Of a stretch of DNA of 64,000 bases, positions 1 to 64,000 are shown one piece after another. The DNA is from Macrostomum lignano (lineage: Eukaryota): the NCBI GenBank assembly GCA_002269645.1, contig NIVC01002263.1, positions 1 through 64,000 of the forward strand, written 5' to 3'. How positions within the stretch are numbered: position 1 is the stretch's first letter; each line of letters starts with the position of its first letter. The position numbers and the translations under genes were made by a program. The notes under the pieces are model-generated. The model was given only the letters and a program-made list of their open reading frames with translations, did no database searches and was not told where the DNA came from.

Positions 1-1453
1 AATCCGAATCCGAAAAAAGTCTTACTTTTATAGGAATCCGAATGTTTCGGATTCGGAATTTTTTTTTCCGAATATTTCCGAATGTGCTTCTAAAATTCAA
101 ATCTAATATAAATATTACAAATCAGGAAACCAAAGCATGCAACCGTTAAATAAAGAAACTAAAAACTAAAAAGAAAGAAAATTAAAAGGCAAAGAGCAAA
201 ATATATCACATTATTCTTTTTTTTCTACGATTGTCTATTTTTGCAGCAATATATGTTTAAAAAAAGTTAAATAAGTAAATTTACTAAACCTAGGGACCCG
301 TAAGACAATAAACCTAAAGTTACGGAAATATTTTGGTAATTATTGTTTAAGTGTAATAACAGGTTTTTTCAAAATGCAAAATTGCAACTGCACCCCTGGG
401 CCTTTTCATATTGCTTGCTCTGGTTCTAGAACCAGAACCAATTTGTGAAGTATAACTTTTTGTCTCCATAACTAGAGGGAGATACATGCTATAAGTTTTA
501 TTATTATTGAATGACAATTGCCAAGAAGAAAGTGAAAAATTGTGCTAAGTTAGGTTGTTAAGGCAGTCAAATATTAACAGAGTTTAATAGTTATATTGCT
601 GTTTTTCTTGGAATTCCGAACCGATTCTGGTTCTGGAATTGGTAATATGAAAAGGCCCTGGGTCACATGGACTGTACGTACGTACGGTAAAATTATCATA
701 ATTGCACTGTATATATATGTCACTCATTAGCTATAGTCAGTAGTACTAGAATTAGATGTTCATGTAACACGGTAGAAGTAGAACTGAATTTCCTATTTAA
801 GTCCGTCTCTTTAAATTTGGTTTCGCGATGGATATCAGTAAAGGTCGGACAAGCAGAAGATTTTGGTCATGCGTGAATTTTTTAAAGTCAGGCGTGATCG
901 TGATCGTGAATTTATATTAGCATTCATGTATATTGAGCTCGTAAGTTACAAGTGTTGAAAATAACAAACAAGAAAAGAAATCATATACTCGTATATTGAT
1001 AATAGCTACTCGGCCGTAATGCTGTCAAGTCAACAAATTTAAAATTTATTAATTCTTTACACATTCGTGTTCACGTTTTTTGGTAAATCAAATAGAAAAG
1101 TTATATTTCTAATAAAAATGTAAGCAGAAATTCACAACCGTTGGAACAGGTTTCAACAAAATCACTATCGTGAAAAATGGTCCTGAATTCACAATTGTGA
1201 TCACATCCGACCCCTAAGATAAAATTACGAGTACGAATATAAGCCCAGGAGAGATGGAATCTTGTCAGTCAATTTATGTGCGCACTAATTAGATGACGAG
1301 ACATTTTCTTAAATTAAGAGTCATAGTTACTCCCGCCATTTACCTTACACTTTTTGCTTACATTCGGAAACATTCAGATTCGGATTCGGATTTTTTTGTA
1401 CATTCGGATTCGGTTTTGGAAACTTGCAAAAATCCACATTCGGTCCATCACTA
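1..1453. mobile_element. Non-autonomous hAT-like DNA transposon, right end only (left end lies before the window)
   Basis: Clustered CCGAAT/ATTCGG subterminal hexamers at 1-85 and in inverse orientation at 1360-1445. Terminus CCATCACTA (1445-1453) reads TAGTGATGG on the other strand, a hAT-type end. No transposase; TSD cannot be checked. Confidence 0.5.
399..657. mobile_element. PIF/Harbinger-type MITE (259 bp) nested in the hAT-like element
   Basis: Perfect 14-bp TIR GGCCTTTTCATATT (399-412) / AATATGAAAAGGCC (644-657). 3-bp TSD CTG at 396-398 and 658-660. Subterminal TCTGGTTC repeats. Confidence 0.8.
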
Positions 1454-2386
1454 GTCTGGTAGCGCCTTATGTATTAGTCTAGTAGTGTTCTTAGTATATG
1501 GCCTGAGCAGTCTTACTGGTATATATACTTTCTCTATCCAGTCTGGGCATTACCAAGATTAGAGGGTCACAGCGATTATTCTTAATACTGCTTTTGCATG
1601 AATTCCCAAATTTTCTCTCTCTATTCTTTAGTACACTTTTTTCAAAACACTCTTAGAATCTCTTACTGGTACAATGAATAATACTTTGAAGATCTGAGAA
1701 CATGTATTATTGAACTAGCTGTAACAATTTAATTCGCAAGAGCAAGTTGACTTCTTCTTCCCTAAACTTTGCTCCTATTTATACTAATTGTGACAAGTAT
1801 ATTTAAACAAAAGGCTATTATTTGAGAATATTTAGAAAAGTAAAACAACATATAAAAATTTTACGTGTACATTTGAAATAAAGCCTTTCTAGGAAACCCT
1901 ACCACAACCTTCCTCCTCTTACTATAAATTTTGAACAATGAAGCACAGTGAAAAATTTATAAAAACTCAATTAAGTACAAGTACAATGCACACATAATCA
2001 TAGGTAAGTATGAACAAGCAAAACAAAAATTAAGCAATCATTCAGTACAGTGAAAAGGTTATAAAACTTAATAATACATAAAATGAAATGCACACACAGT
2101 CATAGGTAGTTTGTAAACATATTAAGCAAAAATCTAGATAATCACACTGAAAGAAACTAAGTAAAAGTGCAAAGTAATGCTAGAACATTGGTGCAAAAAG
2201 AAAAATAGGCATGTGATGTGTAAGGTGCAAGGCAAAAATATAAGCGCTAAACAGACATATAGTTCAAGGAAAGTTTAAAAGTTTGGATAAGAGTTCACTA
2301 AAAGTTAATAGTTCAAAGTGTTCAGATCAAAAGTTCATACTTCAGGTTCAGAAATCACAATAACGTGGTAGCTTCCGATAAAAAGG

Positions 2387-3190
2387 CTAGCCGATCTGGC
2401 CCTGGATGAAGCACCAATGGAGCTCGATGGAGAGCAGTAGGCGCTGCGCCGGCTGGGCATCACTATGGAGCATTTGCTGCAGCCGTTCGGCTATCTCCTG
2501 GAGTACTGCCACTGCTTCTTGGTGAGTGAATTGCTCCCAGAGAGTCCAAGGGTGTGGCCAAATCTGAGATCGCTGCGGCAGTGCTTCATCAAGCTGCAAG
2601 AATGCGATGCGCAGCAAGTATTGTTGAATGCTGTGGCGCGGCGCTCAACTTCGGCGCCTCTGGTCTCAATCAGCTGACAGACAATGTTGTGGTGATCTTG
2701 AGGCATTGACGGCCTTGCCGCTGGGAGATCGCGCTGGCGGAGCAGGCGGGCGAGATGATCGCGGCCGGGCGGATGATCTTCCTAAGGGCGGCGCCTCCAC
2801 TGGAACTGCCATCTGCATAGAGTGACTGCAGGCGCCCCCGCCCTTCATTATGCAGGACTTGATAGGTGTAGCAGCTTGGCGCTCTAGCAATGCGGCCCTC
2901 TTTTCTTCAGGCTTGGTTGCTGGTCTCTTGGCGGACAGTGAACGTGGCCTCGATGCTTAGATGCTGAGTTTCCACCAGCACTTGGCGGCTTTGGGCGAGT
3001 CTGCTGTCTTAGCGGAGCCTCATTCTCTTGGCGCTCCCGACGTTCTCATTTGAGTCGCTCTTGCTCTCATTGCTCTCGTTCTTGATTCTCTCGATCTTGC
3101 TGTGCTTGCTGTCCTTGCTCTTGAGGCTCTTGCTGATCGTTGTCCTCCAGCAGTGCTTGTAGAAATGAGTCAATATCATCATTGTTATTC
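2387..3190 (-). pseudogene. Degenerate Q/E/R-rich coding remnant, probably transposon-derived
   Basis: Minus frame NDDIDSFLQALLEDNDQQEPQEQGQQAQQDRENQEREQ*EQERLK*ERRERQ with in-frame TGA stops and frameshifts; GC-rich island in AT-rich DNA. No recognisable domain. Confidence 0.3.
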
Positions 3191-3763
3191 ATGTCTACGC
3201 ACAGTTCTTAGTATAATTCTTTGCAGGGATCTTAGAATTGCTCTTTGGATGTGTGAAATATGGTATCCTGCTAGCGTCAGGGCATTCGTATTTATAGGCT
3301 GGCAGCCAAAAAGCTGGACCGCATAATTGTGTTCCACGCGGGCCTCAAGTGGGGGGTGCTCGGGTTGGCAGATTTGACACTTCGATTTTTATAGATTTTC
3401 TTTAGATTTTTATAACTTTTTTATTTTTTAAGATTTTTCTTAAGTAATATGTCATATGAAAGCTTACATTTAGCAGAATAATATGGTTTTTCAGATTTGT
3501 TCTATGTACAACAGGTCAAATTTTATAGGCAAATAACTATTACTAATATGAAATTTTAACTAATTTACACTGGTTTCAATGGCAATTCCCTGACGTCATT
3601 ACCCTATTGTTCCAAATATCGCGCGTAGCACCTTTAGGGCACGAATCCGTTCACACCTTGCTGAGTCACTCTATCGCCTCGTGGTCTTAGATTATACCTT
3701 TCTACTGGCTGAGCTTCCTCATCTAACTCTATTGCTCCTTCCTCTTCTGATGGCTCATCTGAG

Positions 3764-4200
3764 TCAGTCACTCTCTGTATTCTCACTATTCAATTCTTCA
3801 TTTCCTTCATTTTCACTCTGCGAATTATTATCTGCAAACACTCTCCATTGAATTCTGTCTTTTTTGTCTGAGCTTTCCTCCTCTAAAATTTGAACTTCTG
3901 GAATTCTAACTTCTTTTTGTCCATGGCAAATTCTTTTCTTCGACTGTGGCGGTTCCTTCTTCTTAGTTTGTACTATTGCTAGTTCTAAATTGTTATTAAT
4001 TTCTTCGGATAAATTAATTTTGGATTTTGGCACTGGAGTCAGATTATTTCTATGTTTCTCTTCAAACAACTTTGCAAATTCTCATAGCTTCTCCTCGAAA
4101 TCTATCTTCATTTCATCTCATCTCAACAACTTCTCGACTCAATATCTCAACTCGACCTTGACCTCTCGAAAGCTTCTCTGCTAAACTCATGCCAGCTACA
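3764..4200 (-). pseudogene. Degenerate coiled-coil/acidic ORF remnant, probably from a retroelement
   Basis: Broken frames SLAEKLSRGQGRVEILSREVVEM / IDFEEKL*EFAKLFEEKHRNN... continuing into track ORF 3764-4069. No domain identified. Confidence 0.25.
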
Positions 4201-4316
4201 GCTCTACTGTCACGGGTCCTACAACTCTTAACTAATTCTCAAATCTCGAATCTCCTTCCACTATCTCAGTTTGGCCTCGTCAGTAGAATCGTAGAGATTC
4301 TGTATTAATCTGCTCT

Positions 4317-4988
4317 TTAGGCCTTACTGCCCTTCCTCTCTTGCATGGCCTGACTTTCTGAACCTTTCTTGGCTCTTCTGAAAGCATCATTGGCCTTTTC
4401 TTTCTGCTTTGGCCAATCCGCATTGGTCAAATATTGTTGACAACGCCTCAACAGCTCTCTGTACTCATCAGCACCACCATGACAGGCAAATCGCTCAATC
4501 AGACACTGCTTGACCTCCTCGTAACTGGCAAAACGTGGAAGATTCATACTAAGCAAGGAAGGATATGCAGTAGCCAAATCCAGACTCGCAATGAGGTGTT
4601 GTTTCATCTCGAACGGGTCAACGATGTGCTCCATCTTGCAATGCTGCTCAAACGCGGCAAGCCAGACATGAATGTCCTGACTTGGAGTAAATTTCACAAT
4701 TTTAACTTGTTTACTCTCAGGCCGCTCCATCTGCTGCTGCAGAGCTGCCATCATGGTCCTCATGTCCTGGTGCGTGATGTTCCGGCCGATGTTGTCCAGG
4801 CCTTGCAGAAGCTCGTCTGGCGGGTCGTTGGAAATGTCACTTCTTGCACCTTGCCTCGGCGTCGGCTGCTGACCAAAGTTGTTGATCGCTGCTGCTGCTG
4901 CGGCGGCATCTGCTGCTGCAGGCCTCAAACTGCTAATGTGCTGATCCAGCCGGCTGCTGCACTGGCTCTCGTCTCGTTCATTGAACAT
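4317..4988 (-). mobile_element. Ty3/Gypsy-type gag (capsid), truncated
   Basis: KFTPSQDIHVWLAAFEQHC resembles the retrotransposon gag capsid F-x(4)-D-x(3)-W-x(2)-FE motif. It lies just downstream of an LTR end and PBS. The first ATG is at 4988; the track's GTG start at 5141 falls inside the PBS. Confidence 0.65.
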
Positions 4989-5123
4989 GTTGAACTCGTA
5001 GTAGTTACTGGCCAATGTCGTTCTCAAAAGAGCGGTTGGCTTGGGTGTGTCGTAGTTGGATCCCACCACTGCGTCACCAGTGTTGTACTTGGGGGTTTTC
5101 TCGGGGTGGCCTGGTAGGTCTTT

Positions 5124-5143
5124 GAATCCCACTGCTGCCACCA
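5124..5143 (-). other. Primer-binding site complementary to tRNA-Leu 3' end
   Basis: Minus strand TGGTGGCAGCAGTGGGATTC vs recalled complement of metazoan tRNA-Leu(AAG/TAG)+CCA, TGGTGGCAGCGGTGGGATTC (19/20; the mismatch is CpG-type). It starts 1 nt after the LTR end ...TACAACA. Confidence 0.8.
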
Positions 5144-5144
5144 G

Positions 5145-6122
5145 TGTTGTACCTGTGGTTGTCCTGCTGTAAAGCGCAGTGACTTGGGCTCCGTCCTCTC
5201 ACTTAGAAGCCTTCTTAACTTTAGTAGCATAGGTAGTGCTGCCACTAGTTCCTTTAGGTCTCGGCCTTCGGTGAGGTAAGCTTCCCATCGGAACAAAATA
5301 ACAAAGTCAACGAACACAGCACCTAGTGCAGAATTGCAGTTCAACGAACTAGGCGTCTCATCAACAGTACCTGCCAGGCTTGGATGGTAGAGGGAGGGCT
5401 GAGTTAGTCTCTCGTAGGCTTGGGCGCTTTAGTTGGGTCTCAGTCAGACCAATACGAACAGACTCAATGTATGCAAAGACTCAGACACTCAGGACGTGAT
5501 CTCGGGAAGAACAAGACTAGCATAGAACTAGACACCTTGATGGAAACAAGGGGGAGAGGGCTCCTATTTATAGCTGGGAAACACCCACGCAGAAGACCCT
5601 CGTGACTCATTCTATTTTTAGAACTGATGTCACTCGAGAGTCTTGGGCAAGGTACAAGCGTGCGGAAGACCTTGTGACTTGTTCTATTTTTAGAACTGAC
5701 GTCACTTGAGGCCCCCAGCCAGAGTACACGCGGCTGTGACTCAGTTGCTATTTTTAGCAACATGAGTCACTCCTCTCCTTAGAGAAGGAAGGGGTCCGAA
5801 AGCACGTGACTCACCCAGTAAACAGGGCCAACAGTGCAGTAAACATGTTTACTGCACTTTGAGACTGAAGAACGCAGAGTCTGTCATGTGACTTGCTCAT
5901 ATGACAGAGGAAAACGGGACAGGAACAAAACAGAGACAGCCCACACCAAAGAAGCTAAGGGCTGAGAACGAAGATGCAGAAGGCCAGAACAGGCCAAGGG
6001 CAGCAGCAGACAAACAAAAGGGAGGGGCGGGAAGCTGACCAGCGGCAGATAGCAACCCAGGGCGAAGGCAAGGGAACAACTGACAAGGGCGACGCCTAAC
6101 CATAAACTAGCGGCTCACTACA
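5145..6122 (-). mobile_element. 5' LTR (~980 bp) of a Gypsy-like element
   Basis: Minus strand begins TGTAGT (6122) and ends ACAACA (5145), immediately followed by the PBS. Internal TATAAATAG at about 5564-5572. The PBS-side boundary is firm; the far boundary is inferred; no partner LTR found. Confidence 0.6.
5564..5813. promoter_or_regulatory. LTR enhancer/promoter with repeated AP-1, MEF2 and CRE consensus sites
   Basis: CTA(W)4TAG at 5564, 5612, 5684, 5748. TGA(C/G)TCA at 5603, 5737, 5763, 5807. TGACGTCA at 5697; TGATGTCA at 5625. Confidence 0.55.
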
Positions 6123-6409
6123 AATTCTAATGCTTTAATGTTTTTTATTATGCTTTTTAGACTTTTTAAATGCTAAAAAACATTTTAGCAATGAGAAAAT
6201 AATTTAATAAATAGTTTTATATCTGTATATAAGATCCAATTAAATGTGCTCATGAGCCACTGAAAACTAGATAGCATACCTAACAAGCCAAACAAACAAC
6301 TTCATTTGGGAGTACAAGATCTGTTAGCCAAAGTTTGCTAGTGAGAAATTTGCTTGCCAAAATCTGCTAGCCAAAATCTACTAGTTGAAATCTGCTAGAC
6401 AAAATATAC

Positions 6410-6900
6410 TAACCAAAGTCAAGAAATAGTGACCTTCCCTTAGCTTGTTAATTAAATCCTCATATAGCAGTAGATACATGGTGTTAGGTTAGGACCTGCT
6501 AAGGTTAGCATTGAGCCTTTAATAGTCTATGGCAAGCCTGAGCCATCCATCTTTTTCTTGGCACAAATGATTCGAATGGCCCAGGGTAACAAACTTGGCT
6601 ATATCAGCCCAGTGTCTAATAGTTTATTGATTTTATACCACACTTCCCCTTCTTCAATCAGAGAGCTAGTGCACTTTTGTATATTAGGGGACAGCTACTG
6701 GTTTCAGCCATGTTATATGCAATATTGACTAATAGCAAACTCCTATCTTCTTTCTATATCATGTAATCAAACTTCTCCAATAGAGCATTAATTTCTTTCT
6801 GCTACTCCTCTGGGAGATCTGGGCTCACCTTGTAAAAAAACCTTCCCTTTTATATATAGTGACTGCTTTCTCTATTTGGGCCAAGCTCAATGATACAATT
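6410..6900 (-). pseudogene. Ty3/Gypsy reverse transcriptase N-terminal remnant
   Basis: Across frameshifts: EEGEVWYKINKLLDTGLI*PSLLPWAIRIICAKK-KDGWLRLAIDY*RLNA ... DLINKLREGHYFLTL, matching the Gypsy RT start (L..G.I.PS.SPW...V.KKDG..R..IDYR.LN ... D.L..L.G..YF..LD). Confidence 0.75.
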
Positions 6901-8159
6901 GTAGAGGCTTGGGCAATGGTATCAGTGAGTCCCCTCCATTAGCTATAGCCAGATTTGCACTGCCACAAAAACTCTAGGTCACTCTACTGCTTGTGGCCAC
7001 CCATAGTGGCCTTAATGACTAGGCCCAAATGCTCTCAAAATGTAATCCAAGCTAGCAAGGACATGTCTTTGCCAAAACTGCAATTCAGCCTATATTCATG
7101 CAACTGGCATAGTGCAAAGGATGATTTGTCACTGGACATAACACATAACTTGTTTCCACCAATGTGAAGACTTGAAAATGCAAAGTTTGTCAATATCAAT
7201 ACTAGCAATGGACCAGCTTACAAGCCAAGATGCATATGTTTATCTTACTTTGCATATTTGCAACAACTTCTTCATGTTCATTTGCAACCTAGGGGTACAC
7301 AGCATATACTGTGTCTTATCACCTTCTGCTTATGACAATGGACTCATTTCTAAGAAAGAGAACATTTTTATATCAGACTAACATTTCCATGGTAGCAATG
7401 TTTGAAACAATTTATTTTAATTGTAAGGCCTGTTTATAAGTAACTTTTGCATTAAAAAATTCATAAATTTTCTAGGCACAAAATATTTTCTATTCATATT
7501 TTGGAAGAAAAGTTCTTGTCTATATTTTGGATGACAAAAAATCTTATGCAGGCTACCATGTGCCAAATTTCTCTTATTGAGTAGGGATTATACCATTGGC
7601 AGTGTGGGCTTTGTTTGAGGAAAGAAAAGAGGAAAATAATAATAAAGAAAAAAGATGAGAAAATTATTAGGCCTTTATGTTCAAGGCCCCTTAAGTCATT
7701 TAAATTGCTCTGTCTATGCATTGCAAAAAGAAGCATGCATATAAAAATGTATCATGCATTTCATTATTAAAAAATCTTATTCTCTATATTTTTTATGCAA
7801 TATTGTTCATAAGTTCAAATATCATATTCATTTTGTAACACTACAATGATCATTGTTAAATTCATAATCATTTGTGACTGACGACTAGAGTCTTGGAACT
7901 CTGGAAGTTTAATATAATTCAAATGCATATTTAGTATTTTAGAAAATATTTTATTGATACCAATTGGCTCCTAGAATTTTATTTTGGTCCATCAATTTTT
8001 TAGACTTAGAGTGCCACTAGACACCATATGGTTCTGACAAAAGTCTTAGGTTAGAGATGTACTAAACTGCCTACATTGGAATTAAACATCTTCAATAAAC
8101 AATAACTGCATGCCAGCACAGCACCTGTCCAGCCCCCACACCTTAGCAACTGGTCCGTT

Positions 8160-8708
8160 ATGCTCCAGCAGCCCCCCGAGTCGCCAGACGAGTCGCCAGA
8201 GGATGAGGTGAGCATACCTCGGGCGGCGTTAAACAAATTCATCAAAGAGGTGGCGCCAGAAGCCAGAGTAACCAACGACGCCAGGGACCTGTTAATCGCC
8301 TGCTGCAACGAGTTCATCCATCGCCTAGCAACCGAATCTAACAGAGTGTGCGGCCAGAGCAATAAGAAAACTATTAATCCGGATCACGTGCTGCAGGCGC
8401 TCGGCTGCCTGGGCCTTGCCGAATACCGCGGCGAAGCCGAAGAGGCCGGACAGGGCGCTAAGCGCGAAGTTGTTGAACGGCGCAAACAGACAGCCAGCTA
8501 TAAGTTCAAGAATTCCGGCCTGAGCTACGAGGAGCTGCTCAGCTTGCAGACGGAGATGTTTGCCAAAGCCCAGGCGCAGATGCTGCAGGAGACAGACGCT
8601 GTGACTGAAGAGGACGCCAGGCAGTTGCAGGAGGCCGCCGCTCTGGACGCGGCCGCTGGCGGAGCCGCAGCTGCAGCTGGCGGGTCAGCAGATGACGAGT
8701 ATGATTGA
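8160..8708 (+). CDS. DR1: Negative cofactor 2 beta / Dr1 (TBP-binding histone-fold repressor), intronless, 182 aa
   Basis: EDEVSIPRAALNKFIKEVAPEARVTNDARDLLIACCNEFIH...KKTINPDHVLQALGCLG...LLSLQTEMFAKA matches Dr1/NC2beta, including the Q/A-rich region and acidic tail. ORF intact. Confidence 0.95.
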   Translation: MLQQPPESPDESPEDEVSIPRAALNKFIKEVAPEARVTNDARDLLIACCNEFIHRLATESNRVCGQSNKKTINPDHVLQALGCLGLAEYRGEAEEAGQGAKREVVERRKQTASYKFKNSGLSYEELLSLQTEMFAKAQAQMLQETDAVTEEDARQLQEAAALDAAAGGAAAAAGGSADDEYD

Positions 8709-10089
8709 GTCGGCCGTGACCCATCCCGCTGGGAACCTATGGGGAACTTAAGCCTATGTAGCCTTGTGTATTGAGAGAGTGGGCAGTTTTCAGTAGTTGC
8801 TAAGACACTTGGGTGTGGTTAAATCCAGGTGAGACTTGGTTTCCTTTACTTTCATTGTTGCTTGTTTGATGACAGTAGACTTACTATGTCTATTAAAAAT
8901 GTTCTGCAACTTCAATATCGTATTGCTAATCCGTTAATTCTCTTTTCATTCGCTATTAGATTATCTTTGTTTGTCCTTCTTTAGCCCTGGATAATTAATT
9001 CTACCTGTTTCTGACTTACTGCAAATCCATGAACAGCTAGAAGGAGTAGACCGGTTGAAAATGTTCCCAAGACAAAAATCGCTAAAGTGTCATTGCAAAC
9101 AACTCCCTGGTTTCTCTAGGGCCGACTTTTATGACTTAGCGACGAGCGCATCACGTAAGTTGCAGATGCGTAAGAGTCGCGAGAAATTCGTCCAAGAGAG
9201 CAAGTTTTCTGTTTCATTTCGAATTCGCACTCCCAAATAACCGATTAGGATAGGAACAAAATGAAATTTCGACCCAACTTTGCTGCCTTGCCGGTCTCCG
9301 GTAGCATATTTCATAAAAAAAACCTTGCTCAGACAAAACGCATACTGGCTTCATTTGTGATGCTGAAGTCCAGAATGTGAGGGATTAAGAATTCTGTCTC
9401 GCCAAGGAAGAAAATTCTTCAGTTAAAAACTGATTAGTCAAGTTAATTTTTCTTAACTGGAAATTTTCTCTGGCTGTTCCTTCTGTTAGAATTATCTATT
9501 ATTATAATTTATTATTATAATCTCCTGGTTAACTTTTCATTGTAAGTAAAAATGCTTTGCTTACTACTCATAGCGACTAGCGAGTTTCAGGATCACTAGA
9601 AGTAGAAGGATGAGACACCTGGTCTCTAACTGCCGTGCCTGGACTCGCCATTCTCGCCATGTAACTTAAAATAATCTATAGCAAATAAATGCTTATCATA
9701 ATATATATTCTATCTGCCTGCCAGTGTGCGTGTCCCGTGTCCTGTTCCAGCGGGTGCATTTTTAGCAATGCTTAAAAAATCTGCACCTTCTTGTTTGTCA
9801 ATTATATTACTATCACTATGTTATTTTGTAATGTGCTTCAGTTTCTAAAAAATGGTGTTTCAAGTTGAAAATGTATGCGAACACATATATAAATATGTAT
9901 TTTACACGATTGGTAATTTGTTTGCCATTATTTCTACACGTTGGTCGTTTAAGAATCGATATTTATTATAATAGTCGAATGTCATCAGTTGCCCGAGGTA
10001 ATTATCAGTCAGTTGCTTGTACTGTAAACTGCTTGTAAACAGGCATTTTTACTACTAACTATATAGATATACAAGTACACCGACATCTC

Positions 10090-10446
10090 GCTTCCAGCCC
10101 ATAAGGTTCATTGATAGAGCGCCTCATAGAGTACTCGGTGCCCTAGCCTTGATTTAGCTGCAGGGGGCTCCGGGCATCCGGATACAGCAGGGGAGGCGTT
10201 GCCGCCCAGTCCGCTAAACCCCTGGCGACCACGGGCAGCTGGTGCTGTGGTGTCGCGCACGGAGATCCGGTGGTGTCGGTGTCCGCAGCGCGGTCCCCCC
10301 CCCACCCCAGAGTCCAGGAGGTGGATGGTCGCTCACCTGGTAGCCCTCAGGTAGCGGACAAGCTGGTAGAGGTTTGGGAAGAGGTAGGTAAACCTGTCCT
10401 GAGTAAAGGCGGGGCATTCGCAGGTGAAGTGCTCCACATTCTCAAC
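10090..10446 (-). mobile_element. 3' fragment of a non-LTR retrotransposon (ORF2 C-terminal C/H motif plus 3' UTR)
   Basis: Minus frame 10446-10333 VENVEHFTCECPAFTQDRFTYLFPNLYQLVRYLRATR*, the same E-x-x-EH-x(3,4)-CP...R...L..Y/F..T/S-x-R type of terminus as the LINE at 12490. No TSD found. Confidence 0.6.
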
Positions 10447-10689
10447 ATGAGATAGGGAGACGATGCTATGGCCGTAAAGAAATAAAGCATTAATTATGTA
10501 CCAATTTTCAAGGGCTATAACTCGTGTACCTAACAGGAGTCAATTAATTATGGAATCTTGCAGCTATCTAAAAATACCTGGAGGAGGGGAGTACAGCCTA
10601 TTGAAAGCGCAAATAACTACTAAGATTAGATATACTTTTAGTTAGAGGCAGGAGGCTGTGTGGCTGTGTGTGCGCACTTTAAGCGACAT

Positions 10690-10967
10690 TGTCACACAAC
10701 CGATGAGAGGCATTACTGCCCATTCCGCCGACTCCCCTGAGCAAGCACACACACAGAAGTGTACAGCGGCCCTAACTGTTTTTTCGTTAGGCATGTACAC
10801 TTCACTGTGCTTTCGGGTTGGCCTTCAAGGGCGTTAATTGCGCACGAGCAGAGCCGAGTCGAGATTCCAATTTAGCCCCAAATTAATGTGACTGCACTTG
10901 GAATCGAGCCTGGGCCACTGGTACATCAGAGCGCCGCATCAGACCACTGGGCTAAGCCCCCCCCCCC
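10690..10967 (-). mobile_element. tRNA-derived SINE
   Basis: Pol III A box TAGCCCAGTGG (10954-10944) and B box GGCTCGATTCC (10910-10900) followed by a non-tRNA body. The body shares GGGTTGGCCyTCAmGG with the copy at 22345. 3' boundary approximate. Confidence 0.6.
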
Positions 10968-11118
10968 AAATAAATTCATCCATGTTTATATTGAATAAAA
11001 AATGCGTCTTCATTTTTATACCTAGTAGTAGTAGTAGCAAATAATTCTACTTTCCAATCAGTAGTATGATTCAACCCCAACAACAGACTTATTATTTATA
11101 TTATGCATGCTAAAAGCG

Positions 11119-11387
11119 ATGACAACCTCGCAAAAGCACAGAAACTTTGTAGCCGAGCCGATGGGGGAAAAGCCGGTAACAGAACTGCCCGGCATTGGCC
11201 CCGTGCTGGGCGAGCGGCTTGCCTCAAGGGCTGCGACAGGGCCTACGTAATCCTTGGCCAGTTTCTCGTTGTCAAGAAGGACAAAGAAATGTTTACCGAT
11301 TGGTTGAATGACCAATGCAATGCCAATACTAAGCAGGCTGGCGACTGCTACAACGGTCTGGTTGAATGGTGTAACGCCTTCTTGTAG
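11119..11387 (+). pseudogene. BANF1: Barrier-to-autointegration factor, intronless, with a 1-nt frameshift (pseudogene or assembly error)
   Basis: ATG 11119 gives [36 protein letters not shown]; the -1 frame from 11226 gives [27 protein letters not shown]...LVEWCNAFL*. Adding one base at TCAAG (11224-11228) yields an 89-aa BAF. As written, the frame stops at 11248. Confidence 0.9.
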
Positions 11388-12484
11388 ACAAGTAGTTTTT
11401 GTTAATGTATGCAGTAAGAAAAACTACTTATGCGCCCATGTATGAGTATATAGTACTCTCATATTTTGCTTATCTCTTTGTTAGAGGCAAAATCCAATTG
11501 TTTTAATTCAATGTGTTTCTTATTCAAGTTTTACTCATCCAGATTTATTCATTTATTTATTCGAGTGATTATCCAAGCATCCCATAGCCTAGCAACTTTT
11601 ATTCAGATGCTTATTTTATTTGCCTAATCTCTACTTCAGCATTGTACACACTTAGGTATAATTTTTTCGGCCTTAACTCTGAACTTGCCATTTCTGAATC
11701 TGAACAGTAGATCTGAATCTACTGTTTAGACTGGACTGTCTAGACTGTTTATTGACGACGCTTATCATGTATTGTTTTTTTCCAGTGACCATTCTCTTTG
11801 AAGGGTGATGCCAATACTTTATTATTTCCTACTATTAATTAACGTTGATATTTTGAGCAAATAAAGCAAATAAAAGTTTATTCCGAGATTAGTTTGTTAA
11901 TAAGGGTGTAAAAAAAGAAAGAGATATGGACACTTAGCATACTTTCTTTAATTTGATTATTGTTTCGATCTCTCGTATTAGAATTTCGACAAGTGAGCTA
12001 CCTTAAACTTCTCACTGCCATCATTAGTAGATTAGCCTTCTAGTGACATGCAGCTTTCACAAACAATTCTTTGTATTTTTCATGTGTGCATGCGTGCGAA
12101 TAGCTTTAAAATGCAAGCCTGAATTCGCAATTATTGGTGCCTTCTGATTGGCTGTACCAGGGAATCCTATTTGTTTCACCCCATTTTTCAGTGTCGCTTC
12201 CTGGGGAGCGCAGCGAGCCAATAGGATTCCCTGGTTGTACCTATAACGCTCTGCAGTTTGGCACATTGCCAACTTTTGGTTGTAGTCAATGCATAAAACT
12301 ACCGAATCTTCTGCATAAGGATCATAGATAAGTTCAGCATGCTGCCATTGGTCATTTGAACCGCTAATACAATTAATAATCAGATATTAAAATACATAAA
12401 ATTGTTAAATCTCCTATCATTGTAAACTTATACAAATGGGCAGCGGATAGTTTTGCCAATATTTAGCTAGCACAGAAGCTATAA

Positions 12485-13189
<705 letters not shown>

Positions 13190-15243
13190 AAGCTATAAAT
13201 AATTATACACTAGAAGGTCTAGCAAATAAGCGAGATCTCGTATTTTCATCTAGTTACTTAAAATTAAGTTTGGTAATAGAACGTCTACAAACTACAAAAG
13301 TGCTTACACGTACTAAAATATGTAGAACTTATTAGGCGCTAATCATTCAATAAAATATATTTACAGCTTGTTAGGCTAAAAAAATTGTTACTGATAAGTA
13401 TAAAAATGATTATAATAAATAGTCCCACATTACTTTATCATACTGCTGCTTTGTTATACTTGTAAATATAAATTCTACGACACATTTCATGTTCAAAATT
13501 ATTCAAAGATTCTATTTACGCTGGCTTAGCCTTAGCTGGCTGCGAATTGCGCGCTTATGAACCTCTGCCCATCCAACTTTGTGAACAGTTTTGTCACATT
13601 GCTATCATATGGTAATCGTTTAAATAGAAGATAACTTTTTGCTTGTTTTTCCTGTTTCTTCAGTCAATTTTATCGTTTACTTGTATCGAAATTGTCGGAA
13701 GACTGCACTGTACTCAGAGCTAGAACAGTTTGGTTCATAAATATTTTCTTTTATTAAATTGAGCCTACTTTCTAAAAATTCCAGCCCAGACCCCAGAATC
13801 CCAGAGAAGAATTGTGGTAGAGCCAGAGTTGTCATTAGATTTGACTATCTTTGCTAACGATAAAGCATTAGCGAAGGTAACAACACTTTACGAGTAGTAG
13901 GGCCTATCTTGTCTCTTAATATGAATAATGATAGTAGATTCTCATGTGACTTATGTCATAAATCATAATTGCAAAATACAAGGAGATTCTAGCTTTTTTA
14001 CTATTTTCATTTTTAAATAGGCTATGCCCATCAATGTGTAATGAGATTGAGAGTCTTCAAGAATATCTTTGCAAAACTAGGCCTAGGCCTAGGTCAAATA
14101 GACACATGACAGTTTTATTGGTGCATGACATGACTAAGATGGCTACACACTAAGATGGCCACAGCTCTGAACGGCTGCATGGATAGGAGTAGCGAGTAGG
14201 CCCTAGGTCTATATATTTCCTCATTTCCCATTGGCTATGATTAGGGTGGGGTAGGCCTATATACCTAACTTCAAGTTTTGGAGAAGACAGATTTTGTAAT
14301 GAAATTAGATTAGGCCTAGGCCTAGTAAAATAAAAAATCCTTTGCTTTATTTCAGGTATTACTAGGCCTTGGCCTACTTATCAGTGTTGGGCATAATTCT
14401 GATACTCTGATATTCCAATATTATTGGCAATACCTTTTGGGTATTGGAGTATCAGAAGCCGATAATTTTTGATAGTATTGGACTTTGGTAACTTCCAATA
14501 CAATTTTCAAATTTAATTTATAGAAATTTTGTAGAAAGTAATGATAAATACTTCACTTTCAGGTCAATGAAACTGAAATAAATCAATACTTTCATCCTTA
14601 AAAAATTAGTTTTTAAAACTTTTTTTAAAAAACTTTGTTAAATTGGCTGTGCCATATATACTTTATCAATTAGTTAGTAATTAATAATTATCATAAAAAT
14701 GATATTATTTAGTCAATTATCATGCTGCAAGTTCTATAACATTATCACTGCCAACCATTGATTGCCGATCAATTCTACAATTTCTTCAATTTAGTATATA
14801 CACAAGTACTACACTAGTAACATAAGAAATTTAGTGAATGATACATATATGCAAACAATCAGCAATAAATAAAGAAATGCACTATTTTGGACACATATAT
14901 TAGGCAGGGCCAAGTTGAGTAAAGGGAAGAAAAGTGACACAATTTACTTAGGTTTTATATTTTAGAGAGTAAAGGGGCAAGGTATTGCCCAATTAGAGGT
15001 GAGGCTGTAAAATCTGTACCTTAGCTTAGCGTATTTAGTCTAGTATAAATGCACCCAACCCAAAAAACAAGACTAAAGAGATTAAGTGTGTAGGTGCATC
15101 ACTTGCAAACTGGCAGGCCACCACACTATACTAAAACAATAACAATACTAACAGCCTATGCATAAAGAAGAATGACTACAGAGGCTAGTAAGTAATTAAT
15201 GATTGCCTACAGTGGCAACTGTTGGTTTTCCATTCATAGAAAA

Positions 15244-15363
15244 TCTTATATACTTAAAATGAGTTGTCTGTATGTATATATAAGATAGATTTTAGAAAAA
15301 TTGGCTAAACTGATTTTTTTAAACTTGCACCATTTGATTAGAATTTTCCTAGGATAGTATATA
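15244..15363 (+). mobile_element. Short Helitron-like non-autonomous element head, interrupted by the mariner
   Basis: A|TC start, TCTTATATACTTAAAATGAGTTGTCTGTATGTAT, similar in layout to the head at 31931. Confidence 0.3.
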
Positions 15364-16312
15364 CGAGGGTCATCCCAAAAGTTTCAGCAAACGACTATTA
15401 ATTTTCAACAAACGAGTGTTAGAACAATGAACATGTCAAAAACCTTCAAAATAACTTCCGTTGACTTGAATTGTGCACTCCCAGCGGCCAGGCAACTTCT
15501 GAACACTGTCAGCAGCGCCGGATTCGCACAGGTCTTTTGCAATGTGGCCGACCTCGCTGAACAGGTCATCAGGGCAATGGAAACGATGCCCTCGGAGCTG
15601 GTTCTTAAGCTTCAGAAAAAGGTTGAAATCGCAGGGACTGAGGTCTGGGGAGTAAGGAGGATGAGGCAGCACCTCCCACTGGTAGTCCCGCAGTAGGTCC
15701 TGCACAATGCAAGCTGTGTGCGAACTGGCATTGTCGTGCAGAAGGAGTGGACCAAGTTCCAGGGTCTGTGGCCGCTTTTTGCGCAAGGCAGGCCGAAGAT
15801 GGTGAATAATGAAGCTCGACGAGGGGATTCCGGACAGCTCAGCCATTTCTTCGCATGTCTAACGACGATCGATGTTCAGCAGCCCTTGGATCAACTCAAT
15901 GTTGACTCTGTGCGAGCTTCTTTTGGCCTTCCTCATCCTCGACATCAGAGCGGCCATTCTTGAATTGACTGTACCAGTCATACACGGCTTGCTGGCTCAT
16001 CGCATTTGGCCCATGGGCCTGCAGCAACTGACAGTGAATTTGAGCTGCAGGGACACCACGAAGACATTCTGTTTTAATGTATGAGCGCTGCTCCAAGTTG
16101 AACGGAAATTCCATTTTATCGTTGTCGGCCGATGTTTGATTTAGTATCCCACAAAATGTTCTTTAGAAAACAGAATTTTGAAGCTAGAATGCTAAAAACT
16201 TACTCAGACACCCGAAATATGCTCATCTTTCGTGTGGTATAAGTGCTATAGTCCTAAAAGTTGTCTATGGCACAAAATCATTTGATTTCTGAAACTTTTG
16301 GGATGACCCTCG
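15364..16312 (-). mobile_element. Mariner (D34D) transposon, internally deleted, 949 bp
   Basis: Perfect 24-bp TIR CGAGGGTCATCCCAAAAGTTTCAG (15364-15387 / 16289-16312) with TA TSD on both sides. Transposase N-terminal HTH from ATG 16114; C-terminal HDNA...PHPPYSPDLSPCDF with 34 residues between the aspartates. Frameshifts present; the WVPHEL and first catalytic Asp region is missing. Confidence 0.95.
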
Positions 16313-16789
16313 TACATCCTAGCTAAGAAATTGCTCAATGTTAAAAGGATTAAATATTCAAAAAAACATGCTTTTTTGCAAAGGTCAAGCAACTTTTTTG
16401 ACTTAAAATGCATTGTAAGAATATTAGGGACAAAACTGACTGGCTGAACTCTGATTGTGATAAAGATTGCATCACAACAAGTTGAAGACAGTGTCAAGGA
16501 AAAGTACACAACTTGATTAAAATTGCGTAACTATATTGCTAACTTAAATTATTGAGACTAATACTGTTTGACTGAGAAATTGATTATGTCATAACTTTTT
16601 ACTCTAATAGAATTGCTGTAAGTATTGAATTATAAGGGCCACAATTCATGTTCTCCAATTAAAAAAGATAGCCTAGATGCGAATAGACTAGACTGCTAAT
16701 GTAGTGACCTAGGTTCAAATCATAATATTGCCAAAAATTTTTTATCAAAACACCTTAAAAACAGAAAACTGCTAAACATAAAAGAAGTA

Positions 16790-17225
16790 CAATGTCAAAC
16801 ATAGAAGAGCCACCATGTCAAGCATAAAAGAGCCACTATGTAGAACATAAATAGCCACCATGTCAAACATTAAATAGTCACCATGTCAATCATTAATGAG
16901 CTACCATGCCAAATATAAAATATCTATCATGTTAGACATAATAGAGCCACCCTGTCAAACATAATAGAGACATTTCAAATATAAAAAAAGCATCATGCCA
17001 ATCATCAAGGAGCCATTATAAAGCTAAGGAAATTGTTATACTAGCTACTTATTGTCTGTTGGATGCTTGCTATTTAAGGATAGATACTTGCTATCAGGTG
17101 GATGCTTGCTATCTGGGGATGCTTGCTGTCTGGGGGTGCTTGGTACATGCTTGCTATCTGGGGGATGCTTGCTATCTGGGAGATGCTTGCTATTTGGGGG
17201 ATGCTTACTATCTAGGGGTGCTTTC
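16790..17225. repeat. Two short degenerate tandem arrays (~23-nt ATGTCAAACATAAAGAGCCACC-like; ~19-nt GATGCTTGCTATCTGGGG)
   Basis: Visible periodicity at 16790-17030 and 17060-17225. Confidence 0.8.
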
Positions 17226-18601
17226 TGTCTTAGGATGTTTTCTTTTTGCATTGTAATTCATTTGAGCAGTTTGTCTGTTGTATTTGTGAAGGCAATTTTT
17301 TTGTCTTTTTTTACTTGTAGAGATAAAAGAATATAGAGTACACTATTGACAATTGGCTAGTTGTAAGCATTGATTGATATGACTATGAGCCCTAGCCCTA
17401 TCTCTATCCAATAATGATATTGCATTGCTTTCCCTATTGCAAAGTTTATTCATTATAAATAGAAAGCTTACTTTATATAAATATTTGGATCCTTAGGAAA
17501 TATTTTAAATATACTTATAGGCCTACTTTTAAATTCTAATGAAATAAGTTTGTTATCTTAAATTTGCTATATAACTATTTTTTCAATATATTTTCTTTTA
17601 ATAATATTACATATTTTTATGGTAGGCAAAATGACAACATCATATTTTTGCAGACATAAAAGTGGTACACACTGGCAGCAAACAAAATTATTGTCGACTA
17701 GTATAAAAACATTTTCATTTTATTTAAATTCATAGACCATCCATGACCAAGATTCAGAGTGATCTTAAGTTGGCATATGTATTTGTGGCAATATTCTATA
17801 TATATCTTAAACTTTTTTGGTATCTTGTACAAAATATTTTTTTTAAGTTTTCATAGGTAAAATATATTAGGTGATCATTTATTATTTAAATATGCTAGAA
17901 AAATTATTATATATTTTATCTCAAAAAAATTAAGACTTCCATTTTTATTCAACTTTGCTTTATATAGCTTTCTAATCTTGATTCTTGATACCTTGATATA
18001 AGTGGGGGCACCCCCCCCCACCTATCAGAGACCTAAAAGAATGAAAGGGGTTACTAAGCGAATTTTCGCCAAAGTACAGAGCCACAATCTCCACCTCACC
18101 TTTCAGTCTTTACCCTCTAAAATCTGCCTTTTCCCTCAATACATTTTTGGTTATCCACTTCAAAAAATGGTTTGTTACAACTTGGTATTAGCAGTTGAAT
18201 ATTTTTAATAGACAAGGCAAACGGCTGTAACAAATTTGGTAGCAATTGTGAGATTGTTCTAGTAAAAGACCCATTACACACAAATAAATGGAGTATCATA
18301 AATTAATATCCAACAACTGAAAGAAATGAATAGGCATTTTGCTAACCTATCCATATATCTAAAAACTTGAAAGTAGGCTCTAAATATGATTTTTTATCTT
18401 TTTACTTCAAATTTGTGGACAATTTTTAATCTAACAAGCCAGAAAGTCAGTTGACCCTGTGGAACAAAATCCTGTATTCAAGTCAGAGCCCTAACTCAGG
18501 TCAAATATGTTTAAAGTTTGATAAAAAATGTACTTTTATATATTTTTAATTGCTGAGCTAGCATAGCAACTAAGGCTTTTATCTACATCTATCTATTTCA
18601 G

Positions 18602-18877
18602 CCCTTCGCCCGGGCCCCAGCAGCCGCACCCCTGGCTTCATCGGCCAACTGCAACCGTCTGCAGCAGCAGCCGCAGCATCCAGATGTAGATGCGACCGCC
18701 GCCGCTGACTATTTCTCGCCAGGCGTTGGCCCGGCTGCCTCGGTCTGGGGCTCCGCATTCGACGCCTGGCTGCCCCCTCCGCCATCTGTGTCTCCACCGC
18801 CGCCGCCGCCGCCTCCGCCGCAGCCCCAGTTGCATCAGCCGCAACCGCTTCGCGACAGCCTGTCCGCTGTAGTAATG
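18602..18877 (+). CDS. LNX2: LNX exon 1 (Pro/Gln-rich, open in phase 0; coding status or 5' UTR uncertain)
   Basis: Acceptor TATTTCAG|, donor ATG|GTGAGT. 92 open codons PFARAPAAAP...LPPPPSVSPPPPPPPPPQPQ...AVVM; the only in-frame ATG is the last codon. Confidence 0.65.
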
Positions 18878-21800
18878 GTGAGTGAGTAGTATAGTGCGGT
18901 TTTTGACATTTAATTTCCGTTGATAAGGTTGAAAAGAATTGACTTATGGAGCTGTTTTTAATAGAAATATCTGGGCATGTTGTCAAGAAGAACATCTAAT
19001 CTGTTAAAGATTTGATCGAATAGAATAGATTGCTAATCTGTGCTATTGCCAGTCTATCTAATATTTCATGAAATATAAGAAATTGCTAATCTAACCATTT
19101 TTTATGGGATATAATGGATTGCTAATCTATCCATTATGTCATGGAATAGAATGGATTGCTAATCTATCCATTATGTGATTGGAATAGAATGGATTGCTAA
19201 TCTATCCATTATGTCATGGAATAGAATGGATTGCTAATCTATCCATTATGTCATGGAATAGAATGGATTGCTAATCTATCCATTATGTCATGGAATAGAA
19301 TGGATTGCTAATCTATCCATTATGTCATGGAATAAAATGGATTGCTAATCTATCCATTATGTCATGGAATAGAATGGATTTCTAATCTACCCAATATTTT
19401 ATGGGATAGATGGAATGCTAATCTATCCATTATGTCATGGAATAGAATGGATTTCTAATCTATGCATTATGTCATGGAATAGAATGGATGGCTAATCTAT
19501 CCATTATGTCCTGGAATAGAATGGATTGCTAATCTATCCATTATGTCATGGAATAGAATGGATTGCTAATCTATCCATTATGTCATGGAATAGAATGGAT
19601 TGCTAATCTATCCATTATGTCATGGAATAGAATGGATTGCTAATCTATCCATTATGTCATGGAATAGAATGGATTGCTAATCTATCCATTATGTCATGGA
19701 ATAGAATGGATTGCTAATCTATCCATTATGTCATGGAATAGAATGGATTGCTAATCTATCCATTATGTCCTGGAATAGAATGGATTGCTAATCTATCCAT
19801 TATGTCATGGAATAGAATGGATTGCTAATCTATCCATTATGTCATGGAATAGAATGGATTGCTAATCTATCCATTATGTCATGGAATAGAATGGATTGCT
19901 AATCTATCCATTATGTCATGGAATAGAATGGATTGCTAATTCAAGTCTTGTTAGCTAATTTGATATAGTATTTTTAGCGTCATTTCTACTTTCTAATCAC
20001 ATACAATCAAAGTCTGTAATCTGTCTGTAGTTAGTTTTTTTTAATCAACTCATTACTTTACCTATCGTGCGTCCTGTTAGAATTTAGAGCATCTGTGTTC
20101 TGCCTTCCCAATTTTTTTACGTTTTTCCTTAGCCCAGTCAGGAACCCCTAGTGCCCGTTCTATTTTTAGGCATGACTCACCCCTTCCCAAAGTCCTAAAC
20201 GAACAACTACTTTCCTTACCCCCGGCCCCCCCCCTAAGCCTGTTCACCCCGTTATTCACCCCTGTCTTCATAAGCGAACGCATTTTACCGTTCAGTGTCT
20301 GACCGCACCGCACTATATAAAACTGTTTAAAATTTAGTGTATAAAATTGTTTTTTTTAAGCGTTGTAAGTGTTTATCTACATGAAGACCCAAAGTCCTTG
20401 CTAAAGAAGATTCCAAACCAAAGAATTTGGTAAGCCATCTCTTTCAATTTATATAGCTATTTTAATATGTCCCTTTTTATTGTCTTACTGTGTCTTTATT
20501 GGCTGCTCTAGATGTTTTTCTGAGGTATGTTTAGTGCTGGCAGCTGGCCATCACTCCTGTCTCCTTTGTTCTTCCTTGTTTCCCTGCTCCTTCAATTACG
20601 AGTTTTCCTCTATCGGGGTCTCCATTCCTATTTATTCTGTGCCCCTGTTCCCCTCCTTTCAGTGCCCCTGTTCTTTTTCAGTGTCCCTGTTCTCCTCCCT
20701 TCAGTGCCCCTGTTCCCCTCCCTTCTGTGCCCCTGTTCCCCTCCCTTCAGTGCCCCTGTTCCCCTCCCTTCTGTGCCCCTGTTCTCCCCTTCAGTGTCCC
20801 TGTTCCCCTCCCTTCAGTGCCCCTATTCCCCTCCCCTCAGTGCCCCTGTTCCCCTCCCTTAGTGCCCCTGTTCCCCTCCCTTCAGTGTCCCTGTTCCCCT
20901 CCCTTTAGTGCCCCTGTTCCCCTCCCTTTAGTGCCCCTGTTCCCCTCCCTTCAGTGCCCCTGTTCCCCTCCCTTCAGTGCCCCTGTTCCCCTCCCTTAGT
21001 GCCCCTGTTCCCCTCCCTTCAGTGCCCCTGTTCCCCTCTCTTCAGTGCCCCTGTTCCCCTCCCTTCAGTGCCCCTGTTCCCCTCCCTTCAGTGCCCCTGT
21101 TCCCCTCCCTTCAGTGTCCCTGTTCCCCTCCCTTCAGTGCCCCTGTTCCCCTCCCTTCAGTGTCCCTGTTCCCCTCCCTTCAGTGTCAGCGCTGTAGCAG
21201 CGTTGTATTGAAAATAGTCGCGCAGTTTAAGGGCAATATCCCTATTGATACTCCCCTCCTTTTTCCTCAGGCTGCCACATCTGCTTCCGCAGTCGCCACG
21301 CCAGCTAGCGGCGCTGTTTCGGCTGGCGCCAGTCACCACCACAGCTACCAGGACCTGTTCCCTTCGCCTACCGACTTCTCGCGTCGACCGTTCGCCTTCG
21401 ACGAGGCCCCGCCGCTGCCGCCATCGATGTCGCCTCCGCCGCCGCCTTCGCCACCGCCGCCGCCACCTCCGCCTCCACCGCCGCCGCCTCCTCCGGAGCA
21501 GAAGCCGCAGCAGGTGGCAAGGCGCAGCATTAGCGTTGCCGGTTCTTTGAGCTCCTTGACTGGCGGGGCGGCCAAGAAGCTGGACCTGTGCTCAAGCTGC
21601 GGCCGGTTTCACGAGGCCGGCGGCGCCCACCTGTACGACTATGATCAGGATATTGATCAGGATCTGATGTGCAAGGTTAGCTGGCTGTTGACAGATCAGT
21701 CATGCACTTTTCTTTTAGGAATTCGGTCCAGAGAGTGAGGATTCGTTTCTGAACTTCAGAGAGTGAGAATTCAGGTCTAAACTACAGAAAGTGAGAATTC

Positions 21801-24800
21801 AGGTCTAAACTTCAGGGAGTGAGAATTCAGGTCTAAACTTCAGGGATTGAGAATTCAGATCTGAACTTCAGGGAGTGAGAATTCAGGTCTGAACTTCAGG
21901 GAGTAAGAATTCAGATCTGAACTTCAGGGAGTGAGAATTCAAGTCTAAACTTCAGGGAGTGAGAATTCAGATCTGAACGTCAGGGAGTGAGGCCTTAATT
22001 ATAGAGTTTGAGCACCAACTTTCTTTCCTAAATTAAATAGGACAGTTTTCTGCATTTAACACTCGCGTCTGTCTACTAACAAGTAGCACTGAACTATTAA
22101 AATCTCTAAACAAATTTCAGCTGTGCCAGCAGCCGCTCGTTGACCCGTTGGATACGAAGTGTGGGCACACGTTCTGCACGCCCTGTCTGAAGAGCCACCT
22201 AGCCAGACAGGCGCTCTGCCCAATAGACAAAAGCATTATTAATTTTCTGGAGTGCTCCCAGGCGTCTAGTCTGGTGAAAAAGTGAGTCCGCGCTCATTTA
22301 TTTGCTCACTTGCTGACCCCTGAGCATGAGCAGTGTACATTCAATGGCCCGTGGGGTTGGCCCTCACGGACTCCAGTCGTACGACTCAGCTAACAGGCTA
22401 ATTTTTTTGCTCAGGTCCGATATTTATGTGGCGGCGCTACGAATCGAACCAGGGCTCCCACTTCCCACTATCTCACCGTGTCTACTCCCCTGTCTCCGCT
22501 CTTCATTCCCACTTTCTCACCGTGTTTACTTCTCCGTCTCCTCTCTTCATCCCCACTTTCTCACCGTGTCTACTTCTCCGTCTCCTCTCTTCATCCCCAC
22601 TTTCTCACCGTGTCTACTTCTCCGTCTCCTCTCTTCATCCCCACTTTCTCACCGTGTCTACTTCTCCGTCTCCTCTCTTCATCCCCACTTTCTCACCGTG
22701 TCTACTTCTCCGTCTCCGCTCTTCATACCGTCCATCTCACCTTGTCTACTTCTCGGTCTCCTCTCTTCATACCTTCTATCTCACCTTGTCTACTTCTTGG
22801 TCTCCTCTCTTCATCCCCACTTTCTCACCGTGTCTACTTCTCGGTCTCCTCTCTTCATACCTTCTATCTCACCTTGTCTACTTCTCGATCTCATCTCTTC
22901 ATACCGTCTATCTCACCCTTGTCTACTCTGTTTCTCTTCATACCGTCTATCTCACCCTTGTCTACTTCTCCATCTCATCTCTTCATACCGTCTATCCCAA
23001 CCTTGTCTACTTCTCCGTCTCCGTTGCCTTTCGCCTCCGTCTGTCTCAGCTTTTCCAATAGTTATTGCAAAATCCTCACTAGTCACTGCTTCTGTCCCAG
23101 TGCACCGATCTAGGCAGAAGGGAGCGCAGGGATGGGAGATGGGGAGGGGGGGTTAATATGTAAATCAATGCCAACTCAGCATCCTTCCATCATCAAGGGA
23201 AGAGGAGGCCGGCGGGGTGGGGATTCAGTCGCGAGGATTTTTGTCCAAAGGCTATAGCAGCTTTCACTTCGCGAGAGTGCCGGAAGAGTTTGGGGTGTGG
23301 AAAGGAAGTTTTTCTTTTGGTTCACCACGCGACTCACGAGGCTTATTGATGAAGGACGGGACCGGCTCAGACTCTCTGTAAGCCTGCAGTCTCAGTTTCC
23401 CCAACACTTGGGGCCAGCATAAGCTGTCAACTCCAACCCGGGTCAGGCTGTGGGGCTTTTCAGCTCACTCAGCTTGTGCCGCCGACTGCGCACTTTTAAC
23501 TTCTCTCCGCGCGTCTCCTTGTGCATGCCTAAGGTGCAGGAGGGGAGGGGTCGCTAGCCAAGTGGCACTGCAAGTTAAGCAGAAGTGGTTGCGGTTAGTT
23601 TGCCCTGTCTGATTATAAGGTTAGCCGCTCTGAGCTAGGAATGGCTGGTTTATATGTTTTTGTATTTGTATACTGTATTTGTATACTGTATATCTATATC
23701 TATGCAAATGTCACTGATCCTATCAATAATATTGCGATTGTGCTCATTGGGGATTAGTTACTAGGTTAAATCAGGGGGGAGCATTGTGCAGCCCATTTAG
23801 TTAAGCTGACATGCTTATCAGTGCCTTCCTTGACTCAGGATTATATCTCTCCCTTCTATTTCTCTGGATTATATCTCCCTTTTATATCTCTAGATTATAT
23901 CTCGTCTCTCTATTTCTCTAGATTATATCTTTTCGTTCTATTTCTCTGGATTGATTATATCTCTTCCCTGTATTTCTATGGATATGGATTATATCTCTCC
24001 ATTTCTTTCTATTGCTCCATCGGCTCGCTAATCCCTTTCCCTCCATCCGCTTCATATTCCTCCATCCCTACATTGTGTCAATATTAACAAGCCTTCCCTA
24101 TAACCCAGAAATTCAGAAAAGCATTCCCTGCTAAGTTCCTAAACTAGGCCCGCTGCTCCTCTTGTCGGTGTGCAAAATTTTTCACGGCGTCGAAAAATTA
24201 GAACCTATGATGAAGAAGCAACTCTAGAGTTGCTAGGCAATGCAAGTATGCGGTTGAATTGAATGGCCACAACTATATGGATTTGTGCACGGTGGCAGCT
24301 CTCGCCCAAGCCGTCAGCAGCTCAACTCAAAACACTCACTCACTCATCTTATAGAACTGGGGGGCTCTGAACTGTGTAGAAAGGCCAGTCATTAAGCCCC
24401 CGGCTACTAGCCAAATGTTGACGCTGTCCAGCTTCACCCACTTGCCCGCGACTGAATGTGTAAGCTGGATGGAGAGTGTGAAATTAAGCGAGAGTGAGTG
24501 GGCAGGCAGTGGCGGGGAACAAAAGCTCCACTTTTAGGCGCGGATCGAGGAGGGTAGGGCGCTCTCTCGCTGACTGCTTGCTGCGATTTTGGAAACATTT
24601 TTTTTGGCGCACCGCGGCCAGCCACCATACAGCCTTTTCCGGATCGAAGTTCTCTCTGGGTGGGTGTGCCTGCAGCCTTCTGCTCCGCATTCACTCTCAG
24701 GAATTGAGTCCGTCCATATACCCCCCTCCCCGCCTCGATCGGCTGCTGCTGACCCGTCAGTCACTCAAAACCGTCCTCAAACCCGCAGTGCTTGCGACAA

Positions 24801-26062
24801 ATATTATATTATAAAGTGTAAACTGTATATATCCTGAGTCAGTTTTTTCCCCAGATAGACCCCCTTCAGTTTGGCGAGTTTTATCTCGAATTCTGCCTGT
24901 CTGTGTGTCTGTGTCGTGTTGTGTTTACACAGCTCGCAAAAGCTTCTGTCTATATATTTATTTAATCTGTCACTCGTATCTATTATGTCAATCATGAAAA
25001 TAATTCTTTTAATTAAAGATTTCTCTTATCATCGGGGATATATAATAATAATGCACTTCCACTCAGGCTAACCTTGAGGGGGGCGTACTAACCGCAGTCA
25101 AATCTGCTTAACTTGTGCAGTGCTGGCGGCGAACGCTCTGACCTATTATGGCTAGCAACCACATCAATCCTATAATGATGCAGGTCCTATCTAGATCTTG
25201 AGCGACTAACATATCCGGAGTGACTCTCAACCTATCTAGTCTAAGTTGACTCTCAATCCACCCAGAGTGACTCTCAATCCATCCAGAGTGACTCTCAATC
25301 CATCCAGTGACTCTCAATCCATCCAAAGTGACTCAATTTATCCAGAGTGACTCAATCCATCCAGAGTGACTCTCAATCCATCCAGAGTGACTTTCAATCC
25401 ATCAAGAGTGACTCTCAATCCATCCAAAGTGACTCAATTTATCCAGAGTGACTCAATCCTTCCAGAGTGACTCTCAATCCATCCAGAGTGACTCAATCCA
25501 TCTACCGGTACTGTTACTCTAATCATTTAGAGAGACTTTTTAACCCACGAAGAGTGACTCTCAATCCATCGAGAGTGACACTCAGTCCATCCAGAGTGAC
25601 TCTTAATCCATCCAGAGTGACTCTCAATCCATCGAGAGTGACACTCAGTCCATCCAGAGTGACTCTTAATCCATCCAGAGTGACTCTCAATCCATCGAGA
25701 GTGACACTCAATCCATGCAGAGTGACACTCAATTCATCCAGAGTGACACTCAATCCATCCAGAGTTACCCGCAATTCATCCAGAGTGACTCTCAACCCAT
25801 CCAGAGTGACTCAATCTATCTATTATTACCCTCCATGAATCTAGACGGACTTCTAATCCACGCAGAGTGATTTAAAATCAAAGCTTTATATGAGTGAAAA
25901 CGAAAAGTGAGAATTGGTCAAATCTTTTGCTGCTGGGTTAACAGACCGTTAAGCTAGTGTAGAGTCCAAGGCTAGAATTCCAGCAAATCTGAGAACGGCC
26001 GGCAGTTTGAGCTGAAACGGCAGACTAATCTTTGATGGCTGACAAGCGCGGATTAGAATTGC

Positions 26063-26097
<35 letters not shown>

Positions 26098-29000
26098 AAA
26101 AGCCTTGGCTGCCGTCCTTTCGCTTCTTCCCATCCAACCATTGGGATTTTAGAGCGAGCCTCTCTAACAGCTAAACAGCCTAACAGTCATTGGCCATTTC
26201 CCACTCCCAGAAATATCCTCATTCCCTCTTTCCCATTTCGTCTCGCGGTCGGCCGCGCTAAAAAGCCGGAGGCCGGGCCTGGCCCTGCTGACCAGGACAA
26301 GGCCAATATCCTCCCTCCGTGATCGGCCTAGTAATCTGAGAGCAATATTTATCCGGCCACTTTTTTTACACTTGGCCGCACTTTCCCTGAACCGCACCCT
26401 TGTGTACTATACTATATGCTCCAACACCTGCTGGATAAGTCTGTCTTTTAGTAGGTTAATATATTGTTTGTAATACCCCGTGTCCGATAGTAGCATTGGT
26501 CCAGGCGCCCGGCTTAAGTCTTCAATCTGGCTTGGCCTGCTGGGCACCTGTGCGGCAACCCCAACCCTCCCTAGCTGAACTCATGCCCGCTGCCGCCGCC
26601 TCCAACGCCACCGTCGCAGCCTCGGCAGCAGCAGCAAAGCCATCGTCTTATCAGCACAGCGGCCTGCTGCTGAGCCCGTCTGGGTGAGACTGTTAGACCT
26701 GATTGACTTGTGTTCACGGTGTGCTGAGCCCGGCTTGATAGCGGCTGTAAGGTGTGCTGAGCCCGGCTTGATAGCGGCTGTAAGGTGTGCTGAGCCCAGC
26801 TTGATAGCGGCTGTAAGGGTGTGCTGAACCCGGCTTGATAGCGGCTGTAAGGTGTGCTGAACCCGGCTTGATAGCGGCTGTAAGGTGTGCTGAACCCGGC
26901 TTGATAGCGGCTGTAAGGTGTGCTGAACCCGGCTTGATAGCGGCTGTAAGGTGTGCTGAACCCGGCTTGATAACGGCTGTAAGGTGTGCTGAGCCCAGCT
27001 TGATAGCGGCTGTAAGGTGTGCTGAACCCGGCTTGATAGCGGCTGTAAGGTGTGCTGAGCCCGGCTTGATAGCGGCTGTAAGGTGTGCTGAGCCCGGCTT
27101 GATAGCGGCTGTAAGGTGTGCTGAACCCGGCTTGATAGCGGCTGTAAGGTGTGCTGAGCCCAGCTTGATAGCGGCTGTAAGGTGTGCTGAACCCGGCTTG
27201 ATAGCGGCTGTAAGGTGTGCTGAGCCCGGCTTGATAGCGGCTGTAAGGTGTGCTGAGCCCGGCTTGATAGCGGCTGTAAGGTGTGCTGAACCCGGCTTGA
27301 TAGCGGCTGTAAGGTGTGCTGAGCCCGGCTTGATAGCGGCTGTAAGGTGTGCTGAGTCCAGCTTGATAGCGGCTGTAAGGTGTGCTGAACCCGGCTTGAT
27401 AGCGGCTGTAAGGTGTGCTGAACCCGGCTTGATAGCGGCTGTAAGGTGTGCTGAGCCCGGCTTGATAGCGGCTGTAAGGTGTGCTGAACCCGGCTTGTTA
27501 GCGGCTGTAAGGTGTGCTGAGCCCGGCTTGATAGCGGCTGTAAGGTGTGCTGAGCCCAGCTTGATAGCGGCTGTAAGGTGTGCTGAGCCCGGCTTGATAG
27601 CGGCTGTAAGGTGTGCTGAGCCCGGCTTGATAGCGGCTGTAAGGTGTGCTGAACCCGGCTTGATAGCGGCTGTAAGGTGTGCTGAGCCCGGCTTGATAGC
27701 GGCTGTAAGGTGTGCTGAGCCCAGCTTGATAGCGGCTGTAAGGTGTGCTGAACCCGGCTTGATAGCGAAAAAAAACTAGATAGCTAAGCACGAATCCAAA
27801 CAGCAACTTTGAGGCTGCTAAAACACCAAACTAATACATGTAATCTCAAAAAGATCTAAAATGTAAAATTTCTTGCAAGCTACAGATTATCAAACGTCCC
27901 AGTTATTGGAGAGCTCGCTCATCTATTTCTGTCACCTACTTGTACCTGACTCCGACACTTGCCATTAGGACACCCTGTTTCACTTTTTGCCTGAAGAAGT
28001 CCGTCTCTCTTTCTCGTATCGATTTTTGATACCAAAGCTGCTTTACAGCAATCCGACACCGGCAGGCAGCCTCGGGGCAGAGCGGAGTTGCTGAGCCTGT
28101 CGAATATCCGCTGCCGCCTTCTCATCCCCGACCACATCTTGCCGTCGAATTTCGAATCATATACCCTTCCCTGTAGCCTTGCATGCGGTTTTCGTCAGGT
28201 TTTTGTATTGAGTCTTTCACTTTTACACTGGCGCGTGCCGCCCCTCTGCTAACTGCGAGTCCATTTTCCATTCTACTCGTATACTCGTGACTTTCTGTTC
28301 GCCTGACTGTCTGCTGTCTGAAATTCAGGTCTGCTCTCAATCTCTCTCTCACTCTGTCTCTCTCTGCAGTATCTTTGAGTGTCACGGGTTTTTTATAATA
28401 ATTCCGAATTCACCGCGCCGCTTTAAAACAAGGGTGAGTTAAGGTATAGGTAAATCAGCTTTTGTGCGATTCACGGGTCAACTTTTGCTACATACAGAAA
28501 GCTCAGTCTGTCTGTCTGACGGTCTGTCTGTCTGTCTGTCTGTTCGTCTGTCTGTCTGTCTGTCTGTCTCGGTGTCTGTCTGCACCTGTCTCAGTGTCTG
28601 TCTGCATCTGTCTCAGTGTCTGTCTGCATCTGTCTCAGTGTCTGTCTGCATCTGTCTCAGTGTCTGTCTGCATCTGTCTCGGTGTCTGTCTGCATCTGTC
28701 TCAGTGTCTGTCTGCATCTGTCTCAGTGTCTGTCTGCATCTGTCTCAGTGTCTGTCTGCATCTGTCTCGGTGTCTGTCTGCATCTGTCTCAGTGTCTGTC
28801 TGCATCTGTCTCAGTGTCTGTCTGCATCTGTCTCAGTGTCTGTCTGCATCTGTCTCAGTGTCTGTCTGCATCTGTCTCAGTGTCTGTCTGCATCTGTCTC
28901 AGTGTCTGTCTGCATCTGTCTCAGTGTCTGCACCTGTCTCAGTGTCTGTCTGCATCTGTCTCAGTGTCTGTCTGCATCTTTCTCAGTGTCTGTCTGCATC

Positions 29001-31953
29001 TGTCTCAGTGTCTGTCTGCATCTGTCTCGGTGTCGTCTGCATCTGTCTCAGTGTCTGTCTGCACCTGTCTCAGTGTCTGTCTGCATCTGTCTCAGTGTCT
29101 GCACCTGTCTCAGTGTCTGTCTGCATCTGTCTCGGTGTCTGTCTGCATCTGTCTCAGTGTCTGTCTGCACCTGTCTCAGTGTCTGTCTGCATCTGTCTCA
29201 GTGTCTGTCTGCATCTGTCTCGGTGTCTGTCTGCATCTGTCTCAGTGTCTGTCTGCATCTGTCTCAGTGTCTGTCTGCATCTGTCTCAGTGTCTGTCTGC
29301 ATCTGTCTCAGTGTCTGTCTGCATCTGTCTCAGTGTCTGTCTGCACCTGTCTCAGTGTCTGTCTGCATCTGTCTCAGTGTCTGTCTGCATCTGTCTCGGT
29401 GTCTGTCTGCATCTGTCTCAGTGTCTGTCTGCATCTGTCTCAGTGTCTGTCTGCATCTGTCTCAGTGTCTGTCTGCATCTGTCTCAGTGTCTGTCTGCAT
29501 CTTTCTCAGTGTCTGTCTGCACCTGTCTCAGTGTCTGTCTGCATCTTTCTCAGTGTCTGTCTGCATCTGTCTCAGTGTCTGTCTGCATCTGTCTCAGTGT
29601 CTGTCTGCATCTGTCTCAGTGTCTGTCTGCATCTGTCTCAGTGTCTGTCTGCATCTGTCTCAGTGTCTGTCTGCATCTGTCTCAGTGTCTGTCTGCATCT
29701 GTCTCAGTGTCTGTCTGCATCTGTCTCAGTGTCTGTCTGCATCTGTCTCGGTGTCGTCTGCATCTGTCTCAGTGTCTGTCTGCACCTGTCTCAGTGTCTG
29801 TCTGCATCTGTCTCAGTGTCTGTCTGCATCTGTCTCAGTGTCTGTCTGCATCTGTCTCAGTGTCTGTCTGCATCTGTCTCAGTGTCTGTCTGCATCTGTC
29901 TCAGTGTCTGTCTGCATCTGTCTCAGTGTCTGTCTGCATCTGTCTCAGTGTCTGTCTGCATCTGTCTCAGTGTCTGTCTGCATCTTTCTCAGTGTCTGTC
30001 TGCATCTGTCTCAGTGTCTGTCTGCATCTTTCTCAGTGTCTGTCTGCATCTTTCTCAGTGTCTGTCTGCATCTTTCTCAGTGTCTGTCTGCATCTGTCTC
30101 AATGTCTGTCTGCATCTTTCTCAGTGTCTGTCTGCATCTGTCTCAGTGTCTGTCTGCATCTTTCTCAATGTCTGTCTGCATCTTTCTCAGTGTCTGTCTG
30201 CATCTGTCTCAGTGTCTGTCTGCATCTGTCTCAGTGTCTGTCTGCATCTGTCTCAGTGTCTGTCTGCATCTTTCTCGGTGTCTGTCTGCATCTGTCTCAA
30301 TGTCTGTCTGCATCTGTCTCAGTCTCAGTCCGGCCGCCACCCGCCGGCCAGCCAGTGTCTCTGATCCGCAGCACTAATTGAGCCGCCGCTGACGCCGCTC
30401 CCACAGCCCAGTCGCGGCCTCCCCCGGGCCAGTCTGAGCCCGGCCGGCCGGCCCTGTGTCCGGCTAATCAACCGAAACAACTGCTGTGGGAGGAGTTGGG
30501 AGGGCAGCCGCCCCCTTCTCGCCGCCCGTATTTTGCGGCCGCCACCCAAACGCTTCCCCATCCGGCTTTTTGCTGTATTCCTTCCAGCCTCTTCTGTACT
30601 CTTTTTTCCTCGTCATCGCATATGATCTTCAAGCCGGCTACACCTCCCAGTCTGTCCCTATGGCCTTAGCTGCACCCTTTATGCTCTCGTGGCTGATTTT
30701 TCATATATATCTCTTTGACCACAGTCAAGGACCAGGCTGGGTAGATTCTCTCTAATAACTGGGGAGTGAGTACGTTTGGGATTGGTATTCCTCCCACTCC
30801 CTTGTCAGTATCCTATTTCAGTACGGTATAAGAATGCGGGCTAATCTCACCTGACACTAATTAAGCTTGCATGCCGGAACTGTTCTCTCCCCCCCCCTGA
30901 CCGGCAAGCCTCCACCTGTTGTCTGTTGGAATCCCCTGCTGACTAAGAGTATGCAGCTCAACTAATGCGGTGCAGCCCTATTAACCGGGGCGCATCTGGT
31001 GTCCCGCAATTTTTTTATGAACAGACTTTTCTTCTTAGTTATACTCGAGACGACTTGTAGGCAAAAAAGATTGATTAATGATTGATAGATCGATTGAGAT
31101 TGGTAAATGTGATTGACAACTTCAATAAATAGATATAAATACTACATTGATAGGAAGGCTAGATGAAATGCTCACAGACAGGACCTACACAGCCGAACCA
31201 GGAACTGCCAGCATCCGTTATGCGCCTTCAACTCGCTAATTCAAATTGGTGCGCTTTGGGGCTGCCAACGCCCCCCTCTCACTCTCCCTCCCTCCCTCAG
31301 GGCATTTTGCCGCTTCCCCAGCCAGCAGTTGGGAGCATTCCTCTCGGAAAGTTGTGAATTCAAGATTACTTCGCGCCACCGCTGAGAGACGTTTTCAGGC
31401 GCTGTGGGGGGGGGCACTCCTGCAAGAGAAGGCTGGATATAGGCCGATGGATTTTCTCTGGACTCTGAGAAATATTTATTTAATTTCTAGCCCGGCCGCC
31501 TTGTCCAAGTGGACAGCGGAGAAAAAGTAGTGAGCTGCTAAGCCGGCCGACTAAATCGCCCGTCTGCCCTGGTCTCTGCCTCTCTCTTTCATTTATCCCC
31601 GAGTTTGAGAATAATTGAAGTTTGCGTCGCGTGCCCCCGACTCAGCTTGTTAGAGTTGGCGTTGAGCTGTGAACGGGATAAATTGAGAAGGTGAATCCTT
31701 ATGTCTGAGGCGAAGTCCAAGGTCTGGGGGGGGGCACCTTCGAATATCCCAGCTAATGCTGGCACCTATTTTACATCTGGGTGAACTGAAGCAATGCAGA
31801 GTTAGATGTCTTGCTCAAGGACACAATATTGTTCCGAGTGGCATCGAGAATCGAACCCCCGACCTTCAAGTTGTGAGTCCGACGCTCTGACCACTAGGCT
31901 ATAACCTATAACCCCTATATATAGCATTTATCTATATCTATAAAAATCAAAAC

Positions 31954-32018
<65 letters not shown>

Positions 32019-35000
32019 GGACAAATTACTTCGCTATGGACTCCCAAACCGCTCAACCAAATGACACCAAACTTTACACCCACCCTAAACTAATTACGGA
32101 GAATGTCTTAGGCTACCTTTAAATTTTCTAGACTCAAGTCTTCCTACCTAAAAGTACAAAAAACTGCTCAAAATGCGCGATTTTTTCACTTAATCCTCCA
32201 TAGCGTTGCTCCACTTCTACCGATTCTCTTTAAATTTGACACAGATAATCTTAAACTATTTTGGAACAATCATGTAAAATTTCGAGTCTCAAAGTTAATC
32301 CTGAGCGGTGCTGTGCACTTTTAAAGTTAGGCTGTTTTTTTCAGCGTAGCAACCACCCCAACCTCCGCCCGCCTGCCTCTCTTTCCCGATCTGGGCAAAG
32401 GGTGTGAGTAGGTTTTAAAATGCCTAACTCTCGGCTGCCATAGTTTTGCTCCACGTGAAGCGATTGACTTCAAATTTGACACAATTCTTTATTGACTCAT
32501 TCTCTGCCTACATGTAAAGTCTCAACTCTGTATCTCAATCAGGACGGAAACTGTAAGCATGTGAAGTTTGTCTGCTTTTTCTGTTGTTTGTGCCGCTCAC
32601 TCACTCATTCCCCCAGCCCAGAAGAAGGGTCAGACGATAGGGCTCAATGTACATAGCAAATGTACAGTGTTTTGGAATAACTTTTTAATAGCCTTCTCCG
32701 CACCCCGCGCGTGGAGAGGCTACGTTTAGCCATGACAGTTTAGCGAGAGATTCAAACCAGTGTCCTCTGTATAGACAAGTCTGCAGCAGTTTAACAGTGG
32801 ATTTAACAGTGGCAGTGGCACTGTTTAACAGTGGCAAATCAAGGCGATGTGGGATGGTTTGTAAAAATAGCGAAAAATGAATGAATAACTGATTTGTAGT
32901 GATTACAATGCAATCCTACTAAATTAGTTACACCATGAAAATTTTAACATTAAGATTCGCATAAGGTACTTTAAAATTTAAATGGCTCCTAAGAAATACG
33001 TATTTCCTTGGTTGTTAGACTGCTGCAGAGTGGTGGTGGTCTGGTGGAGCTGGGCTGGAGGGAGATACACAAATTCCTCTCAGGGCTGCTAATTGGCCAG
33101 AAATATAATGTGATTAAAGCATAACAACCATGAGAGTACTACGTCCCACAAACGCTTTCGAAGCGGGGATTGGCAGACTTAACCTCAAATGCCAGATAAA
33201 GAATCGAGCTCATGGCTGATAAGATGAGAGTGAAAAGGAGAAGGAATATACTATAAGAAAAGAAGAGAAGCGAGAGGAGGATAAGAGAAAAGATAGAAGA
33301 CAAGAAGATAGACGATGGGGTAAGGATAAGGAGTGAGCAGATAATATTGGAGTAAGAAGCGAGAGGAGGGGAGAGAAAAGGGAGAGGAAAGAGTAGAAGT
33401 GAGAAGAGGGAGAGAGAAGATGGGAGAGATGAGACAGGATCGATGACAGAGGAGAGCAGAGAAGAGTGAGAAGAGAGTAGAGATGAGAGATGAAGGAGGA
33501 GAGAGCAGAGTGCAGAAAGGCGAGAGAAGAGAATAGAGGGGAGGGAGTATAGAAGAGAGAAGAGAAGAGAAGGAAAGAGAGGAATCAGAAGAGGGTAAAG
33601 AGAAGAGTACACTGAAGATTGGAGAGTACAGATGACAGAAAAGAGAGGGGATGAGAGTGAACACGATATCTGAGAGGAGAGAGGAGAGCGGAGATAGGAG
33701 TCAGATGAGGGGAAAGAGAAGAGTACAGAGGAGAGAGGTGAGAACATACGAGTATACGAGAGTAAAGATGACAGATGAGAGAGGGAAGATGAGACTGAGA
33801 GAGCAAAGACGAGAGTGAACACACGAGAGATGGGAGAGTAGAGAGAAAAGAGGATAGATAAGAAATAAGAGATGAGAGATGAAAGGTGAGACAAAGGGAG
33901 AGAGAGAAGTTAGTGAGGAGAGAGGAGGGGAGGGGAGAGAATCGAGAGGACAGGGGAAAGAGGGGAAAGGATGAGAGAGAGATGAGAGAAGGGAGAGGAG
34001 AGAGAGGGAGAGATAGAGGTAGAGAGCATGCAGAGAGAAATGAGAAAAGATAAGAGAGAAAAGATAAAAGAAGAGAAAGGAGAGATAGATAAGAGAGCAA
34101 AGACGAGAGAGGAGAGGTGAGGGAAGAGACGATAGAAGAGAGGAGAGAGAAGAGAGAGTAGAGAGCAGAGGGAAGATAGAGTAGAGAGCAGAGAGAAGAT
34201 AGAGTAGAGGAGAGAGAAGAGAGAGTAGAGAGCAGAGAGAAGATAGAATAAAGAGCAGAAAGAAATGGGAAGAGATAAAACAGGAGAAAGGGAGAGATAA
34301 GAGAGCAGAGACAAGAGAGGAGAGGAGAGGAGAGAAAAGAATAAGAGGGAATAGACGAGAGAAGAGGGGATAGAGGAGAGAGAGAATAGACCACAGACCA
34401 GTGAGAAGAGAGAAAACAGAAGAGAAGGTAGAGATAGAAGTTTCTAAGGATTCAACTTCCAAGGAACACAAGGAGAGGCAGAGGCCATGAGTTTGCCTGA
34501 CATTCTGCGCAGCACCCCAACCAACAATATTAATGTTTGCTTCGAATACTAATTTTACATGAATGTACTCTATGTTTAACTCTAAATTCCTAACTATTAA
34601 AAAGTTTTTGTTTAAGTATGACTTCAGATTTTAGAATACATGCAAAAATAGTTCTAGGGATTGGAGTTCCCCTGGTTCAAAATCCGCGGGTTTCAACAGC
34701 TTGTATATATATATGCTAGGCTAAATGATAAGAAAGCATCTAAGCATGATCAAACCCGATGATTTCTCCGATATGCTCATTCGTTGGGCTATTTCCCAAA
34801 GTAAATTTGTCCCCTGTTCGATTATCCTTAGCTATTGCATGCTAGCGTGTATTCGTGCCCAATCCGCTTTAACTATTTAGCTATAATCCACTATATATAT
34901 GTCTAATATATGCCTGTCGTTTTTGAGCAACCTGCCGGGCCATTAATGGCGCGAGTCCGTGACCCCCGATATCTGGCAGTAAGCAATATAGCGAAAAAGG

Positions 35001-38000
35001 CTGTATAAGAATGAACCGAATGAGGCCCAGGGCAGATCTGCTCTCCCTATGCTAATTATGTATGCGGAACTCTGGCCGCAACCCCCTTCCCGTCTACTGC
35101 TTCTTCTGCTTCTCCTCTCACTTCTCTACTCTCCCCCCTCTCTCTCTCTCCTAATGCTTGTTTGCCCCTAAAACCTCGGAATCCCATTCTAGACGATCCC
35201 ATTCCCGATGCCGACCTCTCTGCTGCTATCTATCTGCCGGTCTGAAACTCTCATTTCCCTCTCTGATTCTTCATGGCTGCTCTCGCTTAGCTTTGGATGC
35301 TGTGTTTATTACACTGCAACAGGAGTCTCATAGGCTTGTGTGTGTGTGACTCTCAGCCTTGCTTTCACACTGCAACAGGAGTCTCATAGGCTTGTGTGTG
35401 TGAGACTCTCAGCCTTGCTTTCACACTGCAACAGGAGTCTCATAGGCTTGTGTGTGTGAGACTCTCAGCCTTGCTTTCACACTGCAACAGGAGTCTCATA
35501 GGCTTGTGTGTGTGAGACTCTCAGCCTTGCTTTCACACTGCAACAGGAGTGTCATATGCTTGTGTGTGTGAGACTCTCAGCCTTGCTTTCACACTGCAAC
35601 AGGAGTCTCATAGGCTTGTGTGTGTGAGACTCTCAGCCTTGCTTTCACACTGCAACAGGAGTCTCATAGGCTTGTGTGTGTGAGACTCTCAGCCTTGCTT
35701 TCACACTGCAACAGGAGTCTCATAGGCTTGTGTGTGAGACTCTCAGCCTTGCTTTCACACTGCAACAGGAGTCTCATAGGCTTGTGTGTGTGAGACTCTC
35801 AGCCTTTCTCTCACACTGCAACAGGAGTGTCAAAGGCTTGTGTGTATGTGTGTGCTGATATCTCAAGTAATTACATAATCATAATCTCCGCCCCCATTGC
35901 GCAGGCTACTAGATAAGCTGCTTGTCGTCTGCCCAAATGTGGACTATTGCGAAGAAGTGCTTCAGCGCTGCGAGCTCGAGTCGCACCTGGTGCACCGGTG
36001 AGTCAAACTGTTTTTAACCCCTTTTCTAAAAAAGTAAATGTTAATATACCTATCAGCATATGTAAAAGCATTTGCTTGAATAAAAACTCCCCATTCCGAC
36101 GCTCAAGATCACTATCCTGAAGCTGATAATCTCTATCCTGAAGCTGATAATCTCTATCCTGAAGCTGATAATCTCTATCCTGAAGCTGATAATATCCATT
36201 CTGAAGCTGATAATCTCTATCCTGAAGCTGATAATATCCATTCTGAAGCTGGTAATCTATCCTGAAGCTGATAATCTCTATCCTGAAGCTGATAATCTCT
36301 ATCCTGAAGCTGATAATCTCTATCCTGAAGCTGATAATCTATCCTGAAGCTGATAATCTCTATCCTGAAACTGATCATCTCTATCCTGAAGCTGATAATC
36401 TCTATCCTGAAGCTGATAATCTCTATCCTGAAGCTGATAATATCCATTCTGAAGCTGATAATCTCCATTCTGAAGCTGATAATCTATCCTGAAGCTGATA
36501 ATCTCTATCCTGAAGCTGATAATCTCTATCCTGAAGCTGATAATATCCATTCTGAAGCTGATAATCTCCATTCTGAAGCTGATAATCTCTATCCTGAAGC
36601 TGATAATCTCTATCCTGAAGCTGATAATCTCTATCCTGAAGCTGATATTCTTTATCCTGAAGCTAATAATCTCTATCCTGAATTTTATAATCTCTATCCT
36701 GAAGCTGATAATATCCATTCTGAAGCTGATAATCTCCATTCTGAAGCTGATAATCTCCTTTCTGAAGCTGATAATCTCTATCCTGAAGCTGATAATCTTC
36801 ATTCTGAAGCTGATAATCTCTCCTGAAGCTGACAATATCTATCCTAAAGCTGTAATCACCATCCTAAAGTAGCAAATCACCATTTTAAGCTTGGTAAGGA
36901 TCCTGACTTCTTTCATGAAAATACTCCCAAGTTTTAGGATAGTTTCCTTCCTTAGTACCAATTTTCAAAGCAGCTCATATGCGAGAAAATTGATGCAATC
37001 ACTGTATTCGCTACTTATTGCTGTTGTAGCAAATATCGTGACTTCTTGCTCAGCAAATCGAAATCTAATGAGATGTCCGTCCACGCAGGCTTTCTGTACT
37101 GTAACCGAGAATTGCTAATTTACAACTCTGTTCCCCTTCCCATGCACTTCACAGCTGCCGCGGGGCCGTCACCAGGTGCTCAAAATCCGGCCAGGGCTGC
37201 ACCTTCCAGGGTCCCAGGACCGCCCTGCAGAATCACCTGTGGGAGTGCCCGTTCCGCTCCGAGGCGGACGCCGATGCTGCAGGTGCTGCCGCCGCCGCTG
37301 CCGACCCTGCCAATGATGGTGAGCTATGAGACTTGTTTGAATTTGTGAGTGAATGCTATCAATGAGTGAGTGAATGCTATCAATGAAGTGAGTAAATGCT
37401 ATCAATGAGTGAGTGAATGCTATCAATGAAGTGAGTGAATGCTATCAATTAGTGAGTGAATGCCATCAATGAGTGAGTGAATACCATCAATGAGTGAGTG
37501 AATGCTATCACTGAGTGAGTGAATACCATCAATGAGTGATTGAATGCTATCAATGAGTGAATGAATGCTATCAATTATTGAATGCTATCAATGAGTGAAT
37601 GAATGCTATCAATTATTGAATGCTATCAATGAGTGAATGCTATTAATGAGTGAGTGAATGCTATCAATTATTGAATGCTATCAATGAGTGAATGCTATTA
37701 ATGAGTGAGTGAATGCTATCAATTATTGAATGCTATCAATTGGTGAGTGAATGCCATTAATGAGTGAGTGAATGCTATCAATTAGTGAATGAATGCTATC
37801 AATGAGTGAGTGAATGCTATCAATTGGTGAGTGAATGCTATCAATTAGTGAGTGAATGCTATCAATGAGTGAGTGAATTCTATCAATGAGTGGGTGAATT
37901 CTATCAATGAGTGGGTGAATGCTATTAATACGTGAGTGAATGCCATCAATGAGTGAGTGAATGCTATCAATGAGTGAGTGAATGCTATCAATGAGTGAGT

Positions 38001-41000
38001 GAATGCTATCAATGAGTGGGTGAATACTATTAATACGTGAGTGAATGCCATCAATGAGTGAGTGAATGCTATCAATGAGTGAGTGAATTCCATCAATGAG
38101 TGAGTGAATGCCATCAATGAGTGAGTGAATGCTATCAATGAGTGAGTGAATGCCATCAATGAGTGAGTGAATGCTATCAATGAGTGATTGAATGCCATCA
38201 ATGAGTGAGTGAATGCTATCAATGAGTGAGTGAATGCCATCAATGAGTGAGTGAATGCTTTCAATGAGTGATTGAATGCCATCAATGAGTGAGTGAATGC
38301 TATCAATAAGTGAGTGAATGCCATCAATGAGCAATAAATCAGTGTCTGGACAATGTCAATAACAAAGCCGCTGCCAATTCGCAGGTGAATGGTCATCCAA
38401 GCCCCCCATAGTCAGCGGCGAGGTGACGGTCATCGAGATTCCCAGAGGCTGCTACGATCTGGGCATCAGCTTTGTAGGCGGCTGCGACACGCCATTGGTA
38501 AGGGGCTGAGGCGCTGAGGCGCTGTCAGTCAGTTGGAACTGCACACTTTTAAAGCAACTCTGCACACGCTGAGCTGCTAATGCAAACAAGTACGGTGTTT
38601 GAGCTGGACCTCAGCATTGCGCTGATGGCCATGATTCTCTAACAGGCTCTGGGGCCAGTTTGAGGAGGGCCTGTCTGTCTGACTGTCTCTCTTAGCTATA
38701 TGCTCTAAAGTTATGAATTATGAATTATCCACCGTTGGGATTTCGTGCTTGGAAGCCGGGGCGACAGACTTGGACTGGCTGGCTAAGCTGGTTGCCTGGT
38801 AAATGAATGGGGATGAAAGAGAGAGATAGAGTGAGTGCGGACTGTGGCCTGGGCTCGTGTCCCAGTTCTAGACGTTTGAAACGACAGCTCTCAGAGACTT
38901 GATGATGCAGAAGATGCTGTCGCCCAGCTTCCCGTGCGCTGTGCCTGTCGTGTAACTGAACAGTGCTGGGGAGGAGCTAACCGCGGCCAGCTCAGCTTAA
39001 CTTGTGCAGTGCTGGTGCCAAACGCTGGGTTACTCGTACTAGCTTGAAGACTGGAAATTTGAAAAATACAATAAAAAACCCTTTAAAAAACATCGAAACA
39101 AAATGATGCTCTCCAGAAGAAAATGATTTCTGACAGTTCTGATGTCGTCTGATAATGAATAAATCTTCTTCTCCCGCTGCTGCAAGATTCTGATAATAGA
39201 ATAATGAAGAATTCATTTTCTCATTAATTTGTCGCGCCGCCTTTTTCCTCAGTTCTCGTCAATTTCCTATCATCTCTTATCAAGCCTTGAAGCTCTCCCC
39301 ATTCTCTCCAGAAGATAATAGGATTCAAAAACCGCTTACCTGTGCATGAGAAACTTGTCAGTATGAAAACCTGAGCCTGCGCTATTTTTGGCAATATCAC
39401 CCAGGTTCGTGACATCCCATTGAAGGGTCACCGTGATAGAGTCCCACAGAAAAGTCGCTGAGATAAAATCACACTGAAAGGTCACAGGAATAGAATCCCA
39501 TTAAAGTGACAGGGATAGAATCCCACTGAAAGTGACAGGGATAGAATCCCACTGAAAGTGACAGGGATAGAATCCCATTAAAGTGACAGGAATAGAATCC
39601 CATTAAAGTGACAGGGATAGAATCCCACTGAAAGTGACAGGGATAGAATCCCACTGAAAGTGACAGGGATAGAATCCCATTAAAGTGACAGGAATAGAAT
39701 CCCATTAAAGTGACAGGGATAGAATCCCACTGAAAGTGACAGGGATAGAATCCCATTAAAGTGACAGGAATAGAATCCCATTAAAGTGACAGGGATAGAA
39801 TCCCACTGAAAGTGACAGGGATAGAATCCCACTAAAAAGTGACAGGGATAGAATCCCACTGAAAGTGACAGGGATAGAATCCCACTGAAAGTGACAGGGA
39901 TAGAATCCCACTGAAAGTGACAGGGATAGAATCCCACTGAAAGTGACAGGGATAGAATCCCACTGAAAGTGACAGGGATAGAATCCCACTAAAAAGTGAC
40001 AGGGATAGAATCCCACTGAAAGTGAAGTGACAGGGATAGAATCCCACTGAAAAGTAAAGTGACAGGGATAGAATCCCACTGAAAAGTAAAGTGACAGGGA
40101 TAGAATCCCACTGAAAAGTGAAGTGACAGGGATAGAATCCCACTGAAAAGTAAAGTGACAGGGATAGAATCCCACTGAAAAGTAAAGTGACAGGGATAGA
40201 ATCCCACTGAAAAGTAAAGTGACAGGGATAGAATCCCACTGAAAAGTAAAGTGACAGGGATAGAATCCCACTGAAAAGTAAAGTGACAGGGATAGAATCC
40301 CACTGAAAAGTGAAGTGACAGGGGGGATAGAATCCCACTGAAAAGTAAAGTGACAGGGATAGAATCCCACTGAAAAGTAAAGTGACAGGGATAGAATCCC
40401 ACTGAAAAGTGGCAGGGATAGAATCCCACTGAAAGTGACAGGGATAGAATCCCACTAAAAAGTGACAGGGATAGAATCCCACTGAAAAGTGACAGGGATA
40501 GAATCCCACTGAAAAGTGAAGTGACAGGGATAGAATCCCACTGAAAGTGACAGGGATAGAATCCCACTAAAAAGTGACAGGGATAGAATCCCACTGAAAG
40601 TGACAGGGATAGAATCCCACTGAAAGTGACAGGGATAGAATCCCACTAAAAAGTGACAGGGATAGAATCCCACTGAAAGTGACAGGGATAGAATCCCACT
40701 AAAAAGTGACAGGGATAGAATCCCACTAAAAAGTGACAGAGATAGAATCCCACTGAAAGTGACAGGGATAGAATCCCACTAAAAAGTGACAGGGATAGAA
40801 TCCCACTGAAAGTGACAGGGATAGAATCCCACTGAAAGTGACAGGGATAGAATCCCACTGAAAGTGACAGGGATAGAATCCCACTGAAAGTGACAGGGAT
40901 AGAATCCCATTGAAAAGTGAAGTGACAGGGATAGAATCCCACTGAAAAGTGACAGGGATAAAACCACACTGAAAAATCACAGGGATAGAATCCCACTGAA

Positions 41001-44000
41001 AGGTCACTGGGATAAAATCCCACTGAAAAATCTTTGGGATAAAATCCCACTGAAAAATCACAGTGATAAAATCCCACTGAAAATTCACAGGGAGAAAACC
41101 ACACTGAAAATTCGGATAAAATCCTGCTTAAAAGTCATGGGGATAAAATCACTGACAAGTCTGGGATGAAATCACACTGAAAAGTCACAGGGATTTGAAC
41201 TATTTGACGCAATGTCGAGCCCTCGAGTTTTTCTCCCCTAGTCTAACCCTACCCCACATAACTCTTGCCGATTGCCTCTAATCTGAGCTAAGCTATCCTC
41301 TCGTTACATGCGCGCTGATGTGGGAGGAGGCTGCGACGGCGCCATCCATCTGAACATTTGGGTCCGCAGTTAATACTCTCGTATTGTGCGCGGGCTATGC
41401 TGCATGGCATTAGTAGTGGGTCGTGTATCTCCCCCCCCCCAGCGTGCGTTCTGAATTATTGCTGCCTGCTGCCCCCCTATCTATCCGGTTCGTGAGGCGC
41501 CTGTCTGCCTGCTGTCTACCTGGGAGGGATGGATGGGGGTCGCCATTGCCTCTCGCCATCTGGTTTGCCTGCTCTCCTGCTGCTGCTGCTGCTGCTAAAT
41601 GCTTGATATGGATTTTTATGCGCTAAATTACTGTGCCAGCTGCATTGATTGATGGCTCATTATTGATCTGCGATGGAATGCCGGCTGTTGGGTACTGTTC
41701 TGCTCATGCGGCTCCAGCTGACAGCATCAGTGCAGTAGATGGGTAATCAGCTGACAGCATCAGTACAGTAGATGAGTCACCAGCTGACAGCATCAGTGCA
41801 GTAGATGAGTCACCAGCTGACAGCATCAGTGCAGTAGATGGGTAATCAGCTGACAGCATCAGTACAGTAGATGAGTCACCAGCTGACAGCATCAGTGCAG
41901 TAGATGAGTCACCAGCTGACAGCATCAGTGCAGTAGATGGGTAATCAGCTGACAGCATCAGTACAGTAGATGAGTCACCAGCTGACAGCATCAGTGCAGT
42001 AGATGGGTAATCAGCTGACAGCATCAGTGCAGTAGATGAGTCACCAGCTGACAGCATCAGTGCAGTAGATGGGTAATCAGCTGACAGCATCAGTGCAGTA
42101 GATGGGTCACCAGCTGACAGCATCAGTGCAGTAGATGGGTCACCAGCTGACAGCATCAGTGCAGTAGATGGGTCACCAGCTGACAGCATCAGTGCAGTAG
42201 ATGAGTCACCAGCTGACAGTATCATTACAGTAGATGAGTCACCAGCTGACAGCATCAGTGCAGTAGATGAGTCACCAGCTGACAGCATCAGTGCAGTAGA
42301 TGGGTCACCAGCTGACAGCATCAGTGCAGTAGATGGGTAATCAGCTGACAGCATCAGTGCAGTAGATGGGTCACCAGCTGACAGCATCAGTGCAGTAGAT
42401 GGGTAATCAGCTGACAGCATCAGTGCAGTAGATGGGTCACCAGCTGACAGCATCAGTGCAGTAGATGGGTAATCAGCTGACAGCATCAGTACAGTAGATG
42501 AGTCACCAGCTGACAGCATCAGTGCAGTAGATGGGTAATCAGCTGACAGCATCAGTGCAGTAGATGAGTCACCAGCTGACAGCATCAGTGCAGTAGATGA
42601 GTCACCAGCTGACAGCATCAGTGCAGTAGATGGGTAATCAGCTGACAGCATCAGTGCAGTAGATGGGTCACCAGCTGACAGCATCAGTGCAGTAGATGGG
42701 TCACCAGCTGACAGCATCAGTGCAGTAGATGAGTCACCAGCTGACAGCATCAGTACAGTAGATGAGTCACCAGCTGACAGCATCAGTGCAGTAGATGAGT
42801 CACCAGCTGACAGCATCAGTGCAGTAGATGGGTCACCAGCTGACAGCATCAGTGCAGTAGATGGGTAATCAGCTGACAGCATCAGTGCAGTAGATGGGTC
42901 ACCAGCTGACAGCATCAGTGCAGTAGATGGGTAATCAGCTGACAGCATCAGTGCAGTAGATGGGTCACCAGCTGACAGCATCAGTGCAGTAGATGGGTAA
43001 TCAGCTGACAGCATCAGTACAGTAGATGAGTCACCAGCTGACAGCATCAGTGCAGTAGATGGGTAATCAGCTGACAGCATCAGTGCAGTAGATGAGTAAT
43101 CAGCTGACAGCATCAGTACAGTAGATGGCTAATCAGCTGACAGCATCAGTGCAGTAGATGGGTAATCAGCTAAAAGCATCAGTGCAATAGATTGGTAATC
43201 AGCTGACAGCATCAGTGCAGTAGATGAGTCACCAGCTGACAGCATCAGTACAGTAGATGAGTCACCAGCTGACAGTATCATTGCAGTAGATGAGTCTCCA
43301 GCTGACAGCATCAGTACAGTAGATGAGTCACCAGCTGACAGCATCAGTGCAGTAGATGAGTCACCAGCTGACAGCATCAGTACAGTAGATGAGTCACCAG
43401 CTGACAGCATCAGTGCAGTAGATGAGTCACCAGCTGACAGCATCAGTGCAGTAGATGAGTCACCAGCTGACAGTATCATTACAGTAGATGAGTCACCAGC
43501 TGACAGCATCAGTACAGTAGATGAGTCACCAGCTGACAGTATCATTGCAGTAGATGAGTCACCAGCTGACAGCATCAGTGCAGTAGATGAGTCACCAGCT
43601 GACAGCATCAGTACAGTAGATGAGTCACCAGCTGACAGCATCAGTACAGTAGATGAGTCACCAGCTGACAGCATCAGTACAGTAGATGAGTCACCAGCTG
43701 ACAGCATCAGTACAGTAGATGAGTCACCAGCTGACAGCATCAGTACAGTAGATGAGTCACCAGCTGACAGTATCAGTGCAGTAGATGAGTCACCAGCTGA
43801 CAGCATCAGTGCAGTAGATGGGTCACCAGCTGACAGCATCAGTGCAGTAGATGGGTAATCAGCTGACAGCATCAGTGCAGTAGATGGGTAATCAGCTGAC
43901 AGCATCAGTGCAGTAGATGAGTCACCAGCTGACAGCATCAGTACAGTAGATGAGTCACCAGCTGACAGCATCAGTACAGTAGATGAGTCACCAGCTGACA

Positions 44001-47000
44001 GCATCAGTACAGTTGATGAGTCACCAGCTGACAGTATCAGTGCAGTAGATGAGTCACCAGCTGACAGCATCAGTACAGTAGATGAGTCACCAGCTGACAG
44101 CATCAGTACAGTAGATGAGTCACCAGCTGACAGCATCAGTACAGTTGATGAGTCACCAGCTGACAGTATCAGTGCAGTAGATGAGTCACCAGCTGACAGC
44201 ATCAGTACAGTAGATGAGTCACCAGCTGACAGCATCAGTACAGTAGATGAGTCACCAGCTGACAGCATCAGTACAGTAGATGAGTCACCAGCTGACAGCA
44301 TCAGTACAGTAGATGAGTCACCAGCTGACAGCATCAGTACAGTTGATGAGTCACCAGCTGACAGCATCAGTACAGTTGATGAGTCACCAACTGACAGCAT
44401 CAGTACAGTTGATGAGTCACCAACTGACAGCAGCAGCAGATCTCAACCGAGTACCCAACCGCCTGCCCCCCAGAGCTGCATCGTTATCCAGGAGATCTAC
44501 ATCGACGGTCTCGTTGCTAAGGACGGCCGGCTTCGGCCCGGCGACCAGATTCTGGAGGTTAACGGCGAGGAGCTGACGCAGGCCACCCACTGCCAGGCCA
44601 AGCGGGCGCTGTCCCAGCTGAATCCCATCTGCCGACTAGCCGTGTACCGGGAGCGCACCGAGGATCCTAATAGGCCTGAGGAGCAGCTCAAAGTGACGCT
44701 TAACAAGCGCGTGGGGAAAACGCTGGGGATTAAGCTGGTTGGCAAAAAGTGAGATTCCGTTCTCTTATCATTTTTTATCTCCGTACGAGCGTAGTAACAG
44801 CCTAGCAACCAATTTGATTTGCCTTGAAACATATATTTAAGTTGCCTAGCAACCGATCCAAGTTGATAAAATATAGTTCAACGTTGCCTAGCAACCGATT
44901 CAAGTTGCCTAGAAATAGATATCTACTTTGCCTAGCTACCGATTCGAGTTGCCTAGAAATAGATATCTACTTTGCCTAGCTACCGATTCGAGTTGCCTAG
45001 AAATAGATATCTACTTTGCCTAGCAACCGATTCGAGTTGCCTAGAAATAGATATCTACGTTGCCTAGCAACCGATTCGAGTTGCCTAGAAATAGATATCT
45101 ACGCTGCCTAGCAACCTATTCGAGTTGCCTAGAAGTATATATCTACGCTGCCTAGCAACCGATTCGAGTTGCCTAGAAGTAGATATCTACTTTGTCTAGC
45201 AACCGATTCAAGTTGCCTAGAAATAGATATCTACGTTGCCTAGCTACCGATTCGAGTTGCCTAGAAGTAGATATCTACTTTGCCTAGCAACCGATTCAAG
45301 TTGCCTAGAAATAGATATCTACGTTGCCTAGCTACCGATTCGAGTTGCCTAGAAATAGATATCTACGTTGCCTAGCAACCGATTCGAGTTGCCTAGAAAT
45401 AGATATCTACTTTGCCTAGCAACCGATTCGAGTTGCCTAGAAATAGATATCTACTTTGCCTAGCAACCGATTCGAGTTGCCTAGAAATAGATATCTACTT
45501 TGCCTAGCTACCGATTCGAGTTGCCTAGAAATAGATATCTACTTTGCCTAGCTACCGATTCGAGTTGCCTAGAAATAGATATCTACTTTGCCTAGCTACC
45601 GATTCGAGTTGCCTAGAAATAGATATCTACTTTGCCTAGCAACCGATTCAAGTTGCCTAGAAATAGATATCTACGCTGCCTAGCAACCGATTCAAGTTGA
45701 TAAAAAATAGTTCTACGTTGCCTAGCAACCGATTCAAGTTGCCTAGAAATAGATATCTACGTTGCCTAGCAACCGATTCGAGTTGCCTAGAAATAGATAT
45801 CTACGCTGCCTAGCAACCGATTCAAGTTGATAAAAAATAGTTCTACGTTGCCTAGCAACCGATTCAAGTTGCCTAGAAGTATATATCTACTTTGTCTAGC
45901 AACCGATTCAAGTTGCCTAGAAATAGATATCTACGTTGCCTAGCTACCGATTCGAGTTGCCTAGAAGTAGATATCTACTTTGCCTAGCAACCGATTCAAG
46001 TTGCCTAGAAATAGATATCTACGTTGCCTAGCTACCGATTCGAGTTGCCTAGAAATAGATATCTACGTTGCCTAGCAACCGATTCGAGTTGCCTAGAAAT
46101 AGATATCTACTTTGCCTAGCAACCGATTCGAGTTGCCTAGAAATAGATATCTACTTTGCCTAGCAACCGATTCGAGTTGCCTAGAAATAGATATCTACTT
46201 TGCCTAGCTACCGATTCGAGTTGCCTAGAAATAGATATCTACTTTGCCTAGCTACCGATTCGAGTTGCCTAGAAATAGATATCTACTTTGCCTAGCAACC
46301 GATTCAAGTTGCCTAGAAATAGATATCTACGCTGCCTAGCAACCGATTCAAGTTGATAAAAAATAGTTCTACGTTGCCTAGCAACCGATTCAAGTTGCCT
46401 AGAAATAGATATCTACGTTGCCTAGCAACCGATTCGAGTTGCCTAGAAATAGATATCTACGCTGCCTAGCAACCTATTCGAGTTGCCTAGAAGTATATAT
46501 CTACGCTGCCTAGCAACCGATTCGAGTTGCCTAGAAGTAGATATCTACTTTGTCTAGCAACCGATTCAAGTTGCCTAGAAATAGATATCTACGTTGCCTA
46601 GCTACCGATTCGAGTTGCCTAGAAGTAGATATCTACTTTGCCTAGCAACCGATTCAAGTTGCCTAGAAATAGATATCTACGTTGCCTAGCTACCGATTCG
46701 AGTTGCCTAGAAATAGATATCTACGTTGCCTAGCAACCGATTCGAGTTGCCTAGAAATAGATATCTACTTTGCCTAGCAACCGATTCGAGTTGCCTAGAA
46801 ATAGATATCTACTTTGCCTAGCAACCGATTCGAGTTGCCTAGAAATAGATATCTACTTTGCCTAGCTACCGATTCGAGTTGCCTAGAAATAGATATCTAC
46901 TTTGCCTAGCTACCGATTCGAGTTGCCTAGAAATAGATATCTACTTTGCCTAGCAACCGATTCAAGTTGCCTAGAAATAGATATCTACGCTGCCTAGCAA

Positions 47001-50000
47001 CCGATTCAAGTTGATAAAAAATAGTTCTACGTTGCCTAGCAACCGATTCAAGTTGCCTAGAAATAGATATCTACGTTGCCTAGCAACCGATTCGAGTTGC
47101 CTAGAAATAGATATCTACGCTGCCTAGCAACCTATTCGAGTTGCCTAGAAATAGATATCTACTTTGCCTAGCAACCGATTCGAGTTGCCTAGAAATAGAT
47201 ATCTACGTTGTCTAGCAACCTATTCGAGTTGCCTAGAAATAGATATCTACTTTGCCTAGCTACCGATTCGAGTTGCCTAGAAATAGATATCTACGTTGTC
47301 TAGCAACCTATTCGAGTTGCCTAGAAATAGATACCCTATGAAAAATTGGGCCGAATTTTCACCCTACTCTTCACCCGAAATCGTGAGCACTTTGCAAGTG
47401 TAAAAATTGCCTGGCTACTGGCCCGGAATCATTACGAAAAGTTTGTTTTTCGGGCGATGCACCCGCATTTATACCCGAATATTTACGGGCGATTCACCCA
47501 GAATTATTTTGCTTGCAAATCCGGCCCGAACAGCTGGTCATATTTCCTGCTTTTGGTCTTAGTGATACTGTAGTGCACTATATTATAGTACGTTTTTAGA
47601 GGGCATAAAATTTACGGTGACTGCCACTTTTCATACTACAAAACTTGTATGTAGTTGAATAGGAAGATTTTGCATGTAAATGACCCCCTCCAAGAGAGCT
47701 ACATATCGAGAAGAAAATAAGGCAATTCTAGAGGGATTCAATAAGAAATTTAGATAGAAATGTTAAAACTTGGCCACATAATAAGAAAAAGTGTGCGTGA
47801 TAGTTTATTTAAATATTTAATGAATGCATTCCATACGTTCAGTAAGCAAAAGCATTAAAGCATAAAAGTAATAAAAGCAAAGGAGGGTTAAGAAAATTAT
47901 AGAAACAAACAAACAAAGTTGTAAAGAAGATAACATGCGGGGGCTTGACGTAGAGAAATCTATTTATAGGGGATTTGCAGCTAAGAAATAACCAAGTATA
48001 CTAGTACGTTTGCGACTGAAAAGAGATAGATCTAAGGCACGAGAGTGCAAGGAGAGGGGTGCGCACAGAATGCACATGTGAAATAGCTAATATAGGGAAA
48101 GTATTAGCGCGACCACGGAGAAAGGAGAGATATCAGTAATGGGGTCTGGTGCAAATCAAGGTGACTTCGCGATCCCTCTCTCCAAGTCGCAGCCACATTA
48201 CGAAGCAATGAAAAAACAAATCAGTGTTGAACAAAAACAAATGCGATAGAAATTCATAAGTTCAAAGTTTAAGCATAGATTTATAACTCAGCGAGCGACA
48301 GGATGCGATACTGCGCTTGATTGAACATGTCAGCGGTGTCACCGGTCTTGAGCCTGGTGCTGGGTGGCGTAACAGTGTCGAACCAGCGCATCTGGAGTAG
48401 AAGGGGGCGCAGTTGCAGAAAAGCGTCAATAATGTTTTAAACAACACTACAATACAAAAAAATGAAAACATCACCTGGTTTGGTCTTCGTCGCCTTTCTA
48501 GCGACGCTGGTCTTTCTCGGTAGTTGGCCCTCTCGGCATCGGGAGTAGGCACACTGCAGCTCGGATTTTTCGATTTTACATGACTTTAAAATAGACTGTT
48601 TGGGCTGGAGTATGTCGCCTAACACCAGTCCTGGGCTGGAGTATGTCGCCTAACACCAGTGCTGGGCTGAAGTATGTCGCCTAACACCAGTCCTGTGCTG
48701 GAGTATGTCGCCTAACACCAGTGCTGGGCTGAAGTATGTCGCCTAACACCAGTCCTGGGCTGGAGTATGTCGCCTAACACCAGTGCTGGGCTGAAGTATG
48801 TCGCCTAACACCAGTGCTGGGCTGAAGTATGTCGCCTAACACCAGTGCTGGGCTGAAGTATGTCGCCTAACACCAGTGCTGGGCTGAAGTATGTCGCCTA
48901 ACACCAGTGCTGGGCTGAAGTATGTCGCCTAACACCAGTGCTGGGCTGAAGTATGTCGCCTAACACCAGTGCTGGGCTGAAGTATGTCGCCTAACACCAG
49001 TCCTGTGCTGGAGTATGTCGCCTAACACCAGTCCTGGGCTGGAGTATGTCGCCTAACACCAGTGCTGGGCTGAAGTATGTCGCCTAACACCAGTGCTGGG
49101 CTGAAGTATGTCGCCTAACACCAGTGCTGGGCTGAAGTATGTCGCCTAACACCAGTCCTGTGCTGGAGTATGTCGCCTAACACCAGTGCTGGGCTGAAGT
49201 ATGTCGCCTAACACCAGTGCTGGGCTGAAGTATGTCGCCTAACACCAGTCCTGTGCTGGAGTATGTCGCCTAACACCAGTCCTGGGCTGGAGTATGTCGC
49301 CTAACACCAGTCCTGGGCTGGAGTATGTCGCCTAACACCAGTCCTGTAGTGACGGCATAGTTCCGGCGACGATGCTTAGCAGTCCCAAGGTCATCCGACA
49401 TTAATGGCCAGAGGAAAACTTGGCTAAGGGGCTTGTATACATAGCATAAATGACTTAGGAGCATGGTATGATGATGATGCTAAAATTCAGTTTATTGAGC
49501 AATAAAATCTAAACCTAAATTAAAAGGCAACTAAATTGATTATTAATAATTTTCCTTAATTATAATGGTATAAGTACACTGCTTAGAATGTTAAATCTGA
49601 TGGTAAATGTTTATTCTACAAAACATATTTAGATTATAAGATCTAAAAAATTCATATAAGATCAAAAAGAAGGCTTTATGTATAAGATATAAAGGGCCTC
49701 TATCTCTGGGAATATGTTAAATTTTAATAAATAAATAGGCTAATTGCTAGCAATCGACAACAGCTATTTTAATTTTTGCTAAAATCGGTCACACACACAC
49801 AGACAGACCACTTTTAGTATAATGGATTTTTTCGCTTATGCATAGTGCAGACTGATTGATTTCATTATAACAAATCAATATTATATTTATCATCCAAGAT
49901 TATTATTAAGCCTGTTGAGACTGGACTTAATTAAATTATAATTTACTATGTGGCTGCCAGTTCCTGAACCGGGGCAGGGGGTCAGGCCTTGCTGTTGACT

Positions 50001-52200
50001 CATTTAGTGAAATAACTCACATTGACTATTTTTGAAGTTAAATAAACTTTGTCTGTTAGATCATGATAAATTAATACAAAAGTAACAACACTTAGCAACA
50101 TAGAACATGTGGTCACCTCGCCACCCGCCCACAGGACCTGTCCCGGCCTATTCATCCTGGGCCTGGTGGTTGGCGGCTTAGCCGAAATAGACGGCCGGCT
50201 CAGACGGGACGATCGAATCCTAGAAATTAATGATCAGGACATCCGCAACGGCACCCAGGCGGAGGCTGCCGCAATTATTCAGGTGTGCCAGGCTCACATA
50301 TCGACTGAGAGTATCGATAGCCAGAGTGACAGTCACAGACTCATTGAGAGCATTGGCACCTAAAGAGTGACAGACTCATTGAGGGGATTGGCACCCGACG
50401 AGTGACAGACTCATTGAGAGATTTGGAACCCGAAGAGTGACAGACTCATTGAGGGGATTGGCACCCGACGAGTGACAGACTCATTGAGAGATTTGGAACC
50501 CAAAGAGTGACAGACTCATAGAGAGTATTGGAACCCAAAGAGTGACAGACTCATTGAGAGATTTGGAACCCAAAGAGTGACAGACTCATAGAGAGTATTG
50601 GAACCCAAAGAGTGACAGACTCATTGAGAGATTTGGAACCCAAAGAGTGACAGACTCATAGAGAGTATTGGAAACCAAAGAGTGACAGACTCATTGAGAG
50701 ATTTGGAACCCAAAGAGTGACAGACTCATTGAGAGGTCTGGCACCCGAAGAGTGACAGACTCAAAGAAAGGACTGGCACCCAAAGAGTGACAGACTCAAT
50801 GAGAGATTTAGAACCCAAAGAGTGACAGACTCATTGAGAGGTCTGGCACCCGAAGAGTGACAGATTCATTGAGAGGTCTGGCACCCAAAGAGTGACAGAC
50901 TCTTGAAGATTTTTGTTACCCTTAAAGACAGACCGAACACGTTGGGACTCTTTAAGTCACTAATTTCTAAGAAATGAAATTCTCCCAATCCCCCCCCCCA
51001 GGCTGCCGAGGACAAGGTGACCTTCCTGGTGTCGCGGCGGACGCGGCCGCAGACCCCGGACCTCATCCAGGCGGCCTCAAGCGACAGCCTCTCGGATCTG
51101 TGCCGCGGCCAGCTGCCCCCGCCTGCTCTGGCCTCTGGCTATGCCGGCTTCGCCTCCTGCGCTCCCCCGCTGGGCCGCCGGTCGCTGCCCTACCTGACTG
51201 ACTCCGGCGCCGGCCCCATGTATCCCATCGACGATGAGTCCGACTATCAGGGCCGGGTTGTGGTGATTGAGAAGCTGGCCGGCGAGTCCCTGGGCATGTC
51301 GGTGGCTGGCGGCATCGGCTCCCAGCGCGGCGACATTCCCGTCTACGTTACCAACCTGCAGCCTGACGGCCTGGCCGCCAGGTCCAGGCAGGTGAGAAAA
51401 GGCGACGTACTGCTGGCTGTGAACGACATCCCGCTGCTGGGCCTCAGCCACGAGGAGGCCGTGCGACTGCTCAAAGCTCAAGAGGGACCCGTTGCTGTGC
51501 GCCTGCTGCCAGGTGAGTCTGGTGATCTCCCTGTTCTGTCAGGCAGCCTCCATGTTGTGTCAGGTGGCCTCATTGATCTGTAGGAAATCCCAGTACCCCT
51601 GAAGAAAGCCTAGTACCCCTTGAAGAAATCCCAGTACCCCTGAAGAAAGCCCAGTACCCCTTGAAGAAATCCAGTACCCCTGAAGAAACTCCAGTACCCT
51701 TGAAGAAATCCCAGTACCCCTGAAGAAACCCCAGTACCCTTGAAGAAATCCCAGTACCCCCTGAAGAAACCCAGTACCCCCTGAAGAAACCCTGTACCCC
51801 CTGAAGAAAGCCGCTGCTCACCCCTCCAGGCTCCGAGTCCAGCTCAGGCGGCGGCAACTTCATGCCCAGCTGGGTTTACTGGCTCTCCCTGCCGCCTGTC
51901 TGCTACCTGGAGCGCAACGTGGACCTGGCCCGGGACCCCTGCACCGGCTCTCTCGGCTTCTCCATCGTTGGCGGCGCCGACAGCCTCGCCGGGCCGCAGC
52001 CCATCATCGTCAAGAGCGTCGTCTACGGCGGCCCAGCGCACGAGGACGGCCGGCTGCGCTGCGGCGACATGATCACCAGGGTGAACGGCGACTGCCGACT
52101 GGCCGGCTTCACCCACGCCCAGGCTGTGGCTCTGCTGAAATCTCTGCGCTGCGACACCGTGCTGCTGACTGTGGTCTCCTGGCCTGGCACCATTGTGTGA
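18602..52200 (+). CDS. LNX2: LNX1/2-type E3 ubiquitin ligase (Zn-RING, two TRAF-type Zn fingers, 4 PDZ); whole gene, 10 exons
   Basis: Exons 18602-18877, 21271-21675, 22121-22281, 35905-35997, 37155-37318, 38385-38497, 44474-44748, 50135-50282, 51002-51512, 51830-52200. All introns GT-AG with compatible phases (0,0,2,2,1,0,2,0,1). Exons 2-10 total 2241 nt (746 aa + stop). The C-terminus VVSWPGTIV* is typical of LNX1/2. The symbol means LNX1/2 co-ortholog. Confidence 0.92.
19130..19942. repeat. 37-nt minisatellite TGGAATAGAATGGATTGCTAATCTATCCATTATGTCA, ~22 copies
   Basis: Period measured 19201 to 19238; LNX intron 1. Confidence 0.95.
20640..21186. repeat. 23-nt minisatellite CCCCTGTTCCCCTCCCTTCAGTG, ~24 copies
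   Basis: Period 21061 to 21084; ends ~85 nt before exon 2. Confidence 0.95.
21271..21675 (+). CDS. LNX2: LNX exon 2 (poly-Pro, N-terminal Zn motif, start of RING)
   Basis: TTCCTCAG| ... LDLCSSCGRFHEAGGAHLYDYDQDIDQDLMCK |GTTAGC; matches the LNX2-type LCxxCGxxH...HLYxY...DLxC. Confidence 0.9.
21742..21990. repeat. 28-nt minisatellite GAGTGAGAATTCAGGTCTAAACTTCAGG, ~9 copies
   Basis: Period 21841 to 21869; fills most of intron 2. Confidence 0.92.
22121..22281 (+). CDS. LNX2: LNX exon 3 (RING, C3HC3D type)
   Basis: LCQQPLVDPLDTKCGHTFCTPCLKSHLARQALCPIDKSIINFLECSQASSLVK; AATTTCAG| and |GTGAGT. Confidence 0.93.
22345..22460 (-). mobile_element. tRNA-SINE fragment, cut off by the 44-nt array
   Basis: B box GGTTCGATTC (22450-22441); body motif shared with the 10690-10967 SINE. 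Confidence 0.4.
22461..23040. repeat. 44-nt pyrimidine-rich minisatellite, ~13 copies
   Basis: Period 22561 to 22605. Confidence 0.92.
25215..25820. repeat. 19-21-nt minisatellite AGAGTGACTCTCAATCCATCC
   Basis: Two blocks separated by a short unique insert near 25500-25550. Confidence 0.92.
26064..26096. repeat. (CTG)11 microsatellite
   Basis: Direct read; intronic. Confidence 0.95.
26575..26683 (+). other. Candidate alternative LNX exon inside intron 3
   Basis: Acceptor-like CCCTCCCTAG| (26574), ATG 26583 reading MPAAAASNATVAASAAAAKPSSYQHSGLLLSPS, donor GG|GTGAGA in phase 2, compatible with exon 4. Confidence 0.45.
26717..27767. repeat. 33-nt minisatellite GGTGTGCTGAGCCCGGCTTGATAGCGGCTGTAA, ~32 highly homogeneous copies
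   Basis: Explains the 314-aa LIAAVRCAEPG ORF; starts ~33 nt after the candidate alternative donor. Confidence 0.97.
28500..30326. repeat. 22-nt minisatellite TGTCTGTCTGCATCTGTCTCAG, ~80 copies, grown from a (TCTG)n seed
   Basis: Pure TCTG run at 28505-28570 grades into the 22-mer; stop-free in all three + frames, giving three false 580-640-aa ORFs. Confidence 0.97.
31760..31905 (-). mobile_element. tRNA-derived SINE head (MIR/CORE-like arrangement)
   Basis: A box TAGCCTAGTGG (31901-31891), B box GGTTCGATTC (31857-31848), followed by GTGTCCTTGAGCAAGACATCTAAC, which resembles the post-tRNA segment of CORE-type SINEs. The anticodon stem does not pair. Confidence 0.65.
31931..34703 (+). mobile_element. 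Helitron-like non-autonomous element with (TCTG)n head; 3' end tentative
   Basis: A|TCTATATCTATAAAAATCAAAAC start, (TCTG)n 31954-32017, internal repeated CCATAG..TTGCTCCAC...AAATTTGACACA modules, possible end CCGCGGG...CAGCTTG|T at 34684-34704. Confidence 0.4.
33220..34430. repeat. GA-rich low-complexity polypurine tract
   Basis: Almost exclusively G/A on + strand; source of the S/L-rich minus ORFs. Confidence 0.95.
35310..35850. repeat. 56-nt minisatellite, ~9-10 copies
   Basis: Period 35366 to 35422; internal GAGTCTCA/TGAGACTC inverted pair; ends ~55 nt before exon 4. Confidence 0.95.
35905..35997 (+). CDS. LNX2: LNX exon 4 (Zn finger 1)
   Basis: (K)[30 protein letters not shown](R); GCGCAG| and |GTGAGT; phase 2/2. 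Confidence 0.9.
36105..36850. repeat. 21-nt minisatellite CTGAAGCTGATAATCTCTATC, ~35 copies
   Basis: Direct read; intron 4. Confidence 0.95.
37155..37318 (+). CDS. LNX2: LNX exon 5 (TRAF-type Zn finger 2, Ala-rich linker)
   Basis: CRGAVTRCSKSGQGCTFQGPRTALQNHLWECPFRSE...; C-x6-C-x11-H-x3-C; TTCACAG| and |GTGAGC. Confidence 0.88.
37345..38330. repeat. 21-nt minisatellite GAGTGAGTGAATGCTATCAAT, ~47 copies
   Basis: Fills intron 5 from ~26 nt after the donor to ~55 nt before the acceptor. Confidence 0.95.
38385..38497 (+). CDS. LNX2: LNX exon 6 (PDZ1 start)
   Basis: GEWSSKPPIVSGEVTVIEIPRGCYDLGISFVGGCDTPL; TTCGCAG| and |GTAAGG. Confidence 0.9.
39470..41200. repeat. 26-31-nt minisatellite GTGACAGGGATAGAATCCCACTGAAA, ~60 copies
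   Basis: Period 39841 to 39867; central block of longer variants; degenerate edges. Confidence 0.95.
41716..44430. repeat. 33-nt minisatellite CAGCTGACAGCATCAGTGCAGTAGATGAGTCAC, ~82 copies
   Basis: Explains the MLSAGDSSTAL ORFs; ends ~44 nt before exon 7. Confidence 0.97.
44474..44748 (+). CDS. LNX2: LNX exon 7 (PDZ1 end, PDZ2 start)
   Basis: [31 protein letters not shown]...RLAVYRE...KTLGIKLVGK; CCCCCAG| and |GTGAGA. Missed by the ORF track. Confidence 0.92.
44800..47332. repeat. 44-nt minisatellite (dimer of TTGCCTAG-led halves) with higher-order structure, ~58 copies
   Basis: Period 45361 to 45405; diagnostic variants recur at 656-658-nt spacing. Confidence 0.97.
48597..49345. repeat. 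31-nt minisatellite GGGCTGAAGTATGTCGCCTAACACCAGTGCT, ~24 copies
   Basis: Period 48841 to 48872. Confidence 0.96.
50135..50282 (+). CDS. LNX2: LNX exon 8 (PDZ2)
   Basis: TCPGLFILGLVVGGLAEIDGRLRRDDRILEINDQDIRNGTQAEAAAIIQ; CCCACAG| and |GTGTGC. Confidence 0.9.
50330..50905. repeat. 35-nt minisatellite AGAGTGACAGACTCATTGAGAGATTTGGAACCCAA, ~16 copies
   Basis: Period 50581 to 50616; fills intron 8. Confidence 0.95.
51002..51512 (+). CDS. LNX2: LNX exon 9 (linker and PDZ3)
   Basis: AAEDKVTFLVSR...ESLGMSVAGGIGSQRGDIPVYVTNLQPDGLAARSRQVRKGDVLLAVND...; poly-C AG| and |GTGAGT. Confidence 0.92.
51585..51812. repeat. ~21-nt minisatellite AGTACCCCTGAAGAAATCCC, ~11 copies
   Basis: Fills intron 9; ends ~18 nt before exon 10. 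Confidence 0.93.
51830..52200 (+). CDS. LNX2: LNX exon 10 (PDZ4 and C-terminal PDZ-binding motif)
   Basis: NFMPSWVYWLSLP...SLGFSIVGG...IIVKSVVYGGPAHEDGRLRCGDMITRVNG...VVSWPGTIV*; CCCTCCAG|. Confidence 0.93.
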
Positions 52201-52244
52201 CCGCCTCCGGCTTTGTGCCATTGCATATCCGAAATGTTGCGTTG

Positions 52245-54805
52245 TAGCTGAAATGGGTGCTGCCATCCATTGTGCTGAAATGGGCCGCTGCCATCCATTG
52301 TGTGCTGAAATGGGCCGCTGCCATCCATTGTGCTGAACTGTGCCGCTGCCATCCATTGTGTGCTGAAATGGGCCGCTGCCATCCATTGTGCTGAACTGTG
52401 CCGCTGCCATCCATTGTGTGCTGAACTGTGCCGCTGCCATCCATTGTGTGCTGAAATGGGCCGCTGCCATCCATTGTGCTGAACTGTGCCGCTGCCATCC
52501 ATTGTGTGCTGAAATGGGCCGCTGCCATCCATTGTGTGCTGAAATAGGCCGCTGCCATCCATTGTGTGCTGAAATGGGCCGCTGCCATCCATTGTGCTGA
52601 ACTGTGCCGCTGCCATCCATTGTGTGCTGAAATAGGCCGCTGCCATCCATTGTGCTGAAATGGGCCGCTGCCATCCATTGTGCTGAAATGGGCCGCTGCC
52701 ATCCATTGTGCTGAAATTGGCCGCTGCCATCCATTGTGTGTTGAACTGTGCCGCTGCCATCCATTGTGTGCTGAACTGTGCCGCTGCCATCCATTGTGTT
52801 GAAATAGGCCGCTGCCATCCATTGTGCTGAACTGTGCCGCTGCCATCCATTGTGCTGAAATGTACCGCTGCCATCCATTGTGTTGAAATAGGCCGCTGCC
52901 ATCCATTGTGCTGAACTGTGCCGCTGCCATCCATTGTGCTGAACTGTGCCGCTGCCATCCATTGTGCTGAACTGTACCGCTGCCATCCATTGTGCTGAAC
53001 TGTGCCGCTGCCATCCATTGTGTGCTGAAATGGGCCGCTGCCATCCATTGTGTGCTGAAATGGGCCGCTGCCATCCATTGTGTGCTGAAATGGGCCGCTG
53101 CCATCCATTGTGCTGAACTGTGCCGCTGCCATCCATTGTGTGCTGAAATGGGCCGCTGCCATCCATTGTGCTGAACTGTGCCGCTGCCATCCATTGTGTG
53201 CTGAAATGGGCCGCTGCCATCCATTGTGTGCTGAAATGGGCCGCTGCCATCCATTGTGCTGAACTGTGCCGCTGCCATCCATTGTGTGCTGAAATGGGCC
53301 GCTGCCATCCATTGTGTGCTGAAATAGGCCGCTGCCATCCATTGTGTGCTGAAATGGGCCGCTGCCATCCATTGTGCTGAACTGTGCCGCTGCCATCCAT
53401 TGTGTGCTGAAATAGGCCGCTGCCATCCATTGTGCTGAAATGGGCCGCTGCCATCCATTGTGCTGAAATGGGCCGCTGCCATCCATTGTGCTGAAATGGG
53501 CCGCTGCCATCCATTGTGCTGAAATTGGCCGCTGCCATCCATTGTGTGCTGAACTGTGCCGCTGCCATCCATTGTGTGCTGAACTGTGCCGCTGCCATCC
53601 ATTGTGTTGAAATAGGCCGCTGCCATCCATTGTGCTGAACTGTGCCGCTGCCATCCATTGTGCTGAAATGTACCGCTGCCATCCATTGTGTTGAAATAGG
53701 CCGCTGCCATCCATTGTGCTGAACTGTGCCGCTGCCATCCATTGTGCTGAACTGTGCCGCTGCCATCCATTGTGCTGAACTGTACCGCTGCCATCCATTG
53801 TGCTGAACTGTGCCGCTGCCATCCATTGTGCTGAAATGTACCGCTGCCATCCATTGTGTTGAAATAGGCCGCTGCCATCCATTGTGCTGAACTGTGCCGC
53901 TGCCATCCATTGTGTGCTGAAATGGGCCGCTGCCATCCATTGTGTGCTGAACTGTGCCGCTGCCATCCATTGTGTGCTGAAATGGGCCGCTGCCATCCAT
54001 TGTGTGCTGAAATAGGCCGCTGCCATCCATTGTGCTGAACTGTGCCGCTGCCATCCATTGTGTGCTGAAATGGGCCGCTGCCATCCATTGTGTTGAAATA
54101 GGCCGCTGCCATCCATTGTGCTGAACTGTGCCGCTGCCATCCATTGTGTGCTGAAATGGGCCGCTGCCATCCATTGTGTGCTGAAATGGGCCGCTGCCAT
54201 CCATTGTGTGCTGAACTGTGCCGCTGCCATCCATTGTGTGCTGAACTGTGCCGCTGCCATCCATTGTGCTGAACTGTGCCGCTGCCATCCATTGTGCTGA
54301 AATGTACCGCTGCCATCCATTGTGTTGAAATAGGCCGCTGCCATCCATTGTGCTGAACTGTGCCGCTGCCATCCATTGTGTGCTGAAATGGGCCGCTGCC
54401 ATCCATTGTGTGCTGAACTGTGCCGCTGCCATCCATTGTGTGCTGAAATGGGCCGCTGCCATCCATTGTGTGCTGAAATAGGCCGCTGCCATCCATTGTG
54501 TGCTGAAATTGGCCGCTGCCATCCATTGTGTGCTGAAATAGGCCGCTGCCATCCATTGTGTGCTGAAATAGGCCGCTGCCATCCATTGTGTGCTGAAATG
54601 GGCCGCTGCCATCCATTGTGTGCTGAAATGGGCCGCTGCCATCCATTGTGTGCTGAAATAGGCCGCTGCCATCCATTGTGTGCTAAAATTGGCCGCTGCA
54701 ATCGATTGTGCTGAACTGTGCCGCTGCCATCCATTGTGCTGAACTGTGCCGCTGCCATCCATTGTGTGCTGAAATGGGCCGCTGCCATCCATTGTGCTGA
54801 ACTGG
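52245..54805. repeat. 28/30-nt minisatellite GCCGCTGCCATCCATTG(TG)TGCTGAAATGG, ~88 copies
   Basis: Begins ~45 nt after the LNX stop codon; source of the 855-992-aa minus ORFs. Confidence 0.97.
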
Positions 54806-56089
54806 ACCCACGTGCTAATCACTCTACTGCTAGCAATATTTTGCGTTTGTATTGATTATTCAAAATCATGCAGAGAATTGATGAACAAATTGATTTTCAG
54901 TCATTTTTTAGTCCAACTAAGACGAAAATGTTGTTTAATAATCTCAAAGTCACATTTTTGTTTTGCTTTGTGGCTTGAGAGGGTTGGAGTCACCTTTTGC
55001 AGTATTTTTTATTGCTTTTGCACTGTCTGCAGTGCTGGGAGTGCCGCACCCGCCGCCTGTCATTTCACATTCTCCGTCTCACCCGGTCTCGCGCGCACTT
55101 GGATTTTGAATTATTGACCCGAAAATATTCAACCGCCAACTTTTATTAATCTCAATGTATGATTCTGCTGGCTGACTGCCATGTTTCCCTTGAAAGAAGA
55201 TGTTCCTCCCAAAAAGCGGCTTCTCATGTCGAATGCAGCAGCTTCTGCTCATTTTTCGTACAGTTTTGATTCTCAAATTATTTATTTCTAATCTAAATAA
55301 ATTTATCTGGTCATTGCGCTCGCTCTACCCTACTAACAACTGCTTTGTCAGTAGTGCAGTGCGGACACGATTAGTGCACTTTTTATCGAGTGTTTGTTTA
55401 TCCGCCGTGTATTTTTGCCTTTTCTCGGCTTTTGCTTGATTTTTTCCCACCCCCCCCCCGCGCTCCACTCCTTCTAGGAGAGCAGCCCGCTGCAGCTGAA
55501 AATTTTCGGCGCTTTTTATGAGTCCGTTTGCTGTACAGATTTGCCTGCGTCTCTGCTGCTAAGCCCGCCTGTTACTTGCGGACCACGTGCTCCTGTATTT
55601 GTATATTTCTGCTTCTATTATTATTTATTCATTTATTTTTGCAGTTGTTCAAATTTTAGTGCGTGCTCTTTCTCTCTTTGTGTCCTTTATTAAACAATAG
55701 AATCTGCTAAATACACCAGGCAAACACATTTCAGCTACTAACAGTAACATATTATACACTCTGCTTGGGTCTCATTTATCGGAATTCATTATTCATCGCA
55801 ACGCGCGCCTGTTTTAGAATTCAACAAGATTTGCTTCATTTGATTATAAACTGCAGACAGACATTTGGTAGATGGAGCTAGAGAGGTTCAGGTAAACTGA
55901 AGTTCACATTGTTTACCTTCAAAGCTGCTGATTTGTGCGACTTTGATTACTCCTGGCGGGTCCAGTCTTGATTTTATAGGTCCGCATCAAGTGTCCGGCT
56001 CTTTCAAGAATGAAAATATTCAAGATGGTCCACCTAAGGCAGGAGGTAAAGCTACCGAGGCTAATGAACCAACGTAAGGTACACGTAAA

Positions 56090-56500
56090 CACAGACAGAC
56101 AGACAGACAGAAAGGCAGACACTAAGACACATAGACAGACAGACAGACACTAAGACAGGCAGACAGACAGACTGACTGACTGCAGGACAGAAAGGCAGAC
56201 ACTAAGACACATAGACAGACAGACAGACAGACACTAAGACAGACAGACAGCCGGACAGCCAGACAGAAAGGCAGACACTAAGACAGGCAGACTGACTGAC
56301 TGCAGGACAGACAGACAGACAGACAGACAGGCAGACACTAAGACAGACTGACTGACTGACTGCAGGACAGACAGACAGACAGGCAGACACTAAGACAGAC
56401 TGACTGACTGACTGCAGGACAGACAGACAGACAGGCAGACACTAAGACAGACTGACTGACTGACTGACTGCAGGACAGACAGGCAGACACTAAGACAGCA
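56090..56500. repeat. Compound (GACA)n/(GACT)n microsatellite array
   Basis: Direct read. Confidence 0.93.
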
Positions 56501-57293
56501 GAAGCAGAAGCCGCCAACAGGAAGCAGCCGGCTTGTTATTAATATTTCAACACTAATTACTGGCAAATAGGTTATATTTATAACTGATAGTATAATTGTT
56601 ATAAATAAATATAATATGTATTCTTACAAAACAAACAACGGGCAGGATTACAGAGACACGAGAAAAAATAAATCGCTAATGATGATGGCGGGGCAGCTCT
56701 GAGACCGGGTTAAGCCAGGCGGGGGAAACGGAGCACGCATTGAGAAGACACAGCGCTACTGAAATGTGGCGAATAAAGATAGAAACAGTCTCAAACAACA
56801 TTCGGCGGCGAAAATAAGCGAGTCACCTGCATTGGGGATTTAATAACAGCATTACTAAATTAAAAATAACAGAAAGCATCCACTGAAAGCTTGCGCCAGA
56901 AACTTTACATCAATAGGGTTTCCTGGGAACATAATAACAAAATGACAAAAGTTGATGAAGTCTTATTTATGAATTTCTGAAACTGAAATTTCGACTGCCG
57001 ATATGTTGCGTAAATAACTTCGCGGAGCATAATTTCTCAAGTATATATAATAGGGGTGGATTCGGCGCTTGGTCCAATAGCGACAGTTCGTTTAATTAAG
57101 TTTGAAACAGCGAAAAAATAATGATCTGCTGGACAAGAGAAGCGGCAACAAAGACTACACTGGGTATTATTGACACAAAGACCACCAGATGAACAACCAG
57201 AGTGCAGACAGCAGACAACAGCAAATACGCGGCATCCATAAACACAAATACGGGCATTTCTAGTTCGGAATATCAGAGAGTGAATTGAAAATC

Positions 57294-57467
57294 TCAAACT
57301 GTCGATTCAAGCACTGAGACGGCGTCCCTGACGGCTCTGTACAGCAGTCTGCGGAGCGGCAGCCTATTGTGCTGGCGCATCTCCCGGCCCGTGGCCAGAC
57401 ACTGGCGGCAGCTCTCCTGGCTGACAAAATCCACTGACAGGCTGATGCCGCTGTGCAGGTTGCGCAC
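57294..57467 (-). CDS. KDM3/JMJD1-family gene, last coding exon
   Basis: TTGCCCAG| VRNLHSGISLSVDFVSQESCRQCLATGREMRQHNRLPLRRLLYRAVRDAVSVLESTV*, matching the KDM3 end VHNLYSCIKVAEDFVSPE...IIYHAVKDAV. 174 nt, phase 0. Confidence 0.88.
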   Translation of the reverse strand: MRNLHSGISLSVDFVSQESCRQCLATGREMRQHNRLPLRRLLYRAVRDAVSVLESTV

Positions 57468-57489
57468 CTGGGCAAATGTTGCAGAATGC

Positions 57490-58320
57490 AGATGCAGATT
57501 TCAGAACGTGGAGGATTCCTGATTGCAGTGTGGTGGATTCCCGATTGCAGAACGTGGGGGGGGATTCCCGATTACAGAATGTGGGGGTAGGGAATTCCCG
57601 ATTGCAGAATGTGGAGGGGAGGATTCCCGATTGCAGAGTGTGGGGGGAATCCTGATTGCAGAATGTGGGGGGAATCCCGATTGCAGAGTGTGGGGGGAAT
57701 CCTGATTTCAGAATGTGGGGGGATCCTGATTGCAGAATGTGGGGGGGATCCTGATTGCAGAATGTGGGGGATTCCCGATTGCAGAATGTGGGGGATTCCC
57801 GATTGCAGAATGTGGGAGGATTCCCGATTGCAGAATGTGGGAGGATTCCTGATTGCAGAATGTGGGGGGGGATCCTGATTGCAGAATGTGGGGGGGGATC
57901 CTGATTGCAGAATGTGGGGGATTCCTGATTGCAGAATGTGGGAGGATTCCCGATTGCAGAATGTGGGAGGATTCCCGATTGCAGAATGTGGAAGGATTCC
58001 CGATTGCAGAATGTGGGAGGATTCCCGATTGCAGAATGTGGGAGGATTCCCGATTGCAGAATGTGGGAGGATTCCCGATTGCAGAATGTGGGGGATTCCC
58101 GATTGCAGAATGTGGAAGGATTCCCGATTGCAGAATGTGGGAGGATTCCCGATTGCAGAATGTGGGAGGATTCCCGATTGCAGAATGTGGGAGGATTCCC
58201 GATTGCAGAATGTGGGAGGATTCCCGATTGCAGAATGTGGGAGGATTCCTGATTGCAGAATGTGGGAGGATTCCCGATTTTAAGATGTGAGGGAATTTCC
58301 GATTGCAGAATGTGAGGGGG
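57490..58320. repeat. 23-25-nt minisatellite GGATTCCCGATTGCAGAATGTGGGA, ~34 copies
   Basis: Period 58143 to 58168; fills the KDM3-like intron 57468-58334 almost edge to edge. Confidence 0.95.
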
Positions 58321-58334
58321 GATTTCGGCCCTAC

Positions 58335-59946
58335 CTGATAAGGCGCCCCGGCGGGCACGAAGACGGTGTCGCCCTGGAACTGCACAATCACGGCGGGGCG
58401 CAGGCCGCACTTGAGTCTGAGCCGGTCCAGCTCCGCAGGTCCCAGGTAGGTGCCCGTCTGCTCCGCCAGCGGGTTGCCGCCGCCATTTTCGGCGCCGGCA
58501 GCCAGGAAGCGGCGCAGTTTGGCGGCGTCGGCAGGCCGGAAGACGTGCCAGAGGGCGCCGGGCAGACGGGAGTCCACGGCGATGGAGCGCAGGACGCCGG
58601 GGTCAACGCTGGCCCGCTCCAGTGCGGCGAAGGCGGCGGCCTTCTGCTGCTCCAGCGCGTCCTCCGGAGCGGCCACGTGGGCCAGCAGCACGGCCAGGTC
58701 GGCTGGCTGGCAGTGCAGCGCGAATGTGCCGGCAGTCTCGGTGCGCGACATGCCGTAGGCGCAGGTGAGCCGGGGAGGCGCGCAGCCGGCCGCCAGGTTG
58801 CAGCGGCCGCCGGCTCCGGTGTACTCGGCAAACGGCACAGCCTTGGCGAGCTCGGACAGCGGCAGGCTGAACGGCTGGCCGGCGGGCGGGCGGAGCCGCA
58901 GCGAAAGCGGGTCGCCTGTGGCGGGGTTCTTCAGCCGGCGCTTCATGCTGTCGAAGCCGTCCCAGAAGTGGCGGGTGGGGCTGGCGGGCAGCTCGGTGCC
59001 GGCGTCGCAGTTCAGCACGCTGCATCGGCAGCCGGTCAGGCCGCGGCTCAGACTGCGCGGATGCCACCAGGCGTCGGCAGCAGCGGCGGCAGCGGCTGGC
59101 AGGCAGTTGGCCACCACAACTGGGAGGCCGCGGCGCCAGTGCCGCTGGAAGGCCAAGCAGCCGGGGCCGTCGGCCTGGCGCGGCGGCTCAGAGAAGCGCA
59201 GGATGAGGCTCCGGTTGTACGCGGCCTCCGCGTCTGGGTCTGCCGGGCTGTCGGCGGCTACTGGCGGCGGCGGCGGCGGCGGCGACTCCGGCGGGGAGAG
59301 CGGCGGCACGCGGAGGCTGGCAACGGCGGAGGCGAGGCGGGCGAAGGCGTCCCCAGGGACGTTGGTGGCCAGCAGCAGGCGGTCGGGCTCGTGCGCCTGC
59401 CGACCGACCGTGCAGTCGCCTGCGGCTGCCACGCCGCCGCCTGGACGAAGCCGCGTCGCTGGCCGGTCGGAGGAGGAGGCGGCAGCGGCTGCTGCGGCGG
59501 CGGCTGGGTCGGAGAGGCGGCAGTCGGGGCAGAGGGCGTAGCCGCACTTGCCGCAGCAGAAGTAGGCGCCGAACAGCGTTGAGTCGCACTGGTCGCAGGC
59601 TGTACCGCAGTTGCCCCGTCCGACGCCGCCGACGTCTCGACGGCGCCAAAGCGACGCGGCGTTCGTGCCATCGCCCCCGGCTCCGCCGTAGCGGGCGCGC
59701 AGCTGGCGCTCCTGGCTGGCGAGTTCCTGGAAGGCTTCGCCGACAAAACTCAGCAGCCGTCGGGCCTCCGAGGCGACGACGCCAGGGGCGGCGGCTGCGG
59801 CGGCTCCGTTTGGCGGCTTGCGCAGCCAGGCGGCCAGGTCCTCGGGCTCGGCCTCGGTTGACTCGCAGAAGCCGCAGGCGGTCAAGCCGCCTTTCTTGTT
59901 GTAGCGCAGCCTGCGGTGCAAGATGGCGGAGAGTTTGGATTCTGGG
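58335..59946 (-). CDS. KDM3/JMJD1-family protein, large exon with C6 zinc finger and JmjC domain (predicted inactive); 5' part of gene not found
   Basis: CDQCDSTLFGAYFCCGKCGYALCPDC (KDM3 Zn finger); FQRHWRRGLPVVV; HFWDGF; PFAEYT...G..NLA; PGALWHVF; IVQFQGDTVFVPAGAPYQ|GTAGGG. Acceptor uncertain (candidates 59941, 59946, 59976). Confidence 0.9.
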
Positions 59947-59964
59947 CTGCCAGATTGGATGTCA

Positions 59965-60178
59965 GGCAGCGCCAAGCTGGGTACTAGTGGCGCCAAGCTG
60001 GGTACTAGTGGCGCCAAGCTGGGTACTAGTGGCGCCAAGCTGGGTACTAGTGGCGCCAAGCTGGGTACTAGTGGCGCCAAGCTGGGTACTAGTGGCGCCA
60101 AGCTGGGTACTAGTGGCGCCAAGCTGGGTACTAGTGGCGCCAAGCTGGGTACTAGTGGCGCCAAGCTGGGTACTAGTA
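59965..60178. repeat. 21-nt minisatellite AGTGGCGCCAAGCTGGGTACT, ~10 copies
   Basis: Explains the LAPLVPS repeat at the start of the 818-aa ORF; abuts the KDM3-like exon. Confidence 0.96.
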
Positions 60179-61369
60179 GTTTATTGATAAAAAATGAATT
60201 ATATTTTTGTTTTCAAGTGATTCTACGCAGGCAAACTACTTAAAGTAGGTGATAATAAATCCCTAATATAAAAGATTGCATAAAATTTACGTTTCTAAAT
60301 ATTTTCTAGCTTGTTTCAGCCTCGTGACTCAGACGTGCGCTGTCTCAGCCTATTTTTAGTGCATTCGCCTGCCTATATGCAGTAGATAAGTTCGGAGGCC
60401 TCCTAATTAAATTATGCCAGTTTAGGAGGCCAGATTAATAATAGAATAGATGGATCGATAGGAGTACGGATTGTAATAAATTAAGCCTAATGCTCCGTTC
60501 GTGTTAACTCGACTTGTACCGCGCGCGCTCCCTGCCTTGCCAGTTATGCACTTTTATGCACTTTTACGGAGGCCGCTGGGACAGAACGGTTCTCTCTCTC
60601 CTGAATGCTCTCCGCCACCCCCCTCCCACCCCGGGGAGGACAGACACGGAGTTGCGTGCTTAGGGAATTCGATTGTAGCAAGCAAGTATATGTATGGGAT
60701 TATAAGGAATTGGCTGGGGACACCGCGCTTTCGTGTGAGTCAGTTCTCGAGCGGAATTTCACGAAGCGGAGGCGTTTCACATTCCCCAGTGACATCCGCC
60801 TCAACATTCCCCAGTGACATCCGACTCCACATTCCCCCACTTTCACATTCACCAGTGACATCTGACTGCACATTCCCCTCCCAATTTCACATTCCCAAAT
60901 GACAGTTGTTATAAGAGGCCTATCTAGCCTAAATGCTGATGACAAGCACCATAATGTCAGTTTCTAATTGCGTCACTGCACTCCAAGCCGCAGCCTGAGA
61001 AACGGTACGATAGCGCTGGCTGCAAAATTAATGAATTCGGCTACAGAATAGATGGGGCGCTGTTTCCAATTGCAGACTAACAAACACACAACTAGGGTTT
61101 TGATGAGTTTGCTACAAAAAATTGTTGCAAACAGATAGAAAGGCGGAAGCTTTTCTACTTGACTGGCTGAGTGGCTTGCTACTGTTGCAGTCACGATTCT
61201 TTAATTTTAGACTGCGTGCGAAAACAGCCTCCCTTCATGCATGCTCCACTGCTTTCATCTTTTCCCAACCTAACGCAGGCTATCCTTTCCCTCCCCTGCC
61301 CCTATTGCTCTCCCTTCTATTCCCTCCCTTTCTCAAATCCCACCTTCTGTGTGCCACAATTAGTGCAGC

Positions 61370-61950
61370 CTTCTCCCACTCTCCTTGTGTTACCCTCTCC
61401 CCTTCCACTCTCTCCCTCTAGCTCTAGAGTCTCATCTCTCCCTTCTCCCACTCTCCTTGTGTTACCCTCTCCTCTTCCACTCTCTCCCTCTAGCTCTAGA
61501 GTCTCATCTCTCCCTTCTCCCACTCTCCTTGTGTTACCCTCTCCTCTTCCACTCTCTCCCTCTAGCTCTAGAGTCTCATCTCTCCCTTCTCCCACTCTCC
61601 TTGTGTTACCCTCTCCTCTTCCACTCTCTCCCTCTAGCTCTAGAGTCTCATCTCTCCCTTCTCCCACTCTCCTTGTGTTACCCTCTCCCCTTCCACTCTC
61701 TCCCTCTAGCTCTAGAGTCTCATCTCTCCCTTCTCCCACTCTCCTTGTGTTACCCTCTCCTCTTCCACTCTCTCCCTCTAGCTCTAGAGTCTCATCTCTC
61801 CCTTCTCCCACTCTCCTTGTGTTACCCTCTCCTCTTCCACTCTCTCCCTCTAGCTCTAGAGTCTCATCTCTCCCTTCTCCCACTCTCCTTGTGTTATCCT
61901 CTCCTCTTCCACTCTCTCCCTCTAGCTCTAGAGTCTCATCTCTCCCTCTC
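61370..61950. repeat. 72-nt pyrimidine-rich minisatellite, ~8 copies
   Basis: 24-aa periodicity in track ORFs. Confidence 0.95.
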
Positions 61951-61974
61951 TCCCACTCTCCCACTCTCCCTCTC

Positions 61975-62470
61975 ACCCTCTCCTTCTCTCCCTCACCCTC
62001 TCTCCCTCACCCTCTGTCCCTCACCCTCTCTCCCTCACCCTCTCTCCCTCACCTTCTATCCCTCACCTTCTCTCCCTCACCTTCTCTCCCTCACCTTCTC
62101 TCCCTCACCTTCTCTCCCTCACCTTCTCTCCCTCACCTTCTCTCCCTCACCTTCTCTCCCTCACCTTCTCTCCCTCACCTTCTCTCCCTCACCTTCTCTC
62201 CCTCACCTTCTCTCCCTCACCTTCTCTCCCTCACCTTCTCTCCCTCACCTTCTCTCCCTCACCTTCTCTCCCTCACCTTCTCTCCCTCACCTTCTCTCCC
62301 TCACCTTCTCTCCCTCACCTTCTCTCCCTCACCTTCTCTCCCTCACCTTCTCTCCCTCACCTTCTCTCCCTCACCTTCTCTCCCTCACCTTCTCTCCCTC
62401 ACCTTCTCTCCCTCACCTTCTCTCCCTCACCTTCTCTCCCTCACCTTCTCTCCCTCACCTTCTCTCCCAC
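61975..62470. repeat. 14-nt minisatellite CCTTCTCTCCCTCA, ~35 copies
   Basis: Direct read. Confidence 0.96.
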
Positions 62471-63284
62471 CCTCTCCCTTCATTTCTCTACTAGTATCTG
62501 CAGTTTTCGCCCCTCTCCCTCCTGTCTCCTTACCTGCCTCTCCCCAGTCTTTCTCTTTGAATTCCCAGTTTCTCCCTTCTCTCCCCTTCGCCATTGTTTC
62601 TTTCCAGCTTTCTCAAACCCCCTTCCCTTGTAAGCAACAACAGCAACAGCCCGCAAAGTTCACGTGGCGTTCCCGGCCTCCCCCGCCCTTCGCCATTATC
62701 TTTACCTAGCTCACTATTTAACTACTCAAGAATTTTCTGCTCAGTCTTTCTCAGTTGAACACGAGGCTCCGATTGCAGCCGGTGCGCTCTGTATTATTTT
62801 ACTGACTATAGTTAGCCAAGCCAGCTAGGCTTGTCAGACCGGCAACAGGCCGGGCGGAAATGCAGACCCGCGGCACCCGTCCACTTCCCCTCCCCGTCCG
62901 CAAGCCCGCCTGTTGTTTGTTGCACTGCTAGTTGCTAGCTAATTCTGGGCTTTTTCCCTGCTTTGCTTTGGGCATAGCCTGACATTCTGAAAATACAGTT
63001 TCTTTCATTTCTTTAAACACCATCCTACAGCAGGCTTGTCTACGGTGCAATATTCAGCTCAATTCATCAGGGTATGTGTCCGTGCAAGAGCAGAATTAGG
63101 GAAATGTGTGACATTTAATCTCTCACAATATGATACCGACTCATATCACTTTGACACTATAATACAACTATACCTCTGACTCCTCTACACTCCTCCACTC
63201 TGACAACTTTTGTCCTCACCCCGAAACCTATGATTACACACCCATACAAGTACAAACAAATCTTGTATGGATTGTACGGACACC

Positions 63285-63965
63285 CAGACACCTCAAATCT
63301 CACACCCAGACAACTCAAATCTCACACCCAGACACCTCAAATCTCACACCTAGACACCTCAAATCTCACACCTAGACACCTCAAATCTCACACTCAGACA
63401 CCTCAAATCTCACACCCAGACACCTCAAATCTCACACCTAGACACCTCAAATCTCACACCCAGACACCTCAAATCTCACACCCAGACACCTCAAATCTCA
63501 CACCCAGACACCTCAAATCTCACACTCAGACACCTCAAATCTCACACTCAGACACCTCAAATCTCACACCCACCAGACACCTCAAATCTCACACCTAGAC
63601 ACCTCAAATCTCACACTCTGACACCTCAAATCTCACACTCAGACACCTCAAATCTCACACCCACCAGACACCTCAAGTCTCACACTCAGACACCTAAAAT
63701 CTCACACTCAGCCACCTCAAATCTCACACTCAGACACCTCAAATCTCACACCCAGACACCTCAAATCTCGCACCCAGACACGTCAAATTTCACACCCAGA
63801 CACCTCAAATCTCACACTCAGACACCTCAAATCTCACACCCAGACACCTCAAGTCTCACACCCAGACACCTAAAATCTCACACTCAGACACCTCAAATCT
63901 CACACTCAGACACCTCAAATCTCACACCCAGACACCTCAAATCTCGCACCCAGACACCTCAAATC
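63285..63965. repeat. 22-nt minisatellite CAGACACCTCAAATCTCACACC, ~30 copies
   Basis: Direct read. Confidence 0.95.
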
Positions 63966-64000
63966 CATCCCTGCCAGCCGCCCCCAATCCAGTCCCAGTC

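Follow-up and report, generated by a model that had tools for sequence, protein, structure and literature searches.

A KDM3/JMJD1 homologue of the flatworm Macrostomum lignano with altered JmjC cofactor residues, a candidate pseudo-demethylase

The two 3′-terminal coding exons in the window (the whole 64,000-nucleotide stretch of DNA that was analysed) belong to Mlig018660 of the flatworm Macrostomum lignano. We favour, at a probability of roughly 70%, the reading that this is a transcribed gene derived from a flatworm KDM3, likely to have lost demethylase activity and kept for a non-catalytic role. Five cofactor positions that read T-H-D-H-K in the family, and do so in 85 of 110 relatives in a 111-sequence family alignment, read F-H-Q-Y-S in this gene. 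The gene and organism were assigned through the protein entries P0003 (PAA84810, BOX15_Mlig018660g3), P0187 (g2) and UniProt A0A1I8IPA5, and at least three near-identical copies are present across the window and public assemblies.

A PDB sequence search with the Mlig018660 protein returned KDM3B and JMJD1C only (E 4e-36 to 3e-33), and the Pfam JmjC match, at 3e-7, was above the cut-off. The AlphaFold model has pLDDT values mostly between 80 and 95 over the JmjC region, and Foldseek matched it to KDM3B/JMJD1C with a target TM of 0.81-0.84 and an rmsd of about 2.9 A, at E-values of 1e-27 to 1e-21 as compared to 1e-8 for the next JmjC subfamilies. By the similarity of its JmjC domain, in sequence and in predicted structure, the protein is assigned to the KDM3/JMJD1 (JHDM2) subfamily, and the PDB and Foldseek matches bear out the proposal, made in an earlier sequence-only reading of this DNA, of a KDM3/JMJD1 homologue in an invertebrate, which is M. 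lignano. The order of parts is a CRECR...CRF...FRKLRY region, a six-Cys zinc finger and a C-terminal JmjC domain. An intron divides the conserved PC...KCRECR...CRFxxFRKLRY...GF region that precedes the finger; the first half of this region is found beyond the window (locus L001 at 5248-5476, locus L003 and the model P0188) and the second half opens exon A. The protein has an Ala/Gly/Pro/Arg content of 44%, compared to at most 34% in all 147 relatives.

The features of the locus are listed in Table 1. The reading frame, which had been described as intact over two exons, is open across the splice donor (CAG/GTAGGG, 58335/58334) and acceptor (CCCAG/GTG, 57468/57467) and closes at the TGA at 57296-57294, and P0003 and P0187, NCBI models based on transcripts, have the same splice. 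Exons A and B are the final pair of a larger gene, with at least one more exon on the 5′ side. The start of the upstream exon, previously placed at 59946, lies at 59910, where the acceptor ...caccgcag/G enters in phase 2, and the open frame 5′ of this position is intron and 21-bp repeat. Exon A covers the FRK/LRY junction, the zinc finger, a linker rich in Ala and Pro and the greater part of the JmjC domain. The preceding exon (FVQDSPC..KCRECR..CRFIGFRK) falls about 45-275 bp past window position 64000 and is identical between L001 and L003. A search for more 5′ exons over the 5 kb that precede this exon in L001 and L003 found neither a G+C-rich island nor homology, and no start codon was found, exon A being without a Met before MKRRL. 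The intron between exons A and B contains about 33 copies of the 25-bp repeat (57497-58320) and shows 5-6% divergence and numerous indels from one copy of the gene to another; the repeat is open in several frames and thus produces spurious ORFs. Exon B is identical in L001 and carries one synonymous difference in L003, and the 494 bp 3′ of the stop differ by just 0.2-0.4% between copies.

Table 1 Features of the Mlig018660 locus in the window
Feature	Position	Strand	Description
Probable 3′ UTR	57075..57293	-	Predicted; ATTAAA signal 57096-57091; 3′ limit provisional
Exon B, last coding exon	57294..57467	-	VRNLHSGISLSVDFVSQESC...SVLESTV and stop TGA 57296-57294; holds Ser534
Ser534 (AGC), conserved Lys position	57441..57443	-	In exon B
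Intron A-B	57468..58334	-	GT 58334-58333, AG 57469-57468; nearly all 25-bp tandem repeat
Exon A	58335..59910	-	1576 nt; codon phase 2 start; ends at PAGAPYQ
Tyr524 (TAT), distal iron-binding His position	58338..58340	-	From alignment
First cofactor motif, F-A-L-H-C-Q for T-N-L-H-L-D	58707..58724	-	From alignment to KDM3B/JMJD1C
Residues of first motif	Phe396 (TTC) 58724-58722; His399 58715-58713; Gln401 58709-58707	-
KDM3-type zinc finger	59520..59597	-	CDQCDSTLFGAYFCCGKCGYALCPDC; six Cys at canonical spacing
Upstream intron, 3′ part	59911..64000	-	About 4.1 kb, full of tandem repeats
Repeats of upstream intron	21-mer 59969-60177; 72-mer 61369-61961; 14-mer 61971-62468; 22-mer 63280-63965

Alignment to the solved JmjC domains of KDM3B and JMJD1C paired GTTNLHLD with GTFALHCQ, PAGAPHQV with PAGAPYQV, SCIKVAEDF with SGISLSVDF and LKLKDWPP with LRLRPP, and placed an 8-residue gap at RPDLGPK. 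The shortening of LKLKDWPP and the loss of the RPDLGPK loop had both been noticed earlier, as had the replaced residues, whose codons were confirmed: H-C-Q is encoded by CAC TGC CAG at 58715-58707, the Tyr of PAGAPYQ by TAT at 58340-58338, the Ser of SGISL by AGC at 57443-57441 and the Phe that stands for Thr by TTC at 58724-58722. In place of the Fe(II) facial triad H-x-D/E...H the protein reads H-x-Q...Y, while Phe replaces the Thr at position -3 from the first His and Ser replaces the Lys at +10 from the distal His. Two of the three iron ligands and both positions previously linked to 2-oxoglutarate are replaced, in line with the earlier description of a dismantled active site. The Lys of SCIKVAEDF is conserved in 87 of 111 sequences, with Gln in the JMJD1C type and Ser in several Hairless sequences; support in the literature for this Lys as a 2-oxoglutarate ligand was looked for and not found. 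Each of the changes from D to Q, K to S and T to F takes two base substitutions, suggesting that they are not single recent mutations.

The zinc finger was tested against the family spacing C-x2-C-x7-H-x2-C-x2-C-x4-C-x2-C (C2HC4). All six Cys are present at exact spacing, in keeping with the C6 finger of the first reading, but its His, found in 115 of 118 relatives, is Tyr (TAC 59564-59562), with an extra Cys two residues after. The C2HC4 finger is required for the activity of KDM3A (PMC3623819).

A gene of this kind might also be a decaying KDM3 duplicate whose frame stays open only through 70% G+C and the youth of the copies, an explanation that we regard as quite improbable. It would fit the long ORFs of 154-431 aa in other frames of the G+C-rich exon, the missing start codon, the lack of any Logan-derived (read-assembled) protein for Mlig018660 in the homology searches and a frameshift in both Mlig_3_7 copies, where one base is missing from a run of four C (window 59529). 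However, this deletion is absent from the window and is read as an assembly error, since the same copy has an intact frame in the ML2-based model. The correct frame has no stops, compared to 4-9 in each of the other five, and only 2 of 20,000 composition-preserving shuffles were stop-free; G+C at the three codon positions is 0.73/0.60/0.86, a strong third-position periodicity. At 65% divergence from every relative, the protein nonetheless has only in-frame indels, including all of its gaps relative to KDM3B, and keeps fold-defining residues; of 106 canonical KDM3 columns conserved at 90% or more it retains 61, where Hairless retains 51-61. The exons differ from the window at 1 of 1750 positions in L001 and 3 of 1750 in L003, as against 26 and 29 in 2670 bp of unique flanking and intronic DNA, a divergence 6-17 times below that of nearby unique non-coding DNA, although gene conversion could mimic such constraint, given that divergence at synonymous sites is likewise below that of introns. 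The exon changes among the three copies, two non-synonymous and two synonymous, are too few for dN/dS, and no orthologue in another species was found in the homology searches. The Mlig_3_7 annotation, whose models of this gene span the exon A-B junction, was built solely from RNA-seq and transcript assemblies (PMC5730564). Selection over decay, first proposed from the stop-free stretch, is therefore favoured by more than the open frame, namely by the periodicity, the in-frame indels, the low exon divergence and the transcript-based annotation.

In the reading that we prefer, Mlig018660 would descend from the flatworm lineage of KDM3 (JMJD1/JHDM2) H3K9 demethylases. It keeps the six-Cys zinc finger, the JmjC double-stranded beta-helix and the C-terminal helices. 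Its 2-His-1-carboxylate iron site has become His-Gln-Tyr, its Thr and Lys Phe and Ser and its finger His Tyr, and two conserved surface segments are shortened. Fe(II)/2-oxoglutarate-dependent demethylation would have been lost, and the protein may serve a non-catalytic role, such as partner or chromatin binding, that needs a folded zinc finger and JmjC module. Judging from the replaced residues, the loss of demethylase activity is most likely, and the retention of the predicted fold together with the loss of catalytic residues is the pattern of a pseudoenzyme. A part as chromatin reader or scaffold, by analogy with Hairless, JARID2 and JMJD1C, would be speculative.

We consider it very improbable that the protein is still an enzyme, acting through an unconventional metal site (His, Tyr and perhaps Gln or a neighbouring Cys) or on a different substrate. 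PHF2 binds iron with Tyr at the distal His position. Structures of PHF2 with Fe(II) exist (3pu8), the first His is kept in Mlig018660, and human Hairless, with its first His changed to Cys, has been reported to demethylate H3K9me1/2 (PMC8237996), motif-based calls of inactivity being disputed for Hairless (PMC8237996). Against this, Mlig018660 has Gln as its carboxylate ligand, Phe for the Thr and Ser for the Lys, and it has Tyr in place of the finger His on which KDM3A depends for activity. KDM3A/B lose their activity when a single His is changed to Ala or Tyr (PMC3623819; PMC13149330), and in PMC3623819 no activity was seen for JMJD1C, in which just the Lys has changed, to Gln.

None of the exon differences in L001 and L003 falls in the variant codons. 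The UniProt models P0002 and P0188 carry all variant motifs, and P0001, which is frameshifted around the first motif, still has the Tyr and Ser motifs. Two further genomic copies and three UniProt models share the variant codons, which are thus not an artefact. Canonical H-x-D...H codons, which if seen in reads had been named as overturning the claim, do not occur in these assembled copies and models. The idea that the unusual residues stem from errors of sequencing or assembly, or from wrongly joined gene models, for which the frameshift-ridden older models P0001 and P0002 and the homopolymer indel of the Mlig_3_7 copies might speak, is effectively refuted by identical codons in the window, L001, L003 and several protein models from two other assemblies, and by replacements that are multi-base substitutions and not indels. 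Public protein models of Mlig018660 are themselves wrong, being truncated at 261 aa, frameshifted or running on into repeats.

In neighbour-joining trees (200 bootstraps), Mlig018660 was a long branch that shifted among other long branches, joining flatworm sequences in about 40% of replicates, more often than it joined any other group, and having the Hairless clade as its nearest neighbour in 13 of 200. The Hairless (HR) clade itself, which is vertebrate and stands next to JMJD1C, was recovered in 180 of 200 bootstraps. Mlig018660 does not fall inside it. The comparison with KDM3A/B, JMJD1C and Hairless that had been called for thus sets the gene outside the HR clade, while its own placement is that of an unstable long branch. 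Across more than 300 sequences, the motif F-C-x-[ST]-x-E-A occurred only in the KDM3 of Fasciola, Clonorchis, Opisthorchis and Echinococcus and in Mlig018660. This motif and the absence of grouping with Hairless argue that the loss was independent of that in vertebrate Hairless, as the sequence-only reading had suggested. A grouping with P0122/P0140 (21 of 200 bootstraps, 27% identity) was rejected. Degenerate KDM3 relatives were found in several other lineages of the same search (Hairless, cestodes and a copepod); since such members are recurrent, Mlig018660 is less unusual than was implied earlier and is probably a further "dead enzyme" in a family, KDM3, where this type is already known.

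An exhaustive search of representatives was relied on for absences. Word-indexed searches with Mlig018660 gave 2-3 matches and missed identical proteins that were already known, probably through its Ala-rich composition, and absences from them were disregarded. No intact M. lignano KDM3 paralogue was found among the 147 representatives by composition or by the flatworm motif, and a trematode KDM3 query had no Macrostomum entry among the best 120 of 236 matches. A search of the M. lignano literature found no mention of KDM3, JMJD1 or Mlig018660. Two G+C-rich canonical KDM3 candidates were also seen, P0145 (ENA metagenome contig, L002) and P0307 (Logan SRR18067410). We think it unlikely that Mlig018660 is the sole KDM3-family gene of M. 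lignano and that no catalytically competent KDM3 exists there. If this were true, a free-living flatworm able to regenerate would be without a working KDM3. Counting the cestode KDM3, which is degenerate in other ways, flatworms would repeatedly have made a non-enzyme of an H3K9me1/2 demethylase, and the Tyr/Ser convergence with non-mammalian Hairless would suggest that the KDM3 scaffold has a shared non-catalytic function. Alone, the finding is at the level of annotation, and it becomes more interesting only if M. lignano is without an intact KDM3. The gene could help to show which functions the KDM3 zinc finger and JmjC module have beyond catalysis. RNAi is routine in M. lignano. Transgenesis has also been established in this species (PMC5730564).

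Among known systems, KDM3A and KDM3B (JMJD1A/B, JHDM2A/B), with their molluscan and trematode orthologues, have the same order of parts and identical spacing of the finger Cys. The best matches of Mlig018660 are molluscan KDM3 (36-38% identity) and the KDM3B structure (TM 0.82), from which family it differs in H-Q-Y for H-D-H, the shortened LKLKDWPP and the deleted RPDLGPK loop. The cestode KDM3 (Echinococcus 'jumonji domain containing 1A' and its Hymenolepis homologue) comes from the same phylum, shares F-C-x-[ST]-x-E-A and also has degenerate cofactor positions, but there the first His is Arg and the Lys is Asn while the Asp and distal His are kept, and 78 of the 106 conserved positions remain, compared to 61 in Mlig018660. 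These different replacements indicate that the two losses were independent. JMJD1C (KDM3C), in which the Lys is Gln, showed no detectable H3K9 demethylase activity and has been proposed to act as a scaffold (PMC3623819); unlike Mlig018660, it keeps the H-x-E...H metal ligands and the finger His. JARID2 is the textbook case of a JmjC protein that has lost its cofactor residues and acts as a scaffold (PMC3623819). JARID2 and PHF2 both resemble Mlig018660 in having altered metal sites, but they are members of other JmjC subfamilies, whose accessory domains differ.

JARID2, Hairless and arguably JMJD1C are cases in which the demethylase fold has been reused for non-catalytic chromatin regulation. 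Hairless, whose JmjC domain is degenerate, belongs to the KDM3 family and is regarded as a non-catalytic co-regulator (PMC3623819). Human HR alters the first His only (to Cys) and has been reported active (PMC8237996), whereas Mlig018660 alters several positions. Turtle and coelacanth HR share with Mlig018660 the Tyr at the distal His and the Ser at the Lys, and caecilian HR shares the Tyr but has Gly at the Lys; non-mammalian HR is without the first His, which Mlig018660 keeps. Mlig018660 would thus be a natural replicate in a flatworm that reached the Tyr/Ser replacements of fish, amphibian and reptile Hairless.

The last two coding exons of the minus-strand gene Mlig018660, exons A and B, encode a spliced product of 582 residues, counting from exon A's first complete codon. 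The product gave a Pfam JmjC match above the curated cut-off, and its matches in a PDB sequence search were confined to the JmjC domains of KDM3B and JMJD1C (~330 residues aligned, E 4e-36 to 3e-33). A sequence-only reading had placed this KDM3 homolog at 57294-59946; its two exons and open frame were borne out, but its start was not, as the true exon begins at 59910 and the open frame 5′ of this point consists of intron and a perfect 21-bp × 10 repeat. Exon A opens at (K)LRY, where canonical KDM3 reads ...KCRECR...CRFxxFRKLRY..., leaving the N-terminal half absent from the exon. An upstream exon encoding the missing half was found at 5248-5476 of L001, a further M. lignano locus, and since it ends AGAAA/GTGAGA, the junction with exon A reads FRK/LRY, exactly the join carried by UniProt A0A1I8IPA5. 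From the window/L001 alignment, this exon lies ~45-275 bp past window position 64000. No start codon was found, and neither L001 nor L003, a third locus, shows another G+C-rich exon in the 5 kb upstream; the gene must therefore have additional 5′ exons farther out than that.

Features of the window, with splice signals and domain matches
Feature	Position	Strand	Details
Exon A	59910-58335	minus	acceptor ...caccgcag, donor CAG/GTAGGG
Intron A-B	58334-57468	minus	867 bp, nearly all ~33 copies of a 25-bp unit
Exon B	57467-57294	minus	after CCCAG; stop TGA 57296-57294
Tandem repeats near the gene	57497-58320, 59969-60177, 60779-60904, 61369-61961, 61971-62468, 63280-63965		
Tandem repeats elsewhere	26835-27779, 28462-30381, 41704-44400, 51844-54822		
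Intron-less ORF, 182 aa	8160-8708	plus	histone-fold CBFD_NFYB_HMF domain, E 5e-20; product looks like NC2-beta/Dr1
PDZ-domain exon	51017-51583	plus	E 8e-13

The introns and intergenic DNA are dense in tandem repeats with 14- to 72-bp units, which are open in several frames and produce spurious ORFs, the longest reaching 992 aa; the older gene models P0002 and P0188 (A0A1I8IPA5) run through them. The two plus-strand genes are neighbours unrelated to the KDM3-like gene.

All the substituted codons reported from sequence alone were found in place: His-Cys-Gln at 58715-58707, Tyr at 58340-58338, Ser at 57443-57441, and Phe at 58724-58722. In a residue alignment to KDM3B and JMJD1C, canonical GTTNLHLD, PAGAPHQV, SCIKVAEDF, and LKLKDWPP correspond to GTFALHCQ, PAGAPYQV, SGISLSVDF, and LRLRPP in the window gene, and an eight-residue gap falls where the RPDLGPK loop had been described as lost. 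In a JmjC-region alignment that took in 110 relatives from the exhaustive search, the five cofactor positions (Thr, first His, Asp, distal His, Lys) read T-H-D-H-K in 85 of them, compared to F-H-Q-Y-S in the window gene, in agreement with the proposal of a dismantled cofactor site. The Lys of SCIKVAEDF is conserved in 87/111 sequences; JMJD1C-type sequences have Gln there, and several of the Hairless sequences have Ser. A literature check found no confirmation of this Lys as a 2-oxoglutarate ligand. In the zinc finger, described as a preserved C6 finger, all six Cys are indeed retained at their exact spacing. The motif is C2HC4, however, and its His, present in 115/118 relatives, is replaced by Tyr (59564-59562). 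The KDM3 zinc finger has been reported to be necessary for KDM3A activity (PMC3623819).

The closest database entries are all M. lignano proteins: the NCBI proteins PAA84810 (BOX15_Mlig018660g3) and PAA57837 (Mlig018660 g2), each 261 aa, and UniProt A0A1I8IPA5, A0A1I8F8Z2, and A0A1I8F4Y9. L001 and L003 lie on separate contigs of GCA_002269645.1 and align collinearly with the window for more than 15 kb. Since the M. lignano genome is known to contain large duplicated blocks of at least 95% identity (PMC5730564), the three loci are copies of one gene. At 59529, in exon A, the window reads CCCC, while both Mlig_3_7 copies (L001 ~9418 and the same position in L003) read CCC, a frame-breaking 1-bp deletion that reduces PAA84810 and PAA57837 to 261 aa, which begin with the next Met downstream (MKRRL). 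The deletion is probably a homopolymer assembly error, as it is absent from the window and from an ML2-based UniProt model that its S198R variant assigns to the g2 copy and that is in frame.

That Mlig018660 is a maintained gene and not a decaying copy, as argued earlier from the open frame, is favoured by sequence, predicted fold, and annotation together. The coding frame contains no stops, compared to 4-9 in each of the other five frames; only 2/20000 shuffles of the sequence were stop-free, and G+C by codon position is 0.73/0.60/0.86. Despite only 36-38% identity to the nearest relatives outside Macrostomum in the exhaustive search, every gap relative to KDM3B and JMJD1C is in frame. Canonical KDM3 has 106 positions with conservation of 90% or more, and the gene retains 61 of them (vertebrate Hairless, 51-61); an AlphaFold model built from 57 sequences, with pLDDT mostly 80-95 over the JmjC region, superposes on KDM3B and JMJD1C at target TM 0.81-0.84. 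Exons A and B differ from their counterparts in L001 and L003 at 1 and 3 bases in 1750, compared to 26 and 29 differences across 2670 bp of unique sequence from the introns and downstream. The exon differences among the copies amount to just two synonymous and two non-synonymous changes, and because synonymous sites are unusually alike too, gene conversion between copies may have acted. The Mlig_3_7 annotation was built solely from RNA-seq and transcript assemblies (PMC5730564), and its models span the exon A-B junction. Exon A is 70% G+C with a GC3 of 0.86 (0.68 and 0.78 in the coding stretches at 8160-8708 and 51017-51583), and its product is 44% Ala+Gly+Pro+Arg, exceeding all 147 relatives. 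Its synonymous sites, too, scarcely differ from copy to copy, and GC-biased gene conversion between the copies may be responsible.

The proposal that the active site was lost independently of Hairless agrees with the phylogeny. The degenerate sequences adjoining JMJD1C in the tree are Hairless orthologues (turtle, coelacanth, caecilian, shark, and lamprey), with a core of turtle, coelacanth, caecilian, and one relative recovered in 180/200 bootstraps, and this clade was closest to the flatworm gene in only 13/200. The flatworm gene sits on a long branch whose placement shifts between replicates; it grouped with flatworm KDM3 in ~40% of them, a larger share than for any other group. In a set of more than 300 sequences, F-C-x-[ST]-x-E-A after FRKLxY was confined to the window gene and the KDM3 proteins of Fasciola, Clonorchis, Opisthorchis, and Echinococcus, a signature that supports flatworm descent. 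Trematode KDM3 is canonical at the cofactor positions, whereas cestode KDM3 (P0093, Echinococcus granulosus/multilocularis 'jumonji domain containing 1A'; P0254, Hymenolepis diminuta) has Arg for the first His and Asn for the Lys, in motifs common to the two genera (GT[MV]NLRVD, NCINVSSDF); by these motifs it is a second, different KDM3 degeneration within flatworms. The Macrostomum loss is therefore a separate event. Its Tyr at the distal His, which also occurs in the Hairless of turtle, coelacanth, and caecilian, and its Ser at the conserved Lys, which also occurs in that of turtle and coelacanth, are convergent. Tyr at the distal His is seen in Hairless-type P0095 (hawksbill turtle), P0125 (coelacanth), P0135 (caecilian), and P0034 (lamprey); the conserved Lys is Ser in turtle and coelacanth, Gly in caecilian, and Ala in lamprey, and the first His is lost in turtle, coelacanth, and caecilian. 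Human HR, according to a review, departs from KDM3A in a single respect, Cys at the first His, so Hairless degeneracy varies widely across vertebrates.

Judged by residues, degenerate KDM3-family members are already known from vertebrates (Hairless), cestodes, a copepod, and the eukaryotes behind P0122 and P0140. The copepod protein, salmon louse (Lepeophtheirus salmonis) KDM3 P0116, has Lys at the distal His. P0122 (Logan SRR14039592, L004) and P0140 (JGI 3300046571, L005) are mutual sisters (200/200 bootstraps), and their five cofactor residues are S-H-E-F-L and S-R-D-Y-I, respectively. A metagenome contig (L002; ENA ERZ25068762, ctg150118_3x_l) carries at 7499-14861 an animal KDM3 gene, rich in G+C and divided into three exons, that keeps H-x-D...H intact but has Ser at the Lys position (SCISATVEF). 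No intact M. lignano KDM3 was found in the top 150 of the exhaustive search or among the matches listed for a trematode query, and the literature yielded none either; this absence is weak evidence, since organism names were hidden for most entries and the word-indexed search missed known proteins. If Mlig018660 were the sole KDM3 gene of M. lignano, the finding would gain interest.

KDM3A and KDM3B become inactive when the first His alone is substituted (PMC3623819; PMC13149330). Unlike those mutants, the window gene retains this His; its changes are carboxylate to Gln, second His to Tyr, the family-conserved Thr and Lys to Phe and Ser, and zinc-finger His to Tyr. Demethylation dependent on 2-oxoglutarate appears very unlikely for such a product. 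The earlier observation of the substitutions was right and precise; its interpretation as a catalytically dead reader or scaffold is reasonable, though demonstrated only in part. PHF2, whose structure 3pu8 is among the structural matches of the AlphaFold model, binds Fe(II) with Tyr at the distal position. For human Hairless, in which Cys replaces the first His as the sole change in the metal motif, demethylation of H3K9me1/2 has been reported (PMC8237996). Both precedents urge caution in calling the window gene inactive. Most likely, the Mlig018660 product would have a non-catalytic role, acting through its folded zinc finger and JmjC module in the manner of Hairless, JARID2, and JMJD1C (PMC3623819).
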